DNA of 64,000 nt from Desulfatiglandaceae bacterium (GTDB taxonomy: Bacteria; Desulfobacterota; DSM-4660; Desulfatiglandales; Desulfatiglandaceae): the NCBI GenBank assembly GCA_046498185.1, contig JAWOBE010000179.1, positions 48,583 to 112,582 on the forward strand. The letters are read 5' to 3'. Made by a program: the position numbers and the translations under genes. Each line of letters opens with the position of its first letter. Within the stretch, counting starts at the first letter, position 1. The notes beneath the pieces were generated by a model. The model searched no databases, was not told the origin of the DNA, and saw only the letters and a list, made by a program, of their open reading frames with translations. Below are positions 1 to 64,000 of this stretch, piece by piece.

Positions 1-1879
1 GCCTTTCAACGGCTTCGGCCAGATCGACCTCCTGAACCCGTTCCCTGGTCGGTCTGCCGCTTGACAGATCATACCCGTGGACACGATAGTAGTCATTGAG
101 CATTTCTTCCCAGCGTTCCGGATCCAGGTACTGCCCTTTGAAAGGCCCTTCCTCCACCGGTATGGATGCCAGTTTTTCCGGTGGTCGAACATCATTGCGA
201 TCCAACCCGGCGTGCAAAATATTGAATAAATGCTCCAACACCTGAAGCCTTGCGCCCTCATTCATCAGGTCTTCTGCAGTATGATTGATCCCGGTTACCA
301 GCTGGTAAAAACGGGCGATCTGCTGCGGGGTGAACAGCCCCAGCTCCATCCACATGGAAGGGAGATAGCAAAGGCCCATCATGTCAACCACGCCCTTGTA
401 ATTTTCATACCACATGACCAAGTCGGCTTTGTTTTCGTAGACGGTAGGATCTTTAACATCGGCGATTCCGAAATAAGCCACGCTCTGTTCCGGGCTGATA
501 CGTTTAGCTTCGACGGCAGGCGCTCCTCTCAAATGCCCACCGCCTTTCGTGCTGGTGATTATCCCCAGCGCCCATGCCTTATGCGAACGCATCGCTGCTT
601 CCATCAAGGCGTTGCCTTGAGCGGTCACTGTCAATCGCTCACTACCGCGCCCCACATGACGCGCAGCCGCAACAACCCCGCCGGCCAAAACATCACCGAA
701 CCCGGTGCGTGAAGCGATTTGCTCTACCAGCCGTAATAGGGGCCGCCCATCAGACCAGCTCAACTTCAACCCCCCTGTGTCACCTTCCTGGATCAAACCA
801 TTTTCAAAGCACTCCACAGCCCAGGCCAACACCGCCGAAGTATGGTCACCATCCAGTCCAAGGCGGTTGGTCAGCAAATGCAACCTCATTACCATTTCAG
901 GGTCGGTTACATCCAGATTCGACGCGAATGCCCTCCAGGAATTCGCCTGAAGGCCTTCACACACTCGTCCCTCTACTCGGTATATCGCACTACAATAAAT
1001 TGGGCACGCGAAACAGGCGTGACGCCGGACCAAATAACGCTCGTCGATTGTTGCGCGGTCGACCCGCGATATAGTCTCATTGTTCCAAAACCCCCGGCTC
1101 ATATTGCGAACCGCGTGGGGCCTGTTTTCCCCGGGCAGCAGATAGGCTGCAAGCGTTCCACCCTGCCTGTGAACACGCACGAACGGGCTTTTTTCGATCG
1201 TTTCGCGGTTGAATCGAAGGACTTCGCTCAGAAGTGCATCCGGATGAGCCGCAGTGACCGACCCGGTACCCCGTACAGCAACGGCCTTGAGATTCTTTGC
1301 ACCGAAGACGGCACCGCTCCCACCATAACCTGCGGCCCTTCCCCTGTCCCCTATAATACATGCAAATTGGACCAGGTTCTCTCCTGCAGCACCAATGCAA
1401 AGAGTCTTTAGACGTGGTTCCTTTTCGAGAAGTTTTATGCGGTTTTCGGTCTCCCAGGTGTCAAACCCGCGAAGTGACTCAGCATCGCGAAAAAATACGC
1501 AGCCGTCTTTTAAATAAAGGTAAACGAGCCGATTGCTTCGTCCCTGAATCACGACATTATCGAATCCGGCGAATTTCATCTCCGGGGCGAAATGGCCACC
1601 CAAATTAGCGGAACCGACACCGCCTGTGATCCGGTTTCGAAAATCCACCGCGAGTCGACTGGCACCAGGTATAAAAGTACCCACCAACGGCCCGGCACCT
1701 AGAATAAGTGGATTTTGCGGATCGGATTCATTAACTCCCGGTTCCTGGAGATCGAAAAGTAAGCGCTGATTTACACCCCGGCCGCCGATCAGTTCAGGTT
1801 CCGGTTCCGTCGTGACGATACGGTACTTTTCGTCCGTTAAATCAATGAAACAAATTTTAACCGTACGCCCGCCAGGCAT
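1..1879 (-). CDS. aor: Tungsten-type aldehyde:ferredoxin oxidoreductase (AOR family); the C-terminus runs off the left window edge
   Basis: Absent from the ORF track because there is no stop codon inside the window. My reverse-strand translation from ATG 1879-1877 stays open for 626 codons. It reads MPGGRTVKICFIDLTDEKYRIV...GAGPLVGT...HACFACPIYC (CxxCxxxC 4Fe-4S ligands)...GLDGDHTSAVLAWAVECFENG...YKGVVDMMGLCYLPS (DxxGLC pterin motif). A purine-rich RBS (GAGAGAGA) lies upstream. Confidence 0.9.
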   Translation of the reverse strand, partial: MPGGRTVKICFIDLTDEKYRIVTTEPEPELIGGRGVNQRLLFDLQEPGVNESDPQNPLILGAGPLVGTFIPGASRLAVDFRNRITGGVGSANLGGHFAPEMKFAGFDNVVIQGRSNRLVYLYLKDGCVFFRDAESLRGFDTWETENRIKLLEKEPRLKTLCIGAAGENLVQFACIIGDRGRAAGYGGSGAVFGAKNLKAVAVRGTGSVTAAHPDALLSEVLRFNRETIEKSPFVRVHRQGGTLAAYLLPGENRPHAVRNMSRGFWNNETISRVDRATIDERYLVRRHACFACPIYCSAIYRVEGRVCEGLQANSWRAFASNLDVTDPEMVMRLHLLTNRLGLDGDHTSAVLAWAVECFENGLIQEGDTGGLKLSWSDGRPLLRLVEQIASRTGFGDVLAGGVVAAARHVGRGSERLTVTAQGNALMEAAMRSHKAWALGIITSTKGGGHLRGAPAVEAKRISPEQSVAYFGIADVKDPTVYENKADLVMWYENYKGVVDMMGLCYLPSMWMELGLFTPQQIARFYQLVTGINHTAEDLMNEGARLQVLEHLFNILHAGLDRNDVRPPEKLASIPVEEGPFKGQYLDPERWEEMLNDYYRVHGYDLSSGRPTRERVQEVDLAEAVER

Positions 1880-2034
1880 TGTTGATTTCTCTCTCTTTAA
1901 TTGTACAGAAAAAATACCTTTATCACAAACCCTTAGTTTAAAAGAAACATCATCAGCAGTCAAGAAGAAGGCCGACATTTATATTGAGAAAAACAGATGA
2001 AAATTATATAAAGATAGTTGCAAAAATAATCAAA

Positions 2035-2051
2035 TTTCTACAAAGTAGAAA
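2035..2051. repeat. Perfect inverted repeat TTTCTAC-AAA-GTAGAAA in the AT-rich gap between the DUF89 gene and aor (operator or weak terminator)
   Basis: Read directly from the sequence: 7-bp arms with a 3-nt spacer. Function unknown. Confidence 0.4.
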
Positions 2052-2088
2052 AATTTTTTTCTTTTTGAAACAAAATAACTTATCATTT

Positions 2089-2943
2089 TCAGCAGGTGAA
2101 GCTGCGACTGTCTTTTAAAACCATTACACCGGTTTCGGTCCCGATATGTTGTGCGATAACCGGGCATTTTACTTTCAATAAAAAAAATATCGGAGCTTTT
2201 TCCCCCGCCAGGCTCTCATAATTGCCCTGCCCTTTGCTTATAATAATATCTGCACTGTTGAAAATTTCTACGAATCGCTCTGAACATCTCTTCAATAGCG
2301 TTCCAGGAGCATCACACCCGGATGAAACAACCCGGGCGACTTCACAGAGGCCGCTTTTTTCTGCGTCTTCGATTGTCGCATCATTTATAATCGGGGCCCC
2401 CCGTACAGCATAGATTACATCTTTTGCAATAGTTTCAATCAGTATTTTATCGAAAATCGTCTCGCCTGCGTTGTCTCCCAGGTAAAGAACCCGCCTCGCC
2501 GCTTCCAGCCGCTGTCGGAAGGATTCATAATCGTCTATCGCGAGCTCCTGGGAAAGAAAACCCTTCATTTCCCGCGCAAGGTCGAAATTCTGATCGGCGC
2601 CGGGGTCGATGACGTTTCCGGCTATCGCCACCAGAACCGAGGTCCGGAGGGTATCCTCCGAACGCTCAACAACCGATTTGAGCTCAGGATAAAAAGATTT
2701 TGCCGTTTCAATGCTTTTTTCCTTGTAGCTCTCAAACGGGTCGACTTTACCGGTCACTTCTCGAACCACCCTGTAAATCAATCTTGCGGTCTCGGGTGGA
2801 GAACTGTCCAGCGGTATATCCGGCACCAATCCCGCAACCCTGTCCAGGATCTCCTTGACCGTTGATTCATCATCGGCGGCAGCCCTTCCGGCGAAAAGAG
2901 CCTGTCTGAAAAAACACGGAATACATTCAAGATATGTGTTCAT
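2089..2943 (-). CDS. DUF89 / ARMT1-like damage-control phosphatase family protein
   Basis: Translation contains the LGDNAGETIFD and ISKGQGNYESL motifs typical of DUF89. I prefer the start at MNTYLECIPCF (ATG 2943), which overlaps the upstream gene stop. The 30-aa track extension looks spurious. Confidence 0.8.
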   Translation of the reverse strand: MNTYLECIPCFFRQALFAGRAAADDESTVKEILDRVAGLVPDIPLDSSPPETARLIYRVVREVTGKVDPFESYKEKSIETAKSFYPELKSVVERSEDTLRTSVLVAIAGNVIDPGADQNFDLAREMKGFLSQELAIDDYESFRQRLEAARRVLYLGDNAGETIFDKILIETIAKDVIYAVRGAPIINDATIEDAEKSGLCEVARVVSSGCDAPGTLLKRCSERFVEIFNSADIIISKGQGNYESLAGEKAPIFFLLKVKCPVIAQHIGTETGVMVLKDSRSFTC

Positions 2944-3739
2944 ATGCCTTAAAACTCTCTTCACCCCCGGCCAGGTGCTGGAAGGCCCGGTCGTATATTC
3001 TATCGATTTGCACGGAGTCCCTGGGAAGAGCACCGCGGATCTTGGGGAGATAATCCCTTTCCCTTACGAGCTGAAAAGTCCTGGGAAAATTCAGATCGTA
3101 GACCCACCCGATCTGAAGCAGTTTGAAGTCGTTCAACGTCTCAAGATCCTTCATTCGAGCCACCCTGCCATTCATCAACGCATCGTATACGTTATCGGAA
3201 ACGCGGTCATCGTCGGACAATCCCAGTTCAAGGCTTCGCTTCCGCCTGTTTTCTGAATTTTGATAATATTCCGTTACCACTCGCAGAATATCGACCTTGT
3301 CCGCATCTCTGAGCAATTTCAAGAAAAACACGCACCGACCGTTCGCTTCAACCGGCAGATCTGCGCGGTTATGAGCCCCGACCGTCCGAAGAATAATATC
3401 GGCCTCTTCAACCTCCAGCCCGTCAACCAGACCTTCCCCTTGTATCACTCTGACTCCGAGGGCACCGTGGTCCTCGGACTTGTGATCGGCAAACGTCCGG
3501 TAACGGCTGTATTGCTCAAACCTGCCGATGTCATGCAAAAGCGCAATGGCTTCGGCAAGCCACAGGTCCTCTTCAGCCAGGCCGAGGCTCCTGCCTATAT
3601 CGAGAATCTCCTCCCGAACCTTGTAGGTGTGCTCGGCTTTTAAATCAATGTTCTCCTGCACAACAGCATCACTCGAGGAAAACCTCTCGACATAATCCCT
3701 GAACCGGGTATTCAGCCATGGTATGTATCCTGATTCCAT
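2927..3739 (-). CDS. HD-domain phosphohydrolase
   Basis: Contains the LLHDIGRFEQ (HD) motif and a downstream DADKVD motif. 270-aa ORF starting at ATG 3739. Confidence 0.8.
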   Translation of the reverse strand: MESGYIPWLNTRFRDYVERFSSSDAVVQENIDLKAEHTYKVREEILDIGRSLGLAEEDLWLAEAIALLHDIGRFEQYSRYRTFADHKSEDHGALGVRVIQGEGLVDGLEVEEADIILRTVGAHNRADLPVEANGRCVFFLKLLRDADKVDILRVVTEYYQNSENRRKRSLELGLSDDDRVSDNVYDALMNGRVARMKDLETLNDFKLLQIGWVYDLNFPRTFQLVRERDYLPKIRGALPRDSVQIDRIYDRAFQHLAGGEESFKAYEHIS

Positions 3740-3780
3740 TTGTCGGCTGATCCGATATCCTTTCTTCGTTAGGCAAAAAA

Positions 3781-3981
3781 TCAGGCGGCTTTTCCGCGTC
3801 CGAACATCACGAAATGCGAATCTATAAGGTCGATGGTTTGGATATCCCCATCAACGAAATGCCTCTCTCCGAATAGGTTTACAAGCCAGAATCCGCTATC
3901 ATCGGCTTCTATCCGAGCCACATCCTTCATGATTTCCTTCTGCTCACCGCCTGAATCCATATACGCCGTGCTCAAACACAT
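3781..3981 (-). CDS. cooT: CooT-family nickel-binding accessory protein
   Basis: A 66-aa product starts MCLSTAYMDSGGEQKEIMKDV..., with the N-terminal Met-Cys characteristic of CooT. GGAGG lies 6 nt upstream of ATG 3981. The length and pattern are collinear with CooT as I remember it from Rhodospirillum rubrum. Confidence 0.75.
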   Translation of the reverse strand: MCLSTAYMDSGGEQKEIMKDVARIEADDSGFWLVNLFGERHFVDGDIQTIDLIDSHFVMFGRGKAA

Positions 3982-4181
3982 AATTGCCTCCAAACAGTTT
4001 TGAATAATCCGGCGGGAGTATTCACCCCCGCCGATGAGAATTCCCTTTTTGTCCTATCAACTTCGGATTCAGTATCGCAATCTGGGTCGAAAAAGCGGCA
4101 GCGTCAAACTTCGCTAGCGCTACCGACCCGGATAGCGACCTCGCCGAATCTTTATAGCAGTTGCTTTGTTATATTATAAAT

Positions 4182-4940
4182 CTATTTTGACGGTAAAAAA
4201 GCATCCAGCACCTTTCCCACTGCATCGAAAGCCTCACCTCGATTGATCACCCCACCGTCAAAACCCGCATCAAAAACCATTGGATCATTCGGAATCTTTC
4301 CAAGTATATCGATGTTCATTCCGTTCAATTCTTTATCGAGTTTTTCGGCGACCTGATCGGAAGGCACCTTGTTCAATACCGCATCAACAGCCTTGCCCAT
4401 TCCGCCTGCCAGCTCTTTTATCTTTTCGGCTACACGCAAGGACTCGTAGGAAGGCTCCACCACAATAATGACCCTGTCTATTCCCTCGTCGATCCCCCTT
4501 CCGAAATGTTCCACTCCGGCCTCCATATCTACAAACGTGACCATTTCGTTACCGGAGCGGAGTTTTTTCAAAAATTCCCGGCTCAACACACCCATCGGGC
4601 AGGCACAACCTTCAAGGGACTGTAGGATCTTTCCGATACTGACCAGAGACAATCCGTCTTTTCTTTCTATATAACTGGAAGGAATATCGTCGATCTCTAT
4701 TTCAGGCTGTTCAAAAATACTGGGCTGCTGCATATTTTTCTTAAGCGCGGATTTTCCTCCGACCATCTCCATTAAGGGGATCGGGGGCTTCTCAAAACCC
4801 AGCATCCTGAAAAGGCCGGAATTTGACTCATCTGAATCCACAACAAGAACTTTGAATCCGCGCTGTCGGGTCAAATTGGCAAGTAGTGTTACAACTGTGC
4901 TTTTTCCGCTTCCGCCTTTTCCACAAACTGATATTTTCAT
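4182..4940 (-). CDS. cooC: CooC-type P-loop NTPase (Ni-insertion / CODH maturation factor family)
   Basis: Has the deviant Walker A motif CGKGGSGKST and the CooC-type CxC motif (EGCACPMG). AGAGG RBS. Confidence 0.8.
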   Translation of the reverse strand: MKISVCGKGGSGKSTVVTLLANLTRQRGFKVLVVDSDESNSGLFRMLGFEKPPIPLMEMVGGKSALKKNMQQPSIFEQPEIEIDDIPSSYIERKDGLSLVSIGKILQSLEGCACPMGVLSREFLKKLRSGNEMVTFVDMEAGVEHFGRGIDEGIDRVIIVVEPSYESLRVAEKIKELAGGMGKAVDAVLNKVPSDQVAEKLDKELNGMNIDILGKIPNDPMVFDAGFDGGVINRGEAFDAVGKVLDAFLPSK

Positions 4941-4991
4941 AATTTAACCTCTGCTCATCTGGAAAATACCTTCTCCGTTCAGGTTCATATA

Positions 4992-5016
4992 TTGCGCCGC
5001 ATTTCCCGCGGCGCAA
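4992..5016 (-). other. Perfect 9-bp stem-loop (TTGCGCCGC-N7-GCGGCGCAA) between the ferredoxin and cooC genes
   Basis: Read directly from the sequence. There is no clear U-tract, so this is more likely an intercistronic stabiliser or attenuator than a strong terminator. Confidence 0.4.
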
Positions 5017-5040
5017 GGACAGCGGAAACTGCAGCGGATT

Positions 5041-5229
5041 TCATACCTCGGTGACGGTGATTGCATCATGTTCACAAACCTCTACACAGCTTTCACAACC
5101 AATGCATTCCTCTGCATTGACAGGTACAGATTTTTCGTCCTGGAGTTCATAAACATCCACAGGGCAAACATCAACGCATTCGCCGCAGCCTACACATTTT
5201 TCCTCATCTACTTCCGGTTTATAACCCAT
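5041..5229 (-). CDS. 2x[4Fe-4S] ferredoxin
   Basis: 62 aa with two CxxCxxCxxxCP motifs (CVGCGECVDVCP and CIGCESCVEVCE). Confidence 0.9.
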   Translation of the reverse strand: MGYKPEVDEEKCVGCGECVDVCPVDVYELQDEKSVPVNAEECIGCESCVEVCEHDAITVTEV

Positions 5230-5347
5230 TCGATTATCTCCTTTATAACATAATTGTTAAAATTTCCACATTCTACGCCTGCATCCGCCGAGTCCGGCTC
5301 CCCGCCCCCTACAACCGCTTCTTTACTCTTTACGGGGCCATCAATTT

Positions 5348-5851
5348 TCATTTCAAATTATAATGACATTCAGGCGGGATGCATAAGACAGGCCTCTTTA
5401 TGAATCTCAGGACTTTTTCCGTCGTGCTCCCGAAAAAAATCGCCTTCATGTCATCTGAATTCCCTTTGCTTCCCATTATGATCATATCTACGTCGTTCTC
5501 AACCGCCTTTTTGTTGATCTCGATACAAGGTGCACCTTCGCAGACAATCATTACCACGTCTTTTTCGTCAATCCCTTCGCTGAGGATAAAATCTTTGAGT
5601 CTTTTTTTTGAATTGATGAACACCTTCTTTTTAATATCACCACTCGTGCCTAAATTTTGTTGCACACAATGCTTGATAAAGTCCTGGTCTATAACATGTA
5701 GCGCCAGGATTTTCCCCCCGTTCACATCGATCCAGGATTTCCCCCGCCTTAAAGCCAGCCTCGAACAATGGGAGAAATCGATGGCCACCAACACACCTTT
5801 GCGTGTTGTATCCATGTGTCCGGCAGATCGCGGCTTTCGGTTCATTATCAT
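5348..5851 (-). CDS. Universal stress protein (UspA family)
   Basis: Shows the VLVAIDFS...MIIMGSKGNS...FFGSTTEKVLRFIKRPVLCI pattern. The true start may be the internal MDTTRKG (5815). Confidence 0.8.
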   Translation of the reverse strand: MIMNRKPRSAGHMDTTRKGVLVAIDFSHCSRLALRRGKSWIDVNGGKILALHVIDQDFIKHCVQQNLGTSGDIKKKVFINSKKRLKDFILSEGIDEKDVVMIVCEGAPCIEINKKAVENDVDMIIMGSKGNSDDMKAIFFGSTTEKVLRFIKRPVLCIPPECHYNLK

Positions 5852-5865
5852 GCACCCGGTTTATT

Positions 5866-6159
5866 TTAGACTTTTCGCAGCCTGACAGCTCCCCTGGGAC
5901 ACTGCTCGACACATCTCCTGCAACCGATGCATCGTTTTTCATCCACTACAGCGATGTCTCCTACCACAATGGCACTTACAGGGCACACTCTTTCGCAAAG
6001 CCCGCAGCCTATGCACGATTCAGAGTCAACAACCGCAATGTACCCCGGCCTTCCAACGTGCCCCTGGATTTCACGGATGCGCCCCTCAAGCAGATCGAGA
6101 CGTGCGCCGATCTCTTGTGCCCTGGCCTTCAGTAGATCCATTTCCGCTCTGGAATTCAT
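5866..6159 (-). CDS. Small 2x[4Fe-4S] ferredoxin with an N-terminal coiled-coil (DUF5320-like) segment
   Basis: Contains [12 protein letters not shown] and [12 protein letters not shown]. Its ATGA start overlaps the stop of the upstream NifX-like gene. Confidence 0.75.
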
Positions 6160-6518
6160 AAGATATCCGCTGCGCCTCCCCCCGCTTCACACCCCGGCAT
6201 TCGGAGGTCTTTTCTATAAACATCTCCTGCCAAAAAAGCCTCAAGCACTTCTTCGACAGGCCCTGCGACGAATGGCACAATTCTTATTCTACGCGCTTCG
6301 ATCAGACTTGCAAAAAAATCCGATATTCCTCCGCAGATCAAAATGTTGACGCCAAGTTCAGCAAGCCTTGCCACGCGTGAAAAAGCCAGCCCTTTCTCGA
6401 TCGGCTCGAAATGTTTCCTGACTTTACCGCTTTTTTCAATATCCGCAATAAGCAGCATGCCCGCGGAATCGAAAAGGGGCGATATACGGTTTTCCCAGAC
6501 AGTCAAAGCCACCTTCAT
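6156..6518 (-). CDS. NifB/NifX-family (dinitrogenase Fe-Mo cofactor-binding fold) protein
   Basis: 120 aa reading [28 protein letters not shown]...[11 protein letters not shown], typical of the NifX/NafY-like domain. Confidence 0.7.
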
Positions 6519-6547
6519 CCAAGAAATCCTCCATACTATAATTTATA

Positions 6548-6563
6548 GCAAAAAGCATGCCTA
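6548..6563 (-). promoter_or_regulatory. Sigma-54 (-24/-12) promoter candidate for the minus-strand gene string
   Basis: The minus strand reads TAGGCATGCTTTTTGCTA. GG and GC have the canonical 12-nt register of TGGCAC-N5-TTGCW. The -12 element lies 30 nt upstream of ATG 6518. Confidence 0.55.
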
Positions 6564-6695
6564 AGTTAGCGTTGAATCTGCTTATCAGTTTAATGATGTA
6601 TTTTTGAGTTGTTACAACCGGAAAGCATGAAGGGAAAGAAGTCATATAGTCTTATATATGCAACTCTATATGCTCCTACAGTCTCTGTTATGAGA

Positions 6696-8096
6696 CTATT
6701 CTTTAACTGTCGCCCTATATCGTCCGTCCTTTTCAGGGAGCTTTATCCCAAGCCTGTTGATTTTTCGATACAGGGTACTCTTATGAATTCCTAACTCACG
6801 GCTGGTGGCAAACCGATTGTAGCGATTGCGTTTCAGGGCATCCAGAATCACACGGGCTTCAGCTGTTTGCAGTGCGGTTGTTATGTTTGTTTCTGCAGGC
6901 CGCGAAGAAACAGCCGTGGAAAGATAATCCGGTAGACAGCGAACCTCAATACGGCCTTCGGGGCACAGCACGAAAGCATGTTCGATGATATTCTCGAGTT
7001 CCCTGATATTTCCGGGATAATTATGGAACATCAACAGCGAAACAGCTTCCTGGCTTATTCCTTCAACGGCTGTGCCTCGCAGCCGATTCAACTTATCTAT
7101 AAAATATTTGACCAGCATCGGAATATCTTCCTTCCGTTTACGCAATGGAGGAAGATCCAGGCACACTACATTTATTCGATAAAAAAGATCCTGCCTGAAC
7201 CCTCCGGTTTTCACAAGTTCAGAAAGGTCTTTGTTTGTAGCGGCAATTATTCGCACATCGGCTTCAACGGACACTGTCCCTCCGAGAGGCTGATATGTCT
7301 TTTCTTGAAGTACTCTCAATAGACGTGCCTGAAAAGCCCCACTCAGGTCACCGATTTCGTCGAGCAGAATAGTACCCCCTTCGGCAAGTGCGAAATGCCC
7401 GGGTTTATCCTTAGCGGCATCCGTGAAGGCCCCGGCCTTATATCCGAAAAGTTCAGATTCCAGCAATGTGTCCGGTAGCGCTCCACAATTGATAGCGACA
7501 AAAGGCTTATCGCGTCTCCGGCTCAGGTCGTGAATCGCCCTGGACATAAGTTCTTTGCCTGTTCCTGTTTCACCCTGAACCAAAACCGTGCTGTCGCTTC
7601 CCGCCACCTGCGGCAGAATACGAAAGATCCCGGCCATTGAAGAACTTCTGCTGACCATGTCTCCCAGTTGGTAGCGCCCTTCCAATTCTTTTCGCAATTC
7701 TTCAAGCTGGCTTATGTCCCGGAATGTTTCAACCCCGCCCAGCACCTTTCCCTTCTCATCTTTAAGCAATGAGGTGCATACCGTCACCGGAATCCGGCGC
7801 TTTCGGCTATCCACGATATACGTAGAAGTGTCCACCAAAGTTCTGCCTAGTTTCATCGTGCGCCGAAGCGCACAATCCGATTCGCACATATTAGAACGAA
7901 AAACCTCCCAACAGTGTTTACCCAGTGCCTTTTCCCGAGCAATTCCAGTAATTTTCTCCGCTGCGCCGTTGAATGAAGTCACGCGCCACTCATGATCCAC
8001 GGTGAAAACCCCGTCTGATATACTTTCAAGGATTATTTCCGTTACATGCGAAGGAATTCTATATCGATTGTTTCCCAGGTTCATCAATTTCATCAC
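6696..8096 (-). CDS. Sigma-54-dependent transcriptional activator (PAS - AAA+ - HTH; no receiver domain)
   Basis: Has a PAS-like N-terminus containing HCWEVFRSNMCESDC. AAA+ motifs are GETGTGKEL, GAFTDA (the GAFTGA loop) and ESELFGY. The C-terminus carries the HTH STLYRKINRLGI. Confidence 0.9.
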   Translation of the reverse strand: MMKLMNLGNNRYRIPSHVTEIILESISDGVFTVDHEWRVTSFNGAAEKITGIAREKALGKHCWEVFRSNMCESDCALRRTMKLGRTLVDTSTYIVDSRKRRIPVTVCTSLLKDEKGKVLGGVETFRDISQLEELRKELEGRYQLGDMVSRSSSMAGIFRILPQVAGSDSTVLVQGETGTGKELMSRAIHDLSRRRDKPFVAINCGALPDTLLESELFGYKAGAFTDAAKDKPGHFALAEGGTILLDEIGDLSGAFQARLLRVLQEKTYQPLGGTVSVEADVRIIAATNKDLSELVKTGGFRQDLFYRINVVCLDLPPLRKRKEDIPMLVKYFIDKLNRLRGTAVEGISQEAVSLLMFHNYPGNIRELENIIEHAFVLCPEGRIEVRCLPDYLSTAVSSRPAETNITTALQTAEARVILDALKRNRYNRFATSRELGIHKSTLYRKINRLGIKLPEKDGRYRATVKE

Positions 8097-8534
8097 CGTT
8101 ATCGACCTCGGATGGGCCTCTTCCGAAAGCGAACACCACCTTCATTCGGCACCGTCATAATAATCATCCCTGCCCCCAGGGACACGACCTCAGAGTCGTT
8201 ACTTGACCTGGTTTTCCGGCAATTCCATTTCAACCGGTCGGGATTATTTTAAAAATTTAGCATTTCCAGATGAACCCGGCAAGTACCAGCCGTCATTTGG
8301 AAAGCACAAAAGTATTGATGACAAAGGATACAACAACTGTTGCAAATGGCTACGCATGTCAAACATGCTGATATCACTAGTATTAAAGATAAAAGGCAAT
8401 TGAAAATCCCTCCGGACTGTAGCCGATTTAATCGATCGCCCGATTTTTTCCTTCAAAATAAATATCAGGGCCGGATGTTAAAATACGTTTCTTTTCAGTT
8501 ACCTGGATATGGGCCGGCCCCTTGGGGAACATCA

Positions 8535-8550
8535 TGGCATCAAGGTTGCA
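8535..8550 (+). promoter_or_regulatory. Sigma-54 (-24/-12) promoter candidate for the Hdr-like selenoprotein operon
   Basis: TGGCAT-CAAGG-TTGCA is a near-consensus match to TGGCAC-N5-TTGCW. It lies about 110 nt upstream of the RBS-supported ATG at 8660. Confidence 0.65.
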
Positions 8551-8659
8551 TTGTTAAAGTATACCCAATGACCCGGGGATGGCTTTGGGTCGAAACGACC
8601 GAGCCGCGAATCTCGTTGCGGAGGTTTTAATAGTGATCACTGCCTTCGGAGGAACAGCC

Positions 8660-9967
8660 ATGATACTTGAAAGAAAAACCAGCCGAACTGAAAGTAGAGG
8701 TATGGCGGGCTTGAATGTCATTGAGAAGCAGTGTGTCTGGATGAAAGCCGGTATCATCAACTTTCGAATTTGTGAAAAGAACTATGACTGCTTCCATTGT
8801 CCCTTCGATAGAGCCATGAGGGTCGCCATGGAGGCCCAGAATCCCCTGACCGGCACCAAACGGCCGCCCTCGTGGGCCCAAAAAATGCGAAAGACGTATT
8901 CCGGCGCTGAAAAGCCCTGCGTATATTATTTGAACGGCCGGGTCGGCCCTCCCGGAACCTGTCCCCGTGATTACCACTGTGAGGACTGCCCACTGGAAAT
9001 CGAACTCGGCTATAAGTCCGTGCAAAGGTCCATCGAGGCGGCCCGGTACTCTGCAGAATTGGATAAATCACATCGGGTAACCGGGTTTCAGGTCGTCGAA
9101 AATGAATGCGTATGGATGAAAGCCGGTATCGTGAGCTTCCGCCTCTGTGATAATAACTACGATTGCTACAATTGTGAATTCGACCGCAGCATGCGTCACG
9201 CAATGGAAGAAAAAAAAACCGCAGAAGTCCAGTCTTCTGAAGAAACGGCCGGGACACCGAAAATTGGTGTTGCGGCTCATCCATGCATTTACCACCTGAG
9301 TGGAAAAAGCGACGCACCGATAGAATGCAGCAGGGCCTATGAGTGTTATCGTTGCCCGGTTCACAGAACTTTGTCGAAAGGCATCGAAGTTAAGCCGGCA
9401 CCGATGAAACGGCCCGCTTATAAGACAGTGTCCGGCTTCGAAGTGGCCGACGGTTACTATTACCATTTCGGGCATACATGGGTTCACGTCATACATGGGG
9501 AATGCGTCCGGGTTGGGTTAGACGAATTTGTTGACAAAATTTTCGGCGCCCCGGACATCCTGGATCTTCCTCTGCCCGGCGCCCTTATCAAGCAGGCAAA
9601 GATCGGCTGTGTGCTGATGCGGGATGACCAGCGTGCGCCTGTTCTCTCGCCGCTTACAGGCAGGGTGTTGGCCGTGAACGACAAAGCCGTAAGAAAACCT
9701 GAAATTGTTCATGAAGATCCGTATCACGAGGGCTGGCTGTTTCAATTGGAACCTTCTTTCTTAAAACTTGAGACGCAGGGTCTTTATACGGGTCAACATA
9801 CTTTCGAATGGATGGAAAGAGAAAACCAACTGCTTCTTAAATTGCTCGGGCCATCCTATGAAAAATTGGCTGCAACCGGAGGAAAAATCGTTCCGGATCT
9901 TATCGGGGGTCTTCCCGAAATAGGCTGGGATGCACTGGTTGCGACCTTTTTGAGAACCAAAGCGTGA
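8660..9967 (+). CDS. Uncharacterised 16-Cys protein (four Cx12-13Cx5Cx2C motifs) with a C-terminal GcvH-like domain lacking the lipoyl-lysine
   Basis: I chose the start at ATG 8660 (GGAGGA 6 nt upstream) because the track start at 8579 sits too close to the promoter. The C-terminal half aligns gaplessly to GcvH (YYYHFGHTW...PLTGRVLAVN...DPYHEGWLFQLE). Confidence 0.8.
   Translation: MILERKTSRTESRGMAGLNVIEKQCVWMKAGIINFRICEKNYDCFHCPFDRAMRVAMEAQNPLTGTKRPPSWAQKMRKTYSGAEKPCVYYLNGRVGPPGTCPRDYHCEDCPLEIELGYKSVQRSIEAARYSAELDKSHRVTGFQVVENECVWMKAGIVSFRLCDNNYDCYNCEFDRSMRHAMEEKKTAEVQSSEETAGTPKIGVAAHPCIYHLSGKSDAPIECSRAYECYRCPVHRTLSKGIEVKPAPMKRPAYKTVSGFEVADGYYYHFGHTWVHVIHGECVRVGLDEFVDKIFGAPDILDLPLPGALIKQAKIGCVLMRDDQRAPVLSPLTGRVLAVNDKAVRKPEIVHEDPYHEGWLFQLEPSFLKLETQGLYTGQHTFEWMERENQLLLKLLGPSYEKLAATGGKIVPDLIGGLPEIGWDALVATFLRTKA
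8732..9355 (+). repeat. Intragenic tandem duplication: two about 85-aa 8-Cys modules with a 375-nt period
   Basis: CVWMKAGIINFRICEKNYDCFHC (starting at 8732) matches CVWMKAGIVSFRLCDNNYDCYNC (starting at 9107). The two copies share the exact 18-mer TGGATGAAAGCCGGTATC. Confidence 0.85.
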
Positions 9968-9991
9968 TAAATGTGAATGAAGGAGTTTCCC

Positions 9992-12900
9992 ATGAGTGAT
10001 CAAACCCTCGGATCGGTGATGGTTATCGGCGGTGGTATTTCCGGCATTCAGGCTTCGCTGGATCTTGCCGAGTCGGGTTATTATGTCCACCTTGTGGAAA
10101 AACAACCTGCGATCGGCGGTGTCATGAGTGCGCTCGACAAGACATTCCCCACCAATGAATGTGCGATGTGAATACTTTCACCTAAACTGGTCGAGGTCGG
10201 CCGGCATTTGAACATCGAGTTGCATACCCTTACCCAAGTAGAAAGCCTGGAGGGCGAAGCAGGAGCATTTACCGCAACGCTGCGGGAAAAACCCCGTTAT
10301 GTGGATGTCGACAAATGCATCGCTTGCGGACTGTGTGCTGAAAAGTGCCCTAAAAAGGTGGATGACGTTTTCAATGAGCACCTGAACAAACGAAAAGCCA
10401 TTTATGTGGAATATCCACAGGCAGTTCCACTCAAATATGCGATCGATGCTGAAAACTGCATCTATTTTCAAAAAGGCAAATGCCGGGCATGTGAAAAATT
10501 CTGTCCGGCCGGGGCCATTGATTTCACCCAGCGTGAACGCACGTTTACACTGGATGTGGGTTCGGTGGTGCTCTCATCGGGCGCAGAGCCTGCAGATCCA
10601 TCCAGCCTCGTTTTTTACGGCCACGGCCGATTTCCAAATGTAATCACAGCCATGCAGATGGAACGAATACTTAACGCAACCGGTCCTTACCAGGGGAGGC
10701 TCATCCGTCCCTCCGACGGTAGGGAGCCGGAGCGCATCGCATGGATACAATGCGTCGGTTCCCGGGATACGCATACCCCGGGGTCTACCGGTTATTGCTC
10801 CGGCGTTTGCTGCATGTATGCGGTGAAGGAAGCCACAATCGCCAAAGAGCATGCCGGCAAAAACCTTGATGCGGCCATTTTCTTCATGGACATGCGGACC
10901 CACGGCAAAGGTTTTGAGCGCTATTATCGACGGGCTGAAGATGACCTGGGAGTCCGCTTCATCCGCTCCCGCGTACATTCCGTCGTTCCCGCGGCCGATG
11001 GGTCGGATGACCTCAAAGTCGGCTACGTGGATGAAGCGGGCAATGCCATGGAAGAGCAGTTCCAGATGGTGGTTCTTTCTCACGGTCTCAAAGCCCCCCG
11101 GGAGATGCAGGCTTTAGCGGAAAGGCTTGATATCTCGATGAACACCGATGGTTTCATAGAAACCAGCAGCCTTAAACCGGTCGAAACATCGAGGCATGGG
11201 GTTTTTGTATGCGGCTGCGGCGCCAATCCAGTCGATATCCCCCAATCTGTGATGGAAGCATCCGCGGCCGCTTCGGCGTCCGCATCCCTTCTGTCCAAAT
11301 CCAGGAACACCTTGACTCGTCACAAGGAATATCCTCCTGAAACAAGTATCCAACCTGAAAAGATGCGAATAGGCGTTTTTGTCTGTCATTGCGGAATAAA
11401 CATCGGTGGCGTCGTCGATGTACCTGCGGTTCGGGACTACGCCCGTGAACTGCCGGGCGTCGTTTATGCCGGCGACAACCTTTTTTCCTGCAGCCAGGAC
11501 ACCCAACAGGCGATTCGCGATGCCATAGCAGAGCACAATTTGAATCGGGTGGTGATTGCGGCATGTACTCCCAGGACCCACGAACCGCTGTTTCAAGAAA
11601 CCATACGCGAAGCAGGTTTAAATCCATATCTGCTTGAATTCGCGAACATACGCGATCAAGACTCATGGGTTCACCAATCCCAACCCGAGGAAGCCACAAT
11701 AAAGGCTATGGATTTGGTCCGGATGGCGGTATCCAAGGTAGCGCTGTCGGAACCCGTCGATCGGTTGAAGCTGCCGGTCAATCCTTCGGCCCTTGTTGTC
11801 GGCGGGGGTCTTGCAGGCATGACAGCAGCGGTCCAGCTTGCTGACCAGGGCTTCCAGGTGTACATAATCGAAAAGACAGGCGTCCTGGGCGGGAATGCGA
11901 CCAGCATCAAAACCACCTGGGACGGAGGAGATGTCCAGGGCTACATGAAGGACCTGACAAAACGGATTGAAACGAACTCTCTCATAGAAGTCTTGCTGAA
12001 AAGCCGGATCGAATCTGTTTCAGGGTTCATCGGAAACTTTAAAACGGTTGTAAACACCGGTCAAGACCAACGCGAAGTCAGCCATGGTGCCGTCATCCTG
12101 GCAACGGGCGGAGATTATTACAGGCCTGAAGAATATCTCTATGCTACCGACGACAAGGTGACCTGTTGGCATGAGCTGGAAGATCTTTTTGAAAGGGAGC
12201 CCGAGCGGCTGGAAGACGCAGAATCCGTGGCATTTATACAGTGTGTGGGTTCCCGGGAACCGGATCGCCAGTACTGCTCACGCATCTGTTGCACATCTTC
12301 GCTTTTGCAGGCGATAGACTTAAAAACAAAAAAACCTCAACTGGACGTCTATATTCTGTACCGGGACATAAGAAGCTACGGACTCAGAGAGGAGCTCTAC
12401 CGGAAAGCGAGAGAAATCGGCGTGACGTTTTTCCGGTACACCCTCGATGAAAAGCCCCGGGTGGAAACGGGGGACAACGGCCGGCTTACAATTACCGTAA
12501 AGGACCATGTCCTGGGCTCTCCGGTAAGTTTTCAAGTAGATTATTTAAATCTTTTCACTGCGTTGGTTCCGCAGGGGGAAAATGAAATATCGAGGCTTTT
12601 CAAGGTACCGGTCAACGAAGACGGCTTCCTGCTCGAAGCTCATATGAAACTCAGGCCTGTTGATTTCTCGACTGATGGTGTTTTCCTATGCGGACTTGCG
12701 CATTACCCAAAACCGATCGAAGAATCCATCGCACAGGCGCAGGCTGCAGCCGCCCGTGCCGCCGGGGTGCTCACTCGGAAATTCATCGAGGTTGAACCTA
12801 TCGTCTCGGTCATTGATCAGGAAAAATGCATCGGGTGTGGTTTCTGCGAGGCTTCTTGTCCCTACGGGGCTGCACAGCTCGTCAAAGTGGAAGGCAAGGG

Positions 12901-13648
12901 ATTCAGAGCCGAAAGCAACCCGGCGCTTTGCAAAGGATGCGGAATTTGTGCCGCCGGTTGTCCCCAAAAGGCCATCGATATGCTTCATTTCCGCGACAGC
13001 CAGATTCTGGCTGCTGTCGAAGCAGGGGCGGAAAAGGTGCAGAGGATGAAAAAAACGGAGCTCGAAGTTCGAAAAAAATACAGCACATCGGGATCCGGCT
13101 ACCTGGTTGCCGACGATTACTATTATCATTCCGGACACACATGGGCGAAGCCCATCAAAGGCGGCCGCGTCCTGATCGGGGTGGATGATTTTGCGGGAAA
13201 AATTCTTGGAAAAGCCGACCGGCTGAACCTTCCGGAACCCGGAACCGTCTTGAAGCAGGATCGGCCGGGATGGTCTTTAAACCGTTCGGGCCGCCGGGCC
13301 GCCTTTCTTGCACCGGTAAGCGGACGGGTCTTCGCGGTCAACGAAAAGGTGGTAGCGAACCCTGAAATATTACTAAAAGACCCGTATGGTAAAGGATGGC
13401 TGCTCGTGCTCGAGCCTTCGCTTGTGAAGCCCAAAGAGATTGAAGCCCTTTACAGCGGAGATCAAAGCTTCCGATGGATCGAGAAAGAATTCCAGGCATT
13501 GCTGGATCTCATGGGGCCTCAACATGAACGGCTGGCCTCGACCGGAGGCGGTCCTATTGAAGACCTGTTCGACAAGTTCCCTGAAATTGGTTGGAAAAAG
13601 CTGGTTGGAACATTCTTAAAAACGACGGATGACCGGCCGGCCGATTAA
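9992..13648 (+). CDS. hdrA: Giant HdrA-like selenoprotein (two FAD/TrxR-like units, ferredoxin inserts, C-terminal GcvH-like module); Sec codon at 10169-10171
   Basis: The track splits this gene into 9977-10171 and 10208-13648, which share one frame. Read-through gives ...[24 protein letters not shown]..., the conserved HdrA Cys/Sec position. Other motifs are VIGGGISG and VVGGGLAGM (FAD), [17 protein letters not shown]...YCS..CC (twice) and several CxxCxxCxxxCP. AGGAG lies 7 nt before ATG 9992. Confidence 0.9.
10187..10204 (+). promoter_or_regulatory. Putative bacterial SECIS hairpin for hdrA-1
   Basis: Stem-loop CUGGUC-GAGGUC-GGCCGG starts 16 nt after the UGA. The apical loop contains GGUC. 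Confidence 0.6.
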
Positions 13649-13674
13649 CACACAGGCCCACGAAAGGTAAAAAA

Positions 13675-14427
13675 ATGACGGAAAAATTCAAACCACGAAT
13701 CCTGGCGTTTCTCTGCAATTGGTGCGCCTATGCAGGTGCAGACCTTGCCGGCGTTTCAAGGATACAATATCCGCCCACGATACGGGTGATACGGGTGATG
13801 TGCTCCGGCCGGGTCGATCCTGCTTTCATCGTCAATGGTCTTGCAAAGGGTTTTGACGGCGTGATGGTATCCGGGTGACACATCGGTGAGTGTCATTACC
13901 TGGATGGTAATGTTCATGCGGAAAAGGAAATGGAGATCGTTCGGTTCCTGTTGGACCTCTCCGGCATAGGTTCCGATCGTTTATTCATGCGGTGGGTCAG
14001 CGCCTCGGAAGGCGCCCAGTTCGCCGCCTACGTAAAGGAATTCAGCGAAACGGTGGAAAGACTCGGGCCGTTCATGCCTGGCGACTTTGAAATCCCACTG
14101 GCTGCTCTTGAAAGCACATTACATGCTCCGCGTTTGCGGTGGCTGACCGGAATGGAGATTAAAATTACCGAACAAGGCAATGTCTACCAGGAAAAAATTG
14201 ATAAGTCCGACTACCGGGACACCCTTGAAAGTGCAGCCCGCGAAGAATACGAAAAGGCCCTTGTGTTGGAATCGCTTCGCAGGGAGCACACCAGCGTCCG
14301 GGAAATCGCCATCGAAACGGGTATGCCCGTTTATACGGTCTCATGTCGACTTAATGAACTCGAAAGAGCCAGACTGGTGGAGTTGAAAACCTACCGGGGG
14401 AGCACCCCGGAATTCAGAGGAGCGTAG
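13675..14427 (+). CDS. mvhD: MvhD/FlpD-like selenoprotein fused to a C-terminal winged-helix-like domain; Sec codon at 13876-13878
   Basis: The track splits this gene into 13675-13878 and 13930-14427, which share one frame. Read-through gives ...GFDGVMVSG-U-HIGECHYLDGN..., which matches the GCHxGDCHY motif of MvhD. The N-terminus reads ILAFLCNWCAYAGADLAG. The C-terminal tail is VREIAIETGMPVYTVSCRLNELERARLVE. Confidence 0.85.
13894..13912 (+). promoter_or_regulatory. Putative bacterial SECIS hairpin for mvhD
   Basis: Perfect 7-bp stem CAUUACC-UGGAU-GGUAAUG starts 16 nt after the UGA. Confidence 0.6.
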
Positions 14428-14475
14428 GACAAAACATGCCGGGTCTACTTTTGATAGACCCTCTAGAGGTCAAAT

Positions 14476-17400
14476 ATGGATATAGCAGAGAAAAAAAATG
14501 ACAGAATAGGTTCGGTTATTGTGGTTGGAGCCGGGATTTCCGGCATGCAGTCGGCGCTCGATCTGGCAGGCTCCGGTTTTTATGTTTACCTGGTGGACAG
14601 CTCTCCCAGCATCGGTGGGATGATGGCGCAGCTGGACAAAACCTTCCCGACAAACGACTGTGCGATGTGAATCATCTCACCCAAGCTGGTCGAGGTCGGC
14701 CGCCATACAAATATAGAGGTGATCACCAATTCGGAAATCGACAAGCTGGAAGGAGAACAGGGCAACTTTCAGGTTACGCTTAAAAACAACCCGAGATTTA
14801 TAGATCCGACGGCATGCACGGGTTGTGGGCTCTGCAGCCAAGCCTGCCCGGTGACCGCAATCAATGAATTCGACTGCCGCCTTTCTCAAAGGTCGGCCGC
14901 TTTCATCCCCTATGCTCAAGCAGTACCGTTGGCCTACAGCATCGACCGCAAACGATGCATCGGCTGCGGTCTCTGTGAAAAAATCTGTCTGGCTGGCGCG
15001 GTCCAATACGACGACGCCCCGCGGGAAACACAGCTGAATGTCGGAGCGGTCGTCCTCGCCACCGGGAACCGGACCTTCGACCCGTCTGATCTCGACACCT
15101 ACAGATACAATGAGTGTCCGAATGTCATAACAAGCCTGGAGTTCGAGCGGATTCTCAATGCCTCCGGCCCCTATATGGGGCACCTGATGCGACCTTACGA
15201 CCGTGAGGAACCGCGCAAAATAGCCTGGATACAGTGCGTGGGTTCGAGAAGTCTCCAAAACGGGGCCAAGCCTTACTGTTCCTCGGTTTGCTGCATGTAC
15301 GCGGTGAAGGAGGCCGTGATCGCCAAGGAACATGCACATGGAGATCTCGACACCGCGGTGTTCTTTATGGACATGCGAACCTATGGAAAAGAATTCGAAC
15401 AGTACTATGAACGCGCCTCGCTCAAACACGGTGTGCGATTCATTCGTTCCCGCGTACACAGCGTGGACCCCGTCGGCGATGGGGACTTGAAAATTTCTTA
15501 TATCGAAGAAAACGGCGGAATTAAAAGCGAAACCTTCGATCTTGTCGTGCTATCGACGGGACTGGAAGTTTCACAGGTATCGGTGGATCTCGCAAACAAA
15601 CTCGGAGTGGATCTGAACGAAAATCGGTTCGCAAAAACCGACAGTTTCAAGCCGGTCGCCACGTCGGTCCCTGGCATTTATGTCTGTGGTGCCCTTCAGG
15701 GCCCTAAAGACATCCCTCAGTCTGTGACCGAGGCTTCCGCCGCCGCCGCCCTTTCCGGGGCGCTTTTGAGCGAGAGCCGCTGGAGCAAGTGTCGGGAAAT
15801 TGAATTGCCGGAAGAATCCAACGTGAAAGGAGAACCGCCGAGAATCGGCGTTTTCGTATGCCATTGCGGAATTAATATCAGCGGTGTTGTGGATGTCCCG
15901 GCCGTCCGCGACTATGCTCGGAGTCTCCCGTATGTGGTTTATGTCGAGGACAATCTGTACACCTGCTCTCAAGACACACAGATCAAAATGGCTGAGGTTA
16001 TACGCGAGCAGGGCATCAACCGCGTTGTCGTTGCCGCCTGTACACCCAAAACCCATGAACCCCTTTTTCAGGAAACCCTTCAAAATGCGGGGTTAAATAA
16101 ATATTTGTTCGAAATGGCCAACATCCGCAATCAGGATTCCTGGGTTCACAACAGGAACCCCCATTCCGCCACGGAAAAAGCCAAGGACCTGGTTCGAATG
16201 GCGGTCGCCAAGGCGGGGTTTCTCGAATCCCTTCCGGAAACAGAGCTTTCGTTGAACCCCGTCACGCTCATCATAGGCGGAGGGGTTGCCGGCCTTACGG
16301 CGGCTGAGAATCTGGCCGACCAGGGCTATAAAGTTCATCTGGTCGAGCGATCCGCCGAGTTGGGAGGACAGGCCAACTTTTTGTACAAAACCTGGAAGGG
16401 AGAAGACATAAAGGCCGGGCTCGATCGACTCATAGCCAGAGCAAAAAACCACCCGAATATAACGGCACATCTGGAAACGGAAGTCGTCCACGTCGATGGA
16501 TTTATAGGTAACTTTTCTTCGGTGCTGCGCAAAGCCGACGGCCACGAAAACACCCTCGAACATGGGGTCGCGATCATCGCGACAGGAGGAGAAGAATATA
16601 AACCCGATGAGTATCTTTACGGCAGCAACCCCGCGGTGGTAACCCACCTGGAGCTTGATCGACGATTCTCAACCGATGATCCGTCGATAACGGAACTTGG
16701 CAGCGCAGTCTTCATCCAGTGCGTGGGCTCCCGGCAGCCGGATCGCCCCTATTGCAGCAGGGTTTGCTGCACTCACACGGTAGAAAGTGCTCTTGAGCTG
16801 AAACGTCGAAACCCGGAGATCGAAGTTTACGTGCTCTACCGTGATATGCGGACTTATGGAGAACGGGAGGAATTATACAACCGCGCACGGGAACAGGGTG
16901 TCATATTTATCCGCTACGACCTGGAAAATAAGCCGGTATTCACGGAAAACGACGGAAGTCTCCAGGTCGAGGTGCACGATCCGATTCTTGGTTCAAAGAT
17001 CCTTCTCAGGCCGGATCTCGTCACCCTTGCCACAGCGGTTGTTCCTTCAGGTGGAAATGATTTGGCGAGCCTCTTCAAAATCAGCAAAGACGGAAGCGGT
17101 TTCTTCACAGAAGCACACGCAAAACTGAGGCCGGTCGATTTCGCCACAGACGGAGTCTTTCTCTGCGGACTGGCCCATTATCCCAAATCTCTGGATGAAA
17201 GCGTCGAACAGGCTCTTGCCGCAGCCGGGAGAGCTTCAGCTTGCCTGGCGGCTGCCAAGGTGATGGTGGGTGGTTCTGTGGCCGAAGTCAATCCGGCATT
17301 TTGCAGTCGATGCGGCATGTGCGTCGAGATCTGCCCTTTTGGAGCCGCCGGCTTTACAGAAGAAGGTTATGCGGCGATAAACGCCGCCCTGTGCAAAGGT

Positions 17401-17493
17401 TGTGGCCTTTGCACGGCATCCTGTAGAAGTGGCGCACTCACTCTCAAATGTTGCGATGATTCCCAGATAATGGCTATGATCGACCAGATGTGA
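14476..17493 (+). CDS. hdrA: Giant HdrA-like selenoprotein paralog (same tandem architecture, no GcvH-like module); Sec codon at 14668-14670
   Basis: The track splits this gene into 14476-14670 and 14719-17493, which share one frame. Read-through gives ...[24 protein letters not shown].... The protein is collinear with hdrA-1 up to the C-terminal ferredoxin domain. Confidence 0.9.
14686..14703 (+). promoter_or_regulatory. Putative bacterial SECIS hairpin for hdrA-2
   Basis: UGGUC-GAGGUC-GGCCG has the same position and loop as the hdrA-1 hairpin. The 17-mer CTGGTCGAGGTCGGCCG is identical between the two paralogs. Confidence 0.6.
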
Positions 17494-17528
17494 TCCTAGA
17501 GGCCTCCTCTTTTGTCTCCATATGAGAA

Positions 17529-17570
17529 AAGCCCCCGACTGACGTCAGGATAAGGCGTTGCCGGGGGCTT
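17529..17570 (+). terminator. Stem-loop after hdrA-2 (9-bp stem AAGCCCCCG/CGGGGGCTT, 24-nt loop with a nested palindrome CTGACGTCAG); possible operon terminator
   Basis: Read directly from the sequence. There is no U-tract afterwards, so terminator function is uncertain. Confidence 0.35.
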
Positions 17571-17594
17571 CGATGCAGGGGGGGTTCGCTTGTC

Positions 17595-17623
17595 TTGACC
17601 GGCCGAGTCTCCTCGCTTATACT
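17595..17623 (+). promoter_or_regulatory. Sigma-70-type promoter candidate for the kinase/regulator pair
   Basis: TTGACC, a 17-nt spacer, then TATACT, about 70 nt upstream of ATG 17693. Confidence 0.5.
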
Positions 17624-17692
17624 TCTTCCACACATATCTAAGCCTTGGCGTTACGTTTCACCCCAGCTTAAAGAAAGGCGCCTGGATAAACT

Positions 17693-19234
17693 ATGCCAGA
17701 GACTTTAAAACTGAACCTGGCTATCGTCGGTGGAGGCAAAACATGTCGCTACTTTTTGGAGCTCCTCCAGAAGAAAAACTATTTCCCGTATCTTTCGATC
17801 ACGATTTTTGGCGTATGTGATATTAACCCGGATGCCGAGGGCCTGCGCCTGGCCCGGGATCTCGGTATCACCACAACCAACGATTATCGCAGCATAATCA
17901 ACCTACCGAACTTGCACGGCGTCATAGAATTGACCAATGACCGCACGGTGCTTATGGACCTGATACGCCTTAGACCAAAAGGTGTCTGGGTCCTGGAACA
18001 TAACATCGGGCGTATGCTTCAAAGGCTGTTTCTCCTGGACGAGAAATTAAAAGCGAAGGATGATGAAGTCGCTCTCGAGCGCATGATTTCAGATATTCTG
18101 CTTCACCGGAGCAATGACCGCATCGTGTTGCTGGATCCCGATTTTCGAATTCTCGACGCCAATGATGGCTACCTTAAAGCGGTGTCTAAAAGTCGGGAAG
18201 AGGCTTTAGGAAAACCCTGCTACAATATTGTCTACGGATTCAATCTCCCCTGCCCCGAACTGCGACCAAGCATGAAATGCCCCATGCTGGAAACTCTGAG
18301 AACCGGCGACAGCACAAAAGTGATTCATGAAATCGTCGACGAGACAGGAGAACGGAACTATTGGAGCCTGGAAACCCATCCGGTGAAAGACCGGTCCGGC
18401 GAGGTGGTGAGGGTGATCGAAATCCGCAGGGACATCCCGGAAGAACTCCCCTCTCTATGGGAAAAACGCCTGCAGGAAGTCAAAACCGATCTGGGAAAAG
18501 TCGTTCAGGAAGACCGAATGCTTTCCCTGGGAAAACTTTCCGCCAGTTGTGCTCATGAAATCAACAACCCAATCCAGGGTCTCCTTACTTTTTCTCACCT
18601 GATAAAATCGATGCTCGATGAAGGAAAACCCACTGAAGAGGACCTGCAAAATTTCAAGGAGTTCATCGCATTGATGTGCAGTGAGCTGGAGCGTTGCGGG
18701 GATATAACATCCGGCTTGCTTTCCTTCGCCAGACAATCCCTGATGGCCGCGGCTGAAGTCGATTTGAACGAAGCACTTCGATCGGTCATAACCCTCGCAC
18801 GGCACCATATGGAACTACAGAATATCCGGCTCGAAATGAACCTATATCATGGAATGCTTACTATCAGAGGAGATATCAACCACTTGCAGCAATGCTTTTT
18901 GAACCTTGTCTTTAATGCGATAGAGGCAATGCCCGATGGGGGTAAATTAATTGTCACAACCGGTCTGGATGAAAAAAAACATCGTGCATCGATAATGATA
19001 AAAGACACTGGAACCGGAATCGACAAAGCAATAATCGACAGGATATTCGATCCCTTCTACACCACCAAATCACAGGGGAAAGGCACTGGACTGGGCCTGT
19101 CGATCGTTTACGGTATCGTCAAGGGCCATAAAGGGCTGATCAACATCGAAAGCGAAAAGGGTGAAGGCTCGGTGGTGACGGTGACATTTCCGGTGCTTTA
19201 CACCACCGGGAGTTCAGGAGACAACAATGAATGA
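17693..19234 (+). CDS. Cytoplasmic sensor histidine kinase (Rossmann-like N-domain - Cys-containing PAS - HisKA - HATPase)
   Basis: No transmembrane segments are evident. The N-terminus reads LAIVGGGKTCRYFLELL. The PAS domain contains GKPCYNIVYGFNLPCPELRPSMKCP. The H-box is SASCAHEINNP, and the ATPase G-boxes are DTGTGI and GTGLGLS. Confidence 0.85.
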   Translation: MPETLKLNLAIVGGGKTCRYFLELLQKKNYFPYLSITIFGVCDINPDAEGLRLARDLGITTTNDYRSIINLPNLHGVIELTNDRTVLMDLIRLRPKGVWVLEHNIGRMLQRLFLLDEKLKAKDDEVALERMISDILLHRSNDRIVLLDPDFRILDANDGYLKAVSKSREEALGKPCYNIVYGFNLPCPELRPSMKCPMLETLRTGDSTKVIHEIVDETGERNYWSLETHPVKDRSGEVVRVIEIRRDIPEELPSLWEKRLQEVKTDLGKVVQEDRMLSLGKLSASCAHEINNPIQGLLTFSHLIKSMLDEGKPTEEDLQNFKEFIALMCSELERCGDITSGLLSFARQSLMAAAEVDLNEALRSVITLARHHMELQNIRLEMNLYHGMLTIRGDINHLQQCFLNLVFNAIEAMPDGGKLIVTTGLDEKKHRASIMIKDTGTGIDKAIIDRIFDPFYTTKSQGKGTGLGLSIVYGIVKGHKGLINIESEKGEGSVVTVTFPVLYTTGSSGDNNE

Positions 19235-20573
19235 AAAATTCAGGCTCATGGTAGTGGACGACGAAAAAATCGTTCGGGAGTCACTTTACCACTGGTTCAA
19301 AAAGTCCGGCCACGTCGTAGAAACGGCGGCATCCGGTTTCGAGGCCCTCGAAAAACTTGAAAAAACACCCTTTGATCTGCTGTTCGTGGATATAAAGATG
19401 CCGATGATGAACGGTCTCGAACTGCTGGGAAAAGTAAAGGAAGAATACCCGGATACAATCGTCGTTATAATTACGGCCTACGGATCAATCGACAATGCTG
19501 TGCAGGCGATGAAAATGGGTGCCAGCGACTACCTGCTGAAACCTTTCAAACCGGACCAGATGTCGCTCCTGCTGGAAAAACTCGCCAATCAGAAACGCCT
19601 TGCCGAGAACTACCGTTATGTCAAAGGGGTTCTTGACGAACTCATCCGTTTCGACAATATCATTGGCCGGTCAAAACCGATGCAGCAGATATTCAATATC
19701 ATTCCCGAAGTGGCACAGTCAGATTCCGCCGTGCTCATCACCGGAGAAACCGGCACCGGAAAAGAACTGGTCGCCAAGGCCATTCATGCGAAAAGTCCTC
19801 GGGCTCACGGACCGTTTATCGCTATCAACTGCGGAGCAATGCCGGAAACATTGCTCGAAACCGAGTTGTTCGGTCACCGGAAAGGGGCTTTCACCGGTGC
19901 GAATCAAAACAGGAAAGGCTTCCTGGAAGTCGTGTCCGGCGGAACGCTCTTTCTGGATGAAATTGGCGAAATAAGCCCCAAAATGCAAGTAGACCTTCTG
20001 CGCGTGCTGGAAGAAAAGGAAGTCATCCGGGTAGGAGACAGGGAGCCGATCACCGTGGACTTCCGACTGGTTTCCTCGACATGCAGAAAACTTGATGAGG
20101 AGGTGAAAGCCGGCAATTTCCGTGAAGATTTCTTTTACCGGATAAACGTTATCACAATCCCCATCCCGCCGCTCCGTGAAAGAAAAGAGGACATCCCCCT
20201 GCTGGTCGAGCATTTCTTGAACAAATACAGCCATGAAACCACCAAAAAGGTGGACAAAACCACGGCCGAAGCCTTGGCCTTTCTAAAGAGTTATGATTGG
20301 CCGGGTAATGTCAGGGAGCTCGAGAATGCTATTGAACGTGCAGTTGTACTTTCCAAGTCCAGGACCCTCGGTGTAGATTCTTTTTCTTTTCTGCAGCCTG
20401 CTAGAACCGGATACAAAACCCGCCGCACACTTCGCGAGATGGAAAAAGATTATATAGAAGAAACCCTGGAACACCAGAACTGGAACGTGACCCGCTCCGC
20501 TGAAATCCTTGGTATCAACCGGGTCACGCTTCACAAGATGATCAAAAGGTATAACATTGAACGAACCCGGTAA
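19227..20573 (+). CDS. NtrC-family sigma-54-dependent response regulator (REC - AAA+ - HTH)
   Basis: The receiver domain shows DLLFVDIKMP. AAA+ motifs are GETGTGKEL, GAFTGA and ETELFGH. The C-terminus carries the HTH AEILGINRVTLHKMIK. It overlaps the kinase gene by 8 nt. Confidence 0.9.
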   Translation: MNEKFRLMVVDDEKIVRESLYHWFKKSGHVVETAASGFEALEKLEKTPFDLLFVDIKMPMMNGLELLGKVKEEYPDTIVVIITAYGSIDNAVQAMKMGASDYLLKPFKPDQMSLLLEKLANQKRLAENYRYVKGVLDELIRFDNIIGRSKPMQQIFNIIPEVAQSDSAVLITGETGTGKELVAKAIHAKSPRAHGPFIAINCGAMPETLLETELFGHRKGAFTGANQNRKGFLEVVSGGTLFLDEIGEISPKMQVDLLRVLEEKEVIRVGDREPITVDFRLVSSTCRKLDEEVKAGNFREDFFYRINVITIPIPPLRERKEDIPLLVEHFLNKYSHETTKKVDKTTAEALAFLKSYDWPGNVRELENAIERAVVLSKSRTLGVDSFSFLQPARTGYKTRRTLREMEKDYIEETLEHQNWNVTRSAEILGINRVTLHKMIKRYNIERTR

Positions 20574-20594
20574 TTTCCGGTAAGGCTGGTTTTT

Positions 20595-21152
20595 ATGTCG
20601 GGCATAAAGGCTCGTGTGGGGATCATGGCATTCGGCTCGCCGCCGGCGGAAGTTCTCCGGTCTATCGCGGAAGCTGTTCCGGTTCATTTCGGTATGCCGG
20701 TGGAAATCCTTCCCCCGGTCAAAACTCCATCCTATGCATTCGACCCTGCGAGAATTCAATATAACGCTGTATCGATCATCGAAAATATCGAAGCGATGAA
20801 ATTTCCTCCGGACCTAAAGATCCTTGGAGTTTTGACCGTGGATCTTTTCCTTCCGGTTTTCACTCATGTTTTCGGGGAAGCCCGGCAAGGGGGAAACTGC
20901 GCTTTGGTTTCGCTGCACCGGCTTGGTCACGACGCCGGGAGTTCCCTTACATCCCCCGCATCCATCAGTAAAAGGACCACAAAGGTGGCCCTTCATGAAC
21001 TCGGCCACCTCTTTAACATAGTCCATTGTTTCGACCGCTGCTGCCTGATGCATTTCTCAATGGATCTTGATGAGCTGGACTGTATACCGGTTGAATTCTG
21101 CCGCTACTGCAAAGCTTTTTTGGATGAGTCAATCAAGCAGTTTCGCAAATGA
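20595..21152 (+). CDS. Archaemetzincin-like zinc metallopeptidase (M54)
   Basis: Contains the HELGHLFNIVHC...CCLMH motif (HExxHxxGxxH plus a Cys cluster). Confidence 0.7.
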   Translation: MSGIKARVGIMAFGSPPAEVLRSIAEAVPVHFGMPVEILPPVKTPSYAFDPARIQYNAVSIIENIEAMKFPPDLKILGVLTVDLFLPVFTHVFGEARQGGNCALVSLHRLGHDAGSSLTSPASISKRTTKVALHELGHLFNIVHCFDRCCLMHFSMDLDELDCIPVEFCRYCKAFLDESIKQFRK

Positions 21153-21168
21153 ACAAACGTAAATTGAA

Positions 21169-21711
21169 TCATCTAACGGACTTCCGCCACTCGACGGCAA
21201 AAATTTCCGCCACCCGGTCTATTTTGTTTTCGTCGATCTTGAGAGCTCTGGCAACTTCCTGATACAGCTGCCGGCGATCTTTGTTCTCTGCGTCGGCCAG
21301 TGCTTTAACGTCACGTTTTTCCTTCAGGCCTAGTCCCTCAAGCGATGCGACTTTCACATAACCTTCCTTCCCCTCTGAGAGTGCCCCTTTATGGTAATAG
21401 GGTTTCATTTCAACGAATCTGGCCCTCATCTTTTCTTTCAGCGCCCTAATCGTCGCATTTGAAACCTCGGTCACTTCTTCAGCCCAAACCGAAGCAGGAG
21501 AAAAAGCGAAAAAAATGCCTTTCCACAAAAAGCTCCGGTCTTTTTCCGAGGGCTTATCAATTTCTTCGTTTCCGCGTATGTCATGTACGATTTCTCCCGC
21601 CATAGCCTCGACTTCTTCCGCTGGAAAATAAATATTTATCGTAACGCAGGCACCCAGAGCCAAACAAAAAAACAGCGTAACCGGGAAAAATCTTCTCCGT
21701 GTGAATTTCAT
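21169..21711 (-). CDS. Lipoprotein with a YnbE-like N-terminal segment fused to a YdbL (DUF1318) domain
   Basis: AGGAGG lies 6 nt before ATG 21711. The signal peptide and lipobox read LALGAC, followed by VTINIYFP. The C-terminus (GKEGYVKV...ADAENKDRRQLYQEVA) resembles YdbL. Confidence 0.65.
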   Translation of the reverse strand: MKFTRRRFFPVTLFFCLALGACVTINIYFPAEEVEAMAGEIVHDIRGNEEIDKPSEKDRSFLWKGIFFAFSPASVWAEEVTEVSNATIRALKEKMRARFVEMKPYYHKGALSEGKEGYVKVASLEGLGLKEKRDVKALADAENKDRRQLYQEVARALKIDENKIDRVAEIFAVEWRKSVR

Positions 21712-21733
21712 AATCTCCTCCTTTATCAAAATA

Positions 21734-24700
21734 TCAGCGATCTTCCGTAATAACCCTTTTGATCCTGTTTACCATATCTTTGAATCGAATGCGATTATCG
21801 GGATTACGGTTTACAATATTAACGCCCGAAATACCTCCGCGTTTCATAATATATTCGCTTCCGCCCTCTTTTATCGTCCCGTTTATCGTGAAATAGTCGT
21901 TGTCTAAAGAAGCCCTTACGCCGATTTTCTTGTAACCCAGCGTTTCAAAAAATGATGTTAACACACCGGCAAAACCTGAGAAAGGGCTTTCTCCTGCGCC
22001 TATTCGGGATATGTTTTCCACGGCCTTTATACTGATCCTTTGATTCTCGGGCCCCTGTTCCGTCTCAAGCAGCATATCGAAATGCTGGGGCTGACTGCCT
22101 GCAATTTCAAGGTTCCGAATGTATCCGTTCATTATCCCGTCAATCCTCCCGAAAGGAGTGTCTCCAGTCAATTTCCCGAGGTTAATGCCTGAAAAATCAA
22201 GCGAAAGTTTAAGCAGGGGAGACGCTGAGAAAATCCTTTCGGCCTTCAGGCCGGTGATCGAGACTTTTCCCTCGAAGATTTCCCCTCTGAGGCTGCCGCT
22301 TGTGTTGATTTGATTGTTTTCTAAAACCACCGGATCGAGCAGCCCTTCAAGCTTTGAATTTCTTTCCCGGGGCCATATTCCGGACAAAAACGGTGATAAA
22401 TCCTCGAATAAAATCCTGGCTGAGGTTTCCACCTTCAATCCTTCCCGCAGGATATCTGCTGATAAGGCCTTGCCGAACTCGATTCTACCGACAGGAATCC
22501 TAATCACCGTAGGAACCGGAATCCCGATGCGGTTCGGAACGGCTTCGATCTTAAAATCCAGACCTTGCACTGGAAAAAACGGTGCTCTAAGTTCTGCGAT
22601 CGAAAGCCGCCCGGAAGCCGGTTCAAAATCAGCATGGACCCGGTTTTCCCGTGCACCTGACTCAATCCATACAGGCAGATCGATGTTTATATCATTTCCA
22701 GATATTTCCTTTTCAGCTGCGGAAAAACGGCCTTCTCTCAGTTTAACTCCACCCATGATGGACAGTACCGTAGGAGAGTATGACAGTTCCATGTCCGCGG
22801 AAATCTTTCCTTCGGGCTGCAGTTTATCAAGTAGCGGTACCCGTCTTCCGAGCGGTTCCCTGACCAGGAGATTATAAAGTGGAGACAGGGAAGCCCGGGG
22901 GAAATGAATGGCCAGCCGGGTTGAGGCGACAGAGCCGACATTCGCGGTTCCTTCCAACACTATATCGAATAATTTTTCAAATCCCATGCTATACCGCCCC
23001 ACCCGGACCTGCCCCTTGTCTAACACAAAATCCACAAGTCCGCTTGACCTAAACGGGTTCAGCCCGAGGTCCAGGTAATACAAGTCCAGCAAGAGCTCAC
23101 CTTCCGTTGCACGGGTGGACAATTCCCCGGAGATTGATATCGTATCCAAATCCACCCTGCCATCAAAATCGAAACTTACGGACAGCCCTTCGCCGATAAA
23201 GCGGCCGCTGGGATCCTGGAAAAAAAGACCTTCGAGCTTTATCCCCGAATTCAGCGCTATCGTACCCTCAGAATTCAGGGATGCTTCGAGCTCGATCATA
23301 TTCCTTCCGGATACCTCCCAATCCACCGGCACCAGCCCGAGTTTCACGGCAAGCGGAACCAACCCGGCGCCCTCCCCTGCGACTGAGATGTAGAACATTT
23401 CAGGGTTTATCCGCCCGCTCGCTGAAAAATTCCCCGCCGGCGGAAAGGAAATCAAAACTTTGGAAAAATCAACTGAAAGGCTATCCAGGTCCACCTCGAA
23501 GCCGGATCCGGTCGCACGAATATTCTCGAAAGTAATACCTTTGCCGGGTGTAGCTAAAACCGTACGCGGGGCCCGAGCCGAAAACCGTTCGACTTCATAT
23601 TTCGGGTGCTTTCCTGAAAAATGCATTTCAGTATCGGCGAGGTCAACGACCGCGGCATCGCTTGAAAAAGTTCCTTTTGAAAGCACCAATCCGGCACTGG
23701 AAATGGCTGGAAATCCGCTGGAGTCAATCGAAAATTTCGCCGTTCCGGAAACGACACCGGCAAAATCAGAGCTATCCGTTTCCCAGGAAAAAGCTGTTCC
23801 TTCTACAATAGCTTCCGCATCCCCTTCCAGGTTCCATTTTTCATCGACCATTATACCTTCGGCTCGTCCTGCTAAATTTAGAGAGCCGTTCACCTTCATC
23901 CCAGGCAACCCTTTGGAGATAAAAAGAGGAAGGTTTGAAAGCTGGAGCAAACATCTTTCAGCGTTTACCTTGAATTCCGGCCGGGGCTCGATCCGACCTT
24001 CAAGGCTGCCGTCGAATTCCAGGACCTTTCCGGCTGTAATCACTGCATTTGAGGCTGTAATCGATTTTTCGACAAAATCAGCATCGAGATCAAATCGACC
24101 GCAGATTCCGGCGAATTTCTCTTCCCTGATTGCCAGCTCGGCGTCTTTTATCTCAAGGTCCGCAGAAACCCTTATGGAGGGGAATGAAATACCTGGCTGC
24201 AGAGCAAGCCGAAGATCAGGAACAAAAAACGCTCCGTCGATATCTTGCATCCGCACGTCGGCCTCACCTTCGATTCTTATCCGGCCCTCCGGGTCGCGAT
24301 GGGCCGAAAGCCGAGCCATAGCCAGATCCAAACCCTCGAACCGCGCATCTACATCGCCCTTATCAATCGAAATTTCACGGATAAAAACATCCTTGAAAAA
24401 AATAAAGCCGGCCAGTCGCCCAAGGGTTTTTCGAAAAGCGCCATCCCTTTCAGATTGCTTCCAGGAACCTTTGAAATCCATTTCCCGGATTCTAACCGAC
24501 AAACCTCCGGCCCTGACATAATCGACAACCAGGATCCGGTGGCCGAATCGTCCGTCAAGATGCATCCTGCAGGCCAGCTCGGAAATTTGAACCTTAAAGG
24601 CATCCGGGTTTGAAGGAGATGAAATGTTGACGGCCCATGCATCTATGCACAAAGGATGAATCGACCACTCCAGGCGCTCTGCCTGGACTTCAAGTCCGAC

Positions 24701-24850
24701 CGCATCGGAGAGATATCTTCCGGCATGCACGGCAACTATTTCCGGATGCATGTAAAGATAAACGGCGGCAGAGGCCAGCAACCCCGCCATGATCAGAAGG
24801 AAGAGCGAAGAAAAAATGATTATTTTCCTTCCTGCTCTCATAAAACACAC
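21734..24850 (-). CDS. YdbH-like large envelope protein (AsmA-like family)
   Basis: 1038 aa with an N-terminal transmembrane helix and a repetitive beta-rich sequence. It lies immediately upstream of the ynbE/ydbL-like gene, as in the E. coli ydbH-ynbE-ydbL operon. Confidence 0.6.
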   Translation of the reverse strand: MCFMRAGRKIIIFSSLFLLIMAGLLASAAVYLYMHPEIVAVHAGRYLSDAVGLEVQAERLEWSIHPLCIDAWAVNISSPSNPDAFKVQISELACRMHLDGRFGHRILVVDYVRAGGLSVRIREMDFKGSWKQSERDGAFRKTLGRLAGFIFFKDVFIREISIDKGDVDARFEGLDLAMARLSAHRDPEGRIRIEGEADVRMQDIDGAFFVPDLRLALQPGISFPSIRVSADLEIKDAELAIREEKFAGICGRFDLDADFVEKSITASNAVITAGKVLEFDGSLEGRIEPRPEFKVNAERCLLQLSNLPLFISKGLPGMKVNGSLNLAGRAEGIMVDEKWNLEGDAEAIVEGTAFSWETDSSDFAGVVSGTAKFSIDSSGFPAISSAGLVLSKGTFSSDAAVVDLADTEMHFSGKHPKYEVERFSARAPRTVLATPGKGITFENIRATGSGFEVDLDSLSVDFSKVLISFPPAGNFSASGRINPEMFYISVAGEGAGLVPLAVKLGLVPVDWEVSGRNMIELEASLNSEGTIALNSGIKLEGLFFQDPSGRFIGEGLSVSFDFDGRVDLDTISISGELSTRATEGELLLDLYYLDLGLNPFRSSGLVDFVLDKGQVRVGRYSMGFEKLFDIVLEGTANVGSVASTRLAIHFPRASLSPLYNLLVREPLGRRVPLLDKLQPEGKISADMELSYSPTVLSIMGGVKLREGRFSAAEKEISGNDINIDLPVWIESGARENRVHADFEPASGRLSIAELRAPFFPVQGLDFKIEAVPNRIGIPVPTVIRIPVGRIEFGKALSADILREGLKVETSARILFEDLSPFLSGIWPRERNSKLEGLLDPVVLENNQINTSGSLRGEIFEGKVSITGLKAERIFSASPLLKLSLDFSGINLGKLTGDTPFGRIDGIMNGYIRNLEIAGSQPQHFDMLLETEQGPENQRISIKAVENISRIGAGESPFSGFAGVLTSFFETLGYKKIGVRASLDNDYFTINGTIKEGGSEYIMKRGGISGVNIVNRNPDNRIRFKDMVNRIKRVITEDR

Positions 24851-24864
24851 TTGAACCGGGTTTG

Positions 24865-25596
24865 TTACAAAATCTGGCTCAGGAAAAGTTTCGTACGCGC
24901 CTGGCTGGGGTTGCTGTAAATCTGCTCTGGAGTCCCTTCTTCAATGATCGATCCTTCATCCATGAAAATCATTTTGTCCGCAACTTCACGAGCGAAGCCC
25001 ATCTCGTGGGAAACAACAACCATCGTCATACCTTCCCTGGCAAGTGTCTTCATCACGTCCAGCACTTCCCCGATCATTTCCGGGTCCAGTGCCGAAGTCG
25101 GCTCATCGAAAAGCATAACTTTAGGGTCCATGGCGAGCGCCCGTGCTATCGCGACGCGCTGCTGCTGACCCCCTGAAAGCTGCTCGGGGTAAACCCGGGC
25201 CTTATCAAAGATTCCCACCTTTTTGAGAAGACCCATCGCCTTTTTTTCGGATTCGTCCCTGGATCTTTTTCGAACAACCCGCTGGGCCAGCGTCACGTTT
25301 TCAAAAACCGTCTTGTGAGGAAAAAGGTTGAAAGACTGAAAAACCATCCCCATCTCAGCCCTCGCCTTGTTGATATCGGTTTTACGGTCCAGGATGTCAA
25401 GCCCATCGACGAAAATATTCCCTTCATCAGCTTCTTCGAGCCGGTTGAGACACCGCAGGAATGTACTTTTACCGGAGCCCGAGGGGCCTATTATCACTAC
25501 CACTTCTCCTCTTTCAATCCGGCAGCTTACGTTTTTAAGCGCGTTCACTTCATGGCTCACATAGAACGTCTTGGAAATGTTTTTTACATCGATCAT
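24865..25596 (-). CDS. Polar amino-acid ABC transporter, ATP-binding protein
   Basis: Motifs are [24 protein letters not shown] and [11 protein letters not shown] set the start at MIDVKNISK (ATG 25596), which forms an ATGA overlap with the permease stop. Confidence 0.9.
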
Positions 25597-26606
25597 GACA
25601 TCACCGCCCTTTTCTCCAGATACTGTACGAACATTGAAAGCGTGAATGTCAGAATCAGGTATAAAAAAGCGCACATCAACCACAACTCGAAAGGCTGCAG
25701 AGAAGTCGTCACCACTTCACGCGTGGCTTTGGTCAGCTCCCGGATCGCGATCAGGCCAAGCAGCGAAGAATCCTTGATCAGGCTTATGAACTGGCCGGCC
25801 AGGGGCGGCAGAATCCTTCGTAAAGCCTGCGGCAGAATGATGTGCCTCATGGACTGGAAATAGTTCATCCCGAGTGAACGAGCGGCCTCCGTCTGGCCCT
25901 TGTGTATGGACTGGATTCCGGCTCGTACGATCTCCGCCACATAGGCCCCGGTGAAAAACGCCAGGGATGTCACACCATACCAAATCGGAGGGAGTGGATC
26001 GATTCCGCCCTGGGCAAGCAGCGTGTTGATCAGGGTTCCAAGAACAAAATACCAGATGAAAATCTGCACCAGAAGAGGTGAACCACGGATTAGCTCAATG
26101 TAACTGATCGCACCCCATTTAAGCGCGGGATTGGACGATATGCGGCAGATTCCCGCTACCAGACCAATGAATATGCCTATAAAAATGGCGATAACGCTTA
26201 CCTTCAACGTCATCCAAAGCCCGATCAGAAGTATCCCCGGACGCCATTGCTTATAAGAGCCGAGGACGTCACCTGGATAGATAAGATCTCCTTCGCTGAC
26301 AAGCACGGTTTCGCCCGGAATCCTGTAACGCTCCTTTTCTCCAACACCGGCTACCTCAACGACCGCACCATCGCCTTCCGGCGTGACACCGCTCACCTCT
26401 CCCTCGATATAAGCTGAAATTTCAACGTCTTCCTGGTAGTAAAAATACTGCGGCACCCTGTACCAGCGCCATACATAATCCACTTTGAGCGTCGCGAAGT
26501 AAAGCCCGGAAATTGTCGCAAGCAGAGACAGAAAAAAAATCGACATCCAGATATGATTGTAAAATCGGCCTTTGCCCAGGCGTGACCTCCGATTGGATTT
26601 TGCCAT
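25593..26606 (-). CDS. Amino-acid ABC transporter permease (with an about 120-aa N-terminal extension)
   Basis: Has the HisM/GlnP-type core ([14 protein letters not shown]...AARSLGM...[13 protein letters not shown]). Confidence 0.85.
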
Positions 26607-26662
26607 GATGATTCCCTGAAATGTCTGTTTGCCGTTTACACAACGGAATTAGGATTGAATTC

Positions 26663-26687
26663 CCCTGCGGGGAGACGCCCCGCAGGG
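26663..26687 (-). other. Perfect 10-bp GC-rich intercistronic hairpin between the binding-protein and permease genes
   Basis: CCCTGCGGGG-AGACG-CCCCGCAGGG, read directly from the sequence. No U-tract. Confidence 0.5.
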
Positions 26688-26696
26688 TCAAGGCTG

Positions 26697-27521
26697 TTAC
26701 TGAACATCCTTTATCCAGTCTGTGGATCTGATCCATTTATTGTATATTCTACCGTATCGGCCATCATTTCTGATCTGCTTCAGAAAATTGTTCAACCAGT
26801 TCAAGAAATCAGGATCGCCCTTGTTTACGGCCCAGGCAAGCGGTTCGTAAGTAAAAGGTTCATCGAGAAAGATGAGTTTCTCGCCCCCCTGCTGAGCCAT
26901 GAAAACCACATTGTAAGGAAGATCGTACACGAAAGCCGCAGCCCGTCCGTTCACCACTTCGAGGGCGGCCTCGGTTTCGGTTTCAAAGGATTTGTAGGTG
27001 GCCTTCGGAATCATCCGCTTGACCGCCTGTTCGCCGGTTGTGCCCAGCTTGGACGTCACGATATATTTGGGATCGTTGAGATCTTTATAGGATTTCACAT
27101 CATCCCCGTACTTTTTGTCCAACAAAATGGTCTGCCCGATGATTATGTAGGGGTCCGCAAAATTGATTTTCAGGTTACGTTCCTGGGTGACCGTCATTCC
27201 GCTCATTATAATATCGAATTTATTGGTCATCAGCGCGGGGATGATACCGTCCCAGGCGGTGTTGACCGGCGTGAATTTCACTTTCATCGCCTTGGCCATT
27301 TCCTTGGCCACATCAATGTCGAAACCCACGAAGTTGCCTTTCGAGTCGGTCATCTCGAAAGGCATATAGCCGGCCTCGAAACCCACTCTGAGCTCTCCGT
27401 TTTTCAGTATCTGCTCAATCGTCGATTTCTTCGCCAGTTCAATATCCGCACCAAGCGCGGCGCCCGAAACGATGAAAACAGCAAGACCCGCCAACAATAA
27501 AACTCTGGTTAAACGATTCAT
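26697..27521 (-). CDS. Amino-acid ABC transporter substrate-binding protein (family 3)
   Basis: A signal peptide starts at MNRLTRVLLLAGLAVFIVSGAALG. GGAGGAGG lies upstream of ATG 27521. The fold is PBPb-like. Confidence 0.85.
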   Translation of the reverse strand: MNRLTRVLLLAGLAVFIVSGAALGADIELAKKSTIEQILKNGELRVGFEAGYMPFEMTDSKGNFVGFDIDVAKEMAKAMKVKFTPVNTAWDGIIPALMTNKFDIIMSGMTVTQERNLKINFADPYIIIGQTILLDKKYGDDVKSYKDLNDPKYIVTSKLGTTGEQAVKRMIPKATYKSFETETEAALEVVNGRAAAFVYDLPYNVVFMAQQGGEKLIFLDEPFTYEPLAWAVNKGDPDFLNWLNNFLKQIRNDGRYGRIYNKWIRSTDWIKDVQ

Positions 27522-27570
27522 AATTCCCTCCTCCTGTTGGTTAATGTTTTTTGACCAGCCGGCTGAAAAT

Positions 27571-27723
27571 TTAAAAGGATTTCCCTTCATCCAGCAATTC
27601 TTTGATGACCATTCTCGTTCCGCAGGACGGGCACCTGGGAATTTCTTCTTTCGGGATATAAATGATAAGTGTCTGCTTACACTTGGGGCACTGAACTTCC
27701 ACCGCCTCGGATTTTTCTCTCAT
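27571..27723 (-). CDS. Candidate 50-aa zinc-ribbon protein (below the ORF-track size cutoff)
   Basis: My translation is MREKSEAVEVQCPKCKQTLIIYIPKEEIPRCPSCGTRMVIKELLDEGKSF, with CxxC-N16-CxxC. The RBS is weak (GAGAG). Confidence 0.4.
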   Translation of the reverse strand: MREKSEAVEVQCPKCKQTLIIYIPKEEIPRCPSCGTRMVIKELLDEGKSF

Positions 27724-28004
27724 TTCAGGCTCTCACTGGGATGGGTGTATTCCGGCAAATACTCCCGCCGAAAAGGCCGGGCTGTCCTTCTTGCCGCCAC
27801 GGCGGATCCTATTCCATTCAATGGGTGGCAACTCTATGTAAAGGGCAATCGGAAGTATAGTGGCAGCCAGTGCGCGTGTCAAAACAAAATGCAGCGATTT
27901 CAATCGAGTTTTGTCTTCACCCATTTTTTAAAATTGTTCTACGACCGGCGGCAAAGGAGAACAGAAAGATTGAAAAGCACTGACAAAGCAGGTATATTTA
28001 AGAA

Positions 28005-30086
28005 ATGAGTCAAAAATTCTTCAAATATCGGACCGTTTTAAATATAACTCTATTGCTGTTTTTGCTTTTTCTTTCCTGCCTTTTACTTGGCACAGCACTC
28101 GCGCAAAGCGCCTCCTCCGAGGAAGAAAAAAAAATACCGATAAGTCTTTCAGGGAATGTCGGCGAAGCCATGGCCAGGGAAGCCGGGAAGGTGCGAGCTG
28201 AACTCGAACGCCGGGCCTATTCGATATTTGAAAGGGAACCACTGGGCTGGAATCTTGAAACCGTCCGGTATATGTATCGTGAAGCAATTTCGCTGCCGGC
28301 AAAAATCCCTGACATCACCCGACATATCGCAGCCCAGGGTCGCGTGCTGGGGTTCGCCGGCTCGATGACCGTCTTTGTATTCATAGTGGCTGTACTCTAC
28401 AGCCTGATCTGGCGAAAACGGATTTATGCATGGACGGAGCGAAAGACGGAGCCTTTGCTCCGCCGTCTTCCCGATACCCTGGTACCTTATGTGCGCTCCG
28501 GGATAAAAGTCGTCACAGCAGCACTGCTTCCCCTTATTCTGTTAAGCCTGTTTCTGCTTGTGGAGGCGATGGTCGCCTACCGGGCGGCCTGGTTCAGCCT
28601 TACCGGCAGGCTTCTGGGCCTCTGGGCTGTTGGAAGCCTGGTGTTGAACGTTCTTTCCGAGACATTGACAGGAGGTCTTTTCACCGCCACCGCATCCTAC
28701 GGTGTGAAGCTTTATCGCTGGGCGAGCCTCGTGGTGTGGTACGTGCTGATCGTGATAGGAGTTTTTTGGGCCGCTGAATCATTCGATCTCCGCGAAGACG
28801 TGCTCATGTTGATAAAATGGGCGTTGTCGATTACCATCGTCGCCGCGGTTTTTCAGCTCCTGTTAAAAAAGAAGGCTCTGTTTTCGCTTCTGCCTTCACT
28901 TCCCTATGCGCCATACAAAAAGTTCATCCGGATCCTCACCGCCTGGTATTATCCTCTTCTGGGCATCTCGCTTCTCGCCGCGCTGCTGTGGTGCTTCGGA
29001 TACCGAAACTTCGGGCGGATCGTGCTTCACAAAATATGGTTCACCGGTGCCGCGTTCATGGCCATCATGGTGGCTTATCATCTCCTGAGCGGATGGCTCA
29101 AGAAGTGGCGTAATCGTATAGATTCAAAGGACGAAGCCGCCCGCCTGTTTATCAGTTCTTTGAAAACCCTTCTTATTTATACGACTGTTCTGGCCTCTTT
29201 TGGTGTGGTACTGAACCTCCTCGGTCTTGCCGACCTTGTCAAGCGTTTGATGTCCTTTCCGCTGTTCCACCTCGGCGAAAATGTGGTAAGCCTTTGGATT
29301 ATCGTTAACGCAGTTTTGATCCTTCTTGTCTTCGTCTTCGGAACCCGTCTTGTTCAAAGCTACCTCGACTACAAGGTTTATCCTTCCCTTGGGATAGACC
29401 AGGGGCTCGGATACGCCCTGAATACCTTTCTGAAGTATTTTTTGATCGTGGTCGGATTTCTGTTTTCTCTTAAGATAGTCGGAATCGATCTCAGGTTTCT
29501 GCTCGTTTTCGCGGGTGCGATCGGCATCGGATTGGGTCTAGGGCTCCAGAACATGGCCGCCAACATGATCAGCGGCTTCAGCATTATTTTCGGGGGGAAA
29601 ATAAGAAAGGGCGACTGGATAGAATCGGGCGGAACACTCGGAGTCGTGACCGACATCTACCTTCGAGCCACCAAGGTGCGAACCAGGGATAACATTGAAT
29701 ACCTGATCCCCAACTCGGAGCTTATATCCAACACCATCGTCAATTATTCGCTCTCCTCCCCTATGGTCCGTTTAGCTCTTCCTCTGGGGGTTTCATACAG
29801 CGCCGACACCCGGCAGGTGGAAAAGATTCTTCTGGCCGTGGCCGAAGCCGAACCGCTTGTATCGGATTACCAGAAACCCGTTGCCAGATTAGTCGGTTAC
29901 GGAGACAGTTCCATTGATTTCGAACTCCTGATATGGTTCGACGTCCGTAATATCGGACGGCGGAAAATCAGAAGTGCGCTTTATTTCGCGATTTTCGACG
30001 AATTCAAAGAAGCCGGCATTGAAATCCCCTTCCCGCAGCGGGATATCCATATCCGGAGTACTGTAGGACCGAAACTCGAAAACTGA
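28005..30086 (+). CDS. Mechanosensitive ion channel (MscS/MscK family)
   Basis: Has a signal peptide, multiple transmembrane helices and an MscS core (GFSIIFGGKIRKGDWIE...VRTRDNIEYLIPNSELI). Confidence 0.85.
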   Translation: MSQKFFKYRTVLNITLLLFLLFLSCLLLGTALAQSASSEEEKKIPISLSGNVGEAMAREAGKVRAELERRAYSIFEREPLGWNLETVRYMYREAISLPAKIPDITRHIAAQGRVLGFAGSMTVFVFIVAVLYSLIWRKRIYAWTERKTEPLLRRLPDTLVPYVRSGIKVVTAALLPLILLSLFLLVEAMVAYRAAWFSLTGRLLGLWAVGSLVLNVLSETLTGGLFTATASYGVKLYRWASLVVWYVLIVIGVFWAAESFDLREDVLMLIKWALSITIVAAVFQLLLKKKALFSLLPSLPYAPYKKFIRILTAWYYPLLGISLLAALLWCFGYRNFGRIVLHKIWFTGAAFMAIMVAYHLLSGWLKKWRNRIDSKDEAARLFISSLKTLLIYTTVLASFGVVLNLLGLADLVKRLMSFPLFHLGENVVSLWIIVNAVLILLVFVFGTRLVQSYLDYKVYPSLGIDQGLGYALNTFLKYFLIVVGFLFSLKIVGIDLRFLLVFAGAIGIGLGLGLQNMAANMISGFSIIFGGKIRKGDWIESGGTLGVVTDIYLRATKVRTRDNIEYLIPNSELISNTIVNYSLSSPMVRLALPLGVSYSADTRQVEKILLAVAEAEPLVSDYQKPVARLVGYGDSSIDFELLIWFDVRNIGRRKIRSALYFAIFDEFKEAGIEIPFPQRDIHIRSTVGPKLEN

Positions 30087-30148
30087 TCCCCACGGCTTTG
30101 CCTCGTAGCATCCGTCCTGGATCACAAAAACAACCCGAGGAGGAATCC

Positions 30149-30874
30149 ATGCAGAAAAAGCTCGCTGAAGGAGTTTATTTCATCGAAGGTCAAGACGATA
30201 TGATCCCGGATTCAAATGCTTATGTGCTGGCGGATGCATCCGGTGAAGACCTGACACTGGTGGATGCAGGCCTTGTGGGAAAAGGTGCCTACAAGCTGGA
30301 AAGCATTAAACGGCTGGGATTTGAAATCGGCCATCTACGGCGGATTATCATGACCCACACCCATCTGGACCATCTGGGATGCGTGCCTGAAATCCTGGAG
30401 CAGGTGCCGGATGTAGAGCTTTGGGTGCACGCCGAAGAGGCCGAACCGCTGGAGCAGGGAGATGACCGCATCGTATTCGGAATGCCTGCGCTGAGGGATA
30501 TGTGTTTATCACAGCTTGAAATTAGCCCCGAAACGTTGATGCTTAAGGTTAACCGCAAGCTCCAGGATGATGAAACCCTGCACCTGGGAGGCGAAACCTG
30601 GCGCGTCGTTCATATACCCGGGCATTCTCCCGGCTGTGTCGCCCTCTACAATCCCTCGAAAAAAATCCTCATCCCCGGCGATGTCGTCTATGCCGATTAT
30701 GCTATAGGGAGGTTCGATCTTCATGGAGCCGATCCTGCAGCCCATAAGGCATCCCTCTACAGGCTGGCGGAGCTGGAAGTTGATATGCTTCTTCCCGGTC
30801 ACGAGAGGGTCATGGAAACGGTCCAGCCCGGCTACATTAAAGAAACCGTCAAGCAATGGGAACAATACATGTAG
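30149..30874 (+). CDS. MBL-fold metallo-hydrolase
   Basis: Contains THTHLDHLG (HxHxDH). GAGGAGG lies before ATG 30149. Confidence 0.85.
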   Translation: MQKKLAEGVYFIEGQDDMIPDSNAYVLADASGEDLTLVDAGLVGKGAYKLESIKRLGFEIGHLRRIIMTHTHLDHLGCVPEILEQVPDVELWVHAEEAEPLEQGDDRIVFGMPALRDMCLSQLEISPETLMLKVNRKLQDDETLHLGGETWRVVHIPGHSPGCVALYNPSKKILIPGDVVYADYAIGRFDLHGADPAAHKASLYRLAELEVDMLLPGHERVMETVQPGYIKETVKQWEQYM

Positions 30875-31095
30875 GTTTTACACCTCCCGGGAACGATCGC
30901 ATGGGCACTACCTATACATTTCTTATATACGCGTCCGCTGCAACCAAAACAACCCCGGCGGACACGGCGCCTTGTTCCCGTGGACCAATGGTGTTATAGA
31001 TGGAGATGGATCAGGAATCAAATGTCATACCGCTTTATGCTGATGAAATGCTGGATGGATGTTTATCGTATTGACCAGAGAAAAAAAGGACAACC

Positions 31096-32685
31096 ATGGA
31101 ACCCATGATGATCACAGTCGGGCAGGCCCTTCGGGAAGCCGCCGTCAGGTTCCCGTTCCGCCCCGCCCTGACTCACGTTTCGCATGACGTGAGCCTTTCA
31201 TACGCGGAGCTGCTCGGGGAATCGGAAGAGGCCATGAGGGGTCTCATGGCCCTTGGCATCGGGAAAGGGGACAGGGTGGCCGTATTCGCGCCGAACATCC
31301 CTGAGTGGATCATAACCATGGCCGCTGTAATGGGCATGGGCGCGGTGCTGGTGCCGGTGGATCCGGGCGCGGACGAGGAAACCCTGGTTCACATGCTTGA
31401 CCGGGTGAAATGCCGGGCCATGATAGTATCGGCGGGATCCCGAGGCCCGGTGGACCGGCTCCTAGAGCTGCGGGACATGTTGCCGTCACTGGAGCACGTC
31501 ATCTTCACCGGTGAGCCCGACTGTCCCGGCGCCATTCCCTGGCGGGAACTCGCTGCCCTCGGGGAACATCTTCCTCGCGGAGCGGAGGCCGAAGCCGCCG
31601 GGCGGGTTTCGCCTGGCGACCCGGCGGCCATAATGTTCACCTCCGGAACCACCGGTCTTCCGAAAGGGGTCCTGCTCGACCACCAGGGTCTCGTGAATAA
31701 GACCCTTTGTGCCGCCGAACGGCAGGGTATCGACCACCGGGATCGCCTCTGCCTCTTCTTTCCGTTGTCGCACATGTTCGGAAATACGTGCATCGCTCTG
31801 GCAGCTTTTCTGAGGGGAGCCCACCTGGTCATGTCCGGGGAGGCATTCGATCCCGATGAAATCCATTCGGCAGTCTCCCGCGAGCGCTGCACGGCCATCT
31901 ACGGGACCCCGGGAATGTTTTCAGCGCTGATAGATCGGCCTGGGTTCGAACGGACCGAATGGACAAGTATCAAGAAGGGAATCGTCGGGGGTGCACCGTG
32001 CCCGATGGACCTGATGAAAAGGCTCGTTGAGGATCTGGGGATAAGGCACCTAACGGTGGGCTACGGCATTACCGAGGCTTCCAGCTGGATCACGATGACA
32101 ATGCCTGAAGACCCGCTCCACCTCCGCGTATCAACTATCGGCCGTGCGCTTCCGTGCAACGAGGTTAAAATCGCCGACCCGGCGACCGGCAAGCCCCTCC
32201 CCCCCGGCACGCGCGGGGAACTGTGCACCAAGGGCTTTCTGATGAAGGAATACTGGGAGATGCCCGCCGCCACCGCTGCCACCGTCGACCCCAAGGGCTG
32301 GCTTCACACCGGGGACCTGGGTGAGATGGACGAAGCGGGCTATGTGCGCATAAGCGGGCGGATCAAGGACGTGATCGTCAGGAAAGGTGTCGAGATTCAC
32401 CCGGTGGAACTGGAAGAAATAATCCACGAACTCCCCGGGGTATCACAGGTCCAGGTCTTCGGCTTCACGAATCCCGCCGGGGGCACGGAAGTGGCCGCAT
32501 GGGTGATCCCCCGGGAAGGCGTAAATCTCACCGGCGCCGAGATAGAAAACCACATGCAGAGCCGGATCGATGAGAGCCTCCGCCCGTCGCATTACAGAAT
32601 AGTGAAGGGATTTCCGACCACCGCGAGCGGCAAGGTACAAAAAAAGAAACTGGCGGAACTGGCGGAAAAAGCCGTCCTCACGTGA
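31096..32685 (+). CDS. AMP-forming acyl-CoA synthetase/ligase
   Basis: Contains the FTSGTTGLPKGV and TGDLGEMDEAGYVRISGRIKD motifs. Confidence 0.85.
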   Translation: MEPMMITVGQALREAAVRFPFRPALTHVSHDVSLSYAELLGESEEAMRGLMALGIGKGDRVAVFAPNIPEWIITMAAVMGMGAVLVPVDPGADEETLVHMLDRVKCRAMIVSAGSRGPVDRLLELRDMLPSLEHVIFTGEPDCPGAIPWRELAALGEHLPRGAEAEAAGRVSPGDPAAIMFTSGTTGLPKGVLLDHQGLVNKTLCAAERQGIDHRDRLCLFFPLSHMFGNTCIALAAFLRGAHLVMSGEAFDPDEIHSAVSRERCTAIYGTPGMFSALIDRPGFERTEWTSIKKGIVGGAPCPMDLMKRLVEDLGIRHLTVGYGITEASSWITMTMPEDPLHLRVSTIGRALPCNEVKIADPATGKPLPPGTRGELCTKGFLMKEYWEMPAATAATVDPKGWLHTGDLGEMDEAGYVRISGRIKDVIVRKGVEIHPVELEEIIHELPGVSQVQVFGFTNPAGGTEVAAWVIPREGVNLTGAEIENHMQSRIDESLRPSHYRIVKGFPTTASGKVQKKKLAELAEKAVLT

Positions 32686-32709
32686 CAGGGCGGCCGGCCT
32701 GGCGGAGTT

Positions 32710-33399
32710 CTATGGAAACGGCACCAGCGGCTTCACGGCGAAGTACAGAATCGGCAGGAAGATCGCCGGGAGCATGTTACCCACCCGAATTCGTTTAACC
32801 TCAAGCATATTGAAGCCTATCGCGGCGATCAAAAGTCCTCCGACGGCCGACATCTCCGTGATCACTTCGGGCGTCAGGAATCTGGATACGAACGACGCCG
32901 AAAGAGTTATCGCTCCCTGGTAGACCAACACCGAAACGGAACTGAACAAAACCCCCGCACCCATCGTGGAGGCGAACACGATTGAAGCGATTCCGTCAAG
33001 CAGGGATTTGGCGAACAACGTGCGGTGGTCTGAAGCCAGGCCGCTTTCAAGGGACCCCACGATCGCGAGTGCGCCGACGCAGAAAATGAGACTCGTGGTA
33101 ACAAACCCGCGGGAAAAACCCTCGCCTGCGGAGAAACGAGTCTGGACCCAGTTTCCTGCGCTTTCCAGACGGTCCTCTATGCGCAGCCATTCTCCCAGCA
33201 CGCTTCCGACCGCAAGGCATATTATAACCAAAAGAATTTGCTGGGTTTTAAACGCGTTGGAAATTCCGATGAGCATCACCGCCAGGGACAATGCCTGCAT
33301 CACAGTCGTACTGTACCGGGAAGGGATACCTCCCCGCAAAACAAGGCCTATCCCACCGCCTGCCACTATGGCTGCGGCATTGACAAAAGTACCCAGCAA
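32710..33399 (-). CDS. DUF554 membrane protein
   Basis: N-terminus reads MLGTFVNAAAIVAGGGIGL... The protein is polytopic and hydrophobic. Confidence 0.7.
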   Translation of the reverse strand: MLGTFVNAAAIVAGGGIGLVLRGGIPSRYSTTVMQALSLAVMLIGISNAFKTQQILLVIICLAVGSVLGEWLRIEDRLESAGNWVQTRFSAGEGFSRGFVTTSLIFCVGALAIVGSLESGLASDHRTLFAKSLLDGIASIVFASTMGAGVLFSSVSVLVYQGAITLSASFVSRFLTPEVITEMSAVGGLLIAAIGFNMLEVKRIRVGNMLPAIFLPILYFAVKPLVPFP

Positions 33400-33461
33400 A
33401 GCTATCTCCTGATAAAACTGAAAAAGATGGGGTTCAGTCGGGTGTCATCCCGGCAGGTTCT

Positions 33462-33914
33462 TCACGACGCCGCCTTCAATCTTTTGTGCTCCACCATGAT
33501 GCACTTGTTCATAACAACCTGCAGACCCGCTTCCCTGGCCCTTGCGGCAGCCTCGTTGTGGACGACGCCCAGCTGCATCCATAAAGTCCCGGCACCGACT
33601 TCAACGGCCTCTTCAACGACCTGAGGGATTCTCGAAGGAGAAATGAAGCAATCCACGATATCTATTTTGACCGGCACCTCGGAAACCCGCCTGTAGCAAC
33701 GCCTCCCCAAAAGATTTTCCTGCCCGGGATTCACCGGTATCACATCGTATCCCTGCTCGATCAAATAACGGGCCACGCGGTTGCTGTCCCGCTGTTCTTT
33801 TGGGGAAAGCCCTACGACGGCTATTGTGTGGGATTGCTCGAGTAGTCGTACAATATCAGCTTCCGGCGGGTTACAATCCGGCAACTCGCAGTTCTTTTCA
33901 GCCATAATCACCAT
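33462..33914 (-). CDS. CoA-binding domain protein
   Basis: Contains IAVVGLSPKEQRDSNRVARYLIEQGYDVIPVNP. The start is uncertain: the track uses a GTG at 33977, and I prefer ATG 33914. Confidence 0.7.
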   Translation of the reverse strand: MVIMAEKNCELPDCNPPEADIVRLLEQSHTIAVVGLSPKEQRDSNRVARYLIEQGYDVIPVNPGQENLLGRRCYRRVSEVPVKIDIVDCFISPSRIPQVVEEAVEVGAGTLWMQLGVVHNEAAARAREAGLQVVMNKCIMVEHKRLKAAS

Positions 33915-33976
33915 CTTCTTCGGGTTCACCTTTGCAGACGAGACCCTCGTTTTCATTCGGCATTTCCGGATGGGCA

Positions 33977-34294
33977 CTACTTAAGAGCCGAAGAGACCTT
34001 TTCGACTTTTTTCTTCATATCCATCGCAGTCTTGAGACCCGGCATCTGGTCCATAACCTTGCCGGTTATTTTTCCTTCGAGCGCCTGTGTGGGAGTGGAC
34101 GCGGCAGTTTTCGACTCCGGCGCATCGGCTTCAACCTGAGTCGTTTCATCGTTGTTCATATGCTTTTTTACATTCTTGAATTCCCTGATCGCTCCACCAA
34201 GGCCTTTACCGATCTCAGGCAGCCTTTTGGCGCCGAATATAAAAAAAACAACCAGTGCTATTACGATCAGTTCAGTGTGTCCCGGCATAAACAT
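33977..34294 (-). CDS. tatA: Twin-arginine translocase TatA/E family protein
   Basis: N-terminus reads MFMPGHTELIVIALVVFFIFGAKRLPEIGKGLG. GAGGAG lies before ATG 34294. The upstream 43 aa in the track look spurious. Confidence 0.85.
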   Translation of the reverse strand: MFMPGHTELIVIALVVFFIFGAKRLPEIGKGLGGAIREFKNVKKHMNNDETTQVEADAPESKTAASTPTQALEGKITGKVMDQMPGLKTAMDMKKKVEKVSSALK

Positions 34295-34426
34295 AGCCCG
34301 CTCCTCAATATTACCAGCCTTTAAACAAAAACGGTCCAGATTGAAAAAATATGTTTCTAACTTTAGTTGGTGCTGACCATTCGTAAACTTTACAGTGCTT
34401 ATCCGGCGTTTCCGGATGCGCACCTG

Positions 34427-35491
34427 CTAGCCTTGAGAATTCACGAACTGCACGGGATCCTCGCTTTCTTCCCGCGCCTCGACAGTTCCTATCAAACACG
34501 CTATTTCCCCTATAGCCTCCAGCCGCTGCAATACTTCGTCGGTTTCCTTTTCATTCACGACAATCACCAGCCCGAGCCCATTATTAAAGGTGCGCATCAT
34601 TTCGTGTTCAGGGATCTTTCCGACTTTTTGCAAATAAGAAAATATCGGTTGAGGCGTCCAGCTGTCCGTATCGATTACTGCCTTACATCTGCTGGGCAGC
34701 ATCCGGGGGATATTGTCTATCAGACCGCCGCCGGTTATGTGGGAAATCCCGTAAATCGTGAAATCCCGTCTCATATTGGTTATCGTTCTGGAATAAATCT
34801 TGGTGGGCTCAAGCAGTTCTTCACCCAGTGTTCTTCCAAACTCGTCTACGTGTTGATCCACGGACATCTTGAGATCATCGAAAAAAATCTTGCGTACAAG
34901 TGAAAACCCGTTGCTGTGGAGCCCGCTCGAAGCGATGCCGATCAATTTATATCCCACCGCGATCTCTGAACCATCGAGCAATTCTTCGTTGTCTGCCAGC
35001 CCCACTACGAAGCCGGCCAAATCGTATTCGCCTTCATGGTAAATGCCCGGCATCTCGGCGGTCTCTCCTCCGATAAGCGCACACTGAGCCTCAATGCATC
35101 CCGCTGCTATACCTTTGACCACTTCTCCGGCTTTTTTAAGATCCAGCTTTCCCATCGCCAAATAGTCCAGGAAAAAAAGCGGGGCCGCACCCTGGACCAT
35201 TATGTCGTTTACGCACATGGCAACCAGATCAATTCCGACTGTGTCGTGTTTGTCAAGCATGAAAGCGATTTTCAACTTCGTCCCGACTCCATCAGTGGAA
35301 CTCACAAGCACCGGATTTCTATAATGCTGGAGATTTAAAGAGAACAGACCGGCAAAACCTCCGATGTCGGTTATCACACCGGATTTGAAAGTCTTGTTCA
35401 CAATCGGCCGCAGTATATCAATGAATTTGTTTCCTGCGTCTATATCGACGCCAGCCTCTGCATACAACCCTTTCCCCAAGTGTTCTTCCAT
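34427..35491 (-). CDS. purM: Phosphoribosylformylglycinamidine cyclo-ligase (AIR synthetase)
   Basis: Typical PurM sequence (YAEAGVDIDAGN...GGFAGLF...GTDGVGTKL). Confidence 0.95.
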   Translation of the reverse strand: MEEHLGKGLYAEAGVDIDAGNKFIDILRPIVNKTFKSGVITDIGGFAGLFSLNLQHYRNPVLVSSTDGVGTKLKIAFMLDKHDTVGIDLVAMCVNDIMVQGAAPLFFLDYLAMGKLDLKKAGEVVKGIAAGCIEAQCALIGGETAEMPGIYHEGEYDLAGFVVGLADNEELLDGSEIAVGYKLIGIASSGLHSNGFSLVRKIFFDDLKMSVDQHVDEFGRTLGEELLEPTKIYSRTITNMRRDFTIYGISHITGGGLIDNIPRMLPSRCKAVIDTDSWTPQPIFSYLQKVGKIPEHEMMRTFNNGLGLVIVVNEKETDEVLQRLEAIGEIACLIGTVEAREESEDPVQFVNSQG

Positions 35492-35626
35492 CGTTCCGCC
35501 GGACCCCGTTTCTAATTTAATCGTGAAAACTTGCGATTACCACCATGAAAATTTAGTATTAGTAGTAGTATCTTGCAGTTTTGTTGTCAAACCTTTTCTC
35601 CGGGCTCCGGCCCGCAGCGGGATCAA

Positions 35627-37708
35627 ATGAACAGCAATGACCTACCCCCCTCTACATCATCGGTAATGCGACTGCGTGGTGTGGGCCCAAGCCGGGCGGC
35701 GCATCTGGCGGCCAAAGGGATAAAATCACTCCATGACCTACTCTATTTGCTGCCTTCGCGCTACGAGGACAGAAGACGGCCTGATTCAATCCTATCAGCG
35801 CGAGATTCTGAGACAATCCTGATCCGCGGTACCGTTGTTGCTAAAAGTGAAACGCTTTCCTTCCGCCGGCGCGGTGGGCGTTTCAAAGCCGTCATCAACG
35901 ATGGGACCGGCACGCTGGAACTTCTCTGGTTCAATTACCATACGGGGCACCTTTCCAGGCTCATCGAAAACGGCGCCGAAATCTGGATTTATGGAAAGGT
36001 CAACCGTTCGGGCGGCCTTCCCAGGATGATCCACCCGGAAATCGCAACTGTCGGTGGAGGTAGAGACGAAGATTTCAACCGTATCGTCCCGGTTTACCCC
36101 TCGATCGACGGACTCACGGCCCGCCTCTTGAGATCAGCAGTCGATCAAGCTCTGGATATCTTGATCCCGGGACTCCCCGACCCCCTGCCTGCCAAGATGG
36201 TCGAGCCCCTCAATCTTCCACCCCTTTCCGAGGCGCTGAAAGCCCTGCACCGTCCCGGGAAAGGGGCCGCCGTCACCGAATTAAACGAAGGTCGAAGCGA
36301 CGCCCACCGTCGAATATTGTTCGACAGGTTCTTTTCGCTGATGCTTGCCGTTCAGGTCAGGGCCGGGCACCGAAAACGAGCGATTGCAAAATCCTGCAGC
36401 CTACCTGATGATTTTCTCGCTGAGACACTTAAGTTTCTGCCCTTTAAGTTGACAAATTCCCAGCTTGCGGTTCTGGAGGAGATCCTTGAAGAAATCCGCC
36501 GCCCCAGCCCTATGAACCGGCTTCTTCAAGGAGACGTCGGATGTGGAAAGACCATCGTCGCAGCGATAGCCGCCCGTGCAGCAGCACTGAATAATATGCA
36601 GACCGCGATTATGGCGCCCACTCAGATCCTGGCCTCCCAACATTTCGACTATTTTTCCAAGCTGCCGGGAGAATTGGGTTTCGAGCCGGTGCTTATAACC
36701 GGTTCTTTCAGTGGGGTTGCACGGCGGCGTATACTGGAAAAAATATCAGGCGAGGGCTGCAACCCCGTAATCGGTACCCATACTCTGATACAGCAGGACC
36801 TAGAGTTTAAAAACCTGGGTCTTGTCATCATAGACGAACAACACCGCTTCGGCGTAAAACAACGCCGTCTCCTGGATCGAAAAGGTGAAAACCCTCATAT
36901 GCTGGTAATGTCGGCTACACCGATACCCAGAACGATGGCGATGGCCCTGCATGCTGACCTCGAAATTTCAACTATCACCGAGCTTCCTGCAGGCCGAAAA
37001 CCGGTGCTTACGCGGATGGCGTGGCCTGAGCACAAAAAGGATCTCTATCGAAGCTTAATCGCTAGATTGTCCGCGGGCCAGCAGGCAATTGTCGTTTGCC
37101 CGTTGGTGGAAAGCTGCGAAGATTCCGATCTTAAAAGCGCCGAAGAAATGTACTCGACACTGCGGGCACTGCTCGAACCGCGGTTCCGTGTGGGATTGGT
37201 TCATGGCAGACTAGCGGCAAAATTAAAAGACGAAACCATGGAAAAATTCAGACAAGGTAAAATAGACCTGCTCGTCGGGACTACGGTAATCGAACTGGGG
37301 GTTCACGCACCGCGGGCGACCATGATAATCGTCGAACACCCGGAGCGTTTCGGCCTCGCCCAGCTTCACCAGATCCGCGGCAGGGTAGGAAGGGGAAAGG
37401 CCGGTGGAGTATGCGTTCTGGTATGCAAAGAGGGGTTGGCTAACGAAGCGCTGGAAAGGCTCTCAATATTGACACGCTGTAGTGACGGCTTCAAAATAGC
37501 CGAATACGACATGAAAATGAGAGGCTATGGCGAGCTTGCCGGACTACGGCAGTCTGGTGCCGGAGAAGTTGACATCCGGGACGTCCTGCTGGAGCCTCAA
37601 CTTTTGAAAGCTGCACGGGAAGCAACGATGACAATACTCAAAAAGGATCCGCTTCTCACCGCGCCCGAACACGCTGGCCTCCGAAAAATGCTCCTCCCAC
37701 ATACATGA
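35627..37708 (+). CDS. recG: ATP-dependent DNA helicase RecG
   Basis: Contains LTNSQ, GDVGCGKT and DEQHRFGV. The track start at 35573 is a TTG; I prefer ATG 35627. Confidence 0.9.
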   Translation: MNSNDLPPSTSSVMRLRGVGPSRAAHLAAKGIKSLHDLLYLLPSRYEDRRRPDSILSARDSETILIRGTVVAKSETLSFRRRGGRFKAVINDGTGTLELLWFNYHTGHLSRLIENGAEIWIYGKVNRSGGLPRMIHPEIATVGGGRDEDFNRIVPVYPSIDGLTARLLRSAVDQALDILIPGLPDPLPAKMVEPLNLPPLSEALKALHRPGKGAAVTELNEGRSDAHRRILFDRFFSLMLAVQVRAGHRKRAIAKSCSLPDDFLAETLKFLPFKLTNSQLAVLEEILEEIRRPSPMNRLLQGDVGCGKTIVAAIAARAAALNNMQTAIMAPTQILASQHFDYFSKLPGELGFEPVLITGSFSGVARRRILEKISGEGCNPVIGTHTLIQQDLEFKNLGLVIIDEQHRFGVKQRRLLDRKGENPHMLVMSATPIPRTMAMALHADLEISTITELPAGRKPVLTRMAWPEHKKDLYRSLIARLSAGQQAIVVCPLVESCEDSDLKSAEEMYSTLRALLEPRFRVGLVHGRLAAKLKDETMEKFRQGKIDLLVGTTVIELGVHAPRATMIIVEHPERFGLAQLHQIRGRVGRGKAGGVCVLVCKEGLANEALERLSILTRCSDGFKIAEYDMKMRGYGELAGLRQSGAGEVDIRDVLLEPQLLKAAREATMTILKKDPLLTAPEHAGLRKMLLPHT

Positions 37709-37814
37709 ACATGCTGGCCTCGGGTTTTAAATTTGACCTTGTTTTTTAATCCTTGATTGGAATATAAAAAAGGTTCAATTTGTAAAATTAGGAAAACGTT
37801 TCAAAGAGGCCTGA

Positions 37815-39125
37815 ATGGACACAATCAACATCGGCATTATCGGATTCGGAACGGTCGGAGCAGGAACATATGAATTACTGACCAAAAACAGCGACCTTAT
37901 AACCCGAAAAGTCGGCGCTCCGGTGGTTGTGAAAAAAATCGCCGACCTGGATACTCAAACGGACAGGGGTGTTCCCGTAGACCCGGATCTTTTGACCACC
38001 CGAGCCTCGGAGATTATTCAGGATCCTGAAATAGATATAGTTGTCGAACTTATCGGTGGGACCGGCACGGCAGGAGAACTGATCCTGGAAGCGATGTCCA
38101 CCGGAAAGCATGTGGTAACCGCTAACAAGGCACTCTTGGCAACTCACGGCCGAACGCTTTACCAGAAGGCGATTGAATCAGGCGTGGGCTTCGCATTCGA
38201 GGCGAGCGTAGGAGGGGGCATCCCGATTCTAGGCGCATTGTGCACCGGGCTGTCAGGAAACCGTATTGAAACCGTTATGGGAATCCTCAACGGGACTTCC
38301 AACTACATACTGACCAAAATGTCGCGTGAAAGAGCGGCCTATAAAGATGTGGTAAAGGATGCTGTACAGCTGGGCTTCGCCGAAGATCCCCCGGATCTCG
38401 ATGTGAAGGGGATCGACACCGCACACAAATTGGCCATCATCAGCTCCATAATCCTCGGACGGTCAATCCCGCTGCAGGACATCCACTGCGAAGGAATAAC
38501 CTTCCTAACCCCCGACGACATTTACTTTGCGGGAGAATTCGGCTTCTGCATAAAATTGCTGGCAATAGCCAGGATAAAAGGCGACACGCTTGAAGCCAGG
38601 GTCCATCCCGCAATGATTCCGAGGTCACACATACTGGCGAACGTCCTCGACGCCTACAATGCCATATACCTTGAAGGTGACTTCGTGGGCCCGAACCTCT
38701 ATTACGGGTTGGGTGCCGGCCGAAAGCCCACAGCAAGCGCGGTGGTGGCCGACATAATAGATCTTTCACGCCGGATTCATTCCGGGGTCGGAGGGTTTCC
38801 GCCTCCGCTGAACCATGTCAAGCCGTCTGCTTCTCCTGTACAGATCAAACCCATCAATGAACATCAAGGACCGTACTATTTCAGATTTTCCGCGGTGGAC
38901 AGACCCGGAGTTCTATCCAAACTATCAGGAATCCTTGGTGAAAATGACATAAGCATCTATTCGGTGATACAAAAAGGACGAAACCTCAATGGATCGGTGC
39001 CTGTGGTAATCCTGACACATGAAGCGAGGGAACAGGATGTACAAAATGCGCTCAGTACGATTACCAGGCTTGAAGTTTTAACCGACACCCCGGTAATGAT
39101 ACGGGTGGAGGGATCAAACCAATAA
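37815..39125 (+). CDS. hom: Homoserine dehydrogenase (with a C-terminal ACT domain)
   Basis: Contains IGIIGFGTVG, TANKALLA and GILNGTSNYIL. Confidence 0.95.
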   Translation: MDTINIGIIGFGTVGAGTYELLTKNSDLITRKVGAPVVVKKIADLDTQTDRGVPVDPDLLTTRASEIIQDPEIDIVVELIGGTGTAGELILEAMSTGKHVVTANKALLATHGRTLYQKAIESGVGFAFEASVGGGIPILGALCTGLSGNRIETVMGILNGTSNYILTKMSRERAAYKDVVKDAVQLGFAEDPPDLDVKGIDTAHKLAIISSIILGRSIPLQDIHCEGITFLTPDDIYFAGEFGFCIKLLAIARIKGDTLEARVHPAMIPRSHILANVLDAYNAIYLEGDFVGPNLYYGLGAGRKPTASAVVADIIDLSRRIHSGVGGFPPPLNHVKPSASPVQIKPINEHQGPYYFRFSAVDRPGVLSKLSGILGENDISIYSVIQKGRNLNGSVPVVILTHEAREQDVQNALSTITRLEVLTDTPVMIRVEGSNQ

Positions 39126-39218
39126 AAAGCGAAACCTCTTCGCTGCCGCTCCCAGGTCAGGTGTTTACCTGGGTCGGATTTTTGCGACAACGAAGCCCGG
39201 TTTCCGGAAGGATGAAAC

Positions 39219-40418
39219 ATGAAATATGCTTTTCTGGTTGGTGATGGGATGGGGGATTACCCGTTGCCTGAACTCGATGGAAAAACTCCGCTCGAAGCTG
39301 CAGCGACCCCTAATATGGATCTTATCGCTTCATGCAGACTTGGACGTCTCCAGACGGTTCCCGAAGAGATGGAACCCGGCAGCGACGTCGCTAATCTTTC
39401 CCTTCTGGGTTACGATCCACGAAAGTACCATACAGGGCGATCCCCTTTCGAGGCAGCCAGCATGGGGGTGGATCTCGCTCCGGGGGAAGTGGCTTTCAGA
39501 ATGAACCTGGTAACGCTCGATATACAGTCCGAAAAACATATTCTTATGGTGAGCCACAGCGCCGGAGACCTCACGACCGCGGAAGGAGCTGCCCTGGTCA
39601 AAGCAATCGCGTCTTCAATCGATCTTCCCGGGGTCAGGTTTTTCCCCGGCATAGCCTACAGGCACCTCCTGACATGGCGTGACGGACCTCTTAAAATGGC
39701 TACACTGCCTCCACACGATTACCTGGACCGCAATATAGCCTCATATCTACTGACGGACGGGTCGGACCCGATCCCGGATCTGATCCGAAGGTCCTGGGAT
39801 ATATTGAAGGATCATCCGGTCAACTTGAAAAGAAGAAAACAGGGCTTGAAGGAGGCCAACAGCATGTGGCTCTGGGGCCAGGGTACGGCACCCGAATTGC
39901 CTTTCTTTAAAGACCTTTACGGCGTGTCCGGAGGCGTAATCTCGGCCGTAGACCTTATAAAAGGCATTGGGGTCTACGCCGGTCTGAAATCCATCCCTGT
40001 GGAGGGGGCAACCGGTTATCTGGATACCAATTATATCGGAAAAGGGAAACGTGCCGTCGATGCATTGAACAAACTAGATTTTATTTTCGTTCATGTCGAA
40101 GCGCCCGACGAAGCGTCCCACAACGGCCGCATCGACGAAAAAATTCGTGCAATAGAATCATTTGACCGGGATGTTGTCGGAACGGTGCTGAAAGGCCTTT
40201 CCGGTACCGGGGATTTTAAGGTGATGGTCGCAACCGATCACTATACGCCGATATCGAAACGCACCCATTCGACGGAACCTCCACCCTTTGCATGGGCTGA
40301 AGGCTCGGAATTGAAAAAAACGGCCGGTGAAAAAGGATTTAATGAAAAAAGTGCAGCCGAATCCGGTATGTTTTTCGACGTCGGCTTCGAAATGATGAAG
40401 GCATTTATTTCCGAATAG
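39219..40418 (+). CDS. Cofactor-independent phosphoglycerate mutase-like protein (ApgM family); possibly a non-canonical homoserine kinase
   Basis: N-terminus MKYAFLVGDGMGDYPLPELDGKTPLEAAATPNMD, then HVEAPDEASHNG, both typical of ApgM-like metalloenzymes. Confidence 0.8.
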   Translation: MKYAFLVGDGMGDYPLPELDGKTPLEAAATPNMDLIASCRLGRLQTVPEEMEPGSDVANLSLLGYDPRKYHTGRSPFEAASMGVDLAPGEVAFRMNLVTLDIQSEKHILMVSHSAGDLTTAEGAALVKAIASSIDLPGVRFFPGIAYRHLLTWRDGPLKMATLPPHDYLDRNIASYLLTDGSDPIPDLIRRSWDILKDHPVNLKRRKQGLKEANSMWLWGQGTAPELPFFKDLYGVSGGVISAVDLIKGIGVYAGLKSIPVEGATGYLDTNYIGKGKRAVDALNKLDFIFVHVEAPDEASHNGRIDEKIRAIESFDRDVVGTVLKGLSGTGDFKVMVATDHYTPISKRTHSTEPPPFAWAEGSELKKTAGEKGFNEKSAAESGMFFDVGFEMMKAFISE

Positions 40419-40458
40419 TCTGCCTGTGTGAAAACATGACAAAAAAGGAGTTGATGGA

Positions 40459-41157
40459 ATGAAGATTCTAATTTTCGGCCCCAATGGAAGCGGTAAAGGG
40501 ACACAAGGAACTGTGGTCAAGAACAGGTACGGAATTCCTCATATTGAAACCGGAGTTATTTTCCGCGAAAACATCTCAAAGGGCACCGATCTTGGAAAAG
40601 AGGCCAAAGATTATATCGACCGTGGGGAACTCGTCCCCGACAGAATAACAATCCCGATGATCCTGGATCGCCTCGGACGAGAAGACTGCAAGGACGGATG
40701 GCTCCTGGACGGCTTCCCCCGGAACCTGGCTCAAGCCGAGGCCCTTGATGCTGAACTTGATGAAAAAGGAATGTCGGTGGACGTCGTAATCGAGATCGTC
40801 CTCGACCGCCAGACTGCAAAGAATCGAATAATGGGACGGCGACTGTGCGTAAACGACAATAATCACCCAAACAACGTGTTCATAGACGCAATCAAGCCGA
40901 AGGACGGAAAATGCCGGGTTTGCGGAGGAGAACTGAAAACCAGGTCCGACGACCAGGACGAGGCGGCGATCGACCAACGTCACGGTATATATTACGACAC
41001 TGAAACCGGGACGATGGCCGCGGTGAATTATTTTAAAGATCGTTCCGCGCAAAACGGCGGAATCCCCGCAATCGTATCGGTGGATGGGAGTCCCGGTGTA
41101 AAGGAAGTCTCTTCGGAGCTCATTCAAAAGCTGGACGCGGTAGAAACTGGAAAATAA
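40459..41157 (+). CDS. adk: Adenylate kinase (long form with a Zn-type lid)
   Basis: Contains GPNGSGKGTQ, GELVPD, LLDGFPR and lid cysteines C...CRVCGG. Confidence 0.95.
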   Translation: MKILIFGPNGSGKGTQGTVVKNRYGIPHIETGVIFRENISKGTDLGKEAKDYIDRGELVPDRITIPMILDRLGREDCKDGWLLDGFPRNLAQAEALDAELDEKGMSVDVVIEIVLDRQTAKNRIMGRRLCVNDNNHPNNVFIDAIKPKDGKCRVCGGELKTRSDDQDEAAIDQRHGIYYDTETGTMAAVNYFKDRSAQNGGIPAIVSVDGSPGVKEVSSELIQKLDAVETGK

Positions 41158-41238
41158 TTTTTTACCTCGCCGATGCTCATGTCTTTCTCTGGATGACAAA
41201 ATAGAGTTTTTTTGAATTGTTACGCGGCAGTCAACGTT

Positions 41239-41263
41239 AAAAAAAGGGGAGCGCAAGCTCCCC
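41239..41263 (-). terminator. Rho-independent terminator downstream of tRNA-His
   Basis: The minus strand reads GGGGAGC-TTGC-GCTCCCC followed by TTTTTTT. Confidence 0.8.
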
Positions 41264-41276
41264 TGGAAAAAGCATA

Positions 41277-41353
41277 TGGGGTGAGTGAAGGGACTCGAAC
41301 CCTCGGCATCTGGGGCCACAACCCAGTGCTCTACCAACTGAGCTACACCCACC
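41277..41353 (-). tRNA. tRNA-His (anticodon GTG), CCA-encoded
   Basis: The reverse complement is GGTGGGTGTAGCTCAGTTGGTAGAGCACTGGGTTGTGGCCCCAGATGCCGAGGGTTCGAGTCCCTTCACTCACCCCA. It folds as a cloverleaf. It has the extra 5' G(-1) typical of tRNA-His and an anticodon loop TTGTGGC. Confidence 0.9.
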
Positions 41354-41434
41354 ATATGCAGATATTGATAACACATTTTCAGGATTTTGCAACAATCTTT
41401 ATATATCCCCTCTAATGCTATCTACGGGTTTCAG

Positions 41435-42856
41435 ATGATTTCGAACAAACAACTGATGTTTAGGAAAATTCCGGCCGTCGATAAACTCCTGTCTTCACAC
41501 CGTATTATCGAAGCTTCCAGGAAATTGCCCAGGCGGCTGCTGCATGAATCGCTCGACGAAATTTTATCCGAACTGCGAACCGCCATTCGAACGGAAGACG
41601 ACTTCGATCCGGCTCGTATCGATCCGGAAGCGATAACGGCCGCAGCCGCAGCCAGGGCGGAAGCCCGGGCGGAAGCAAGCCTGCAGCCGGTCGTCAACGC
41701 GACCGGAGTGGTGATACACACCAATCTGGGGAGATCACTGCTTTCGGAAAAAATCCTGGATAAATTCAAAGAGGTGGCGGCTCACTACACCAATCTCGAG
41801 TATAACCTCGACACCGGTAGGCGGGGCAGCAGGTATGTCCATGTCGAGGGCATACTGAAAGAATTGACCGGAGCCGAAGCCGCACTGGTAGTCAACAACA
41901 ACGCCGCTGCGGTTTTCATAGCGCTCGAGACACTTGCCAAGGGCCGGCAGGTGCTGGTTTCAAGGGGACAGCTGATCGAGATAGGTGGATCATTCCGGAT
42001 CCCCGACGTTATGGCCAGAAGCGGCGCGGTGATGGTGGAAGTTGGCACCACCAACAAAACACATCTCAAAGATTATCAGGACGCGATCAATGCGGAGACC
42101 GCCCTGCTGCTTAAAGTTCATACGAGCAACTTTAAAGTTGTTGGCTTCACTGAGGAAGTGCCTCTATCCGAACTGGTAAAACTCGGGAAACAACACGACG
42201 TCCCGGTGATGGAAGACCTGGGAAGCGGCTGCCTGGTGGATTTGACCGCATACGGACTCTTAAAAGAACCCCCGGTCACTGAAGTCATCGCCCAAGGGGC
42301 CGACGTGGTCACCTTCAGTGGCGACAAGCTGCTCGGAGGTCCTCAGGCCGGTATCATTCTTGGCAAAAAAGACATCCTGGATCGCATCAAAAAAAATCCG
42401 ATAAACAGGGCGGTTCGAATTGACAAACTCACGCTGGTCGCTCTCGAAGAAACTCTCCGCCTCTATAGAGACGAACCCTCGGCAGTCAGAGAAATCCCGA
42501 CATTAAAGATGCTTTTCGAACCTTACAGCGCGCTTGCCGAAAAAGCCTTAAAATTGACCGAATCGATTGGTGAAATTCCGACGGATAATTTCAAGCTCTC
42601 CCTTGTAGACGGGATGTCAAAACCAGGAGGTGGCTCTCTTCCTCAGGTCGAGCTTCCCAGCAGACTTATCTGTCTTGAGCCCAAGGCGATGTCCGCAACC
42701 GATATTGAAACCCGCCTCAGGGCAAATAATCCGCCTGTAATTTCCCGGGTCGAAAAAGATCACGTGCTGCTCGATGTACGCACACTCCAACATTCAGATG
42801 CGGCCATCATCATAAAAGCCGTCCGCAGACTTGCAAACGAGAATCACCCGCGATGA
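41435..42856 (+). CDS. selA: L-seryl-tRNA(Sec) selenium transferase
   Basis: Contains IPAVDKLL, VVNATGVVIHTNLGRS and FSGDKLLGGPQAGIILGKK (PLP-lysine region). The start could be ATG 41435 or 41456. Confidence 0.9.
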   Translation: MISNKQLMFRKIPAVDKLLSSHRIIEASRKLPRRLLHESLDEILSELRTAIRTEDDFDPARIDPEAITAAAAARAEARAEASLQPVVNATGVVIHTNLGRSLLSEKILDKFKEVAAHYTNLEYNLDTGRRGSRYVHVEGILKELTGAEAALVVNNNAAAVFIALETLAKGRQVLVSRGQLIEIGGSFRIPDVMARSGAVMVEVGTTNKTHLKDYQDAINAETALLLKVHTSNFKVVGFTEEVPLSELVKLGKQHDVPVMEDLGSGCLVDLTAYGLLKEPPVTEVIAQGADVVTFSGDKLLGGPQAGIILGKKDILDRIKKNPINRAVRIDKLTLVALEETLRLYRDEPSAVREIPTLKMLFEPYSALAEKALKLTESIGEIPTDNFKLSLVDGMSKPGGGSLPQVELPSRLICLEPKAMSATDIETRLRANNPPVISRVEKDHVLLDVRTLQHSDAAIIIKAVRRLANENHPR

Positions 42857-42871
42857 TTAATTATACAGGCG

Positions 42872-42914
42872 AAAAAAATGCCGCCGGGTAACTGAAATTG
42901 TCAACCCCGGCGGC
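42872..42914 (-). terminator. Rho-independent terminator candidate downstream of hup
   Basis: A 9-bp stem GCCGCCGGG/CCCGGCGGC with a 17-nt loop, followed on the minus strand by ATTTTTTTC. Confidence 0.55.
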
Positions 42915-42957
42915 GTCGGCGATGCCAGGGGCTTCGTCACAATCCCCAAAGCCTCGA

Positions 42958-43227
42958 TTAAAGTTTTTCCTTGAGTGCCTTGCCTGCACGGAAGCGCACC
43001 ACTTTGCTGGCCTTTATTTTGATCGTTTCCCCTGTCTGGGGGTTCCGCCCCTTCCGTGCCTTTCGCTTGGAAACCACGAAGGATCCGAACCCGGCAATAG
43101 CCAGTTTGCCGTCTTTCTTGAGTGTCTTTTTGGCCACATCAACGAAAGCATTCAGAGCCTTTTCGGAATCCGCTTTCGTCAACCCGCTTGTCTGTGCAAT
43201 TTCGGCTATCAATTCGGCTTTGGTCAT
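42958..43227 (-). CDS. hup: HU-family DNA-binding protein
   Basis: Reads MTKAELIAEIA...GFGSF...RKGRNPQTGE. Confidence 0.95.
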   Translation of the reverse strand: MTKAELIAEIAQTSGLTKADSEKALNAFVDVAKKTLKKDGKLAIAGFGSFVVSKRKARKGRNPQTGETIKIKASKVVRFRAGKALKEKL

Positions 43228-43499
43228 GACGTCCCCCTTTAGCTAATATGGTTTTACTTCCCTATAGGCCGTCTCCGGGCCGCTTTCCAAAAACCGGCGC
43301 CCATCGCCGGCAAAAAGGCCAGCATCTTTCTCACCAAAGAAATGCGGCGGAAAACGGTTACCGGAATCTAAAAAGAGAAACAAAACTTATCTAGCATGAC
43401 GATTTTACAATTTCAATAAAAAATAAACCTCTACCGCCGCATTGGTGCAGATTTCCTGCTCGCGTGGGCCTTTTTATATGCTTATTTTATCATGGCACG

Positions 43500-43528
43500 T
43501 TGACAAAACCTTGTCCAGGCAGTACTTT
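43500..43528 (+). promoter_or_regulatory. Sigma-70-type promoter candidate for gmhA
   Basis: TTGACA, a 17-nt spacer, then TACTTT. It shares a 15-mer with the trxA promoter candidate. Confidence 0.4.
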
Positions 43529-43572
43529 TTTAATTCAAGACTTCATTTTTCGGAGACAAAACAAAAATCCTA

Positions 43573-44178
43573 ATGGAAAAAATAATCGAAAAAATATTTG
43601 AGGACAGCATCCGCTTGAAACAGGTTTTTCTACGGGATAACACCGCAAAGATGGTCAAGCTGGCTGAAAAAGTGGCATCAGCGTTCGCCGGAGACCGCAA
43701 GTTGATGATCTGCGGCAACGGGGGCAGCGCCGCGGACAGCCAGCATATAGCAGCCGAGTTCATCAACCGGTATAGGATAGAACGGCCTCCCCTGCCGGCG
43801 ATGGCATTGACTACCGATACATCGGTTATTACTTCCATCGGGAATGACTATTCGTTCGTTTCTGTTTTCTCCAAACAGGTAAAAGCTCTTGGAATTGAAG
43901 GTGACGTTCTGCTTGCCTTGAGTACGAGTGGCAGCTCGGAAAACGTTCACCAGGCTGTTTTGGACGCAAGAGCGCTTGGGCTTTATACCGCTGCCTTTCT
44001 CGGCGGAGGCGGAGGCAGCATCGCCGATGTGGTGGATTTGGCGGTTGTGGTAAAAAGCAAAGACACGCCCAGGATACAGGAAGTACACATCACGGCCGGG
44101 CACGCATTGTGCCACCTGGTCGACCACCTTCTTTTCAGTGAACCTGGACTGGACTATATAAACGATTTAGACCAATGA
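43573..44178 (+). CDS. gmhA: SIS-domain phosphoheptose isomerase (GmhA/DiaA family)
   Basis: Contains CGNGGSAADSQHIAAE and STSGSSENV. Confidence 0.85.
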   Translation: MEKIIEKIFEDSIRLKQVFLRDNTAKMVKLAEKVASAFAGDRKLMICGNGGSAADSQHIAAEFINRYRIERPPLPAMALTTDTSVITSIGNDYSFVSVFSKQVKALGIEGDVLLALSTSGSSENVHQAVLDARALGLYTAAFLGGGGGSIADVVDLAVVVKSKDTPRIQEVHITAGHALCHLVDHLLFSEPGLDYINDLDQ

Positions 44179-45131
44179 CGGAAATAAATCCTATATCCTT
44201 CAACGGCGTCAAATGCCACCACATTCATGAGCGAAAAAGCACCGTCAACATAAAGCATTTTGGGAAACCGTGGCAGGTGGGCGAAAGTTTTTTCAGGTGG
44301 CTTGAATTTCTGCCCCGGATTCTGGGCTCCGGCGATTTTATTGAAGTCGCCGAAAGGGTGAGCGATGCCGCCGCGAACGGAAAAACCGTTCTTCTTGGGA
44401 TGGGTGCGCATCCCGTCAAAGTCGGGATAAGCCCGGTTATCATAGAGCTGATGCGACGGAAGATACTGAGTGGAATCGCGATGAACGGTGCATGTGCAAT
44501 ACATGATACCGAAATTGCCATGGTCGGCTGCACTTCCGAAGACGTCGCGGCATCCCTTGATTCCGGCGATTTCGGCATGGCCGAGGAAACCGGGGCGTTT
44601 ATCAATGAAGCTATTTCCCGTGCTGCCCGGACAAACCGCGGCCTAGGTGCTTCACTGGGTGAAATGCTTTCATCCGAAGGCTTCCCCTATAATCGATCGA
44701 GCATCCTGGCATCCGCGCACGAGATGGGTTTACCGGTTACGATTCATGTGGCGATCGGCACAGATATCATCCACATGCATCCGTCCGCCGACGGCGCGGC
44801 TACCGGCGCCGCCTCCCACCTGGATTTCAGGCGTTTCGCCGCAGAGGTTTCGACCCTCGAGCACGGAGTTTTCATCAACCTGGGATCCGCTGTGATCATG
44901 CCCGAAGTTTTTCTGAAAGCTTTAAGCGTGGTTAGAAATCTTGGGCATGAGGTTACCGACATGACCACCGTCAACATGGATTTCATTAAGCAATACAGGC
45001 CGCTTACAAACGTTGTAAATCGGCCCACTCAACATGGCGGCAAAGGTTACAACCTGGTGGGCCATCATGAAATTATGTTTCCGCTGCTTGCTGCGGCGGT
45101 TATGGAATTTCTCGAACAACGAAGGAGATAA
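44175..45131 (+). CDS. Conserved hypothetical protein (possibly a deoxyhypusine-synthase-like fold); translationally coupled to gmhA
   Basis: A clean 318-aa ORF whose ATGA start overlaps the gmhA stop. The GMGAHPVKVG...NGACAIHD...HVAIGTDIIHMHP pattern is only vaguely familiar, so I assign no function. Confidence 0.6.
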   Translation: MTEINPISFNGVKCHHIHERKSTVNIKHFGKPWQVGESFFRWLEFLPRILGSGDFIEVAERVSDAAANGKTVLLGMGAHPVKVGISPVIIELMRRKILSGIAMNGACAIHDTEIAMVGCTSEDVAASLDSGDFGMAEETGAFINEAISRAARTNRGLGASLGEMLSSEGFPYNRSSILASAHEMGLPVTIHVAIGTDIIHMHPSADGAATGAASHLDFRRFAAEVSTLEHGVFINLGSAVIMPEVFLKALSVVRNLGHEVTDMTTVNMDFIKQYRPLTNVVNRPTQHGGKGYNLVGHHEIMFPLLAAAVMEFLEQRRR

Positions 45132-45137
45132 AACAAT

Positions 45138-45356
45138 ATGCCTCTTTATGAATATAAATGTACAAAATGCAATGAGCAATTTGAAGTACTGCTTCTAAAA
45201 CAGGATGAAACTGTAACCTGCCCCCGCTGTAAAGCCGGAGACGTTGAGAAGTTGATGTCTTCATGCGCGGTCAAAAGCGGTGGAAATTTCGCTCCCGCCA
45301 CCGGTTCATCCGGCTGCACCTCCTGCAGCGGCGGCAATTGCAGCACCTGTCATTAA
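45138..45356 (+). CDS. FmdB-family zinc-ribbon protein
   Basis: N-terminus reads MPLYEYKCTKCNEQFEVL...CPRC, and the tail is Cys-rich. Confidence 0.85.
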   Translation: MPLYEYKCTKCNEQFEVLLLKQDETVTCPRCKAGDVEKLMSSCAVKSGGNFAPATGSSGCTSCSGGNCSTCH

Positions 45357-45401
45357 AACCGGCTTCGGAGGATATTATTCTTCGATGCTCCGTTTTTCGA
45401 G

Positions 45402-45902
45402 ATGCCTGTGTTCAGAGTTGGATTCGGATATGATGTCCACAAGTTGATCTCCGGCAGGCCCCTGATACTGGGAGGGGTCACAATACCCCACAACGCCGGC
45501 CTGGAGGGCCATTCGGACGCCGACGTTCTCACCCACGCTGTGATTGATGCACTTTTCGGTGCCCTTGCACTAGGGGATATCGGCAGCCATTTCCCGGACA
45601 CAGATCCTACCTACAAAGGCTGCAGCAGCATCGGACTGCTCGAAACAGCTGCAGGCATGCTCCGCCGGCGTGGATGGTATGTCAACAATCTGGACACAAC
45701 GATATGCGCCCAGGCTCCGAAAGTAGTTCCTTTCATTTTTCGGATGCGGCGCAATCTGGCCGACGCGATGGACGTGGAGCCCGGACGTATAAGCGTAAAA
45801 GCCACGACCACCGAAAGTCTAGGTTTCGTCGGGCGTATTGAAGGGATAGCCTCATATGCGGTAGTTTCAGTGATCAACCCCAGTCCGAACGGAGTGGCCT
45901 GA
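45402..45902 (+). CDS. ispF: 2-C-methyl-D-erythritol 2,4-cyclodiphosphate synthase
   Basis: Contains [22 protein letters not shown] and [12 protein letters not shown]. Confidence 0.95.
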
Positions 45903-45906
45903 AGAC

Positions 45907-47919
45907 ATGCCCCCAGAGCCCCCGGTTTTTAACCTGGTTTCGGACTTTTCGTTGTGCGGTGACCAACCAGCCGCGGTCGAAACACTTGCGGGAAGTATAT
46001 CCGGAGGAAACGCCCACCAAGTGCTGCTAGGGGTGACCGGGTCGGGAAAAACCTTCACCATGGCCCATATAATCGCCAGGGTCCGGAAGCCTACGTTGGT
46101 CATAGCTCCGAACAAAACCCTGGCGGCACAGCTTTTTGGAGAATTAAGGAGGTTTTTCCCTGCGAACGCCGTAGAATATTTCGTAAGTTACTATGATTAT
46201 TATCAGCCGGAAGCCTATATCCCCCAATCCGATACGTACATTCAAAAGGACGCCTCCATAAACGAACGCATAGACAAGATGCGCCACGCGGCCACACGCG
46301 CCCTGTTGGACAGAGATGACGTGATAATCGTAGCCAGCGTTTCGTGCATCTACGGACTGGGTTCACCCGAAATTTACCATGACATGCTTCTTTATGTGGA
46401 ACAGGGCGCGGAGATTGCCAGAGACGACGTAATCGCAAAGCTCGTCGATATCCAATATGAACGAGGAGAAATGGACTTTTACCGTGGCAGGTTCCGGGTC
46501 CGCGGCGATGTCCTGGACATATATCCAGCCCACGAAGAGGACAAGGCGGTCCGTATCGGTTTTTTTGGAGACCGGATCGAATCGATACATGAAATAGATC
46601 CGCTTACCGGCAGAACAATTAGAGAGCTCGGCCGTATTGCAGTATACCCTGCAAGCCATTACGTGACCACCACCGAGGTCCGGGAAAAAGCCGTGGAAGC
46701 TATTCGCGAAGAACTTACCGGCAGGCTCGATAAATTGAGGTCTCGGGGTATGTTGATGGAGGCCCAGCGACTGGAGGAGCGGACCTTGTTCGACCTGGAG
46801 ATGATGGTCGAGATGGGTTATTGTCACGGAATCGAAAATTATTCCAGGCATCTCACCGGCCGACCGGAGGGTGCGCCTCCACCGACGCTTCTCGACTATT
46901 TCCCCAATGATTTTATGGTAATAATTGATGAGAGCCATATAACGGTACCCCAAATCTTCGGCATGTACCGCGGTGACCGTTCCAGGAAAGAAACTCTCGT
47001 AGAGCATGGCTTCCGCCTCCCCTCTGCGCTGGACAACCGGCCGTTGACATTCGAAGAGTTTATGGAGACAGTCCCCCGGGTTCTGTATGTGTCGGCGACT
47101 CCCGGTCCCTATGAACTGTCTCGGCAGACGGTGCTGGCCGAACAAATCATCAGGCCGACCGGTTTGATGGATCCGGAGATACTGGTGAGGCCTGCAGTAA
47201 CACAGGTGGACGACCTTCTGGGCCTGGTCAGGGAACGTGTGGAACGTAACGAACGGGTGCTGGTGACAACGCTTACGAAAGCGAGCGCCGAAGACCTTAC
47301 CGAGTATTACAGCGGCCTGGGTGTCAGGGTCAGATATCTTCACTCGGACATAAAAACCATTGAACGCATGGAAATCTTGAGAGATCTCAGGCTCGGGGTA
47401 TTCGACGTGCTGGTGGGCATCAATCTACTTCGCGAAGGACTTGATTTGCCGGAAGTCTCACTGGTGGCGATACTGGATGCCGACAAAGAGGGATTCCTCC
47501 GTTCCGAGAGATCCCTGATACAGACATGCGGCCGGGCTGCCAGGAACATTAACGGCACCGTCGTACTTTATGCGGACCGGATAACCGGTTCGATGGCCGC
47601 TGCGATAGAGGAAAGCAACAGGCGTCGAAGCATACAGAGTGAATACAACCGTAAACACGGGATTACTCCGGCGACGATAATCAAAAACATCGAAGACGAT
47701 TTCGGCGCACTATATGAGGCTGATTATGTAAAAGCTCCGGCTGCAGCGGAAACGGCGGCCCGCTATTCTTCGCTCGAAGATCTGGATGCGGAGCTCGCAG
47801 CACTCATAATTCGAATGAAGGAGGCCGCCTCGCATCTGGCCTTCGAGGAAGCCGCTGTTTTAAGGGACAGGATACGGGAAATCGAGAAGCAACGCTTTGA
47901 AATAGTGACGCTGTCATAA
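45907..47919 (+). CDS. uvrB: Excinuclease ABC subunit B
   Basis: Contains [20 protein letters not shown] and a C-terminal UVR domain. Confidence 0.95.
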
Positions 47920-47953
47920 GCCCGGCCGGTCCCCTTCCAGGTAGTATTTTGAC

Positions 47954-47983
47954 TTGACAACCGTATGTATTGTTGGATATAGT
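47954..47983 (+). promoter_or_regulatory. Sigma-70-type promoter candidate
   Basis: TTGACA, an 18-nt spacer, then TATAGT, about 95 nt upstream of ATG 48078. Confidence 0.35.
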
Positions 47984-48077
47984 CACTTTGTAGCTAAATA
48001 GTAGCCACTCTATTTTGTCAACCATTCCCCGATTTGTATTGCCCCTGAGAGCCCTAACCAGCAAAGGAGGCCTCTTG

Positions 48078-50675
48078 ATGGATCTTGCCACCGAAATAAA
48101 GCAAATTGTCGGCTCGGAAAACGTCTTCGACGACCGGGTGGAATGTTTGTCTTATTCCAGGGATTTGTCTGTGCACGAAGGAATACCTGATCTCGTTGTT
48201 TTCGCCTTTACCACCGAACAAATTTCCGCGATCATGGCCTTGGCCGATCGCACCAGGACACCGGTGACGGTCCAGGGCTCCGGCACTGCCACGACCGGGG
48301 CATCCCTCCCCGTTGAAGGTGGCATCTTGCTTGACGTTCACAGGATGAATCATATCCTTGAAATCGATAAAGACAATTTCTTTGCCAGAGTGGAACCCGG
48401 CGTCATATGCAACGATCTGAACACGGCACTAAAAAAATACAACCTGATGTTTCCACCCAACCCCGGCAGTGAATTGATAGCCACTATCGGGGGAATGATG
48501 TCAACCAATTCGAGCGGGCATCGCGCTGTTAAATACGGCACCGCAAGGGATTACATTAAGGGCCTTAAGGTGGTCCTGGCCGATGGAACAGTGATAGGAA
48601 CCGGCTTCAAGACCCCAAAATCCTCCTTTGGTTACGACCTGAATCACGTCTTCGCCAGTTCGGAAGGCACACTTGGTGTGATCACTGAAATCATGGTGAA
48701 AATCCAGCCGATACCGGAATACAATGCTCTTGCGCTGGCGATTTTTCACGATCTTTTCGCGGCCGGGAAAGCGGTGACAGATATCATAGGCTCCGGCATC
48801 CAGTTGACCGCCTGCGAAATCCTGGACCATTACAGTCTGAAAGTCGTCGAAGAAGCCATTGGGAAAGACGTCAGCAAAATAGAGGCAATGTTGATTATAG
48901 AGTCGGACGGCGCGGAGGAAACCGTCAAGCGGGATATGGAAAGGATTGGTAAAATATGCGGAAAATATGATGTGCAGGAATTCACCTGGAGCGACGATCC
49001 ACTGAAGGTCGGCGAAATAATGGAGGCCAGGGGGAAACTCGTCCCGACTCTTTCCAGAATCAAACCCGGGAACCGTCTGGTGGCCATATCCGAAGATCTG
49101 GGTATACCGCCGACCCGTATCCCGGAAGTCATCAAGCGCGCGCAGGAGATATCGGACAAATACAACCTTTTGATCACCACGTTCGGTCATATTGGTGACG
49201 GAAACGTTCACACCACCTTCGTGACCGACATGAGAAGCCGCGATGAATGGGAGAGACTCCGACCGGCCGCCGACGAATTGGCCCAGCTGGCCCTCGAAAT
49301 GGAAGGCACCGTCACCGCCGAGCACGGAACGGGGCTTGCGAGAAATCCCTATATAGAAAAACAGCTTGGACCGGCGCTGGAGGTGATGCGCACGATCAAA
49401 AATGCGCTTGATCCCCACAACATCCTGAATCCCGGGAAAATGGGACTCGAAAAAAAGAAATACGATATCTACGATTACTTTGCCTTCAGTACCTTCCTCG
49501 AGCATCCGGAGGGGGTCAATTCCTACGGCGAGGCGGTAGACAACGAGCTCCTTGCTTGTATTTATTGCGGTTTTTGCCGCCTCGGCTGCCCCACCTTCAG
49601 CGTAACCCACAGGGAGTCACGAAACGCCAGGGGTAGGAATGTGCTCGCTTTCAATTTTTTGAATGGTACGGTAGAACCTTCGCGCGAGCTTGCCGAAGCT
49701 TTTTACAGCTGCACCACGTGCCAGGCCTGTACATATTTCTGCCCTGCCCGCGTAAAAGTGGACGAAATTGTGGAGGGAGTGCGCAAAAAGCTTTATAATG
49801 TCGGCCTAACCCCTGAACCGGTGCTTGGCATACGGGACAATATCTTCAAAACCGGCAACGTATATGCCAGTGCCAAAGCGGATAGGGTCGAAATTTATCC
49901 GCCTGTGCTCAAGGAAAAAATCGAAAAAGGCGAACTTAAAGCCCAGGCCGATACGCTTTTGTTCATGGGATGTGTACCCAGCTATCTGGACATGAAAATG
50001 GTGCCCAGCCTGATCAAACCGCTTGAAGCCGCAGGCGTGGATTACACGACGCTGGCCACCGAAGAGGGCTGCTGCGGTTTTCCGCTGTTTCTGATGGGTA
50101 CGGATGAATTCGAACCTCATGCTCAAAAAGTCATCGAGAGAATCAGGGCCACCGGGGCACGTGAGCTGGTAACCCCGTGCGCCGGTTGCTATAAAACCTT
50201 TAAAAAGCTGTATCCTGAGGTTGGAAATCTGGGCATGGAGGTATATCATTCGGTCCACTATCTGCAAAGGTTAATTGAGGAAGGTAAAATTCAGTTCAAA
50301 GACAAGCTCGGTAAGAAGGTAACCTATCACGACCCTTGTGACCTCGGAAGGACTTTCCAGATCTTCGATGAACCGAGAAACATCCTGAACGCAATCCCCG
50401 GTCTTGATTTCGTGGAAATGGCCAGAAACCGACTCCACGCCAGGTGCTGCGGTGGAGGCGGCGGGGTGCTCGCCAACGATCCGGAGCTGGCCGTGCAGAT
50501 GGCCGCGGAACGTGTCCGGGACGCGCTTGCGGTCGGCGCCGAAATCATCGTTTCGGCATGTGCGGCCTGCAAGGACAATCTCAGGAAGGGAGCCAAGGCA
50601 ATTCCCAAACAGGAGCGTGGTAAAATAAAGATTATGGACATCACAGAGATCGTGGCTCAACAGATGGCGGATTAA
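48078..50675 (+). CDS. Fusion oxidoreductase: FAD-binding GlcD/D-lactate dehydrogenase-like domain plus a 2x[4Fe-4S] and CCG-domain (GlcF/HdrD-like) module
   Basis: AGGAGG lies before ATG 48078. It has an FAD_binding_4-like N-terminus. It also contains CIYCGFCRLGCP and CTTCQACTYFCP, plus CCG-type elements (FMGCVPSY, YHDPCDLGR, RCCGGGGG). Confidence 0.85.
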   Translation: MDLATEIKQIVGSENVFDDRVECLSYSRDLSVHEGIPDLVVFAFTTEQISAIMALADRTRTPVTVQGSGTATTGASLPVEGGILLDVHRMNHILEIDKDNFFARVEPGVICNDLNTALKKYNLMFPPNPGSELIATIGGMMSTNSSGHRAVKYGTARDYIKGLKVVLADGTVIGTGFKTPKSSFGYDLNHVFASSEGTLGVITEIMVKIQPIPEYNALALAIFHDLFAAGKAVTDIIGSGIQLTACEILDHYSLKVVEEAIGKDVSKIEAMLIIESDGAEETVKRDMERIGKICGKYDVQEFTWSDDPLKVGEIMEARGKLVPTLSRIKPGNRLVAISEDLGIPPTRIPEVIKRAQEISDKYNLLITTFGHIGDGNVHTTFVTDMRSRDEWERLRPAADELAQLALEMEGTVTAEHGTGLARNPYIEKQLGPALEVMRTIKNALDPHNILNPGKMGLEKKKYDIYDYFAFSTFLEHPEGVNSYGEAVDNELLACIYCGFCRLGCPTFSVTHRESRNARGRNVLAFNFLNGTVEPSRELAEAFYSCTTCQACTYFCPARVKVDEIVEGVRKKLYNVGLTPEPVLGIRDNIFKTGNVYASAKADRVEIYPPVLKEKIEKGELKAQADTLLFMGCVPSYLDMKMVPSLIKPLEAAGVDYTTLATEEGCCGFPLFLMGTDEFEPHAQKVIERIRATGARELVTPCAGCYKTFKKLYPEVGNLGMEVYHSVHYLQRLIEEGKIQFKDKLGKKVTYHDPCDLGRTFQIFDEPRNILNAIPGLDFVEMARNRLHARCCGGGGGVLANDPELAVQMAAERVRDALAVGAEIIVSACAACKDNLRKGAKAIPKQERGKIKIMDITEIVAQQMAD

Positions 50676-50814
50676 TCAATCGAATACCGTTTTTTGAGCG
50701 CCATGTCTCTATTTCAACCGCGACGCCGATAGGAAAACAACAAATCTTCAGCCAGGAGGGTCAATACTGCCGTTCGCTAATTCATGAAGGTTTATATCCG
50801 ATACGGGGAAAAAA

Positions 50815-52056
50815 ATGAATGAACAAAAGAAAATTACCCGAAAAAAAATAGCCGCGGCCGAGGTCTGCAAAAAAATTATGGCTGATCATTTTTACGAAAT
50901 GGATGAGGCCGCAAGGACAGGTTCAAAAAAAATCGCATGGTGCACAAGCGTTGGACCGGCCGAACTTCTCCGGGGCATGGGTTTCCTCGTCTATTATCCC
51001 GAAAATCACGGCGCTATGCTGGGAGCAACGCGAATGGCTACAGACCTGATTCCATATGCCAATGCGCTCGGCTATTCCCCTGATATCTGCTCCTACCTGA
51101 CCTGCGACATCGGGTCGTATCTGCAAAAAAAAACCCCACTCAAAATGGCTTACAACATCGAGTCGGTGCCCCGGCCGGATGTGCTCGTTTATAACACCAA
51201 TCAGTGCAGGGACGTTCAGGATTGGTTTGCATGGTATTCGAGGGAGCTAAATGTTCCGCTTATCGGAGTACACACCCACAGGGACATAGGAGATGTCGGT
51301 CCCGCCCAGATAAAAGACATAGCGATACAGATAGAAGACCTGGTACCGGAGCTGGAAGAAATCAGCGGGGAAAAGTTCGATATGGACCGGTTCAAAGAAG
51401 CCGTAGGTTATTCCAGGCGCACATCCGAACTCTGGAGGGCCTGCCTGGAGACGGCTGCCGCAGTTCCTTCCCCGTGGACATTTTTCGACGCCACCATCCA
51501 TATGGGGCCGGCCGTAGTCGCGAGAGGCACAAAGGAAGGGGTCGATTATTACGAAATCCTGCTCCCGGAACTGGAACAGCGTGCCAGGGACGGAGTGGCC
51601 GCTGTTGACGGGGAAAAGCATCGCCTTTACTGGGAAGGTATGCCGATCTGGGGGAAACTCCGATCACTCTCCGAACAATTTTATTCCCTCAAAGCCTGTG
51701 TCGTAGCGTCGACCTACTGCAATAGCTGGATATTCGATCAACTCGACCCTGAAAAGCCTTTTGAAAGCATGGCCGTAGCATATACTGAATTATTTATCGT
51801 CAGAGACGAACCTTTTAAGGAAAAATACATCTATGATTGTTTTAAAAAATTTAAGTTTGATGGGATTGTTTTTCATGATGCCAAGACGTGTCCAAACAAC
51901 TCAAATAACCGCTACGGCATGCCTGAACGTCTCACCGGAAAATTGGGAATTCCGACCTTAACCATCAACGGAGATCTATGTGATCTGAGATGTTATTCCG
52001 AAGAGCAAACCAGAACGAACATCGAAGCATTTATTGAACAACTTGAAGGGATCTGA
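50815..52056 (+). CDS. 2-hydroxyacyl-CoA dehydratase / benzoyl-CoA reductase BcrC-BadD-HgdB family subunit
   Basis: 413 aa with the family-typical pattern (IAWCTSVGPAELLRGMG...YLTCD...CPNNSNN). Confidence 0.7.
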   Translation: MNEQKKITRKKIAAAEVCKKIMADHFYEMDEAARTGSKKIAWCTSVGPAELLRGMGFLVYYPENHGAMLGATRMATDLIPYANALGYSPDICSYLTCDIGSYLQKKTPLKMAYNIESVPRPDVLVYNTNQCRDVQDWFAWYSRELNVPLIGVHTHRDIGDVGPAQIKDIAIQIEDLVPELEEISGEKFDMDRFKEAVGYSRRTSELWRACLETAAAVPSPWTFFDATIHMGPAVVARGTKEGVDYYEILLPELEQRARDGVAAVDGEKHRLYWEGMPIWGKLRSLSEQFYSLKACVVASTYCNSWIFDQLDPEKPFESMAVAYTELFIVRDEPFKEKYIYDCFKKFKFDGIVFHDAKTCPNNSNNRYGMPERLTGKLGIPTLTINGDLCDLRCYSEEQTRTNIEAFIEQLEGI

Positions 52057-52829
52057 TGGCTGAACAGATTTTCGCAGGAGTTGATGTCGGCGCATCTCGC
52101 ACCAAAACAGCCGTTGTCGATGCCGATAAACGGCTTCTCGGGTACTGCGTATTGAAATCCGGCACCCATTTCGAGGCAAGTGCCGCATTAGCGCTGAAAA
52201 AAGCCCTTGAAATGGCAAACGTTTCCGAAAAAGCGATATGCCGTTGTGTTGCCACCGGTTACGGACGGAGAAATGTAGCGGCCGCCGACAGCACTCACAC
52301 CGAAATCGGCTGTCATGCCAGAGGCTGTTATCACTATTTCCATACCGCCCTTACTATAGTGGACATCGGCGGCCAGGACAACAAGGTTATCACCATAGAT
52401 GAAAACGGACGCCGACTCGGTTTTAAAATGAACCGCAAATGCGCCGCCGGCACTGGAGCGTTTCTGGAAGAGATGTCCGCGAGGCTCGAAATACCTCTCG
52501 AAGAAATGGATCGGCTGGCGCGCTCCGCGACTGAAACAGTGGAACTCGGCAGTTACTGTACGGTTTTTTCGGCGACCGAGGTGCTTGAGAAAATCCGCCA
52601 GGGTGCCGGGGTGCCGGGGATAGTAAAAGGGCTTTTCCTGTCGGTGATCAAGAGGATCATGGAAATGCACCCCCTCACCGGGAATGTCGCAATGACCGGA
52701 GGAGTTGTATCGCACAACCCTTTCCTGGTCACTATGGTTGCGGATATGCTCCACAAGGATATCATGGTTCCGGATCACCCGCAGCTCACCGGCGCGGTGG
52801 GAGCGGCGTTGATCGCGATGGACCGGTGA
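52056..52829 (+). CDS. Dehydratase activase (BcrA/BadF/HgdC ATPase family)
   Basis: Contains GVDVGASRTK, NRKCAAGTGAFLE and SYCTVF (bridging-cluster Cys). Its start overlaps the upstream gene's stop codon (ATG 52056 against TGA 52054-52056). Confidence 0.85.
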   Translation: MAEQIFAGVDVGASRTKTAVVDADKRLLGYCVLKSGTHFEASAALALKKALEMANVSEKAICRCVATGYGRRNVAAADSTHTEIGCHARGCYHYFHTALTIVDIGGQDNKVITIDENGRRLGFKMNRKCAAGTGAFLEEMSARLEIPLEEMDRLARSATETVELGSYCTVFSATEVLEKIRQGAGVPGIVKGLFLSVIKRIMEMHPLTGNVAMTGGVVSHNPFLVTMVADMLHKDIMVPDHPQLTGAVGAALIAMDR

Positions 52830-52884
52830 CAGGCCGACCTTCACCGGCGAAAACGCCAACCTCTGGACAAGGAGGACTGTTGCA

Positions 52885-54465
52885 ATGACCGCAAGTAAAT
52901 GGATGCATGTAGGTACCGTCCTTAAAATGAACGCTGTCAACTATCCACATAAGCTGGGTTGGCAGGACAAGGTCCAGGAATACACGTTCGCCCAATGGAA
53001 CGAAAGGGCTTGCCGACTGGCCGACGGGCTGAAAACCATCGGTGTCGGTCATGGAGACAATTTTGCAGCGATCGCGTTCAACCGCGGGGAATGGATGGAT
53101 ATGTACGCAGCCTGCGCAAAAGGCGGTCAAGTTATCGTTCCCATAATGTTCCGGCTTGCGGCGCCTGAAATCGAATATATCGTAAACCACTCCGAATGCA
53201 AGGCATTCGTAGTCGAAGCACCATTTGTGGAAATGATAAACGGTTTGAAAGACAAGCTCCCGATACCTGAAGACGCCTATGTCTTTCTCGGCGACGGTCC
53301 TGCCCCCGAAGGCTATGTGCACTATGAAGAACTTCTGTCTCGGTCTTCACCGGAAGAGCCTGATTCGATCGTGGATGCCGCGGATCCCTGGACAATCATG
53401 TACACTTCCGGCACAACCGGGAAACCCAAAGGCGTCGTGAGAACACATGAAAGCTACATAGCCCAGTACATGCTCAACGATGTGAATATGGGCGTGCTGC
53501 CTTCGGACAAGGTGATGCTGGTCATGCCCATGTGCCATGTAAATTCGATATTTTATTCGTTTCCCTACACCCTTGTCACCGCCCCGGTATTCATCTATAA
53601 TATGATTAGTTTCGACCCCAGAGATCTCCTTGAAACCATCGAGAAGTATCGCATCACCTTTACATCGCTTGTGCCAACACATTACATCATGATGCTCGCC
53701 CTTCCCGATGATGTAAAAAAGAACATAGACGTCTCAAGTATTCGTCAATTGCTCATTTCTTCGGCCCCGGCCAGAAAAGAACTTAAACTGGCAATCATGG
53801 ACTATTTCAGGAACGCCGAATTGTGGGAAGCATACGGAAGCACCGAAGGAGGGCTCGTAACCTTGCTCCGGCCGGAGGATCAGTTCAAAAAACTGGGTTC
53901 GATCGGGAAAGAAATCTTCGGAACCGACAGAATCCGCGTCCTGGATGCGGAAAGGCGCGAAGTACCCGATGGAGAAGTCGGGGAGTTGTTTTACCGCACC
54001 CCTATGCTGTTCAAAGAATATCTGAAAGATCCTGCCAAAACCGCTGATGCCTTCGATAAAGGCTGGTCTTCCGCCGGCGATATGGTGAGGAGGGATGAAG
54101 ACGGCTTCTATGTCCTTGTGGACCGAAAGGCCAACATGATCATCACGGGCGGGGAAAACGTCTACCCCTCGGAGGTGGAAAACGTTCTGGCTTCTCACGA
54201 GGGCGTCAGAGATGTGGCTGTCATCGGGATCCCTGACGACAAGTGGGGGGAAGCGGTCAAGGCTGTCGTCGTGCTTCATGAAGGTTTTGAAAAATCCGGG
54301 GAGCTTGCGACCGAATTGATGGAATTCACCCGCAGCAGGCTGGCCAGGTTTAAATGCCCCAAAAGCGTTGATTTCATAAGCGATGAAGATATGCCGAGAA
54401 CACCCACCGGCAAAATTTTACACCGGATACTCCGAGAACGTTATGGCCGCTGGAGCGACCAATAA
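52885..54465 (+). CDS. AMP-forming acyl-CoA ligase
   Basis: Contains YTSGTTGKPKGV, GDMVRRDEDGFYVLVDRKANMI and PRTPTGKI. Confidence 0.85.
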   Translation: MTASKWMHVGTVLKMNAVNYPHKLGWQDKVQEYTFAQWNERACRLADGLKTIGVGHGDNFAAIAFNRGEWMDMYAACAKGGQVIVPIMFRLAAPEIEYIVNHSECKAFVVEAPFVEMINGLKDKLPIPEDAYVFLGDGPAPEGYVHYEELLSRSSPEEPDSIVDAADPWTIMYTSGTTGKPKGVVRTHESYIAQYMLNDVNMGVLPSDKVMLVMPMCHVNSIFYSFPYTLVTAPVFIYNMISFDPRDLLETIEKYRITFTSLVPTHYIMMLALPDDVKKNIDVSSIRQLLISSAPARKELKLAIMDYFRNAELWEAYGSTEGGLVTLLRPEDQFKKLGSIGKEIFGTDRIRVLDAERREVPDGEVGELFYRTPMLFKEYLKDPAKTADAFDKGWSSAGDMVRRDEDGFYVLVDRKANMIITGGENVYPSEVENVLASHEGVRDVAVIGIPDDKWGEAVKAVVVLHEGFEKSGELATELMEFTRSRLARFKCPKSVDFISDEDMPRTPTGKILHRILRERYGRWSDQ

Positions 54466-54519
54466 ACAGGTATCAACTTAAACTTTAAGTAAACCCAAAA
54501 CAGGAGGATGATTTCAGTT

Positions 54520-55716
54520 ATGTTGACCAAGGCGTTCATTCCATACCGGGGCTATTACTCCTCACCGTTCTGCCGCTGGCAGGGTAGCATGCAAAATGAC
54601 AACTCTATCGTTCTCGGCGCTCAGACCGCCGCACGCTGGATCAATGCCCGGAATATAGACCCAGCGGTTCTTGATTACTGTTACTTTGGCATCACCGTCG
54701 GGCAGCCGGATCTTTTCTACAGCCATACTTGGGCTTCAGGTATGCTGGTCGAAGGTAAAAAAAACTTGCCTGCATTAATGATAAATCAGGCCTGCACGAC
54801 TTCGGCGACCTGCATTCATCTGGCTGCATTACAGATAGAAACCGGACATTTCGAAACAGGTTTTGCGCTGATGACCGACAGATGCTCCAACGGTCCCCAC
54901 ACAATCTGGCCCAACCCCCTTGGACCCGGCGGCCAGGTGACCTCCGAAAACTGGATGATGGACCACTTCAACAATGATCCCTGGGCTGGTTTGAAAATGG
55001 TGCAAACCGCAGAGAACGTCGCCAAGGAAGTAGGCACAACCAAAGAAGAATGCGACAGGGTGACGCTCAGGCGCTATCAACAATACCAGGACGCCCTGGC
55101 AAACGAACGGGCCTTTCAAAAGGGCTACATGTTTCCAGTCGAGGTCACTGTCACGAGAAAAAAAACGAAACTTGTCGAGGAGGACGAAGGTGTCACCGAC
55201 ACCACTGAAGAAGGATTGAAGAGGCTTAAACCGGTAGAACCCGGCGGCGTAATATCCTTCGGCGCCCAAACCCATCCTGCAGACGGCAACTGCGGAGTGA
55301 TCGTGACCACCAAAGAAAAGGCCGCCGAGTTAAGTATCGACGACGCCGTCCAGATTCAAATTGTCTCCTATGGTTTCTCACGCGAAAAGAAGGGCTACAT
55401 GGCAGCAGCACCCGTGCCGGCCGCCCAAATGGCTCTCAAAAACAGCGGGTTGAGCATCAGGGACATAAAAGCTATAAAAACACATAATCCTTTTGTAATA
55501 AACGACATTAACATGGCCATAAAATTGGGGGCTGATGTTATGGCCATGAACAATTACGGCAGCTCGATCGTGTATGGGCATCCCCAGGCACCGACCGCAG
55601 GAAGGCTTATTATCGAACTTATCGAGGAATTGGTGCTCGCCGGTGGAGGCTACGGTATGTGGGCCGGCTGCGCTGCCGGAGATACAGCTGCAGCAATAGT
55701 TTTCAAAGTGGGATAA
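54520..55716 (+). CDS. Thiolase-family protein
   Basis: Contains INQACTTSATCI (nucleophile Cys region) and a C-terminal GCAAGD. I prefer ATG 54520 because AGGAGG abuts the earlier ATG at 54508. Confidence 0.75.
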   Translation: MLTKAFIPYRGYYSSPFCRWQGSMQNDNSIVLGAQTAARWINARNIDPAVLDYCYFGITVGQPDLFYSHTWASGMLVEGKKNLPALMINQACTTSATCIHLAALQIETGHFETGFALMTDRCSNGPHTIWPNPLGPGGQVTSENWMMDHFNNDPWAGLKMVQTAENVAKEVGTTKEECDRVTLRRYQQYQDALANERAFQKGYMFPVEVTVTRKKTKLVEEDEGVTDTTEEGLKRLKPVEPGGVISFGAQTHPADGNCGVIVTTKEKAAELSIDDAVQIQIVSYGFSREKKGYMAAAPVPAAQMALKNSGLSIRDIKAIKTHNPFVINDINMAIKLGADVMAMNNYGSSIVYGHPQAPTAGRLIIELIEELVLAGGGYGMWAGCAAGDTAAAIVFKVG

Positions 55717-55762
55717 CAACCTGCCTGCATACAAGCAGATACCGGATATAGATTTCAAATTA

Positions 55763-55795
55763 AGGCCCCCGGGTTCTACCCGGGTGGCCTTTTCT
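55763..55795 (+). terminator. Rho-independent terminator after the thiolase gene
   Basis: AAGGCCCCCGGG-TTCTA-CCCGGGTGGCCTT followed by TTCTG. Confidence 0.6.
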
Positions 55796-55805
55796 GTCTG
55801 TTGCG

Positions 55806-55834
55806 TTGACTCTCAAGGGCTAAACTCTTATGGT
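55806..55834 (+). promoter_or_regulatory. Sigma-70-type promoter candidate for the Na/Pi transporter gene
   Basis: TTGACT, a 17-nt spacer, then TATGGT. Confidence 0.35.
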
Positions 55835-55962
55835 ATCTACATCCAGGCTGGATTCAGCTATCCGCCTCTCGCGGGCGGTTATTCATCTGTGATTGTTTCC
55901 CTGTGTGCGATGGTCAAAAATTGTAACAAAAAAGTATAAAACGCAGGACGGCATTAAGAACA

Positions 55963-57636
55963 ATGAAAGAAGTAGCGTTCCAGGCATTGGGTGGTCTCGG
56001 CCTATTCCTGTTCGGGATGAAAATTATGTCCGAAGGGCTGCAGAAGGTTGCGGGCAGGAAGATGCGCCGGATACTCCAGATGGTTTCAAACAACCGTTTC
56101 GTAGGTTTCGGTGTCGGGGCCTTAGTAACAAGCATCATTCAGAGTTCTTCAGCCACTACGGTAATGTTGGTCAGTTTTGTCGATGCCGGTCTCATGACCC
56201 TTCGCCAGGCGGTAGGGGTAATTTTGGGAGCGAACGTCGGTACAACGGTGACCGCGCAGCTAATCGCCTTCAACATCCAGGAATTCGCTCTCCCCGCCAT
56301 TGCGCTGGGAGTTGCGCTCAAATTTTTTCTCAGCGGCCGTAAATGGTCATATGCCGGTGACGTACTACTGGGATTCGGCCTCGTTTTTTTCGGCCTGGCA
56401 ACAATGAAAGCAGGCTTTGCTCCGCTCCGGGGAAATGAACTGTTTATATCCTTTTTCACCAAATTCCAGGCTGACTCGCTGCCAGGAATCATGTTGTGCA
56501 TACTGGCAGGAAGCCTCATCACAATGATTCTTCAAAGTTCGAGTGCAACGGTTGGGCTTACGATGGCTCTGGCATCCCAGGGGTTCCTGGATTTCAGCAG
56601 CAGCACCGCGTTGATTCTAGGAGACAATATCGGCACCACGATTACGGCCCAACTGGCGAGCCTGGGGGCCAATACCAATGCGAGGCGCGCTGCTAATGCA
56701 CATACGTTGTTCAACGTCGTCGGGGTGGTGATAATCGTCGCAATTTTACCCATTTTTCTTGATCTTGTCGAAGTTTTTACGCGCGCGGTTTCGGATCTCG
56801 GCCCCCCGGACATGATGGTTGACGGTCAAAGCGTGAACATTTCTCGCTATATCGCCAATTCCCATACATTGTTCAACGTGGTAGCCACCGTGATCTTCCT
56901 GCTGCTTCTACCGTATTTGGTAAAAGTCTCGGAGATGCTGACCCGAGAAAAAACCCAGCCAATTATGGAAGAAATACATAAAATCAAATACATAGATTCA
57001 AAATTCATTCATACACCTGACGTAGCTCTTGCCAAGGCCCGGGCGGAAATCAAGCGCATGGGAGACGCGGTGCAGGTGATGTTCAGGGACGTAGTGCAAT
57101 CTATCAGGGACAGAAGGGTCAAGGACCTGGACAAATGGAAAAAAAGAGAAGACGCGATAGACAATCTTCAACGGGAAATCACGCAGTTCCTGGTACACGT
57201 GATGCAGAACCCCATCAGTCCCGAGGAATCAAAAGAAGTTTCCTCACAGATGCGAATCGCGAACAACCTCGAACGCACCGGTGATGCGATCGAGAATATC
57301 GCTTATCTCGGAGAAGATCTTATAGAGCAAAATCTTTACTTCTCAGAAGATGCACTGGAAGAATATGATCGCATTTCAAGCGAGGTAAGCAAATTTATGA
57401 TGATGGTAGTGGAAGCAATCGAGCTAGGCGAAACGGAAATGATGAAAGTGGCCGAAGAACTGGAAAACAGCATCGACTCGATGCGGGAAACCATGAAAAA
57501 CAACCATGTCGCCCGTCTGCGGGATGCATCGTGTTCGGTGGATTCCGGCTTGATATTTCTGGACATGCTTTCTGCGTTCGAAAAAATGGGCGATTATTGT
57601 TACAATATAGCCCAGTCGCTGTCAGGGGTAAAATAG
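55963..57636 (+). CDS. Na+/phosphate cotransporter family protein with C-terminal PhoU-like domains
   Basis: Has the repeated QSSSATT / LQSSSATVG motifs of the NptA family and a helical PhoU-like tail. Confidence 0.85.
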   Translation: MKEVAFQALGGLGLFLFGMKIMSEGLQKVAGRKMRRILQMVSNNRFVGFGVGALVTSIIQSSSATTVMLVSFVDAGLMTLRQAVGVILGANVGTTVTAQLIAFNIQEFALPAIALGVALKFFLSGRKWSYAGDVLLGFGLVFFGLATMKAGFAPLRGNELFISFFTKFQADSLPGIMLCILAGSLITMILQSSSATVGLTMALASQGFLDFSSSTALILGDNIGTTITAQLASLGANTNARRAANAHTLFNVVGVVIIVAILPIFLDLVEVFTRAVSDLGPPDMMVDGQSVNISRYIANSHTLFNVVATVIFLLLLPYLVKVSEMLTREKTQPIMEEIHKIKYIDSKFIHTPDVALAKARAEIKRMGDAVQVMFRDVVQSIRDRRVKDLDKWKKREDAIDNLQREITQFLVHVMQNPISPEESKEVSSQMRIANNLERTGDAIENIAYLGEDLIEQNLYFSEDALEEYDRISSEVSKFMMMVVEAIELGETEMMKVAEELENSIDSMRETMKNNHVARLRDASCSVDSGLIFLDMLSAFEKMGDYCYNIAQSLSGVK

Positions 57637-57647
57637 TGGGCCGGCCC

Positions 57648-58487
57648 ATGAAACCAACCAAAGGATCGACAGCGATCGGCTACGGACCCAACTTTGAACC
57701 ACCGGCGAAAGAAATGCTTGAAAAGCTTTACCGGCTATATAACTCCAGGCAATGGGTGCATCCGGATCCACTTGAATTTCTGTATAATTATGAAAATCCC
57801 GAGGACCGGGAAATCGTCGGGTTCATTGCGTCCTCGCTGGCTTACGGGAGGGTGGCCCAGATACTTGTCAGCGTCGGCAGAGTCCTGGACCCTATGGGGC
57901 GGAGACCCGCACGGTTTCTTGATGAAAGCCTTCCGGAACAGCTGATCCCCAGGTTCGAATCATTCGTACATCGTTTCACCACCGGATTCGACTTGACCTT
58001 GATGCTGACCGGCCTCAAGAGAGTGAGGGAACGCTTCGGCTCTCTTCAAAACTGCTTCTTGAGCGGCTATTCTCGATCCGACGACACGGTTATCCCGGCA
58101 TTGAATCTGTTGATATCGGAAATCGGAAAAACCCCCGACGGCCGGTGCCGCCGTAACAGTCTCCTGCCTTCGCCTGATAAGGGAAGCGCCTGCAAAAGGC
58201 ACCACCTTTTCCTGCGCTGGATGGTCAGAAGCGATATTGTTGATCCGGGGGGCTGGGAGGCGGTGAGCCCCTCGAAGTTGATCATTCCGCTGGATACACA
58301 TATGTACCGGATCTGCTCCTCCTGGGGTTTCACAGAACGCAAAAGCTCCGGGGGGGCCGCTGCCCTGGATATTACCCGGGCCTTCAGAAAGATCACGCCG
58401 GAGGACCCCGTCCGATATGATTTCGCATTAACGAGGCTTGGGATAAGAAAAGACCTGGATGCGCAAATCCTTTTTTGCGGGAGGTAA
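57648..58487 (+). CDS. TIGR02757 / DUF2400 family protein
   Basis: Contains GSACKRHHLFLRWMVRSD...IIPLDTHM. The start is ATG 57648, because the track extension overlaps the upstream gene. Confidence 0.7.
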   Translation: MKPTKGSTAIGYGPNFEPPAKEMLEKLYRLYNSRQWVHPDPLEFLYNYENPEDREIVGFIASSLAYGRVAQILVSVGRVLDPMGRRPARFLDESLPEQLIPRFESFVHRFTTGFDLTLMLTGLKRVRERFGSLQNCFLSGYSRSDDTVIPALNLLISEIGKTPDGRCRRNSLLPSPDKGSACKRHHLFLRWMVRSDIVDPGGWEAVSPSKLIIPLDTHMYRICSSWGFTERKSSGGAAALDITRAFRKITPEDPVRYDFALTRLGIRKDLDAQILFCGR

Positions 58488-58490
58488 ATA

Positions 58491-59402
58491 ATGAATATAT
58501 TCATCACAGGGGGGACAGGCTTCGTCGGAAGCCGCCTGACAGAGCACTTGACTGCACTCGGCCACGGGGTGACCGTTCTCACCCGTAAACCTCCGTCCGG
58601 GCAGCCTTCAACTGGAATTTCCTATGTGACCGGCGATCCAGCCTCCGGCGGACCCTGGCAGCAGGCGGCAGCCGATCATGAAGCATTGATAAATCTGGCA
58701 GGCGCCAGCATTTTCAAGCGATGGAGTGATGACTATAAGAAAGTGATACTTCAGAGCAGGCTGGACACCACCCGGAATCTAACGGAGGCGGCCGGACGGA
58801 CGGGCTCTTCGGTGAAAGTGATGTTGAGTGCATCGGCGGTCGGTTATTACGGCTCCAGGGGAGATCAGGAACTTACAGAGGATGACGAACCCGGTGACGA
58901 TTTCCTCGCTTCTGTGTGCCGCCACTGGGAAGAAGCCGCTGCCTCGGCGGAAAACTTCGGCGTGCGCGTCGTTTTGTGTCGGCTGGGAATCGTACTGGGC
59001 CGCGACGGCGCAGCACTCTCGAAAATGCTCCCGCTTTATAAACACCGCCTGGGGGCAAGACTCGGAACAGGGGAAAACTGGTTTTCCTGGGTGCACATAG
59101 ATGACTTGGCTAAAGCGTTCGGAAATCTTCTCGAGGACGAAGAAATCCATGGCCCTGTGAATATTACGGCGCCCCAGCCGGTGCGGTTCGGTCAATTTCA
59201 TAGGGCTCTTTCCGCCGCTGTCGATAAAACTCAAATCGTGCCGCCCGTCCCTTCTTTCCTCGTGAGGTTGGTGCTTGGGGATTTCGGCCGGGTGTTGACC
59301 GAAGGGCAGCGCGTGTATCCCCGGGTTCTTTTGCAACAAAAATTCCGTTTCGCGTTTCCGGAACTCCAACCGGCTTTGAAAAACCTTGTCGGAATCTCCT
59401 GA
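58491..59402 (+). CDS. TIGR01777-type NAD-dependent epimerase/dehydratase family protein (YfcH-like)
   Basis: N-terminus reads MNIFITGGTGFVGSRL, and the C-terminal region is DUF1731-like. Confidence 0.8.
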   Translation: MNIFITGGTGFVGSRLTEHLTALGHGVTVLTRKPPSGQPSTGISYVTGDPASGGPWQQAAADHEALINLAGASIFKRWSDDYKKVILQSRLDTTRNLTEAAGRTGSSVKVMLSASAVGYYGSRGDQELTEDDEPGDDFLASVCRHWEEAAASAENFGVRVVLCRLGIVLGRDGAALSKMLPLYKHRLGARLGTGENWFSWVHIDDLAKAFGNLLEDEEIHGPVNITAPQPVRFGQFHRALSAAVDKTQIVPPVPSFLVRLVLGDFGRVLTEGQRVYPRVLLQQKFRFAFPELQPALKNLVGIS

Positions 59403-59430
59403 AACCCGGCGCACCAAAGGTAAACATGAT

Positions 59431-60438
59431 ATGGCTTGTCTGAAAACAGGAAAAATCGACCCTGAACTTCTGGGGAAATTACTCGATCGCTATACATTCT
59501 CGGAGAACAGGGTGACGATCGGAGCAGGAATCGGAGAAGACGCCGCCGCCATTGAAATCGGAGACGGCTATCTGCTCGCCAAAACAGACCCGATAACCCA
59601 CGTCACGGACAGGATAGGTTATTACGCCGTCCATATCAATGCGAATGACATTGCAGCGATGGGTGGCACACCCGGGTGGTTTCTTGCAACAGTGTTGATG
59701 CCCCAGGGAAGCAAATTTGAAGATCTGGACAAAATCTTTTCACAAATTTCAGGAACATGCAAAGGCCTCGGCATTTCCTACTGCGGTGGCCACACCGAAA
59801 TTACGACTTCCGTCAAAAACCCGGTGGTGGTCGGACAAATGCTGGGCGAAGCTCCGAAAGAAGGGCTCAAGCCAACCTCCGGCGCCAGGGAAGGCGATTC
59901 AATAATAATGACCAAATGTGCGGCAATCGAAGCCACCGCGATCATCTCGATCGAGCTGGAAAACGAATTGCGCAAAATTTTTCCTGCAAAGTTGCTCGAA
60001 CGCGCGAAGAATTACCTCTTAAATCCTGGTATCAGCGTCGTAAAAGATGCGCGCGTGCTAGCCGAAATGTCTGCGGTCCACGCATTGCATGACCCGACCG
60101 AAGGAGGAATCGCGACCGGCATTTTCGAAATAGCCGAAGCGAGTGGCCTGGGCGTCACTTTGAACGCGGACGACATCCCGATAAGCGAAGAAACCAGGCT
60201 CTTGTGTGAACACCTGGATATAAACCCGCTGGGGACTTTCGCTTCGGGATCTCTCCTCGCGGCGATAGACAAAGGGGCGGTCGACGAAGCCCTAAGGCGG
60301 CTTCATAAAGCCGGGATCCCGGCTTGCACGGTAGGGGAGACCGGGCCTTCAGACGACGGAAAATGGTTGAACCGAGGAGGAATCCGCACACCGCTCCCCG
60401 TGTTTCACCAGGACGAACTGTCCAAAATTCTGGGCTGA
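59431..60438 (+). CDS. AIR-synthase-superfamily (PurM/HypE/SelD-like fold) protein of unknown function
   Basis: Contains GEDAAAIEIGDGYLLAKTDP, NDIAAMGGTP and HDPTEGG. The start is ATG 59431. Confidence 0.7.
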   Translation: MACLKTGKIDPELLGKLLDRYTFSENRVTIGAGIGEDAAAIEIGDGYLLAKTDPITHVTDRIGYYAVHINANDIAAMGGTPGWFLATVLMPQGSKFEDLDKIFSQISGTCKGLGISYCGGHTEITTSVKNPVVVGQMLGEAPKEGLKPTSGAREGDSIIMTKCAAIEATAIISIELENELRKIFPAKLLERAKNYLLNPGISVVKDARVLAEMSAVHALHDPTEGGIATGIFEIAEASGLGVTLNADDIPISEETRLLCEHLDINPLGTFASGSLLAAIDKGAVDEALRRLHKAGIPACTVGETGPSDDGKWLNRGGIRTPLPVFHQDELSKILG

Positions 60439-60456
60439 CAATCGCGGAGTCGAATT

Positions 60457-61503
60457 TCACACCATTGGGAGGTTGAAAGCCTCTGCTAAAGTATAATCGT
60501 AGGGTGGACGAAGTACCCCCCTTTCGGTAATTATCGCATCGACATATTCCGCGGGTGTAATGTCAAAGGCCGGGTTAAACGCCTCAATCCCCTCGGGCCC
60601 CAAAGATTTTCCGGCTATTGTGGTCACCTCCGAGGGATCTCGCTTCTCCACGGGGATGAAATCACCACTCGAAACAGACAGGTCGATAGTGGACAACGGA
60701 GCGGCGACATAGAATGGAATGCCGTTCGTGCGGGCGAGAACAGCCAGCTGATACGTTCCGATTTTATTGGCTACATCGCCGTTCGCGGCTATCCGATCAG
60801 CCCCGGTCACCACTGCATCGACGCCCCCGAACCGCATCATGTAACCGGCCGCACTGTCTACGATGACCGTCACCGGGATGCCCTCCATTTTCAATTCAAA
60901 GGATGTCAGCCGTAAACCCTGCAGCCATGGCCTTGTTTCCCCGGCTACGACGCGTATATGTTTCCCGGCCGAAGCCGCCGCCCGGATCACTCCGAGCGCG
61001 GTACCGTAACCGCCGGTCGCAAGGGCGCCGGCGTTGCAGTGTGTCATAATGAGAGCCGGGTCCGGTATCAACTTCTCGCCGTACCGGCCTATCGCGTGGT
61101 TGATCTCAATATCTTCATTGAGAAGAGATGTCGCTTCCCTCCGAAGAGCTTCCACGATTTGTTCGACCGGGCTGTCTTTAAGGCCCTCGACCACAGCCTG
61201 CATGCGCTCGACCGCCCATTTGAGATTGACCGCCGTAGGTCGTGCGGCCAGGATTTCGCTTGCGATGCGTTCGAATTCATTAAAAAATCTCGAGGGTGCA
61301 CGCGAAGCAGCACGACGGGCGCCTATTGCAAGGCCCATAGCCGCAGCGATTCCTATAGCCGGGGCGCCCCGAATAACCATATTCCGGATCCCACGGATCA
61401 CATCCTTGTAGCTGCGGCAAGTGTACCATTGCACATGCGCAGGCAGTTTTCGCTGATCTACCATCCGCACATCGAGCCCATGCCATTCGATCGTCGGAAC
61501 CAT
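60457..61503 (-). CDS. mtnA: S-methyl-5-thioribose-1-phosphate isomerase (eIF-2B-related family)
   Basis: Contains MVIRGAPAIGIAAA, THCNAGALAT and VVTGADRIAANGD. Confidence 0.85.
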   Translation of the reverse strand: MVPTIEWHGLDVRMVDQRKLPAHVQWYTCRSYKDVIRGIRNMVIRGAPAIGIAAAMGLAIGARRAASRAPSRFFNEFERIASEILAARPTAVNLKWAVERMQAVVEGLKDSPVEQIVEALRREATSLLNEDIEINHAIGRYGEKLIPDPALIMTHCNAGALATGGYGTALGVIRAAASAGKHIRVVAGETRPWLQGLRLTSFELKMEGIPVTVIVDSAAGYMMRFGGVDAVVTGADRIAANGDVANKIGTYQLAVLARTNGIPFYVAAPLSTIDLSVSSGDFIPVEKRDPSEVTTIAGKSLGPEGIEAFNPAFDITPAEYVDAIITERGVLRPPYDYTLAEAFNLPMV

Positions 61504-61522
61504 CAGAGCCTCCCGAAGAAAG

Positions 61523-62605
61523 TTAAACGTCTATGCGCTCCACCCATCCGCGGGTATCGGGGAGATCTCCGTACTGAAGCCCGATAAGTTCATCATACAG
61601 TCTCCTGGAAAGCTCTCCCATCGTTCCGCCGCCAACCACGTAATCACGATTCTTGAAATTGATCCTCCCCACAGGGGAAATCACGGCTGCGGTACCTGTG
61701 CCGAACGCCTCTTTGAGCGCACCGCTTTCCGCCGCCTCCACCACGTCGTATATCGAAAGCAGCCGTTCGGACACTTTGTAGCCCCAGTCGGTCGCAAGCT
61801 GGATCACCGATTTACGGGTTACGCCAGGAAGAATGCTACCGGAAAGAGGAGCCGTGATCACCTCATCGCCGATCAGGAAAAATATATTCATCGTCCCGAC
61901 TTCTTCCACGTATTTATGCTCCGAGGCATCAAGCCACAAAACCTGGGTGAAGCCCTTCTTTTTCGCCTGTTCGGCCGCCAGCAGGCTCGCAGCGTAATTC
62001 CCGGCCACCTTGGCATCGCCGGTTCCCCCGAGTGCCGCACGGGAAAATCGGTCTTCAACATATATCCCGACCGGATTAAGCCCCTCCTTATAGTAAGCCC
62101 CTACCGGACCTAGGACAATATAAAACAAATATTCTTTGGACGGGCGTACGCCTAGATGGGGTTCGGTCGCGACCATAGTCGGCCTTATATAAAGAGAAGC
62201 GCCATGGCTCTTCGGAATCCAGTCCCTGTCCTGCAGAATCAAGGCCTTCAGACACTTCATCGCAAATTCCACATCCAGCTCCGGCATGCACATCCGTGAG
62301 GCCGACTGATTCATCCGCTCGAAATTGTCTTTTGCCCTGAAAAGATAGATCCCTCCATCGGACCCCGCATAAGCCTTCAACCCTTCGAATATCTCCTGGC
62401 CGTAGTGAAGCCCCATCGCTGCAGGGTCAATGCTTAGGGGGCCGTAAGGTTCGATGCGGGGGTTCACCCAGCCTCCCTCTTCCCGGTAATCCATCAGGAA
62501 CAGGTGGTCCGTGAAAATATCCCCGAAACCCAATTTCGTTTCATCCACCGGTTTATTTTTCATTTTCCCCGGTGAAACTTTTTTTATCACCAATTCCGAT
62601 TCCAT
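61523..62605 (-). CDS. ilvE: Branched-chain amino-acid aminotransferase
   Basis: Contains HYGQEIFEGLKAY and GTGTAAVISPV. GGAGGA lies before ATG 62605. Confidence 0.9.
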   Translation of the reverse strand: MESELVIKKVSPGKMKNKPVDETKLGFGDIFTDHLFLMDYREEGGWVNPRIEPYGPLSIDPAAMGLHYGQEIFEGLKAYAGSDGGIYLFRAKDNFERMNQSASRMCMPELDVEFAMKCLKALILQDRDWIPKSHGASLYIRPTMVATEPHLGVRPSKEYLFYIVLGPVGAYYKEGLNPVGIYVEDRFSRAALGGTGDAKVAGNYAASLLAAEQAKKKGFTQVLWLDASEHKYVEEVGTMNIFFLIGDEVITAPLSGSILPGVTRKSVIQLATDWGYKVSERLLSIYDVVEAAESGALKEAFGTGTAAVISPVGRINFKNRDYVVGGGTMGELSRRLYDELIGLQYGDLPDTRGWVERIDV

Positions 62606-62838
62606 TGCGCTTTCCTCCGTTTTAAGAAATACAGGCTGCAATCTATAGCACACGGTTTGTTTGAACACAACTACCTGATGAAACGGTGACAACTATACTA
62701 CTATATTTCCGTTGACATTCAACCAAACATTGGACTATTAATTTCATATACAAATTGACGAAACATGATATACAGAGAACCCATTCTGCTACCGCATCCA
62801 TAGCCTTAACGACGGTAAGCGTTATTCTAAGACGAGCC

Positions 62839-63459
62839 ATGCCAAAAAAGACTTTGCTTTTTTCATCTATCTTTTCGATTGTTTTCATTTTCTTCAGTGC
62901 CGGAAATATTCTAGCACAGGGGCCGAAAAAAATATTGAGCATCGAAGCCTATGATATGCTCAACACGGTCCCGGATTCTTATCTTGTCGATGTAAGGACG
63001 AGAGCAGAATACCAGTTTGTGGGTCATCCAATAACCGCCTATCACTTTCCTTATATGTTTTTATCCAATGAACTGTTTAAAAACGGAGAAGACTATATTT
63101 ACCGTTTTGATGTTAAAAACAAGGCTTTTATCGAAGAGATAGGAAAAATTTTTAAAAAAACAGACAACCTACTTGTGCTTTGCCGAGACGGTTCACGAAG
63201 TACCGCAGCAGCAGTCGAGCTCTCGGAAGCCGGATTCAAAAATATTTACAATATAGAAGACGGTTTCGAAGGTCCAATGTTTCCCAACTTTTCGGACAGC
63301 AACAAAGACAAATTTTACCGGCAGCTAGCCAAAAGAAACAATATTTACGGCTTCGACCATCGGCGCCATTACGGCTGGCAGTGGTGGGGACTTCCCTGGA
63401 CGTATAATCTCGACCCCAAATACTTATATCCTCCGGATCTTAGCCAGCCGAAAAATTAA
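62839..63459 (+). CDS. Secreted rhodanese-domain protein
   Basis: Signal peptide MPKKTLLFSSIFSIVFIFFSAGNILAQG, then a rhodanese core with the active-site loop CRDGSRS. Confidence 0.75.
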   Translation: MPKKTLLFSSIFSIVFIFFSAGNILAQGPKKILSIEAYDMLNTVPDSYLVDVRTRAEYQFVGHPITAYHFPYMFLSNELFKNGEDYIYRFDVKNKAFIEEIGKIFKKTDNLLVLCRDGSRSTAAAVELSEAGFKNIYNIEDGFEGPMFPNFSDSNKDKFYRQLAKRNNIYGFDHRRHYGWQWWGLPWTYNLDPKYLYPPDLSQPKN

Positions 63460-63571
63460 AATCCCCGAACAACTTTTTCAGCGATTCCAACGAAGGTAAT
63501 GCAATACAGCGCCCGCACCCCGTATAAATCTGCTCGCAGAAGTTTTGTAGATAGAAGGTCAGGCCTTTCTG

Positions 63572-63600
63572 TTGACAAAACCTTGAGCAAGGCTTACCTT
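63572..63600 (+). promoter_or_regulatory. Sigma-70-type promoter candidate for trxA
   Basis: TTGACA, a 17-nt spacer, then TACCTT. Confidence 0.4.
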
Positions 63601-63637
63601 TTAGCTAAATATTGCAGTGGAGGAAAGGAGATCATCG

Positions 63638-63961
63638 ATGGCAGATGTTTTACAGGTTACTGACGACAATTTCGAAAAGGAAATCCTGCAATCCGATATA
63701 CCGGCATTAGTGGATTTCTGGGCTGAATGGTGCGGCCCGTGTAAAATGGTAAGCCCTATTGTAGAAGAACTGGCCAAAGAATATAACGGTAAGGTCAAAG
63801 TTGCTTCGATGGATGTGGATTCCAACAGAAGGACACCCGGCGCCTTCGGAATAAGGAATATACCTACTCTGATTTTTTTCAAAGGAGGCCAGGTGGAACA
63901 AACTGTGATCGGGGCACATCCGAAGAGCTTTCTAGACGAGCAGATCAAAAAGATGCTTTGA
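63638..63961 (+). CDS. trxA: Thioredoxin
   Basis: Contains FWAEWCGPCK. AAGGAG lies 7 nt before ATG 63638; the track start is an upstream GTG. Confidence 0.95.
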   Translation: MADVLQVTDDNFEKEILQSDIPALVDFWAEWCGPCKMVSPIVEELAKEYNGKVKVASMDVDSNRRTPGAFGIRNIPTLIFFKGGQVEQTVIGAHPKSFLDEQIKKML

Positions 63962-64000
63962 ATGCAATCTCTCCTTCTTTAATCCCCGCCCTCGCTCAGC

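Follow-up and report, generated by a model that had tools for sequence, protein, structure and literature searches.

The class II benzoyl-CoA reductase of Geobacter metallireducens (the Bam system, BamBCDEFGHI) includes BamE and BamF. BamE is a fused HdrA dimer with a Cys59-Cys62 pair and two FADs, one bifurcating, with Lys280 next to it, and the other not; BamF is a long form of MvhD that includes a wHTH (bioRxiv 10.64898/2026.04.10.717634). In the methanogen HdrABC-MvhAGD and Fdh-Hdr complexes (PDB 5ODC, 7BKB, 8RVU), HdrA and the [2Fe-2S] adaptor MvhD are found with HdrB, HdrC and a hydrogenase or formate dehydrogenase. In sHdr sulfur oxidation, the GcvH-like protein LbpA is an obligatory partner of Hdr-like complexes (PMC6067878). 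HdrA/HdrL-MvhD loci are also present in Desulfobacterium autotrophicum HRM2 and Desulfococcus multivorans (Desulfobacteraceae). Here we compare with these systems a four-gene operon found in the window, that is, the whole stretch of 64 kb that was analysed. The host is a sulfate-reducer-type bacterium.

The last three genes of the operon encode the core. HdrA-1 (9992-13648, + strand; Pfam and motif map) is a BamE-like fused double HdrA of 1218 aa, with two FAD sites, two IQCVGSR...CC cluster motifs and three ferredoxin motifs. Its first TrxR unit (TrxR1) carries CAMU (Sec60), an inserted ferredoxin and Lys279, and TrxR2 lacks all three. A C-terminal 2x[4Fe-4S] ferredoxin is followed by a GcvH-like + CTD tail (aa ~1044-1218, nt 13121-13645), detected by Pfam as GCV_H (E 3.5e-18). 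HdrA-2 (14476-17493, + strand; Pfam and motifs) is a fused double HdrA of 1005 aa with Sec65 and Lys278 in TrxR1 and no GcvH tail. Its alignment with canonical HdrA (8rvu_a; E 5e-205) falls into three permuted pieces, namely the N-domain, TrxR with the inserted ferredoxin and the C-terminal ferredoxin. The CxxU pair is at residues 57/60 of HdrA-1 and 62/65 of HdrA-2, and the Lys motif CCMYAVKEA occurs in TrxR1 only, in both proteins. The preliminary description had presented each HdrA as a tandem with a complete second unit. The tandem was recovered, but the second unit has no inserted ferredoxin, no CxxC/U motif and no Lys on the flavin side. Together, the two halves of each protein constitute a permuted, fused HdrA dimer. 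The gene between them (13675-14427, + strand) encodes an MvhD/FlpD [2Fe-2S] adaptor of 250 aa with Sec68 (FlpD, E 5e-51), which belongs to a large 252-aa family and matches the solved chains 7bkb_F and 5odc_D. Its tail of ~115 aa, helical plus winged-helix and BamF-like, has weak Pfam matches to MarR/ArsR. In the model of a 63%-identical homologue, the N-terminal part resembles MvhD (TMt 0.83-0.88) and the tail a winged helix (Zalpha, TMt 0.90; ArsR/SmtB), in agreement with the winged-helix tail proposed earlier.

Three in-frame TGA codons were found on the + strand, one each in HdrA-1 (10169-10171), MvhD (13876-13878) and HdrA-2 (14668-14670), all at positions that are Cys in solved HdrA/MvhD structures. 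The TGA of the HdrA-2 motif FPTNDCAM-U, which is identical in HdrA-1, aligns with the second Cys of DCSMCIL in solved HdrA. The TGA of MvhD aligns with the Cys of SGCH in solved MvhD, and at least 90% of 36 homologues have Cys at this position. Each codon is followed by a hairpin, SECIS-like in HdrA-1 (CTGGTCGAGGTCGGCCG, 10187-10204) and HdrA-2 (14686-14703), and of the form CATTACC-N5-GGTAATG in MvhD (13894-13912). The HdrA hairpin is invariant, synonymous sites included and the closing pair excepted (12/14 sequences). In the MvhD hairpin the loop varies between the 7 sequences, but the six inner stem pairs do not. The TGA is kept in all orthologues of HdrA-1 and, for MvhD, in seven other orthologous operons, those in which the motif was found. 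Overall, every orthologous operon retains TGA together with the hairpins downstream of it. A selA gene is present in the window. This conservation of codons and hairpins at Cys sites upholds the selenocysteine assigned before to both HdrA proteins and MvhD.

Like the Bam system as the preprint describes it, the core has a fused HdrA dimer with an N-terminal CxxC-type pair, Lys at the TrxR1 FAD and a non-bifurcating second TrxR unit. Its MvhD likewise exceeds the usual length by more than 100 aa and has a winged HTH, and selenocysteine is used in both. By that description the tandem HdrA and winged-helix MvhD are not novel but match BamE and BamF. Desulfatiglandales relatives of the operon also add BamG/H/I-like NuoE, NuoF and NuoG-N modules. 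However, BamD (CCG) and the tungsten enzyme BamBC are absent here, there are two distinct BamE-like genes instead of one, Sec belongs to the CxxU pair of HdrA and is residue 68 of MvhD, as opposed to Sec19 of BamF, and gene 1 and the GcvH-like tail are extra. The methanogen complexes share the HdrA domains, the cluster motifs, the MvhD adaptor and Sec or Cys at identical positions, whereas in this bacterial, sigma-54-regulated operon HdrA is duplicated and permuted, and HdrB/HdrC, hydrogenase and formate dehydrogenase are missing. A Pfam scan between 8 and 21 kb found no CCG, hydrogenase, formate dehydrogenase or Flx gene, confirming an operon devoid of the usual partners, HdrBC included. The CCG protein near 48 kb is indeed an FAD-oxidase/Fer4_8/CCG fusion (48015-50675). 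The same three-gene core, HdrA-MvhD(wH)-HdrA (~1040/252/1003 aa, MvhD 53-60% identical), occurs with MetF/MetV genes (MTHFR/DUF5981) in Desulfobacca acetoxidans (L084) and with Flx-like and HdrBC-like genes in another genome (L086). These triads differ in having recognisable substrate modules and in lacking gene 1 and the GcvH-like tail. The HRM2 and D. multivorans loci also combine Sec HdrA and MvhD without hydrogenase and have HdrL-type NAD(P)H-binding insertions, as does one relative of the operon (L006, Fer4_20 and Pyr_redox_2 in HdrA-1), but the genome papers make no mention of gene 1, the GcvH-like tail or a HisK/RR/M54 linkage.

Gene 1 (8660-9967, + strand; Pfam and AF2) encodes 435 aa with two 8-Cys modules (aa 25-110 and 150-232) and a C-terminal part (aa ~262-435) composed of a GcvH-fold domain and a conserved helical extension of ~65 aa. 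The length and the GcvH-like domain were as first described; the Cys count was not, being 18 instead of 16, of which 16 form four C-X12-13-C-X5-C-X2-C motifs. GCV_H was matched at aa 267-384 (Pfam, E 3e-14), and the AF2 model of this part (pLDDT >90, TM 0.88 to 1onl_A) predicts a true GcvH fold. The HdrA-1 tail is 51% identical to the gene 1 C-terminus. With such a fold, and with the precedent of LbpA, which also has a GcvH fold and a genetic link to Hdr-like proteins (PMC6067878), the domains could be carriers of lipoate or another swinging arm, or substrates of lipoamide disulfide reduction. We consider this very improbable. At the position of the lipoyl-Lys, strictly conserved in LbpA, gene 1 has Asp and the HdrA-1 tail has Gly, and only 4 of 75 homologues have Lys there; both domains are thus predicted to be incapable of lipoylation. 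The gene 1 domain also scores far under all GcvH and not_gcvH NCBIfam cut-offs. Genes for the HdrB/C CCG subunits of sHdr are absent from the operon, and neither CCG-type sHdrB nor lipoate ligase genes, the latter dedicated to LbpA in sHdr, were seen at the locus by Pfam.

The Cys modules raise another alternative, in which gene 1 would be a novel subunit for Fe-S electron transfer or disulfide reduction, replacing HdrBC/BamD as the high-potential output. Its 16 invariant Cys lie in repeated modules, the number of modules per protein ranges from 0 to 3 in the family, like polyferredoxin-type wires, and gene 1 occupies the operon position of substrate modules in other triad operons. However, profile searches gave no Fer4 or CCG family match for the modules, only a weak, sub-threshold resemblance to zf-CHY in 12 of 20 modules. 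The Cys spacing is no known cluster motif, no structural match was found in the PDB, and most family members are encoded without any redox enzyme. The modules look zinc-finger-like rather than Fe-S-like, and an Fe-S subunit is accordingly an unlikely identity for gene 1. Because the GcvH-like domains would not be lipoylatable and the modules look like zinc fingers, HdrBC-like catalysis on the substrate side, one of two roles suggested in the preliminary description for gene 1 and the HdrA-1 tail, is improbable. The other role, docking, fits the fusions described below.

A sigma-54 -24/-12 promoter (TGGCAT-N5-TTGCA, TGGCATCAAGGTTGCA) was located by motif search at 8535-8550 (+ strand), where one had been placed before. 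It is the single match to TGGCAY-N5-TTGCW on both strands of the window (0.12 expected by chance). It lies 110 nt upstream of the gene 1 start codon (ATG, 8660), and a GGAGG Shine-Dalgarno precedes this codon by 6 nt. Intergenic gaps are 24, 26 and 48 nt, within the range first given, and a Shine-Dalgarno-like sequence precedes every gene; this spacing suggests that the four genes are co-transcribed. Gene anatomy and promoter support a sigma-54-type selenoprotein operon with HdrA/MvhD chemistry. Divergent from the promoter is a gene for a PAS and sigma-54 AAA+ activator with Fis-type HTH (6696-8096, - strand; Pfam Sigma54_activat 9.7e-66, PAS_9, HTH_8). Orthologues with 57-62% identity adjoin gene-1 homologues at three other loci (L015, L016 and L036), and the protein is a candidate to act on the 8535 promoter. 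The only inverted repeat detected in the 564-nt intergenic region (TTTCCAGATGA-N19-TCATTTGGAAA, 8263-8303), ~235-270 nt upstream of the -24/-12 element, is a possible activator binding site.

Downstream, and preceded by a sigma-70-like promoter (17595-17623), lies a HisK/RR/M54 operon (17693-21152). It encodes a cytoplasmic PAS histidine kinase with no visible TM segment (17693-19234, + strand; PAS_4, HisKA, HATPase_c), an NtrC-type response regulator/sigma-54 activator (19227-20573, + strand; Response_reg, Sigma54_activat 6.9e-69, HTH_8) and an archaemetzincin-like Zn-metallopeptidase with HELGHxxxxxHC (20595-21152, + strand; Peptidase_M54 1.1e-15; 130.6 bits against an NCBIfam archmetzin cut-off of 145). 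The kinase and regulator are kept beside gene-1 homologues, and the trio adjoins 62 of 81 gene-1 loci. Gene 1 could therefore be a sigma-54-dependent effector or feedback part of this module and not an enzyme subunit, possibly turned over by M54, with its Cys/Zn modules as a redox-sensitive connector. HdrA-MvhD-HdrA would then have been placed behind the gene 1 promoter, and the HdrA-1 tail would let the enzyme address the same signalling partner. In keeping with this, 58 of the 92 gene-1-family ORFs have a sigma-54-like site in the 350 nt before them (~0.04 expected per ORF), and the modules are zinc-finger-like. The trio, M54 gene included, recurs in Calditrichia/KSB1-type loci beside other GcvH-like proteins, and at two of three such loci Response_reg-GCV_H fusions adjoin it, so the role of the GcvH-like domain may lie in signalling and not in electron transfer. 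The majority of gene-1 homologues are monocistronic genes beside the trio, which counts against docking to HdrA, and an HdrA gene comes next in only 2 of 62 single-module homologues; with 60 lacking one, the family as a whole is mainly not an Hdr partner.

Multi-module homologues behave differently. An HdrA gene directly follows all 10 homologues with at least two Cys modules, separated here by 24 nt, and it bears the homologous tail wherever the locus sequence reaches the HdrA end. The tail was observed only in these operons, and the pairing of gene 1 with it, proposed before, is borne out. Elsewhere, GcvH+CTD is fused to MvhD, FAD-oxidase/CCG, cytochrome c7 and membrane anchors, and it also accompanies NrfCD-like membrane modules. 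These associations point to a place inside redox complexes and fit a docking or partner role. A purely signalling gene 1 is possible, though we think it rather doubtful.

To the reading we prefer, in which a BamEF-like bifurcating core under sigma-54 control has a GcvH-like docking/adaptor module without catalytic function, we assign an even chance. The product would be a soluble flavin-based core of BamE/BamF type, electron-bifurcating or confurcating. Each fused double HdrA would hold one bifurcation-type FAD, in TrxR1, beside the Cys-x-x-Sec pair and the conserved Lys, and its second TrxR unit would be structural. Pairing of HdrA-1 with HdrA-2 probably gives a pseudo-tetrameric core, like (BamE)2. 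The long MvhD would pass electrons through its [2Fe-2S] cluster and Sec68 to the flavin, offering its winged-helix tail as a docking surface, and the C-terminal ferredoxin domains would couple to ferredoxin. In place of a catalytic output module (HdrBC/BamD, MetFV, Flx or hydrogenase) there would be gene 1 and the HdrA-1 tail, whose lipoate-free GcvH-fold domain and helical extension may tie the core to the Cys modules of gene 1 and thence to a redox or regulatory partner. Control of expression may lie with the neighbouring PAS activator, with the cytoplasmic HisK/NtrC pair encoded downstream, or with both. No electron donor or acceptor except ferredoxin is evident in the operon, so a three-way bifurcation reaction cannot be written. 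The absence of known partners holds for this four-gene set, but relatives add input modules: HdrA-1 orthologues bear a GltD-like insertion or a NuoG-like N-terminus, and one (L001) has NuoEF-like genes (NuoE/NuoF) plus a Fer2_4 fusion. The core is not new in kind, gene 1 and the homologous HdrA-1 tail being what is specific to the operon, and the NAD(P)H modules that relatives add to HdrA-1 suggest that it is used as a redox hub.

The four genes translate with the extents first proposed for them, all on the forward strand: gene 1 (8660-9967, 435 aa), HdrA-1 (9992-13648, 1218 aa), MvhD (13675-14427, 250 aa) and HdrA-2 (14476-17493, 1005 aa). Pfam searches confirmed the domain maps (GCV_H, FlpD, Pyr_redox_2/Fer4), with Pyr_redox_2/Fer4 in both HdrA genes, FlpD in the third gene and GCV_H both in gene 1 and at the C-terminus of HdrA-1. 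The genes are separated by 24, 26 and 48 nt, each is preceded by a Shine-Dalgarno-like sequence, and their co-transcription is predicted. The start of gene 1 at 8660 was preferred over an upstream ATG at 8579, because GGAGG is found 6 nt upstream and the closest homologue starts at the same Met. There is a sigma-54 promoter, TGGCATCAAGGTTGCA (8535-8550, forward strand), which is the only match to TGGCAY-N5-TTGCW on either strand of the window, 0.12 being expected by chance; this bears out the promoter proposed at 8535. It has the -24 GG and -12 GC elements with 10-nt spacing and an adjacent enhancer-binding protein, and is kept in orthologues; its dependence on RpoN is predicted from the sequence. 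The site lies within the 563-nt gap separating gene 1 from a divergent activator gene (6696-8096, reverse strand; PAS, Sigma54_activat and HTH_8 by Pfam). In the gene 1 family, 58 of 92 ORFs have sigma-54 sites in the 350 nt ahead of them, while the background of 0.0985 sites per kb per strand predicts about 0.04 per ORF. An inverted repeat, TTTCCAGATGA-N19-TCATTTGGAAA (8263-8303), located about 235-270 nt upstream of the promoter, is a candidate activator binding site. A link to the upstream AOR/CooC cluster was rejected: these genes are encoded on the opposite strand and do not recur beside orthologous operons.

Both HdrA proteins have a TrxR-like FAD domain with an inserted 2x[4Fe-4S] ferredoxin, CxxC/U and C...C...CC motifs, a Cys-containing N-domain and a C-terminal ferredoxin. 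HdrA-2 matched the canonical HdrA 8rvu_a over all domains (phmmer, E 5e-205) in three permuted pieces: residues 446-625 correspond to the N-domain, 14-363 to the TrxR part with its inserted ferredoxin, and 824-1003 to the C-terminal part with its ferredoxin. Therefore, each protein contains two TrxR-like FAD units (TrxR1 and TrxR2). Two FAD GxGxxG motifs and no NAD(P)H module were found per HdrA protein. The CxxU pair is confined to TrxR1 (residues 57/60 in HdrA-1 and 62/65 in HdrA-2), as is the flavin-side Lys of the CCMYAVKEA motif (K279 and K278, respectively); TrxR2 reads CCTSSLLQA or CCTHTVESA at this position. The preliminary description called the second HdrA unit complete, but the inserted ferredoxin, the CxxU pair and the flavin-side Lys are all missing from it. 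The third gene product matched FlpD (Pfam, E 5e-51), with weak MarR_2/HTH_5 matches in its tail, and belongs to a large family of proteins of about 252 aa. The structural evidence comes from a family member with 63% identity to it, which was modelled (pLDDT 88): the first 130 residues of this member superpose on MvhD, and its tail on Zalpha/ArsR-type winged helices (TMt up to 0.90).

These features resemble those of class II benzoyl-CoA reductase, for which cryo-EM described BamE as "a fused HdrA dimer", with the bifurcating FAD in TrxR1 (Lys280, Cys59-Cys62) and the non-bifurcating FAD in TrxR2, and BamF as an MvhD exceeding the usual length by more than 100 residues, whose winged HTH contacts BamI (bioRxiv 10.64898/2026.04.10.717634). 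Compared by the preprint's description, the window HdrAs are fused dimers of this kind, with two TrxR units and the Lys and CxxC pair in TrxR1 only, and the window MvhD has an FlpD domain and an extension of over 100 aa with a winged HTH at its end. The architecture of the core is therefore of the BamE/BamF type. However, the operon does not encode a class II benzoyl-CoA reductase (BamBCDEFGHI), as CCG and AOR genes are absent from it. It also differs from HdrABC-MvhAGD: genes for HdrB, HdrC and [NiFe] hydrogenase are absent between 6 and 25 kb, in agreement with the earlier claim that the usual partners are missing, and the sole CCG protein of the window, at 48 kb, is an FAD-oxidase fusion. 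The region of this fusion (48015-52829, forward strand) encodes, in this order, an FAD-oxidase/Fer4_8/2xCCG protein, HGD-D (a 2-hydroxyacyl-CoA-dehydratase-like D-component), a BcrAD/BadFG-type activator ATPase, an acyl-CoA ligase and a thiolase.

HdrA-1, MvhD and HdrA-2 contain three in-frame stops, each TGA. In an alignment made with HdrA-2, the HdrA TGA corresponds to the second Cys of DCSMC-IL in solved structures, and the FPTNxCAM-U motif of HdrA-2 is also found in HdrA-1; the MvhD TGA aligns to the Cys of SGC-H in solved structures. Over 80 related loci, the codon at the HdrA motif is TGA in 22 cases and TGC/TGT in 9, and that at the MvhD motif is TGA in 8 and TGY in 6; in the orthologous operons it is TGA wherever the motif was found. 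A 7-bp hairpin of 17 nt, CTGGTCGAGGTCGGCCG, starts 18 nt past the HdrA TGA. It is invariant in 14 sequences, synonymous sites included, except for the last closing-pair base (12 of 14), while adjoining codons vary freely. After the MvhD TGA comes CATTACC-N5-GGTAATG; 7 sequences agree in all of its inner six stem pairs but differ in the loop. Only these comparative alignments were informative: single-sequence folding of the regions past the TGA codons was not significant (z = -0.5 to -1.3), and tRNA was the sole match of an Rfam search. A selA equivalog (41387-42856, forward strand; 627.6 bits, cut-off 267.9), adjoining tRNA-His (41277-41352, reverse strand), is present in the same window, which supports selenocysteine decoding by this organism. 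The genes thus combine UGA at a Cys position, a SECIS-type hairpin and a Sec machinery gene, as bacterial selenoprotein genes do. Selenoprotein forms of HdrA, MvhD, BamE and BamF are on record in Desulfobacteraceae and Geobacter.

The same three-gene core, with products of about 1040, 252 and 1003 aa, was found elsewhere. In Desulfobacca acetoxidans (locus L084) the triad is flanked by two MTHFR genes on one side and a DUF5981 (MetV-type) gene on the other. In another complete genome (locus L086) the genes downstream of it encode a short MvhD, Fe-S proteins, an FNR-like NAD(P)H flavoprotein, an HdrC-like protein and a CCG protein. The MTHFR/MetV genes of MetFV-Hdr-MvhD and the FlxA and HdrBC genes of FlxABCD-HdrABC, present beside the triad in L084 and L086, respectively, are absent from the window operon. 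Orthologous operons of Desulfatiglandales have inserted NuoE-like and NuoF-like genes and a NuoG-type N-terminus (Fer2_4 and Fer4) fused to HdrA-1, and in another lineage a GltD/NfnB-like insertion (Fer4_20 and Pyr_redox_2) is found within HdrA-1. Two Desulfatiglandales loci, L001 and L009, encode at about 11360-11775, between gene 1 and the NuoE-like gene, a Sec-containing remnant or mini-protein of about 130 aa, whose counterparts in HdrA are the first FAD-binding strand, the CxxU pair and the first ferredoxin motif. Insertion of the NuoEF/NuoG-N module seems to have split HdrA-1 there. NAD(P)H would be a partner in relatives, while the window operon has no module for it; ferredoxin, acting through the C-terminal ferredoxin domains, would be the sole partner inferable from sequence.

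Gene 1 belongs to a large family, of 228 clusters (protein search, E <= 1e-3), with 519 confirmed loci in species-representative genomes. Of these loci 80 were retrieved, nearly all of them belonging to Desulfobacterales, Desulfatiglandales and related MAGs. Members have 0-3 Cys modules in front of a GcvH-like domain that continues into a conserved helical extension (CTD) of about 65 residues. A homologue in locus L005 (9397-11214, 605 aa) has three Cys modules, and in some loci, such as L022 (10966-11745), a second, Cys-free gene for GcvH-like domain and extension directly follows gene 1; module number is therefore evolutionarily labile. Gene 1 itself has 18 Cys, rather than the 16 initially counted, and 16 of them fall in four C-X12-13-C-X5-C-X2-C motifs; eight Cys per module are invariant across the family. 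A role as Fe-S subunit, which so many conserved Cys might suggest, is a weak alternative. No Fer4 or CCG match was obtained by Pfam in 20 modules, nor any match in the PDB by sequence (profile search) or fold (Foldseek), and an Fe-S/CCG nature is unsupported by these searches. The sole Pfam similarity of the modules is to zf-CHY (PF05495), which matched 12 of the 20 at best with 23.9 bits, below the cut-off of 31.3. The metal content of gene 1 is a prediction.

The GcvH-like part of gene 1 is modelled by AlphaFold with pLDDT above 90 and superposes on GcvH structures (TM 0.88-0.91), a fold that could point to a lipoate carrier. This alternative is also weak and was rejected, since the lipoyl-Lys position is Asp in gene 1 and Gly in the HdrA-1 tail, and Lys occupies it in only 4 of 75 homologues (G31 D17 N7 S6 E4 K4 A3 H2). 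Membership in the true GcvH or not_gcvH families was rejected as well: the NCBIfam scores, 54.8 and 48.4 bits, are far under the cut-offs of 117 and 115.85, and only the fold is that of GcvH. The sHdr-associated LbpA, the sole published link between GcvH-like and Hdr-like proteins that our literature search found, depends on a strictly conserved lipoyl-Lys and is encoded beside shdrC1B1AHC2B2 and lipoate ligase genes (PMC6067878). In contrast, the window domains lack this Lys and there are no CCG subunits at the locus.

Neighbourhoods were compared by a tblastn map and ORF clustering of the 80 loci. At least 9 other loci, from several lineages, combine gene 1, HdrA-1 with its tail, MvhD with its winged helix and HdrA-2, so that the survey of relatives upheld the four-gene synteny. 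As in the window, these operons are usually followed by genes for a histidine kinase (HisK, 17693-19234), an NtrC-type regulator (19227-20573) and an M54 peptidase (20595-21152, forward strand like the other two). This trio is the main neighbour of gene 1 homologues, adjoining them in 62 of 81 loci, usually convergently, and the main rival explanation holds that gene 1 is part of a signalling circuit and not of the enzyme. An HdrA gene lies directly downstream in 2 of 62 single-module homologues with sufficient flanking sequence, against 10 of 10 homologues with two or more Cys modules. About a quarter of loci have other Hdr genes no more than 10 kb away, mostly on the opposite strand; these clusters comprise HdrA with HdrB-like, HdrC-like, FrhB-like and short MvhD proteins, HdrL-type or membrane HdrD-like proteins. 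The window HisK appears cytoplasmic, with a Rossmann-like N-terminal region of about 130 residues (VGGGKT) and a CYN...PCP...KCP Cys pattern in its PAS domain, and may be a redox or cofactor sensor. The archaemetzincin-like M54 peptidase, co-operonic with the HisK/NtrC pair, has the motif HELGHxxxxxHC; our literature search found no report of M54 peptidases associated with gene 1 homologues or of archaemetzincins with sigma-54. Convergent with its gene are a 1038-aa ORF (21734-24850, reverse strand) without Pfam or NCBIfam match and a DUF1318 protein (21169-21729, reverse strand).

An exhaustive HMMER search with a profile of the GcvH-like domain and its extension gave 60 representatives below 1e-30. 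Outside the gene 1 family, the carriers include many membrane-anchored proteins of about 230 aa and fusions to Fer4, FlpD (MvhD) and Molydop_binding, to cytochrome c7, and, as three domains, ahead of FAD-oxidase/Fer4_8/CCG (protein P0171, a homologue of the CCG fusion protein at 48 kb in the window). Anchored proteins occur in three Calditrichia/KSB1-type contigs (L088, L089 and L090, each at about 4000-11500), next to a GcvH-like protein (221 aa) and a Tat-signal Fer4_11 protein; an NrfD-like membrane protein was also called in L089 and L090. The anchored protein joins an HmcD-like anchor (precomputed Pfam PF28260, "DVU_0533") to the GcvH-like domain and extension. Directly after these clusters come genes for a HAMP histidine kinase, a sigma-54 response regulator and Peptidase_M54, the trio of the window; the link between lipoate-free GcvH-like proteins and the trio therefore crosses phyla. 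A strict sigma-54 scan detected no site upstream of the GcvH-like genes of the Calditrichia-type loci. Two Response_reg-GCV_H fusion proteins are present in each of two of the three loci (L089, 11922-12719 and 12748-13917; L088, 1272-2132 and 2313-3482), which suggests that the lipoate-free GcvH fold can serve as a signalling output or interaction domain.

On the most economical reading, the operon specifies a bifurcating core that is BamEF-like and under sigma-54 control. What sets this variant apart would be a GcvH-like domain, found on gene 1 and HdrA-1, with a non-catalytic role in docking or as an adaptor, in place of an HdrBC-like substrate module. The contacts between subunits of this complex are predicted. 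No published description of such a core combined with gene 1, the tail and the regulatory trio was found in our literature search. A broader proposal, which we consider tentative and rather doubtful, is that the lipoate-free GcvH fold with its helical extension is an unrecognised docking/signalling domain. It would define redox modules across phyla (Desulfobacterota, Calditrichia, KSB1) under the HisK/sigma-54-regulator/archaemetzincin trio, carried on zinc-finger-like repeats, HdrA, MvhD, receiver domains, HmcD-like anchors beside NrfCD-type modules, and cytochrome c7, and would here tether the BamEF-type core to a partner by pairing of GcvH domains. If so, such pairing would be a new means of connecting bifurcating cores to the redox networks of the cell.

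Anaerobes carry out flavin-based electron bifurcation mainly with HdrA/MvhD cores. To our knowledge, most of the many HdrA/MvhD paralogues of sulfate reducers and syntrophs have no assigned reaction. The core of fused double HdrAs and long MvhD, a recent structure of which comes from benzoyl-CoA reductase, is a portable set of three genes that occurs with various modules. In one widespread combination, a lipoate-free GcvH-like domain, of a family in tight association with both a sigma-54 two-component system and an archaemetzincin-like peptidase, replaces any known substrate module. If the docking role holds, this domain would offer a concrete way to learn which partners orphan bifurcating cores have and how they reach them, and bacterial M54 peptidases would gain a first role.

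Follow-up and report, generated by a model that had tools for sequence, protein, structure and literature searches.

The window analysed here, a stretch of 64 kb from a sulfate-reducer-type bacterium, contains a selenoprotein HdrA operon whose first gene encodes a protein with N-terminal cysteine fingers and a C-terminal GcvH-like domain. The genes and control elements at this locus are as follows.

6696..8096, minus strand: OrpR-like PAS/sigma-54 activator, divergent, with C-x8-C-x3-C in its PAS domain (Pfam and sequence)
8535..8550, plus strand: putative sigma-54 (-24/-12) promoter TGGCATCAAGGTTGCA, TGGCAT-N5-TTGCA (motif match, about 110 nt upstream of ATG 8660)
8579..9967, plus strand: open reading frame of 462 aa (ORF list)
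8660..9967, plus strand: two-module Cys-finger/GcvH-like gene, 435 aa from ATG 8660
9977..13648, plus strand: HdrA-like flavoprotein with an in-frame TGA (selenocysteine) at 10169-10171 (Pfam Pyr_redox_2, Fer4 and GCV_H; translation)
13675..14427, plus strand: MvhD-like subunit with an in-frame TGA (selenocysteine) at 13876-13878
14476..17493, plus strand: second HdrA-like protein with an in-frame TGA (selenocysteine) at 14668-14670
17693..19234, plus strand: soluble PAS histidine kinase with cysteines in its PAS domain (Pfam; synteny in about 60 loci)
19227..20573, plus strand: sigma-54-dependent response regulator, REC-AAA+-HTH_8 (Pfam)
20595..21152, plus strand: archaemetzincin, peptidase M54 (Pfam, NCBIfam and synteny)

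The mechanical start of the first operon gene is ATG 8579, but ATG 8660 is probably the true start because GGAGG lies 7 nt upstream of it and homologues begin at the same methionine. Metatranscriptome contigs identical to positions 9160-9790 were found, so that the body of the gene is represented among them. A literature search covering GcvH-like proteins, HdrA, CHY fingers and the sigma-54 regulome, for which literature coverage was incomplete, returned no paper on this protein.

The first-pass annotation had described four C-x12/13-C-x5-C-x2-C motifs comprising sixteen cysteines, and a regular-expression scan returned exactly the same coordinates.

8732-8800, plus strand: finger 1A, C-x12-C-x5-C-x2-C, CVWMKAGIINFRICEKNYDCFHC (regex scan; cysteines invariant in two-module homologues)
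8918-8989, plus strand: finger 1B, C-x13-C-x5-C-x2-C, CVYYLNGRVGPPGTCPRDYHCEDC (regex scan; homologue alignment)
9107-9175, plus strand: finger 2A, C-x12-C-x5-C-x2-C, CVWMKAGIVSFRLCDNNYDCYNC (regex scan; cysteines invariant in 120 aligned homologues)
9284-9355, plus strand: finger 2B, C-x13-C-x5-C-x2-C, CIYHLSGKSDAPIECSRAYECYRC (regex scan; alignment of 120 homologues)

A six-frame translation of all 64 kb yields the pattern five times, four of them within this reading frame, which is far above chance expectation. The fifth occurrence, at 21039, falls in the Cys-rich zinc motif of the archaemetzincin, for which hhalign detects no similarity to the finger module. Each finger spans about 35 residues, with the four cysteines followed by a helix, and AlphaFold gives the fingers only moderate confidence, with pLDDT of 55-85 when the whole protein is modelled and of 63.5 when the module is modelled by itself. 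The two fingers of a pair, A and B, are themselves homologous, as they follow a common consensus and the x12 spacing occurs in both among distant members of the family.

Two modules, each a pair of fingers, share 39% identity over 114 aa (BLASTP, E 4e-30). The internal tandem duplication proposed at first pass is therefore correct, to which we add that the duplicated unit was already a finger pair and that the event is ancient and restricted to one clade. Module 1 is 58% identical between species while the module 1 and module 2 copies are only 39% identical, and DNA similarity between the copies persists over just 77 nt (76.6%) in the first finger; these values rule out a recent DNA duplication. 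The exact 18-mer that had been reported with a period of 375 nt, TGGATGAAAGCCGGTATC, is indeed present only at 8738 and 9113 and, because the duplication is old, reflects constraint on the WMKAGI peptide. The single-module form of about 313 aa, which occurs for instance in Desulfospira joergensenii DSM 10085, is ancestral, and the two-module form arose from it by one old duplication.

It had also been allowed that the cysteines might not be conserved among homologues. In fact, the 120 homologues all retain every cysteine, including those of only approximately 41% identity, and 215 of about 225 complete modules in the wider family retain all eight, with a handful carrying a substitution. The module family comprises 909 representative clusters from several phyla, and its members include fusions with receiver domains (10 of 148) as well as with a histidine kinase in a TPR-module-kinase arrangement. 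The finger pair is a widespread domain that is unnamed and unmodelled.

Searches of Pfam, NCBIfam, the PDB and Foldseek gave no confident match to a characterised metal-binding family, the kind of match that the first-pass annotation had said would refute it. No NCBIfam model covers the finger module, a module profile searched against PDB sequences produced chance matches only (E 0.4 or worse), and Foldseek returned H-protein matches alone for the full model and nothing for the low-confidence model of the module. The spacing is strictly 12/13, 5 and 2, and ferredoxin, CCG and Cx3Cx2C patterns are absent. The earlier statement that this spacing is not that of ferredoxins (CxxCxxCxxxCP), CCG domains or radical-SAM proteins agrees with Pfam, which reports no such family up to E 1. 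Among 54 modules the sole match to an Fe-S family is a single chance-level hit to NADH-G_4Fe-4S_3 (E 0.69).

The only recurring Pfam signal is the CHY zinc finger (zf-CHY, PF05495), which matches 37 of the 54 modules weakly and none above the gathering cut-off (best score 23.1 bits, cut-off 31.3). This match is lost in nine of nine shuffles in which the cysteines were held fixed. When compared with the N-terminus of Pirh2/RCHY1 (PDB 2K2C), the C-x13-C-x5-C-x2-C of the module aligns with CHY C15...C29-x5-C35-x2-C38, and an aromatic residue stands two positions before its third cysteine. However, only profile positions 10-44 of 68 are matched, and the module lacks both the C-x-H-Y signature and the histidine ligands, leaving four cysteines alone in each finger. 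The module contains no invariant histidine; the +2 position of finger B is histidine in 72% of sequences and tyrosine in the query. Alignment by hhalign to Pirh2 residues 13-139 places the cysteines in register with a probability of 0.5% and E 0.11, in a comparison for which the RCHY1 search gave just five homologues and hence no CHY family profile. With a mean charge of -1.5, the modules are unlikely to be nucleic-acid-binding fingers.

The C-terminal half of the protein consists of two further parts.

9458..9811, plus strand: GcvH-fold domain without the lipoyl lysine (Pfam GCV_H, E 3.8e-14; Foldseek 1onl, E 1e-10, TM 0.87)
9812..9964, plus strand: conserved helical C-terminal extension that accompanies the GcvH-like domain, with invariant W, E, G, P, Y, T and D columns

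Both parts are modelled with pLDDT above 90, the extension being helical in the model. Public annotations take such proteins for a genuine glycine-cleavage H protein, here with an extra N-terminal zinc domain. The fold is that of GcvH (PF01597; PDB 1ONL), as the Pfam and Foldseek matches indicate, and source entries carry the name 'glycine cleavage system protein H'. Nevertheless, the phmmer alignment to 1onl places an aspartate at the lipoyl-lysine position, the column is not conserved across 120 homologues, and NCBIfam scores fall far below the gcvH cut-offs (54.6 bits against 117 for NF002270 and 48.3 against 115.85 for TIGR00527), with homologues likewise below. Genes for HdrA, MvhD and two-component proteins surround it, and Pfam finds neither gcvT nor gcvP among ten ORFs that flank the gene (4182 to 24850) or in related loci. 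We reject this highly improbable assignment on the aspartate and the NCBIfam scores. Because the lipoyl lysine is lost, the domain cannot serve as a lipoate carrier, and databases mislead in calling the protein "glycine cleavage protein H".

One divergent H-protein fold with a role outside glycine cleavage is GcvH-L of Streptococcus pyogenes, which retains lipoylation and subsequently undergoes ADP-ribosylation. The protein described here resembles it in fold (PDB 5A35; Foldseek E 2e-5), but lacks the acceptor lysine and has another domain context. The LbpA lipoate-binding proteins of sulfur-oxidising Hdr-like systems (PMC6067878) are GcvH-fold proteins found beside Hdr-type genes. The present protein differs from both GcvH and LbpA in the absence of the lipoyl lysine and the scores below curated GcvH cut-offs, in the added helical extension and N-terminal Cys-finger domain, and in that its GcvH-like domain is also fused to HdrA.

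The latter fusion occurs in the adjacent gene.

13073-13645, plus strand: C-terminal 190 aa of HdrA, paralogous to the GcvH-like domain with its helical extension (52% identity across 177 aa, E 1e-65)

The HdrA-fused copy has glycine at the lipoyl-lysine position and shares the C-terminal extension. An HdrA-like gene, usually with MvhD, lies downstream in all two-module loci, and this HdrA ends in the GcvH-like domain in eight of the eight two-module loci with enough sequence. The co-occurrence with HdrA that the first-pass annotation had suggested examining accordingly holds for every two-module locus, but single-module genes adjoin a kinase, a sigma-54 regulator and an archaemetzincin instead. 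Because these single-module genes are most of the family, the role at HdrA may be an addition peculiar to one clade.

It is possible, though we hold this only tentatively, that the protein is an Fe-S electron-relay subunit in which each finger would bind a [4Fe-4S] or [2Fe-2S] cluster, forming a polyferredoxin-like wire, or an electron acceptor or donor, for HdrA-MvhD without HdrBC. The operon encodes HdrA, MvhD and a second HdrA, and Pfam detects no CCG-domain (HdrB/C) protein among its ORFs. Moreover, the GcvH-like domain of HdrA follows its C-terminal ferredoxin domain, NuoE/NuoF-like or hydrogenase-like genes lie near the homologue in other loci, and proline follows the last cysteine in 53-61% of fingers. 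C-x5-C-x2-C is known in some Fe-S proteins, and the lineages of the named matches are mostly what we take to be anaerobic sediment groups. Contrarily, neither Fer4, CCG nor any other Fe-S match recurs among the modules, where the only recurring weak match is to a zinc finger, and linkage to HdrA is missing in most family members. The receiver and kinase fusions suit signalling better than a wire, and a finger of 35 residues would be expected to expose a cubane cluster.

When both strands of the window are scanned, the strict pattern TGGCAY-N5-TTGCW matches only once, at the promoter motif at 8535. Of 82 loci, 75 have a relaxed -24/-12 motif upstream of the homologue, compared with a background of approximately 0.04 per 630 nt, and the motif recurs in candidate division B38 and ahead of a receiver-module gene. 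The histidine kinase, sigma-54 regulator and M54 cassette lies beside the gene in about 60 of some 72 single-module loci from several phyla, and orthologues of the response regulator that are 60-77% identical adjoin the homologous gene in most loci. The OrpR-like activator has orthologues of 57-62% identity in the same divergent position in three related loci. In Desulfovibrio vulgaris, the C-x8-C-x3-C triad of OrpR binds a redox-sensitive [4Fe-4S] cluster (PMC8359166). As here, a sigma-54 promoter and a PAS activator adjoin each other in the orp system, and the divergent activator in the window carries the same triad. However, the gene regulated here is not an orp gene, and most loci have a two-component response regulator, not OrpR, as the adjacent activator. 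The OrpR-like protein (6696..8096) and the response regulator (19227..20573) are thus two candidate activators of the 8535 promoter, as judged from sequence. A search for repeats in 8097-8660 gave no convincing upstream activator site.

The constancy of this cassette raises a further explanation, in which the fingers would be structural Zn(Cys)4 adaptors for protein contacts in the sigma-54 two-component pathway. The protein would then modulate a regulator, or be a substrate or partner of the archaemetzincin, with HdrA secondary. That the conserved core across phyla consists of the kinase/regulator/M54 cassette plus the Cys-finger gene agrees with such a role, as do the receiver-module and TPR-module-kinase fusions, the sub-threshold CHY similarity that extends past the cysteine spacing, and a near-neutral net charge that is not typical of a nucleic-acid binder. 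We nevertheless consider this explanation decidedly unlikely; it leaves unexplained the constant pairing of the two-module form with an HdrA bearing the same GcvH-like domain, and the CHY similarity is not significant by hhalign. As to the metal itself, we lean slightly toward Zn-thiolate fingers of CHY-like ancestry, acting as sensor or adaptor, over Fe-S relay clusters.

Our main reading, to which we assign a probability of about 0.5, is that the gene encodes a sigma-54-controlled accessory protein that bears metal centres and docks on HdrA as a redox sensor or electron relay. The four invariant cysteines of each N-terminal finger would together ligate a single metal centre, and in the two-module clade the single ancient duplication of the finger pair produced four fingers with sixteen cysteines. 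The gene would be the output of a cassette made up of a redox- or H2-sensing histidine kinase, a sigma-54 response regulator and an archaemetzincin, with transcription predicted from the -24/-12 motif at 8535 and with a putative OrpR-like Fe-S redox activator also adjoining it at this locus. Co-occurrence and paralogy suggest that the GcvH-like domains of the Cys-finger protein and of HdrA associate or share a docking site. With either arrangement, the HdrA flavoprotein would carry four Cys-bound metal centres as an accessory that senses redox state or relays electrons.

A bolder proposal, which we regard as rather unlikely, is that the finger pair is a new redox- or H2-responsive metallo-sensor. 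It could act as the input of a kinase, as a receiver-coupled module, and also as a detachable regulatory subunit on a cofactor-less H-protein fold that would switch HdrA or NuoEF-type complexes of flavin-based electron bifurcation on or off post-translationally, and the archaemetzincin could be its processing or turnover protease.

This analysis defines a four-gene sigma-54 cassette and a domain family of about 900 representative clusters from several phyla that deserves a Pfam entry, and flags hundreds of database entries that wrongly bear the name "glycine cleavage protein H". Electron bifurcation in sulfate reducers, syntrophs and methanogens is the work of HdrA-type flavoproteins. With its sixteen invariant cysteines and a docking-type domain in common with HdrA, the Cys-finger protein is a conserved and regulated candidate partner for the many "orphan" HdrA-MvhD modules that lack HdrBC.

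The N-terminal half of the two-module protein carries four fingers, each of the form C-x12/13-C-x5-C-x2-C and arranged as two pairs (1A/1B and 2A/2B). A regex scan of the whole window, translated in six frames, returned five matches, and four of these fall within a single open reading frame:

8579..9967, + strand: open reading frame of 462 aa in the ORF list
8732-8800, + strand: finger 1A, regex match
8918-8989, + strand: finger 1B, regex match
9107-9175, + strand: finger 2A, regex match
9284-9355, + strand: finger 2B, regex match

The true start is likely the ATG at 8660, as GGAGG lies 7 nt upstream and homologues begin at the same Met. The fifth match lies in an archaemetzincin (M54 peptidase), at its Cys-rich zinc motif (21039-21110, CCLMHFSMDLDELDCIPVEFCRYC), which fits C-x13-C-x5-C-x2-C; hhalign found no similarity between this motif and the module. 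The first-pass annotation had described four motif copies generated by internal tandem duplication, with a period of 375 nt and a common 18-mer. The scan reproduces all four copies exactly, TGGATGAAAGCCGGTATC is present at 8738 and 9113 (spacing 375 nt), and an alignment of the two modules spans 114 residues with 39% identity (E 4e-30). Across species, module 1 copies share 58% identity with one another but just 39% with module 2 copies, and DNA similarity between the two copies is left over only 77 nt. The tandem duplication of the module is ancient and happened once.

A search of 5.8 billion proteins returned 471 relatives. Among the best 120, about 26 have two modules (roughly 440 aa) and the remainder have one (roughly 313 aa), and motif spacing is strictly 12/5/2 or 13/5/2 in all 120. 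The earlier reading hinged on cysteines conserved among homologues, and they proved invariant: all sixteen in the two-module proteins, at identities as low as 43%, and the eight of the GcvH-proximal module in each of the best 120 relatives. The consensuses of finger A (E-C-[IV]-W-M-K-A-G-[VI]-[VI]-N-F-R-x-C-D-N-x-Y-D-C-x-x-C-P-F-D) and finger B (P-C-R-H-x-L-T-G-R-I-D-A-P-K-I-C-x-x-N-Y-E-C-Y-H-C-P-F-D) are alike. In distant relatives both fingers have the x12 spacing, and B fingers align with the A half of the profile. The basic unit is therefore a finger of ~35 residues that always occurs in pairs; each finger would hold one metal through its four Cys.

The view that this spacing comes from no recognised family was upheld, as the module has no confident Pfam, NCBIfam, PDB-sequence or Foldseek match. 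With the full protein, Pfam reports GCV_H at residues 294-411 (E 3.8e-14) and zf-CHY below threshold (23.1 bits vs a cut-off of 31.3). NCBIfam has no match in the N-terminal half and only GcvH-type models, all far under cut-offs, in the rest, and a profile of 54 diverse modules matched no PDB sequence. When these modules were scanned singly, 37 gave weak zf-CHY matches (best E 2.6e-4) and none reached the gathering score. The match disappeared in all nine shuffles of module 2 with Cys fixed, which indicates that the resemblance exceeds Cys spacing. In an hhalign comparison with the CHY domain of Pirh2 (its sequence checked against 2K2C and 7YNX), finger B falls on C15...C29-x5-C35-x2-C38 with a probability of only 0.5%. 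AlphaFold modelled the GcvH-like part with pLDDT above 90 and the fingers moderately (55-85); Foldseek returned only H proteins for the full model and no match for a poor module-only model (pLDDT 63.5). A literature search, which was not exhaustive, found no domain model, structure or paper for the finger pair. The module is thus outside every modelled family, and is related at most distantly to the central part of the CHY finger.

The module profile, used in an exhaustive HMM search, gave 909 representative clusters. Among the best 148, GCV_H is carried by 36, a receiver domain with a C-terminal module by 10 and a TPR-module-HisKA-HATPase arrangement by one, while many are short or fragmentary. 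Named members belong to Dehalococcoidia, Planctomycetota, Aminicenantes/Acidobacteriota and candidate division B38. One receiver-module gene lies directly 3' of a kinase and sigma-54 regulator, and the sole sigma-54 promoter match in that locus belongs to it; a Dehalococcoidia locus encodes a sigma-54 regulator, a receiver-TPR-module protein, NuoE/F-like genes and a TPR-module kinase. From these fusions and their loci, the module is as much a part of signalling as of redox enzymes. The same signalling fusions, the small aromatic-rich fingers and the CHY-like signal would all suit Zn as the metal. A zinc adaptor unrelated to HdrA chemistry we consider improbable.

The C-terminal domain has the fold of the glycine-cleavage H protein (Foldseek, TM 0.87 to 1ONL) and leads into a helical extension, conserved and about 50 residues long. 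Aligned to 1ONL, the domain has Asp in place of the lipoyl lysine, and this column is not conserved in the family, so the public database name "glycine cleavage system protein H" is misleading as to function. Given the Asp and the sub-cut-off NCBIfam scores, a true GcvH role can be set aside for practical purposes.

The surrounding genes point to a candidate partner for the protein:

6696-8096, - strand: divergent PAS sigma-54 activator, upstream of the two-module gene, with C-x8-C-x3-C in its PAS domain
9977-13648: HdrA-like gene, nine bases 3' of the two-module gene, with an in-frame TGA at 10169-10171
13876-13878: Sec codon of MvhD, next after the first HdrA
14668-14670: Sec codon of a second HdrA, next after MvhD
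17693-19234: histidine kinase w/o obvious membrane segment

The last 190 residues of the HdrA-like protein are 52% identical to the GcvH-like and helical domains of the two-module protein (E 1e-65). The three in-frame TGA codons occupy conserved-Cys positions (CAM-U-I in both HdrA, SG-U-HxGxCHY in MvhD), so that the operon specifies three selenoproteins; ORF callers split these genes. MvhD has a C-terminal extension of about 90 residues (14150-14427, ...REIAIETGMPVYTVSCRLNELERARLVELK...) that looks like a helix-turn-helix, for which Pfam reports no match. A GC-rich hairpin 3' of the second hdrA (17515-17575, GCCCCCG...CGGGGGC, then TT) probably ends the operon ahead of the kinase gene. Salt-lake metatranscriptome contigs that match 9160-9790 and parts of hdrA with full identity are weak evidence, because of possible DNA carry-over, that the operon is transcribed in nature. 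In one metagenome run (X1), contig depth jumps to about 1700 at 10140-10363 (17-70 elsewhere), and loose ends are numerous at 10207-10219; contigs of many organisms are probably drawn there by the conserved motif at the HdrA N-terminus.

Scanning one genome per species turned up 326 loci with such a gene, mostly in Desulfobacterales, Desulfatiglandales and other Thermodesulfobacteriota MAGs, with Desulfospira joergensenii DSM 10085 as a cultured member. In a tblastn tally of 85 loci, every two-module gene has an HdrA-like gene downstream. At each of the eight loci where the sequence reaches far enough, the HdrA-like gene finishes with this GcvH-like domain, and MvhD follows it where the locus is long enough. 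Co-occurrence of the motif with HdrA, a check proposed earlier, therefore holds for all two-module loci but not for single-module genes, which instead adjoin a kinase, sigma-54 regulator and M54 operon (convergent and directly following in about 60 of about 72). Several single-module loci (L002-L005, about 5500-9800) have this kinase operon divergent from a Tmc-like set comprising an unknown 420-aa protein, a NarI-like membrane protein, a Fer4/CCG protein and cytochrome c3. Fe-S as the metal centre would fit the apparently anaerobic host lineages, the neighbourhood of HdrA, NuoEF and hydrogenase, the lack of HdrBC and the Pro often found after the last Cys. A pure Fe-S relay is a possible though doubtful alternative.

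The sigma-54 promoter motif is conserved too. TGGCATCAAGGTTGCA at 8535, about 110 nt before ATG 8660, is the sole strict sigma-54 promoter match on both strands of the 64 kb, and a relaxed -24/-12 motif precedes the homologous gene at 75 of 82 loci (background about 0.04 per 630 nt). The divergent activator has the same PAS triad as OrpR, in which C-x8-C-x3-C binds a redox-sensitive [4Fe-4S] cluster (PMC8359166). Further out are genes for a ParA/NUBPL-type P-loop ATPase and a universal stress protein (4182-4940 and 5348-5851, both - strand), which may make up an orp-like cluster. The cassette of soluble PAS histidine kinase, sigma-54 response regulator and archaemetzincin lies 3' of the hairpin in the window, and is found across phyla. 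The window's kinase, with a Rossmann-like GGGxxxxxxxLL stretch at its N-terminus and three Cys (C-x10-C-x8-C) in its PAS domain, is a possible cytoplasmic redox sensor. The cassette of candidate division B38 runs kinase, M54, sigma-54 regulator and then a query-type gene with a promoter of its own; the B38 kinase (locus L090, 2746-4776) has Fer4, Fe_hyd_lg_C and FeS domains ahead of HisKA/HATPase, which makes it an [FeFe]-hydrogenase-like sensory kinase. An ORF at 21734-24850 (- strand, 1038 aa) has no Pfam match at E 1e-5.

We hypothesize that a redox or H2 signal leads to production of the metal-bearing protein, which in the two-module clade would dock on HdrA via the paralogous GcvH-like domains and act as a sensor or electron relay. 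We give this model roughly even odds (about 0.5). Its components are of known kinds, a putative Cys4 metal finger and an H-protein fold; what would be new is their regulated partnership with HdrA, which is previously undescribed.

Follow-up and report, generated by a model that had tools for sequence, protein, structure and literature searches.

The 64,000-nucleotide stretch of Desulfatiglandaceae DNA analysed here as a whole (the window) encodes two GcvH-fold modules without the lipoyl-lysine, one at the end of a Cys-rich protein and the other fused to an HdrA protein. These modules are not degenerate one-offs but members of a family with a tail of its own. The name GcvHl is used here for such a module, i.e., a lysine-less GcvH fold with a 65-residue helical tail. 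A role as an unmodified interaction module, which would pair the Cys-rich protein with an HdrA1-MvhD-HdrA2 complex, is put forward as the best explanation, although its probability is judged to lie somewhat below one half.

The two modules and their operon

Module 1 forms the C-terminal part of protein 1 (435 aa, 8660..9967, + strand; NCBI MFO8090736.1), following two Cys-rich repeats. The likely start is the ATG at 8660, which is preceded by a GGAGG ribosome-binding site; an alternative ATG lies upstream at 8579 (ORF 8579..9967). The GcvH-fold core of module 1 is located at 9419..9754 (+; Pfam, alignment and AlphaFold) and its family-specific C-terminal helical extension (...LAATGG...PEIGWDALVATFL) at 9755..9958 (+; pairwise comparison, alignment and AlphaFold). 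Module 2 ends the HdrA-1 protein; its core is found at 13079..13417 (+; Pfam, alignments, AlphaFold and Foldseek) and its extension, modelled by AlphaFold as a long helix (127-153), a GG loop and helices 163-179, at 13421..13621 (+).

Both modules scored above the Pfam GCV_H gathering score of 22.2 (module 1, 53.1 bits, E 3.8e-14; module 2, 66.2 bits, E 3.3e-18), and both have the GcvH fold in the models. The AlphaFold model of module 2 (pLDDT 94) was matched by Foldseek to solved H-proteins with TM values of 0.89-0.93 and an rmsd of 1.4-2.0 A over about 127 columns. The description of 9419-9967 and 13079-13648 as GcvH-like in the first-pass annotation is thus sound, and so is their description as paralogues, since they share 52% identity over 177 aa (E 1e-65), including about 65 residues past the GcvH domain. 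When searched alone against Pfam, the extension of either module gave no match, and that of module 2 was covered by no PDB chain in the Foldseek search.

In a MAFFT alignment of both modules with three solved H-proteins and one Lys-bearing relative, the lysine column is occupied by D323 in protein 1 (9626-9628) and by G71 in the HdrA-1 module (13289-13291), the Asp and Gly which a gapless comparison had already placed there. G71 was also obtained from the ungapped alignment with pea H-protein (1dxm), while the sole gapped alignment, with Thermus H-protein (1onl), put an Arg into the column. The hairpin tips of the AlphaFold models are D322-D323 (9623-9628) in module 1 and S70-G71 in module 2, and neither hairpin contains a Lys in the alignments or the models. 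Rescue by a nearby Lys at the tip in a gapped alignment, for which the IKQAKIG motif of module 1 had been named, was ruled out by the Arg of the Thermus alignment and by the models, in which K311 and K314 of this motif precede the hairpin's first strand and are 8-11 residues away from the tip. The lysines of module 2 closest to the tip are K59 and K90. Canonical lipoylation is therefore not expected, as had been argued before. Cysteines are absent from module 2; the two in module 1 are not conserved across the family. Furthermore, GcvHl residues G19, T21 and A75 align with S12, E14 and D67 of pea H-protein, the residues which hold the loaded lipoyl arm.

HdrA-1 (1218 aa, 9992..13648, +; Pfam, continuous ORF) contains an in-frame UGA at 10169-10171, read as selenocysteine. 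It was recognised by the Pfam families Pyr_redox_2 and Fer4 and by the C-A-M-(C/U) motif, present as ...NECAM-UGA-ILSPK.... The ORF at 10208..13648 runs through HdrA, a linker of about 25 residues and module 2, and the HdrA-GcvHl frame is likewise unbroken in nine other genomes, these loci being close relatives and not independent observations. Separate translation of module 2 from the ATG at 13046, the start given by the NCBI gene call, was rejected, since a suitably spaced ribosome-binding site is lacking there and the frame joins HdrA without a break, as it does in the nine genomes. The fusion is genuine, and it is hidden in public annotation because HdrA-1 carries the selenocysteine UGA. 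The selenocysteine call is based on conserved position and a shared hairpin, and not on the SECIS folding z-scores downstream of the UGAs, which were not significant on their own. Literature searches (HdrA or heterodisulfide with GcvH or glycine cleavage, PF01597, archaemetzincin with sigma-54) yielded no description of a GcvHl module and no paper on an HdrA-GcvH-like fusion, in line with the earlier remark that none had been seen.

A sigma-54-type promoter, TGGCATcaaggTTGCA, precedes the operon at 8535..8550 (+), with one mismatch to TGGCAC-N5-TTGC; a PAS/sigma-54 activator gene lies divergently upstream (6696..8096, - strand). HdrA-1 is followed by an MvhD-like protein (13675..14427, +; Pfam) with a selenocysteine UGA at 13876-13878 and a C-terminal winged-helix domain, and by HdrA-2 (14476..17493, +; Pfam), which has a selenocysteine UGA at 14668-14670 and no GcvH-like module. 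The ORF list then gives, all on the + strand, a histidine kinase (17693-19234), a sigma-54 response regulator (19227-20573) and an archaemetzincin-like peptidase (20595-21152). The operon genes being HdrA, MvhD, HdrA, kinase and regulator, no GcvT or GcvP was found among them, nor HdrB or HdrC; the sole CCG-domain ORF lies at a distance of 30 kb. The HdrA proteins belong to the MvhD-associated type with selenocysteine, and the bacterium is an anaerobe of the Desulfatiglandaceae.

The Cys-rich region of protein 1 (8699..9418, +) contains four C-x12/13-C-x5-C-x2-C motifs with 16 Cys. It is weakly similar to CHY zinc fingers, with 23-26 bits against Pfam zf-CHY, which is under the gathering score of 31.3 and amounts to a resemblance only. 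Of 33 Cys-rich members, four matched zf-CHY and none a Pfam family of iron-sulfur proteins; no sequence relative of the region was found in the PDB either, and an assignment as an iron-sulfur domain would be tentative. In the AlphaFold model of the full protein 1 (pTM 0.50) the Cys-rich part has a pLDDT of 40-80. Homologues of the region carry GCV_H nearly always.

The GcvHl family and its relatives

A search with profile A2 (E<1e-30) gave at least 572 clusters at 50% identity. Among 168 members the lysine column holds G in 86, D in 21, S in 21 and K in seven, one of the latter (P0019) being the Lys-bearing reference of the alignment; a Lys at the next position (+1) is present in 30. The hairpin tip itself is variable across the family. 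The conserved positions are mostly structural, together with W133, G156-G157, W172 and F179 of the tail. Conserved polar residues specific to the family are H17 (89%), D36 (98%) and Q60 (75%); for R69, conservation is complete within the close clade and 52% overall. Both window modules can be aligned over their full length with members of every architecture, including the C-terminal extension and the motif YHxGHxW.

GcvHl modules occur membrane-anchored, after a CHY-like Cys-rich domain, after a receiver domain, in tandem (three modules in one protein) and fused to enzymes, namely to HdrA, to Fer4-MvhD-Molydop_binding in a MetFV-Hdr cluster and to an FAD oxidase-HdrD. A Fer4_11/NrfD pair is flanked by two membrane-anchored copies; elsewhere, in the same context, a single protein with two tandem modules was found, which is a Rosetta-stone pattern. 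Among cultured organisms, Desulfocicer vacuolatum DSM 3385 and Desulfosarcina alkanivorans PL12 have the Cys-rich form, whereas none with the HdrA fusion was found. The large family with its extension, the other fusion partners and the conserved surroundings described below were absent from the first-pass annotation.

In all nine other genomes with the HdrA fusion, as in the window, a Cys-rich-GcvHl gene is located directly upstream of it. The modules of the HdrA type and those of the Cys type fall into clades of their own, and the mean identity is 58% among HdrA-type modules across loci versus 48% between the types within a locus; both types have therefore been kept and, by their sequences, are old paralogues.

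GcvHl shares its fold with GcvH (PF01597; 1onl, 3ab9, 1htp), as well as the motifs H-x-W, G-x-x-D, L-P-x-x-G, P-x-x-G-x-V-x-x-V-N and DPYG-x-GW. It differs by the missing lipoyl-lysine, by H(T/S/A)W instead of HEW, by an extra His (YHxGH), by the 65-residue helical tail, and by being a fused or anchored module, whereas GcvH is a free protein of 130 aa. The NCBIfam equivalogs for GcvH gave 48-72 bits with the window modules, far under their cutoffs of 115.85 (TIGR00527) and 117 (NF002270). Two curated GcvH-related families are held apart from true GcvH, NF045810 ("GcvH_rel_desulf") and TIGR03077 ("not_gcvH"); with 24-48 bits against cutoffs of 144-150, the window modules belong to neither. Unmodified lipoyl-like barrel-sandwich hybrid domains are structural parts at the N-terminus of RnfC and NqrA (Pfam RnfC_N), which resemble GcvHl in having a lipoyl-like fold without cofactor built into a redox complex. 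Weak matches to RnfC were obtained (Foldseek, 8rbm_C; RnfC_N in the three-module relative), but these domains are a different family of far lower similarity (E ~0.07), without the helical tail and not known as paired or tandem copies. GcvH-L of Streptococcus pyogenes and Staphylococcus aureus (PDB 5a35; Foldseek E 1.2e-6 to GcvHl) is a GcvH paralogue outside glycine cleavage; unlike GcvHl, it lacks a C-terminal extension as well as fusions to redox enzymes. According to PMC12440151, it keeps the lysine and is lipoylated.

LbpA is comparable in being GcvH-like and genetically linked with genes of the Hdr type. Its lysine is strictly conserved, two of its cysteines are conserved, and dedicated ligases lipoylate it (PMC6067878). 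LbpA is found in an hdrC1B1A-hyp-hdrC2B2 cluster, accompanied by dsrE/tusA and a lipoate ligase. Both the lysine and the conserved cysteines are missing in the window modules, and their Hdr context here is a selenocysteine HdrA-MvhD set without HdrBC. The earlier link to sulfur-oxidising sHdr systems, in which LbpA takes part, is for these reasons not upheld.

Possible functions of the modules

Comparative genomics favours a docking role, short of proof. In its favour are the GcvH fold with its carrier features lost, the size and conservation of the family, the occurrence of modules in sets, the separate and old paralogue clades, the independent fusions to cytoplasmic redox proteins, and the precedent of RnfC and NqrA. 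GcvHl would have given up the carrier function and would serve as a handle for protein-protein interaction: modules 1 and 2 may bind one another or share a partner, and this pairing would recruit the Cys-rich protein, as a presumed subunit or substrate, to the flavin/iron-sulfur complex HdrA1-MvhD-HdrA2, itself devoid of HdrBC. The adjacent kinase and regulator would switch on the whole operon from the sigma-54 promoter. Two or three GcvHl copies are present in 20 of 86 loci and a single one in 66, and so hetero-pairing is not the general rule. A broader and more novel version, judged less likely than not, would see in GcvHl an undescribed docking and signalling system of anaerobes, in which paired modules wire orphan electron-bifurcating enzymes of the HdrA/MvhD/HdrD type to accessory metal-binding proteins, to membrane NrfCD/cytochrome modules and to a dedicated circuit of kinase, sigma-54 regulator and archaemetzincin; the peptidase or the receiver-GcvHl protein might control assembly.

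The surroundings of the genes, together with the receiver fusion, speak against docking insofar as they fit signalling as well or better. Of 78 genome loci, 46 have both a kinase and a sigma-54 regulator within 6 kb of GcvHl, and 51 have an archaemetzincin. The latter adjoins the regulator gene in all but two of the loci with a detected full-length regulator gene, and its distance to the GcvHl gene is often under 130 nt. The same synteny persists where the N-terminal domain is another one and the kinase is of the Cache-HAMP type, and also for the membrane-anchored form in Acidobacteriota (L085). Receiver-GcvHl fusions adjoin Cys-rich-GcvHl genes, and eight further loci carry a second, separate GcvHl gene behind the Cys-rich-GcvHl one. 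Of 74 related loci, 35 have a sigma-54 element ahead of the Cys-rich gene (expectation, 0.025 per 480 nt), and the MvhD protein of the window bears the winged-helix domain. GcvHl could accordingly act within the adjacent kinase/regulator/archaemetzincin system as its output or for feedback, in analogy to PspA-PspF: its binding partner would be the regulator, the kinase or the protease, and anchored or enzyme-fused copies would titrate it, so that transcription would respond to the state of the redox complex. Such a signalling role is regarded as unlikely, since two-component genes often adjoin the operon they control without contact between the products, and since the fusions to HdrA and to the HdrD-type oxidase and the tandem copies behind NrfCD resemble enzyme subunits; it is, moreover, compatible with the docking model.

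The polar residues H17, D36 and Q60 could also be marks of a ligand site, which would count against docking. A rebuilt lipoyl-arm site (H17, H20, D36, Q60, with R69 in the close clade) would then bind a small thiol, a sulfur compound, a metal or a cofactor non-covalently, which would be presented to HdrA or sensed. By alignment, H17 and H20 are in the strand which presumably borders the arm-binding cleft of H-proteins, and the locus of one distant relative has DsrE, HdrB and HdrC as neighbours. On the other hand, the hairpin tip is variable, module 2 has no cysteines, and no family match suggests a ligand, so that such carrier mimicry appears rather improbable.

Covalent modification at a non-canonical residue (lipoyl, octanoyl or other), making the modules swinging-arm carriers for the Hdr complex, would suit the flexible linker before module 2 and the members with Lys in or next to the column. 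It is considered very improbable in view of the Lys-free hairpins of the window, the Gly in most members, the low equivalog scores and the replaced residues of the arm site. That the modules are H-proteins of glycine cleavage, as in the NCBI names and as the Pfam match alone might suggest, or LbpA proteins is already refuted by the missing lysine, and the NCBIfam scores, the absence of LbpA's conserved cysteines and neighbours other than GcvT/GcvP or HdrB/HdrC leave it practically no chance.

Significance for annotation and for orphan HdrA-MvhD enzymes

Public records name both window modules (MFO8090736.1 for protein 1) and several relatives "glycine cleavage system protein H". Without the lysine GcvHl cannot do the job of an H-protein, and metabolic reconstructions which count such genes for glycine cleavage or the reductive glycine pathway are therefore wrong. 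Public gene calls can miss the fusion because of selenocysteine UGAs, and the record of the window is a case in point. Many sulfate reducers, syntrophs and degraders of aromatic compounds possess "orphan" HdrA-MvhD modules without assigned partners and substrates; a conserved and easily recognised handle on these enzymes is a concrete route to their partners.

Gene models and selenocysteine codons

The open reading frame at 8579..9967 (protein 1) contains two Cys-rich repeats and a GcvH-like C-terminal sequence (module 1). Its start is most likely ATG 8660, which is preceded by a GGAGG ribosome-binding site, and a sigma-54-type promoter (TGGCATcaaggTTGCA, 8535-8550) is situated about 110 nt upstream. 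The HdrA frame with the paralogous GcvH-like C-terminus (module 2) is open at 10208..13648; the gene, HdrA-1, begins with ATG 9992 and continues through the in-frame UGA 10169-10171 (NECAM-U-ILSPK), a known Cys/Sec position of HdrA. It is followed by an MvhD-like gene (13675-14427) with UGA 13876-13878 (VSG-U-HIGECHY) and by HdrA-2 (14476-17493) with UGA 14668-14670. These three in-frame UGAs all occur at known Cys/Sec positions, twice in HdrA and once in MvhD, and the same small hairpin (CUGGUCGAGGUCGGCCG) was found about 19 nt 3' of both HdrA UGAs. The presence of a gene for selenocysteine synthase, SelA (41387-42856), is consistent with selenoprotein use; a tRNA-His gene was located at 41277-41352, and tRNA-Sec was not found within the window. 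Gene callers break up or omit the HdrA and MvhD genes with these in-frame UGAs. The MvhD-like [2Fe-2S] protein ends in a winged-helix domain (weak MarR_2/HTH_5 matches), an architecture which hints at a role in DNA binding or docking.

Both modules carry the NCBI name "glycine cleavage system protein H" (MFO8090736.1, 8660-9967; MFO8090737.1, 13046-13648). In this MAG annotation, labelled Desulfatiglandaceae, module 2 is a separate protein of 200 amino acids, and therefore the fusion to HdrA is not visible in the record. No suitably spaced ribosome-binding site precedes ATG 13046, and the HdrA frame runs without interruption into the GcvH-like module in nine other genomes; the fusion is real.

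Fold of the two modules and the lysine column

A GcvH-like module had been reported twice in the operon by the first-pass annotation, and both sequences matched Pfam GCV_H above the gathering score (module 1: 53.1 bits, E 3.8e-14, residues 294-411; module 2: 66.2 bits, E 3.3e-18, residues 972-1088). They share 52% identity over 177 residues (E 1e-65), and the similarity extends about 65 residues beyond the end of the GcvH domain, into a C-terminal tail for which neither a Pfam match nor, with Foldseek, a PDB match was obtained.

The lipoyl-lysine, said in the same annotation to be absent, was also missing when gaps were allowed. Using phmmer against solved H-proteins, G71 of module 2 occupied the lysine column (the alignment position of the lipoyl-lysine) in the ungapped alignment with pea H-protein, and the sole gapped alignment, with Thermus H-protein, placed Arg there. 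When the modules were aligned together with three H-proteins of solved structure and P0019, a relative that carries the lysine, "NRSG" and "MRDD" fell opposite "ESVK". For module 2, AlphaFold gave a confident model from 133 family sequences (pLDDT 94.2, pTM 0.89); its hairpin strands comprise residues 63-69 and 72-77, and the tip is therefore S70-G71. In the protein 1 model the strands are 315-321 and 324-329, which makes D322-D323 the tip, and K311 and K314 of "IKQAKIG" precede the first strand. H-proteins were matched by Foldseek at TM 0.89-0.93 (target-normalised; rmsd 1.4-2.0 Å), the query-normalised value being about 0.6 because of the unmatched tail. In pea H-protein the loaded lipoamide arm is held by S12, E14 and D67, which correspond to G19, T21 and A75 in the alignment. 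Module 2 contains no cysteines. The H-protein fold is present in both modules and the lipoyl-lysine in neither; neither NCBI product can be lipoylated at the canonical residue.

The GcvHl family

This module type is here named GcvHl. A 13-member profile, run against 1.84 billion representative proteins, recovered 572 clusters with E<1e-30 and 4638 with E<1e-10; its best matches cover GcvHl end to end, tail included. GcvHl is thus named for a large, conserved family. Among 168 members, residues in the lysine column include G (86), D (21), S (21), E (13) and K (7, including the reference P0019), and no neighbouring position is a conserved lysine. Conserved positions belong mostly to the H-protein core.

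Architecture classes were drawn from 168 classified proteins. In about 89, basic residues come after a hydrophobic helix at the N-terminus, so that GcvHl would be cytoplasmic by the positive-inside rule. About 35 have one or two Cys-rich units (C-x-W-M-x-A-G-...-C-x3-Y-D-C-x2-C-x-F-D), which occur almost exclusively together with GcvHl and resemble the CHY zinc finger below threshold. A second Cys-rich N-terminus (MKCPFLEE..V.YCKA.P.RKMIP...), without any family match, precedes GcvHl in P0120, P0123, P0139, P0157, P0164 and P0176. Further forms are fusions to the HdrA C-terminus, two modules in tandem, three modules followed by an FAD-linked oxidase and an HdrD-like CCG domain, and Fer4-MvhD-Molydop_binding-GcvHl (P0061, with Lys in the column). 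The latter architecture is found in a cluster (locus L089, 189-12429) together with HdrL-like, Sec-split MvhD, DUF5981, MTHFR, split HdrA, HdrC and HdrB genes, which puts the lysine-less module in the context of a MetFV-Hdr-type methylene-THF reductase.

The HdrA-fused modules grouped in a single clade of a neighbour-joining tree, and the Cys-type modules in others; mean identity was 58% among HdrA-type modules of different genomes versus 48% between both types within a genome. The two types are old paralogues, and the long retention of both copies argues for separate roles.

Gene neighbourhoods and possible function

Scanning one genome per species yielded 78 loci, nearly all from Desulfobacterota, with a few from Acidobacteriota and one from Nitrospinaceae; among the carriers in culture are Desulfocicer vacuolatum DSM 3385 and Desulfosarcina alkanivorans PL12. 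The operon Cys-rich-GcvHl, HdrA-GcvHl, MvhD, usually followed by a second HdrA, recurs in 9 of the 78 (two of these end or continue before the second HdrA), with HdrA and MvhD broken at the same selenocysteine positions. Membrane-anchored forms adjoin NapC/NirT-type cytochromes, and one Cys-rich form is a neighbour of DsrE, HdrB and HdrC. At one locus two membrane-anchored GcvHl genes lie on either side of a Fer4_11 protein that lacks a signal peptide and an NrfD-cytochrome fusion; at another locus the Fer4_11-NrfD pair is followed instead by one protein with two modules in tandem. This tandem-versus-split pattern is the strongest single argument for modules acting together.

GcvHl modules occur in sets, and they are fused or adjacent to Hdr-type and NrfCD-type redox modules on the cytoplasmic side. 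The likeliest reading, though a tentative one, is that GcvHl is an interaction handle; in this operon it would recruit the Cys-rich protein to a complex of HdrA1, MvhD and HdrA2, which lacks HdrBC. It would then work like the unmodified lipoyl-type domain that serves as a structural piece in RnfC or NqrA. An ORF of 886 amino acids with an HdrB-like CCG domain is present at 48015-50675, 30 kb from the operon.

The main alternative, less probable than the handle and compatible with it, is a role as signalling element of a kinase/regulator/peptidase circuit; it is favoured by a receiver domain-GcvHl fusion and by the widespread synteny. The genes for kinase, sigma-54 response regulator and archaemetzincin (17693-21152 in the window) are next to GcvH-like genes across Desulfobacterota (e.g., L070, 8647-12238, and L092) and in an Acidobacteriota locus (L085), even where the N-terminal domain and the kinase sensor type have changed. 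A PAS kinase and sigma-54 regulator were within 6 kb in 46 of 78 loci, and an archaemetzincin-like peptidase (Peptidase_M54) was present in 51, in many cases under 130 nt from the GcvHl 3' end and adjoining the regulator gene in all but two loci where a full-length one was detected. Of 74 loci, 35 have a sigma-54 promoter motif upstream of the Cys-rich gene (expected, 0.025 per 480 nt). GcvHl genes are tied to this two-component system and to archaemetzincin. The window kinase has an N-terminal Rossmann-like segment (GGGKTC; 17693-18100) before PAS, with a weak GFO_IDH_MocA match (E 0.18), which might sense nucleotides or redox state. On the minus strand at 4182-6518, upstream of a divergent sigma-54 activator, are a MinD/ParA-type P-loop ATPase (Pfam) and, by sequence reading, NifX/NifB-like (120 aa), ferredoxin-like (97 aa) and UspA-like ORFs.

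A third and somewhat less probable reading is a non-covalent ligand site made of family-specific polar residues; the family-specific conserved positions are H17, D36 and Q60 and, in the tail, W133, G156-G157, W172 and F179. Hidden lipoylation is unlikely, and so is the annotated GcvH or an LbpA role. All members score far under the NCBIfam cutoffs for GcvH and two curated GcvH-related families, and GcvHl is outside GcvH in the functional sense and no member of LbpA (the lipoate-binding protein of sulfur-oxidising sHdr), GcvH-L, NF045810 or TIGR03077.

The feature is real, and the first reading was correct save for its sHdr/LbpA framing. Open-access papers and preprints yielded no account of an HdrA-GcvH-like fusion or of this lysine-less family, although subscription journals may hold one; a recent survey of HdrA domain architectures does not mention GcvH. 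GcvHl is of solid interest for anaerobic energy metabolism and the evolution of lipoyl domains, and has a practical consequence for annotation.
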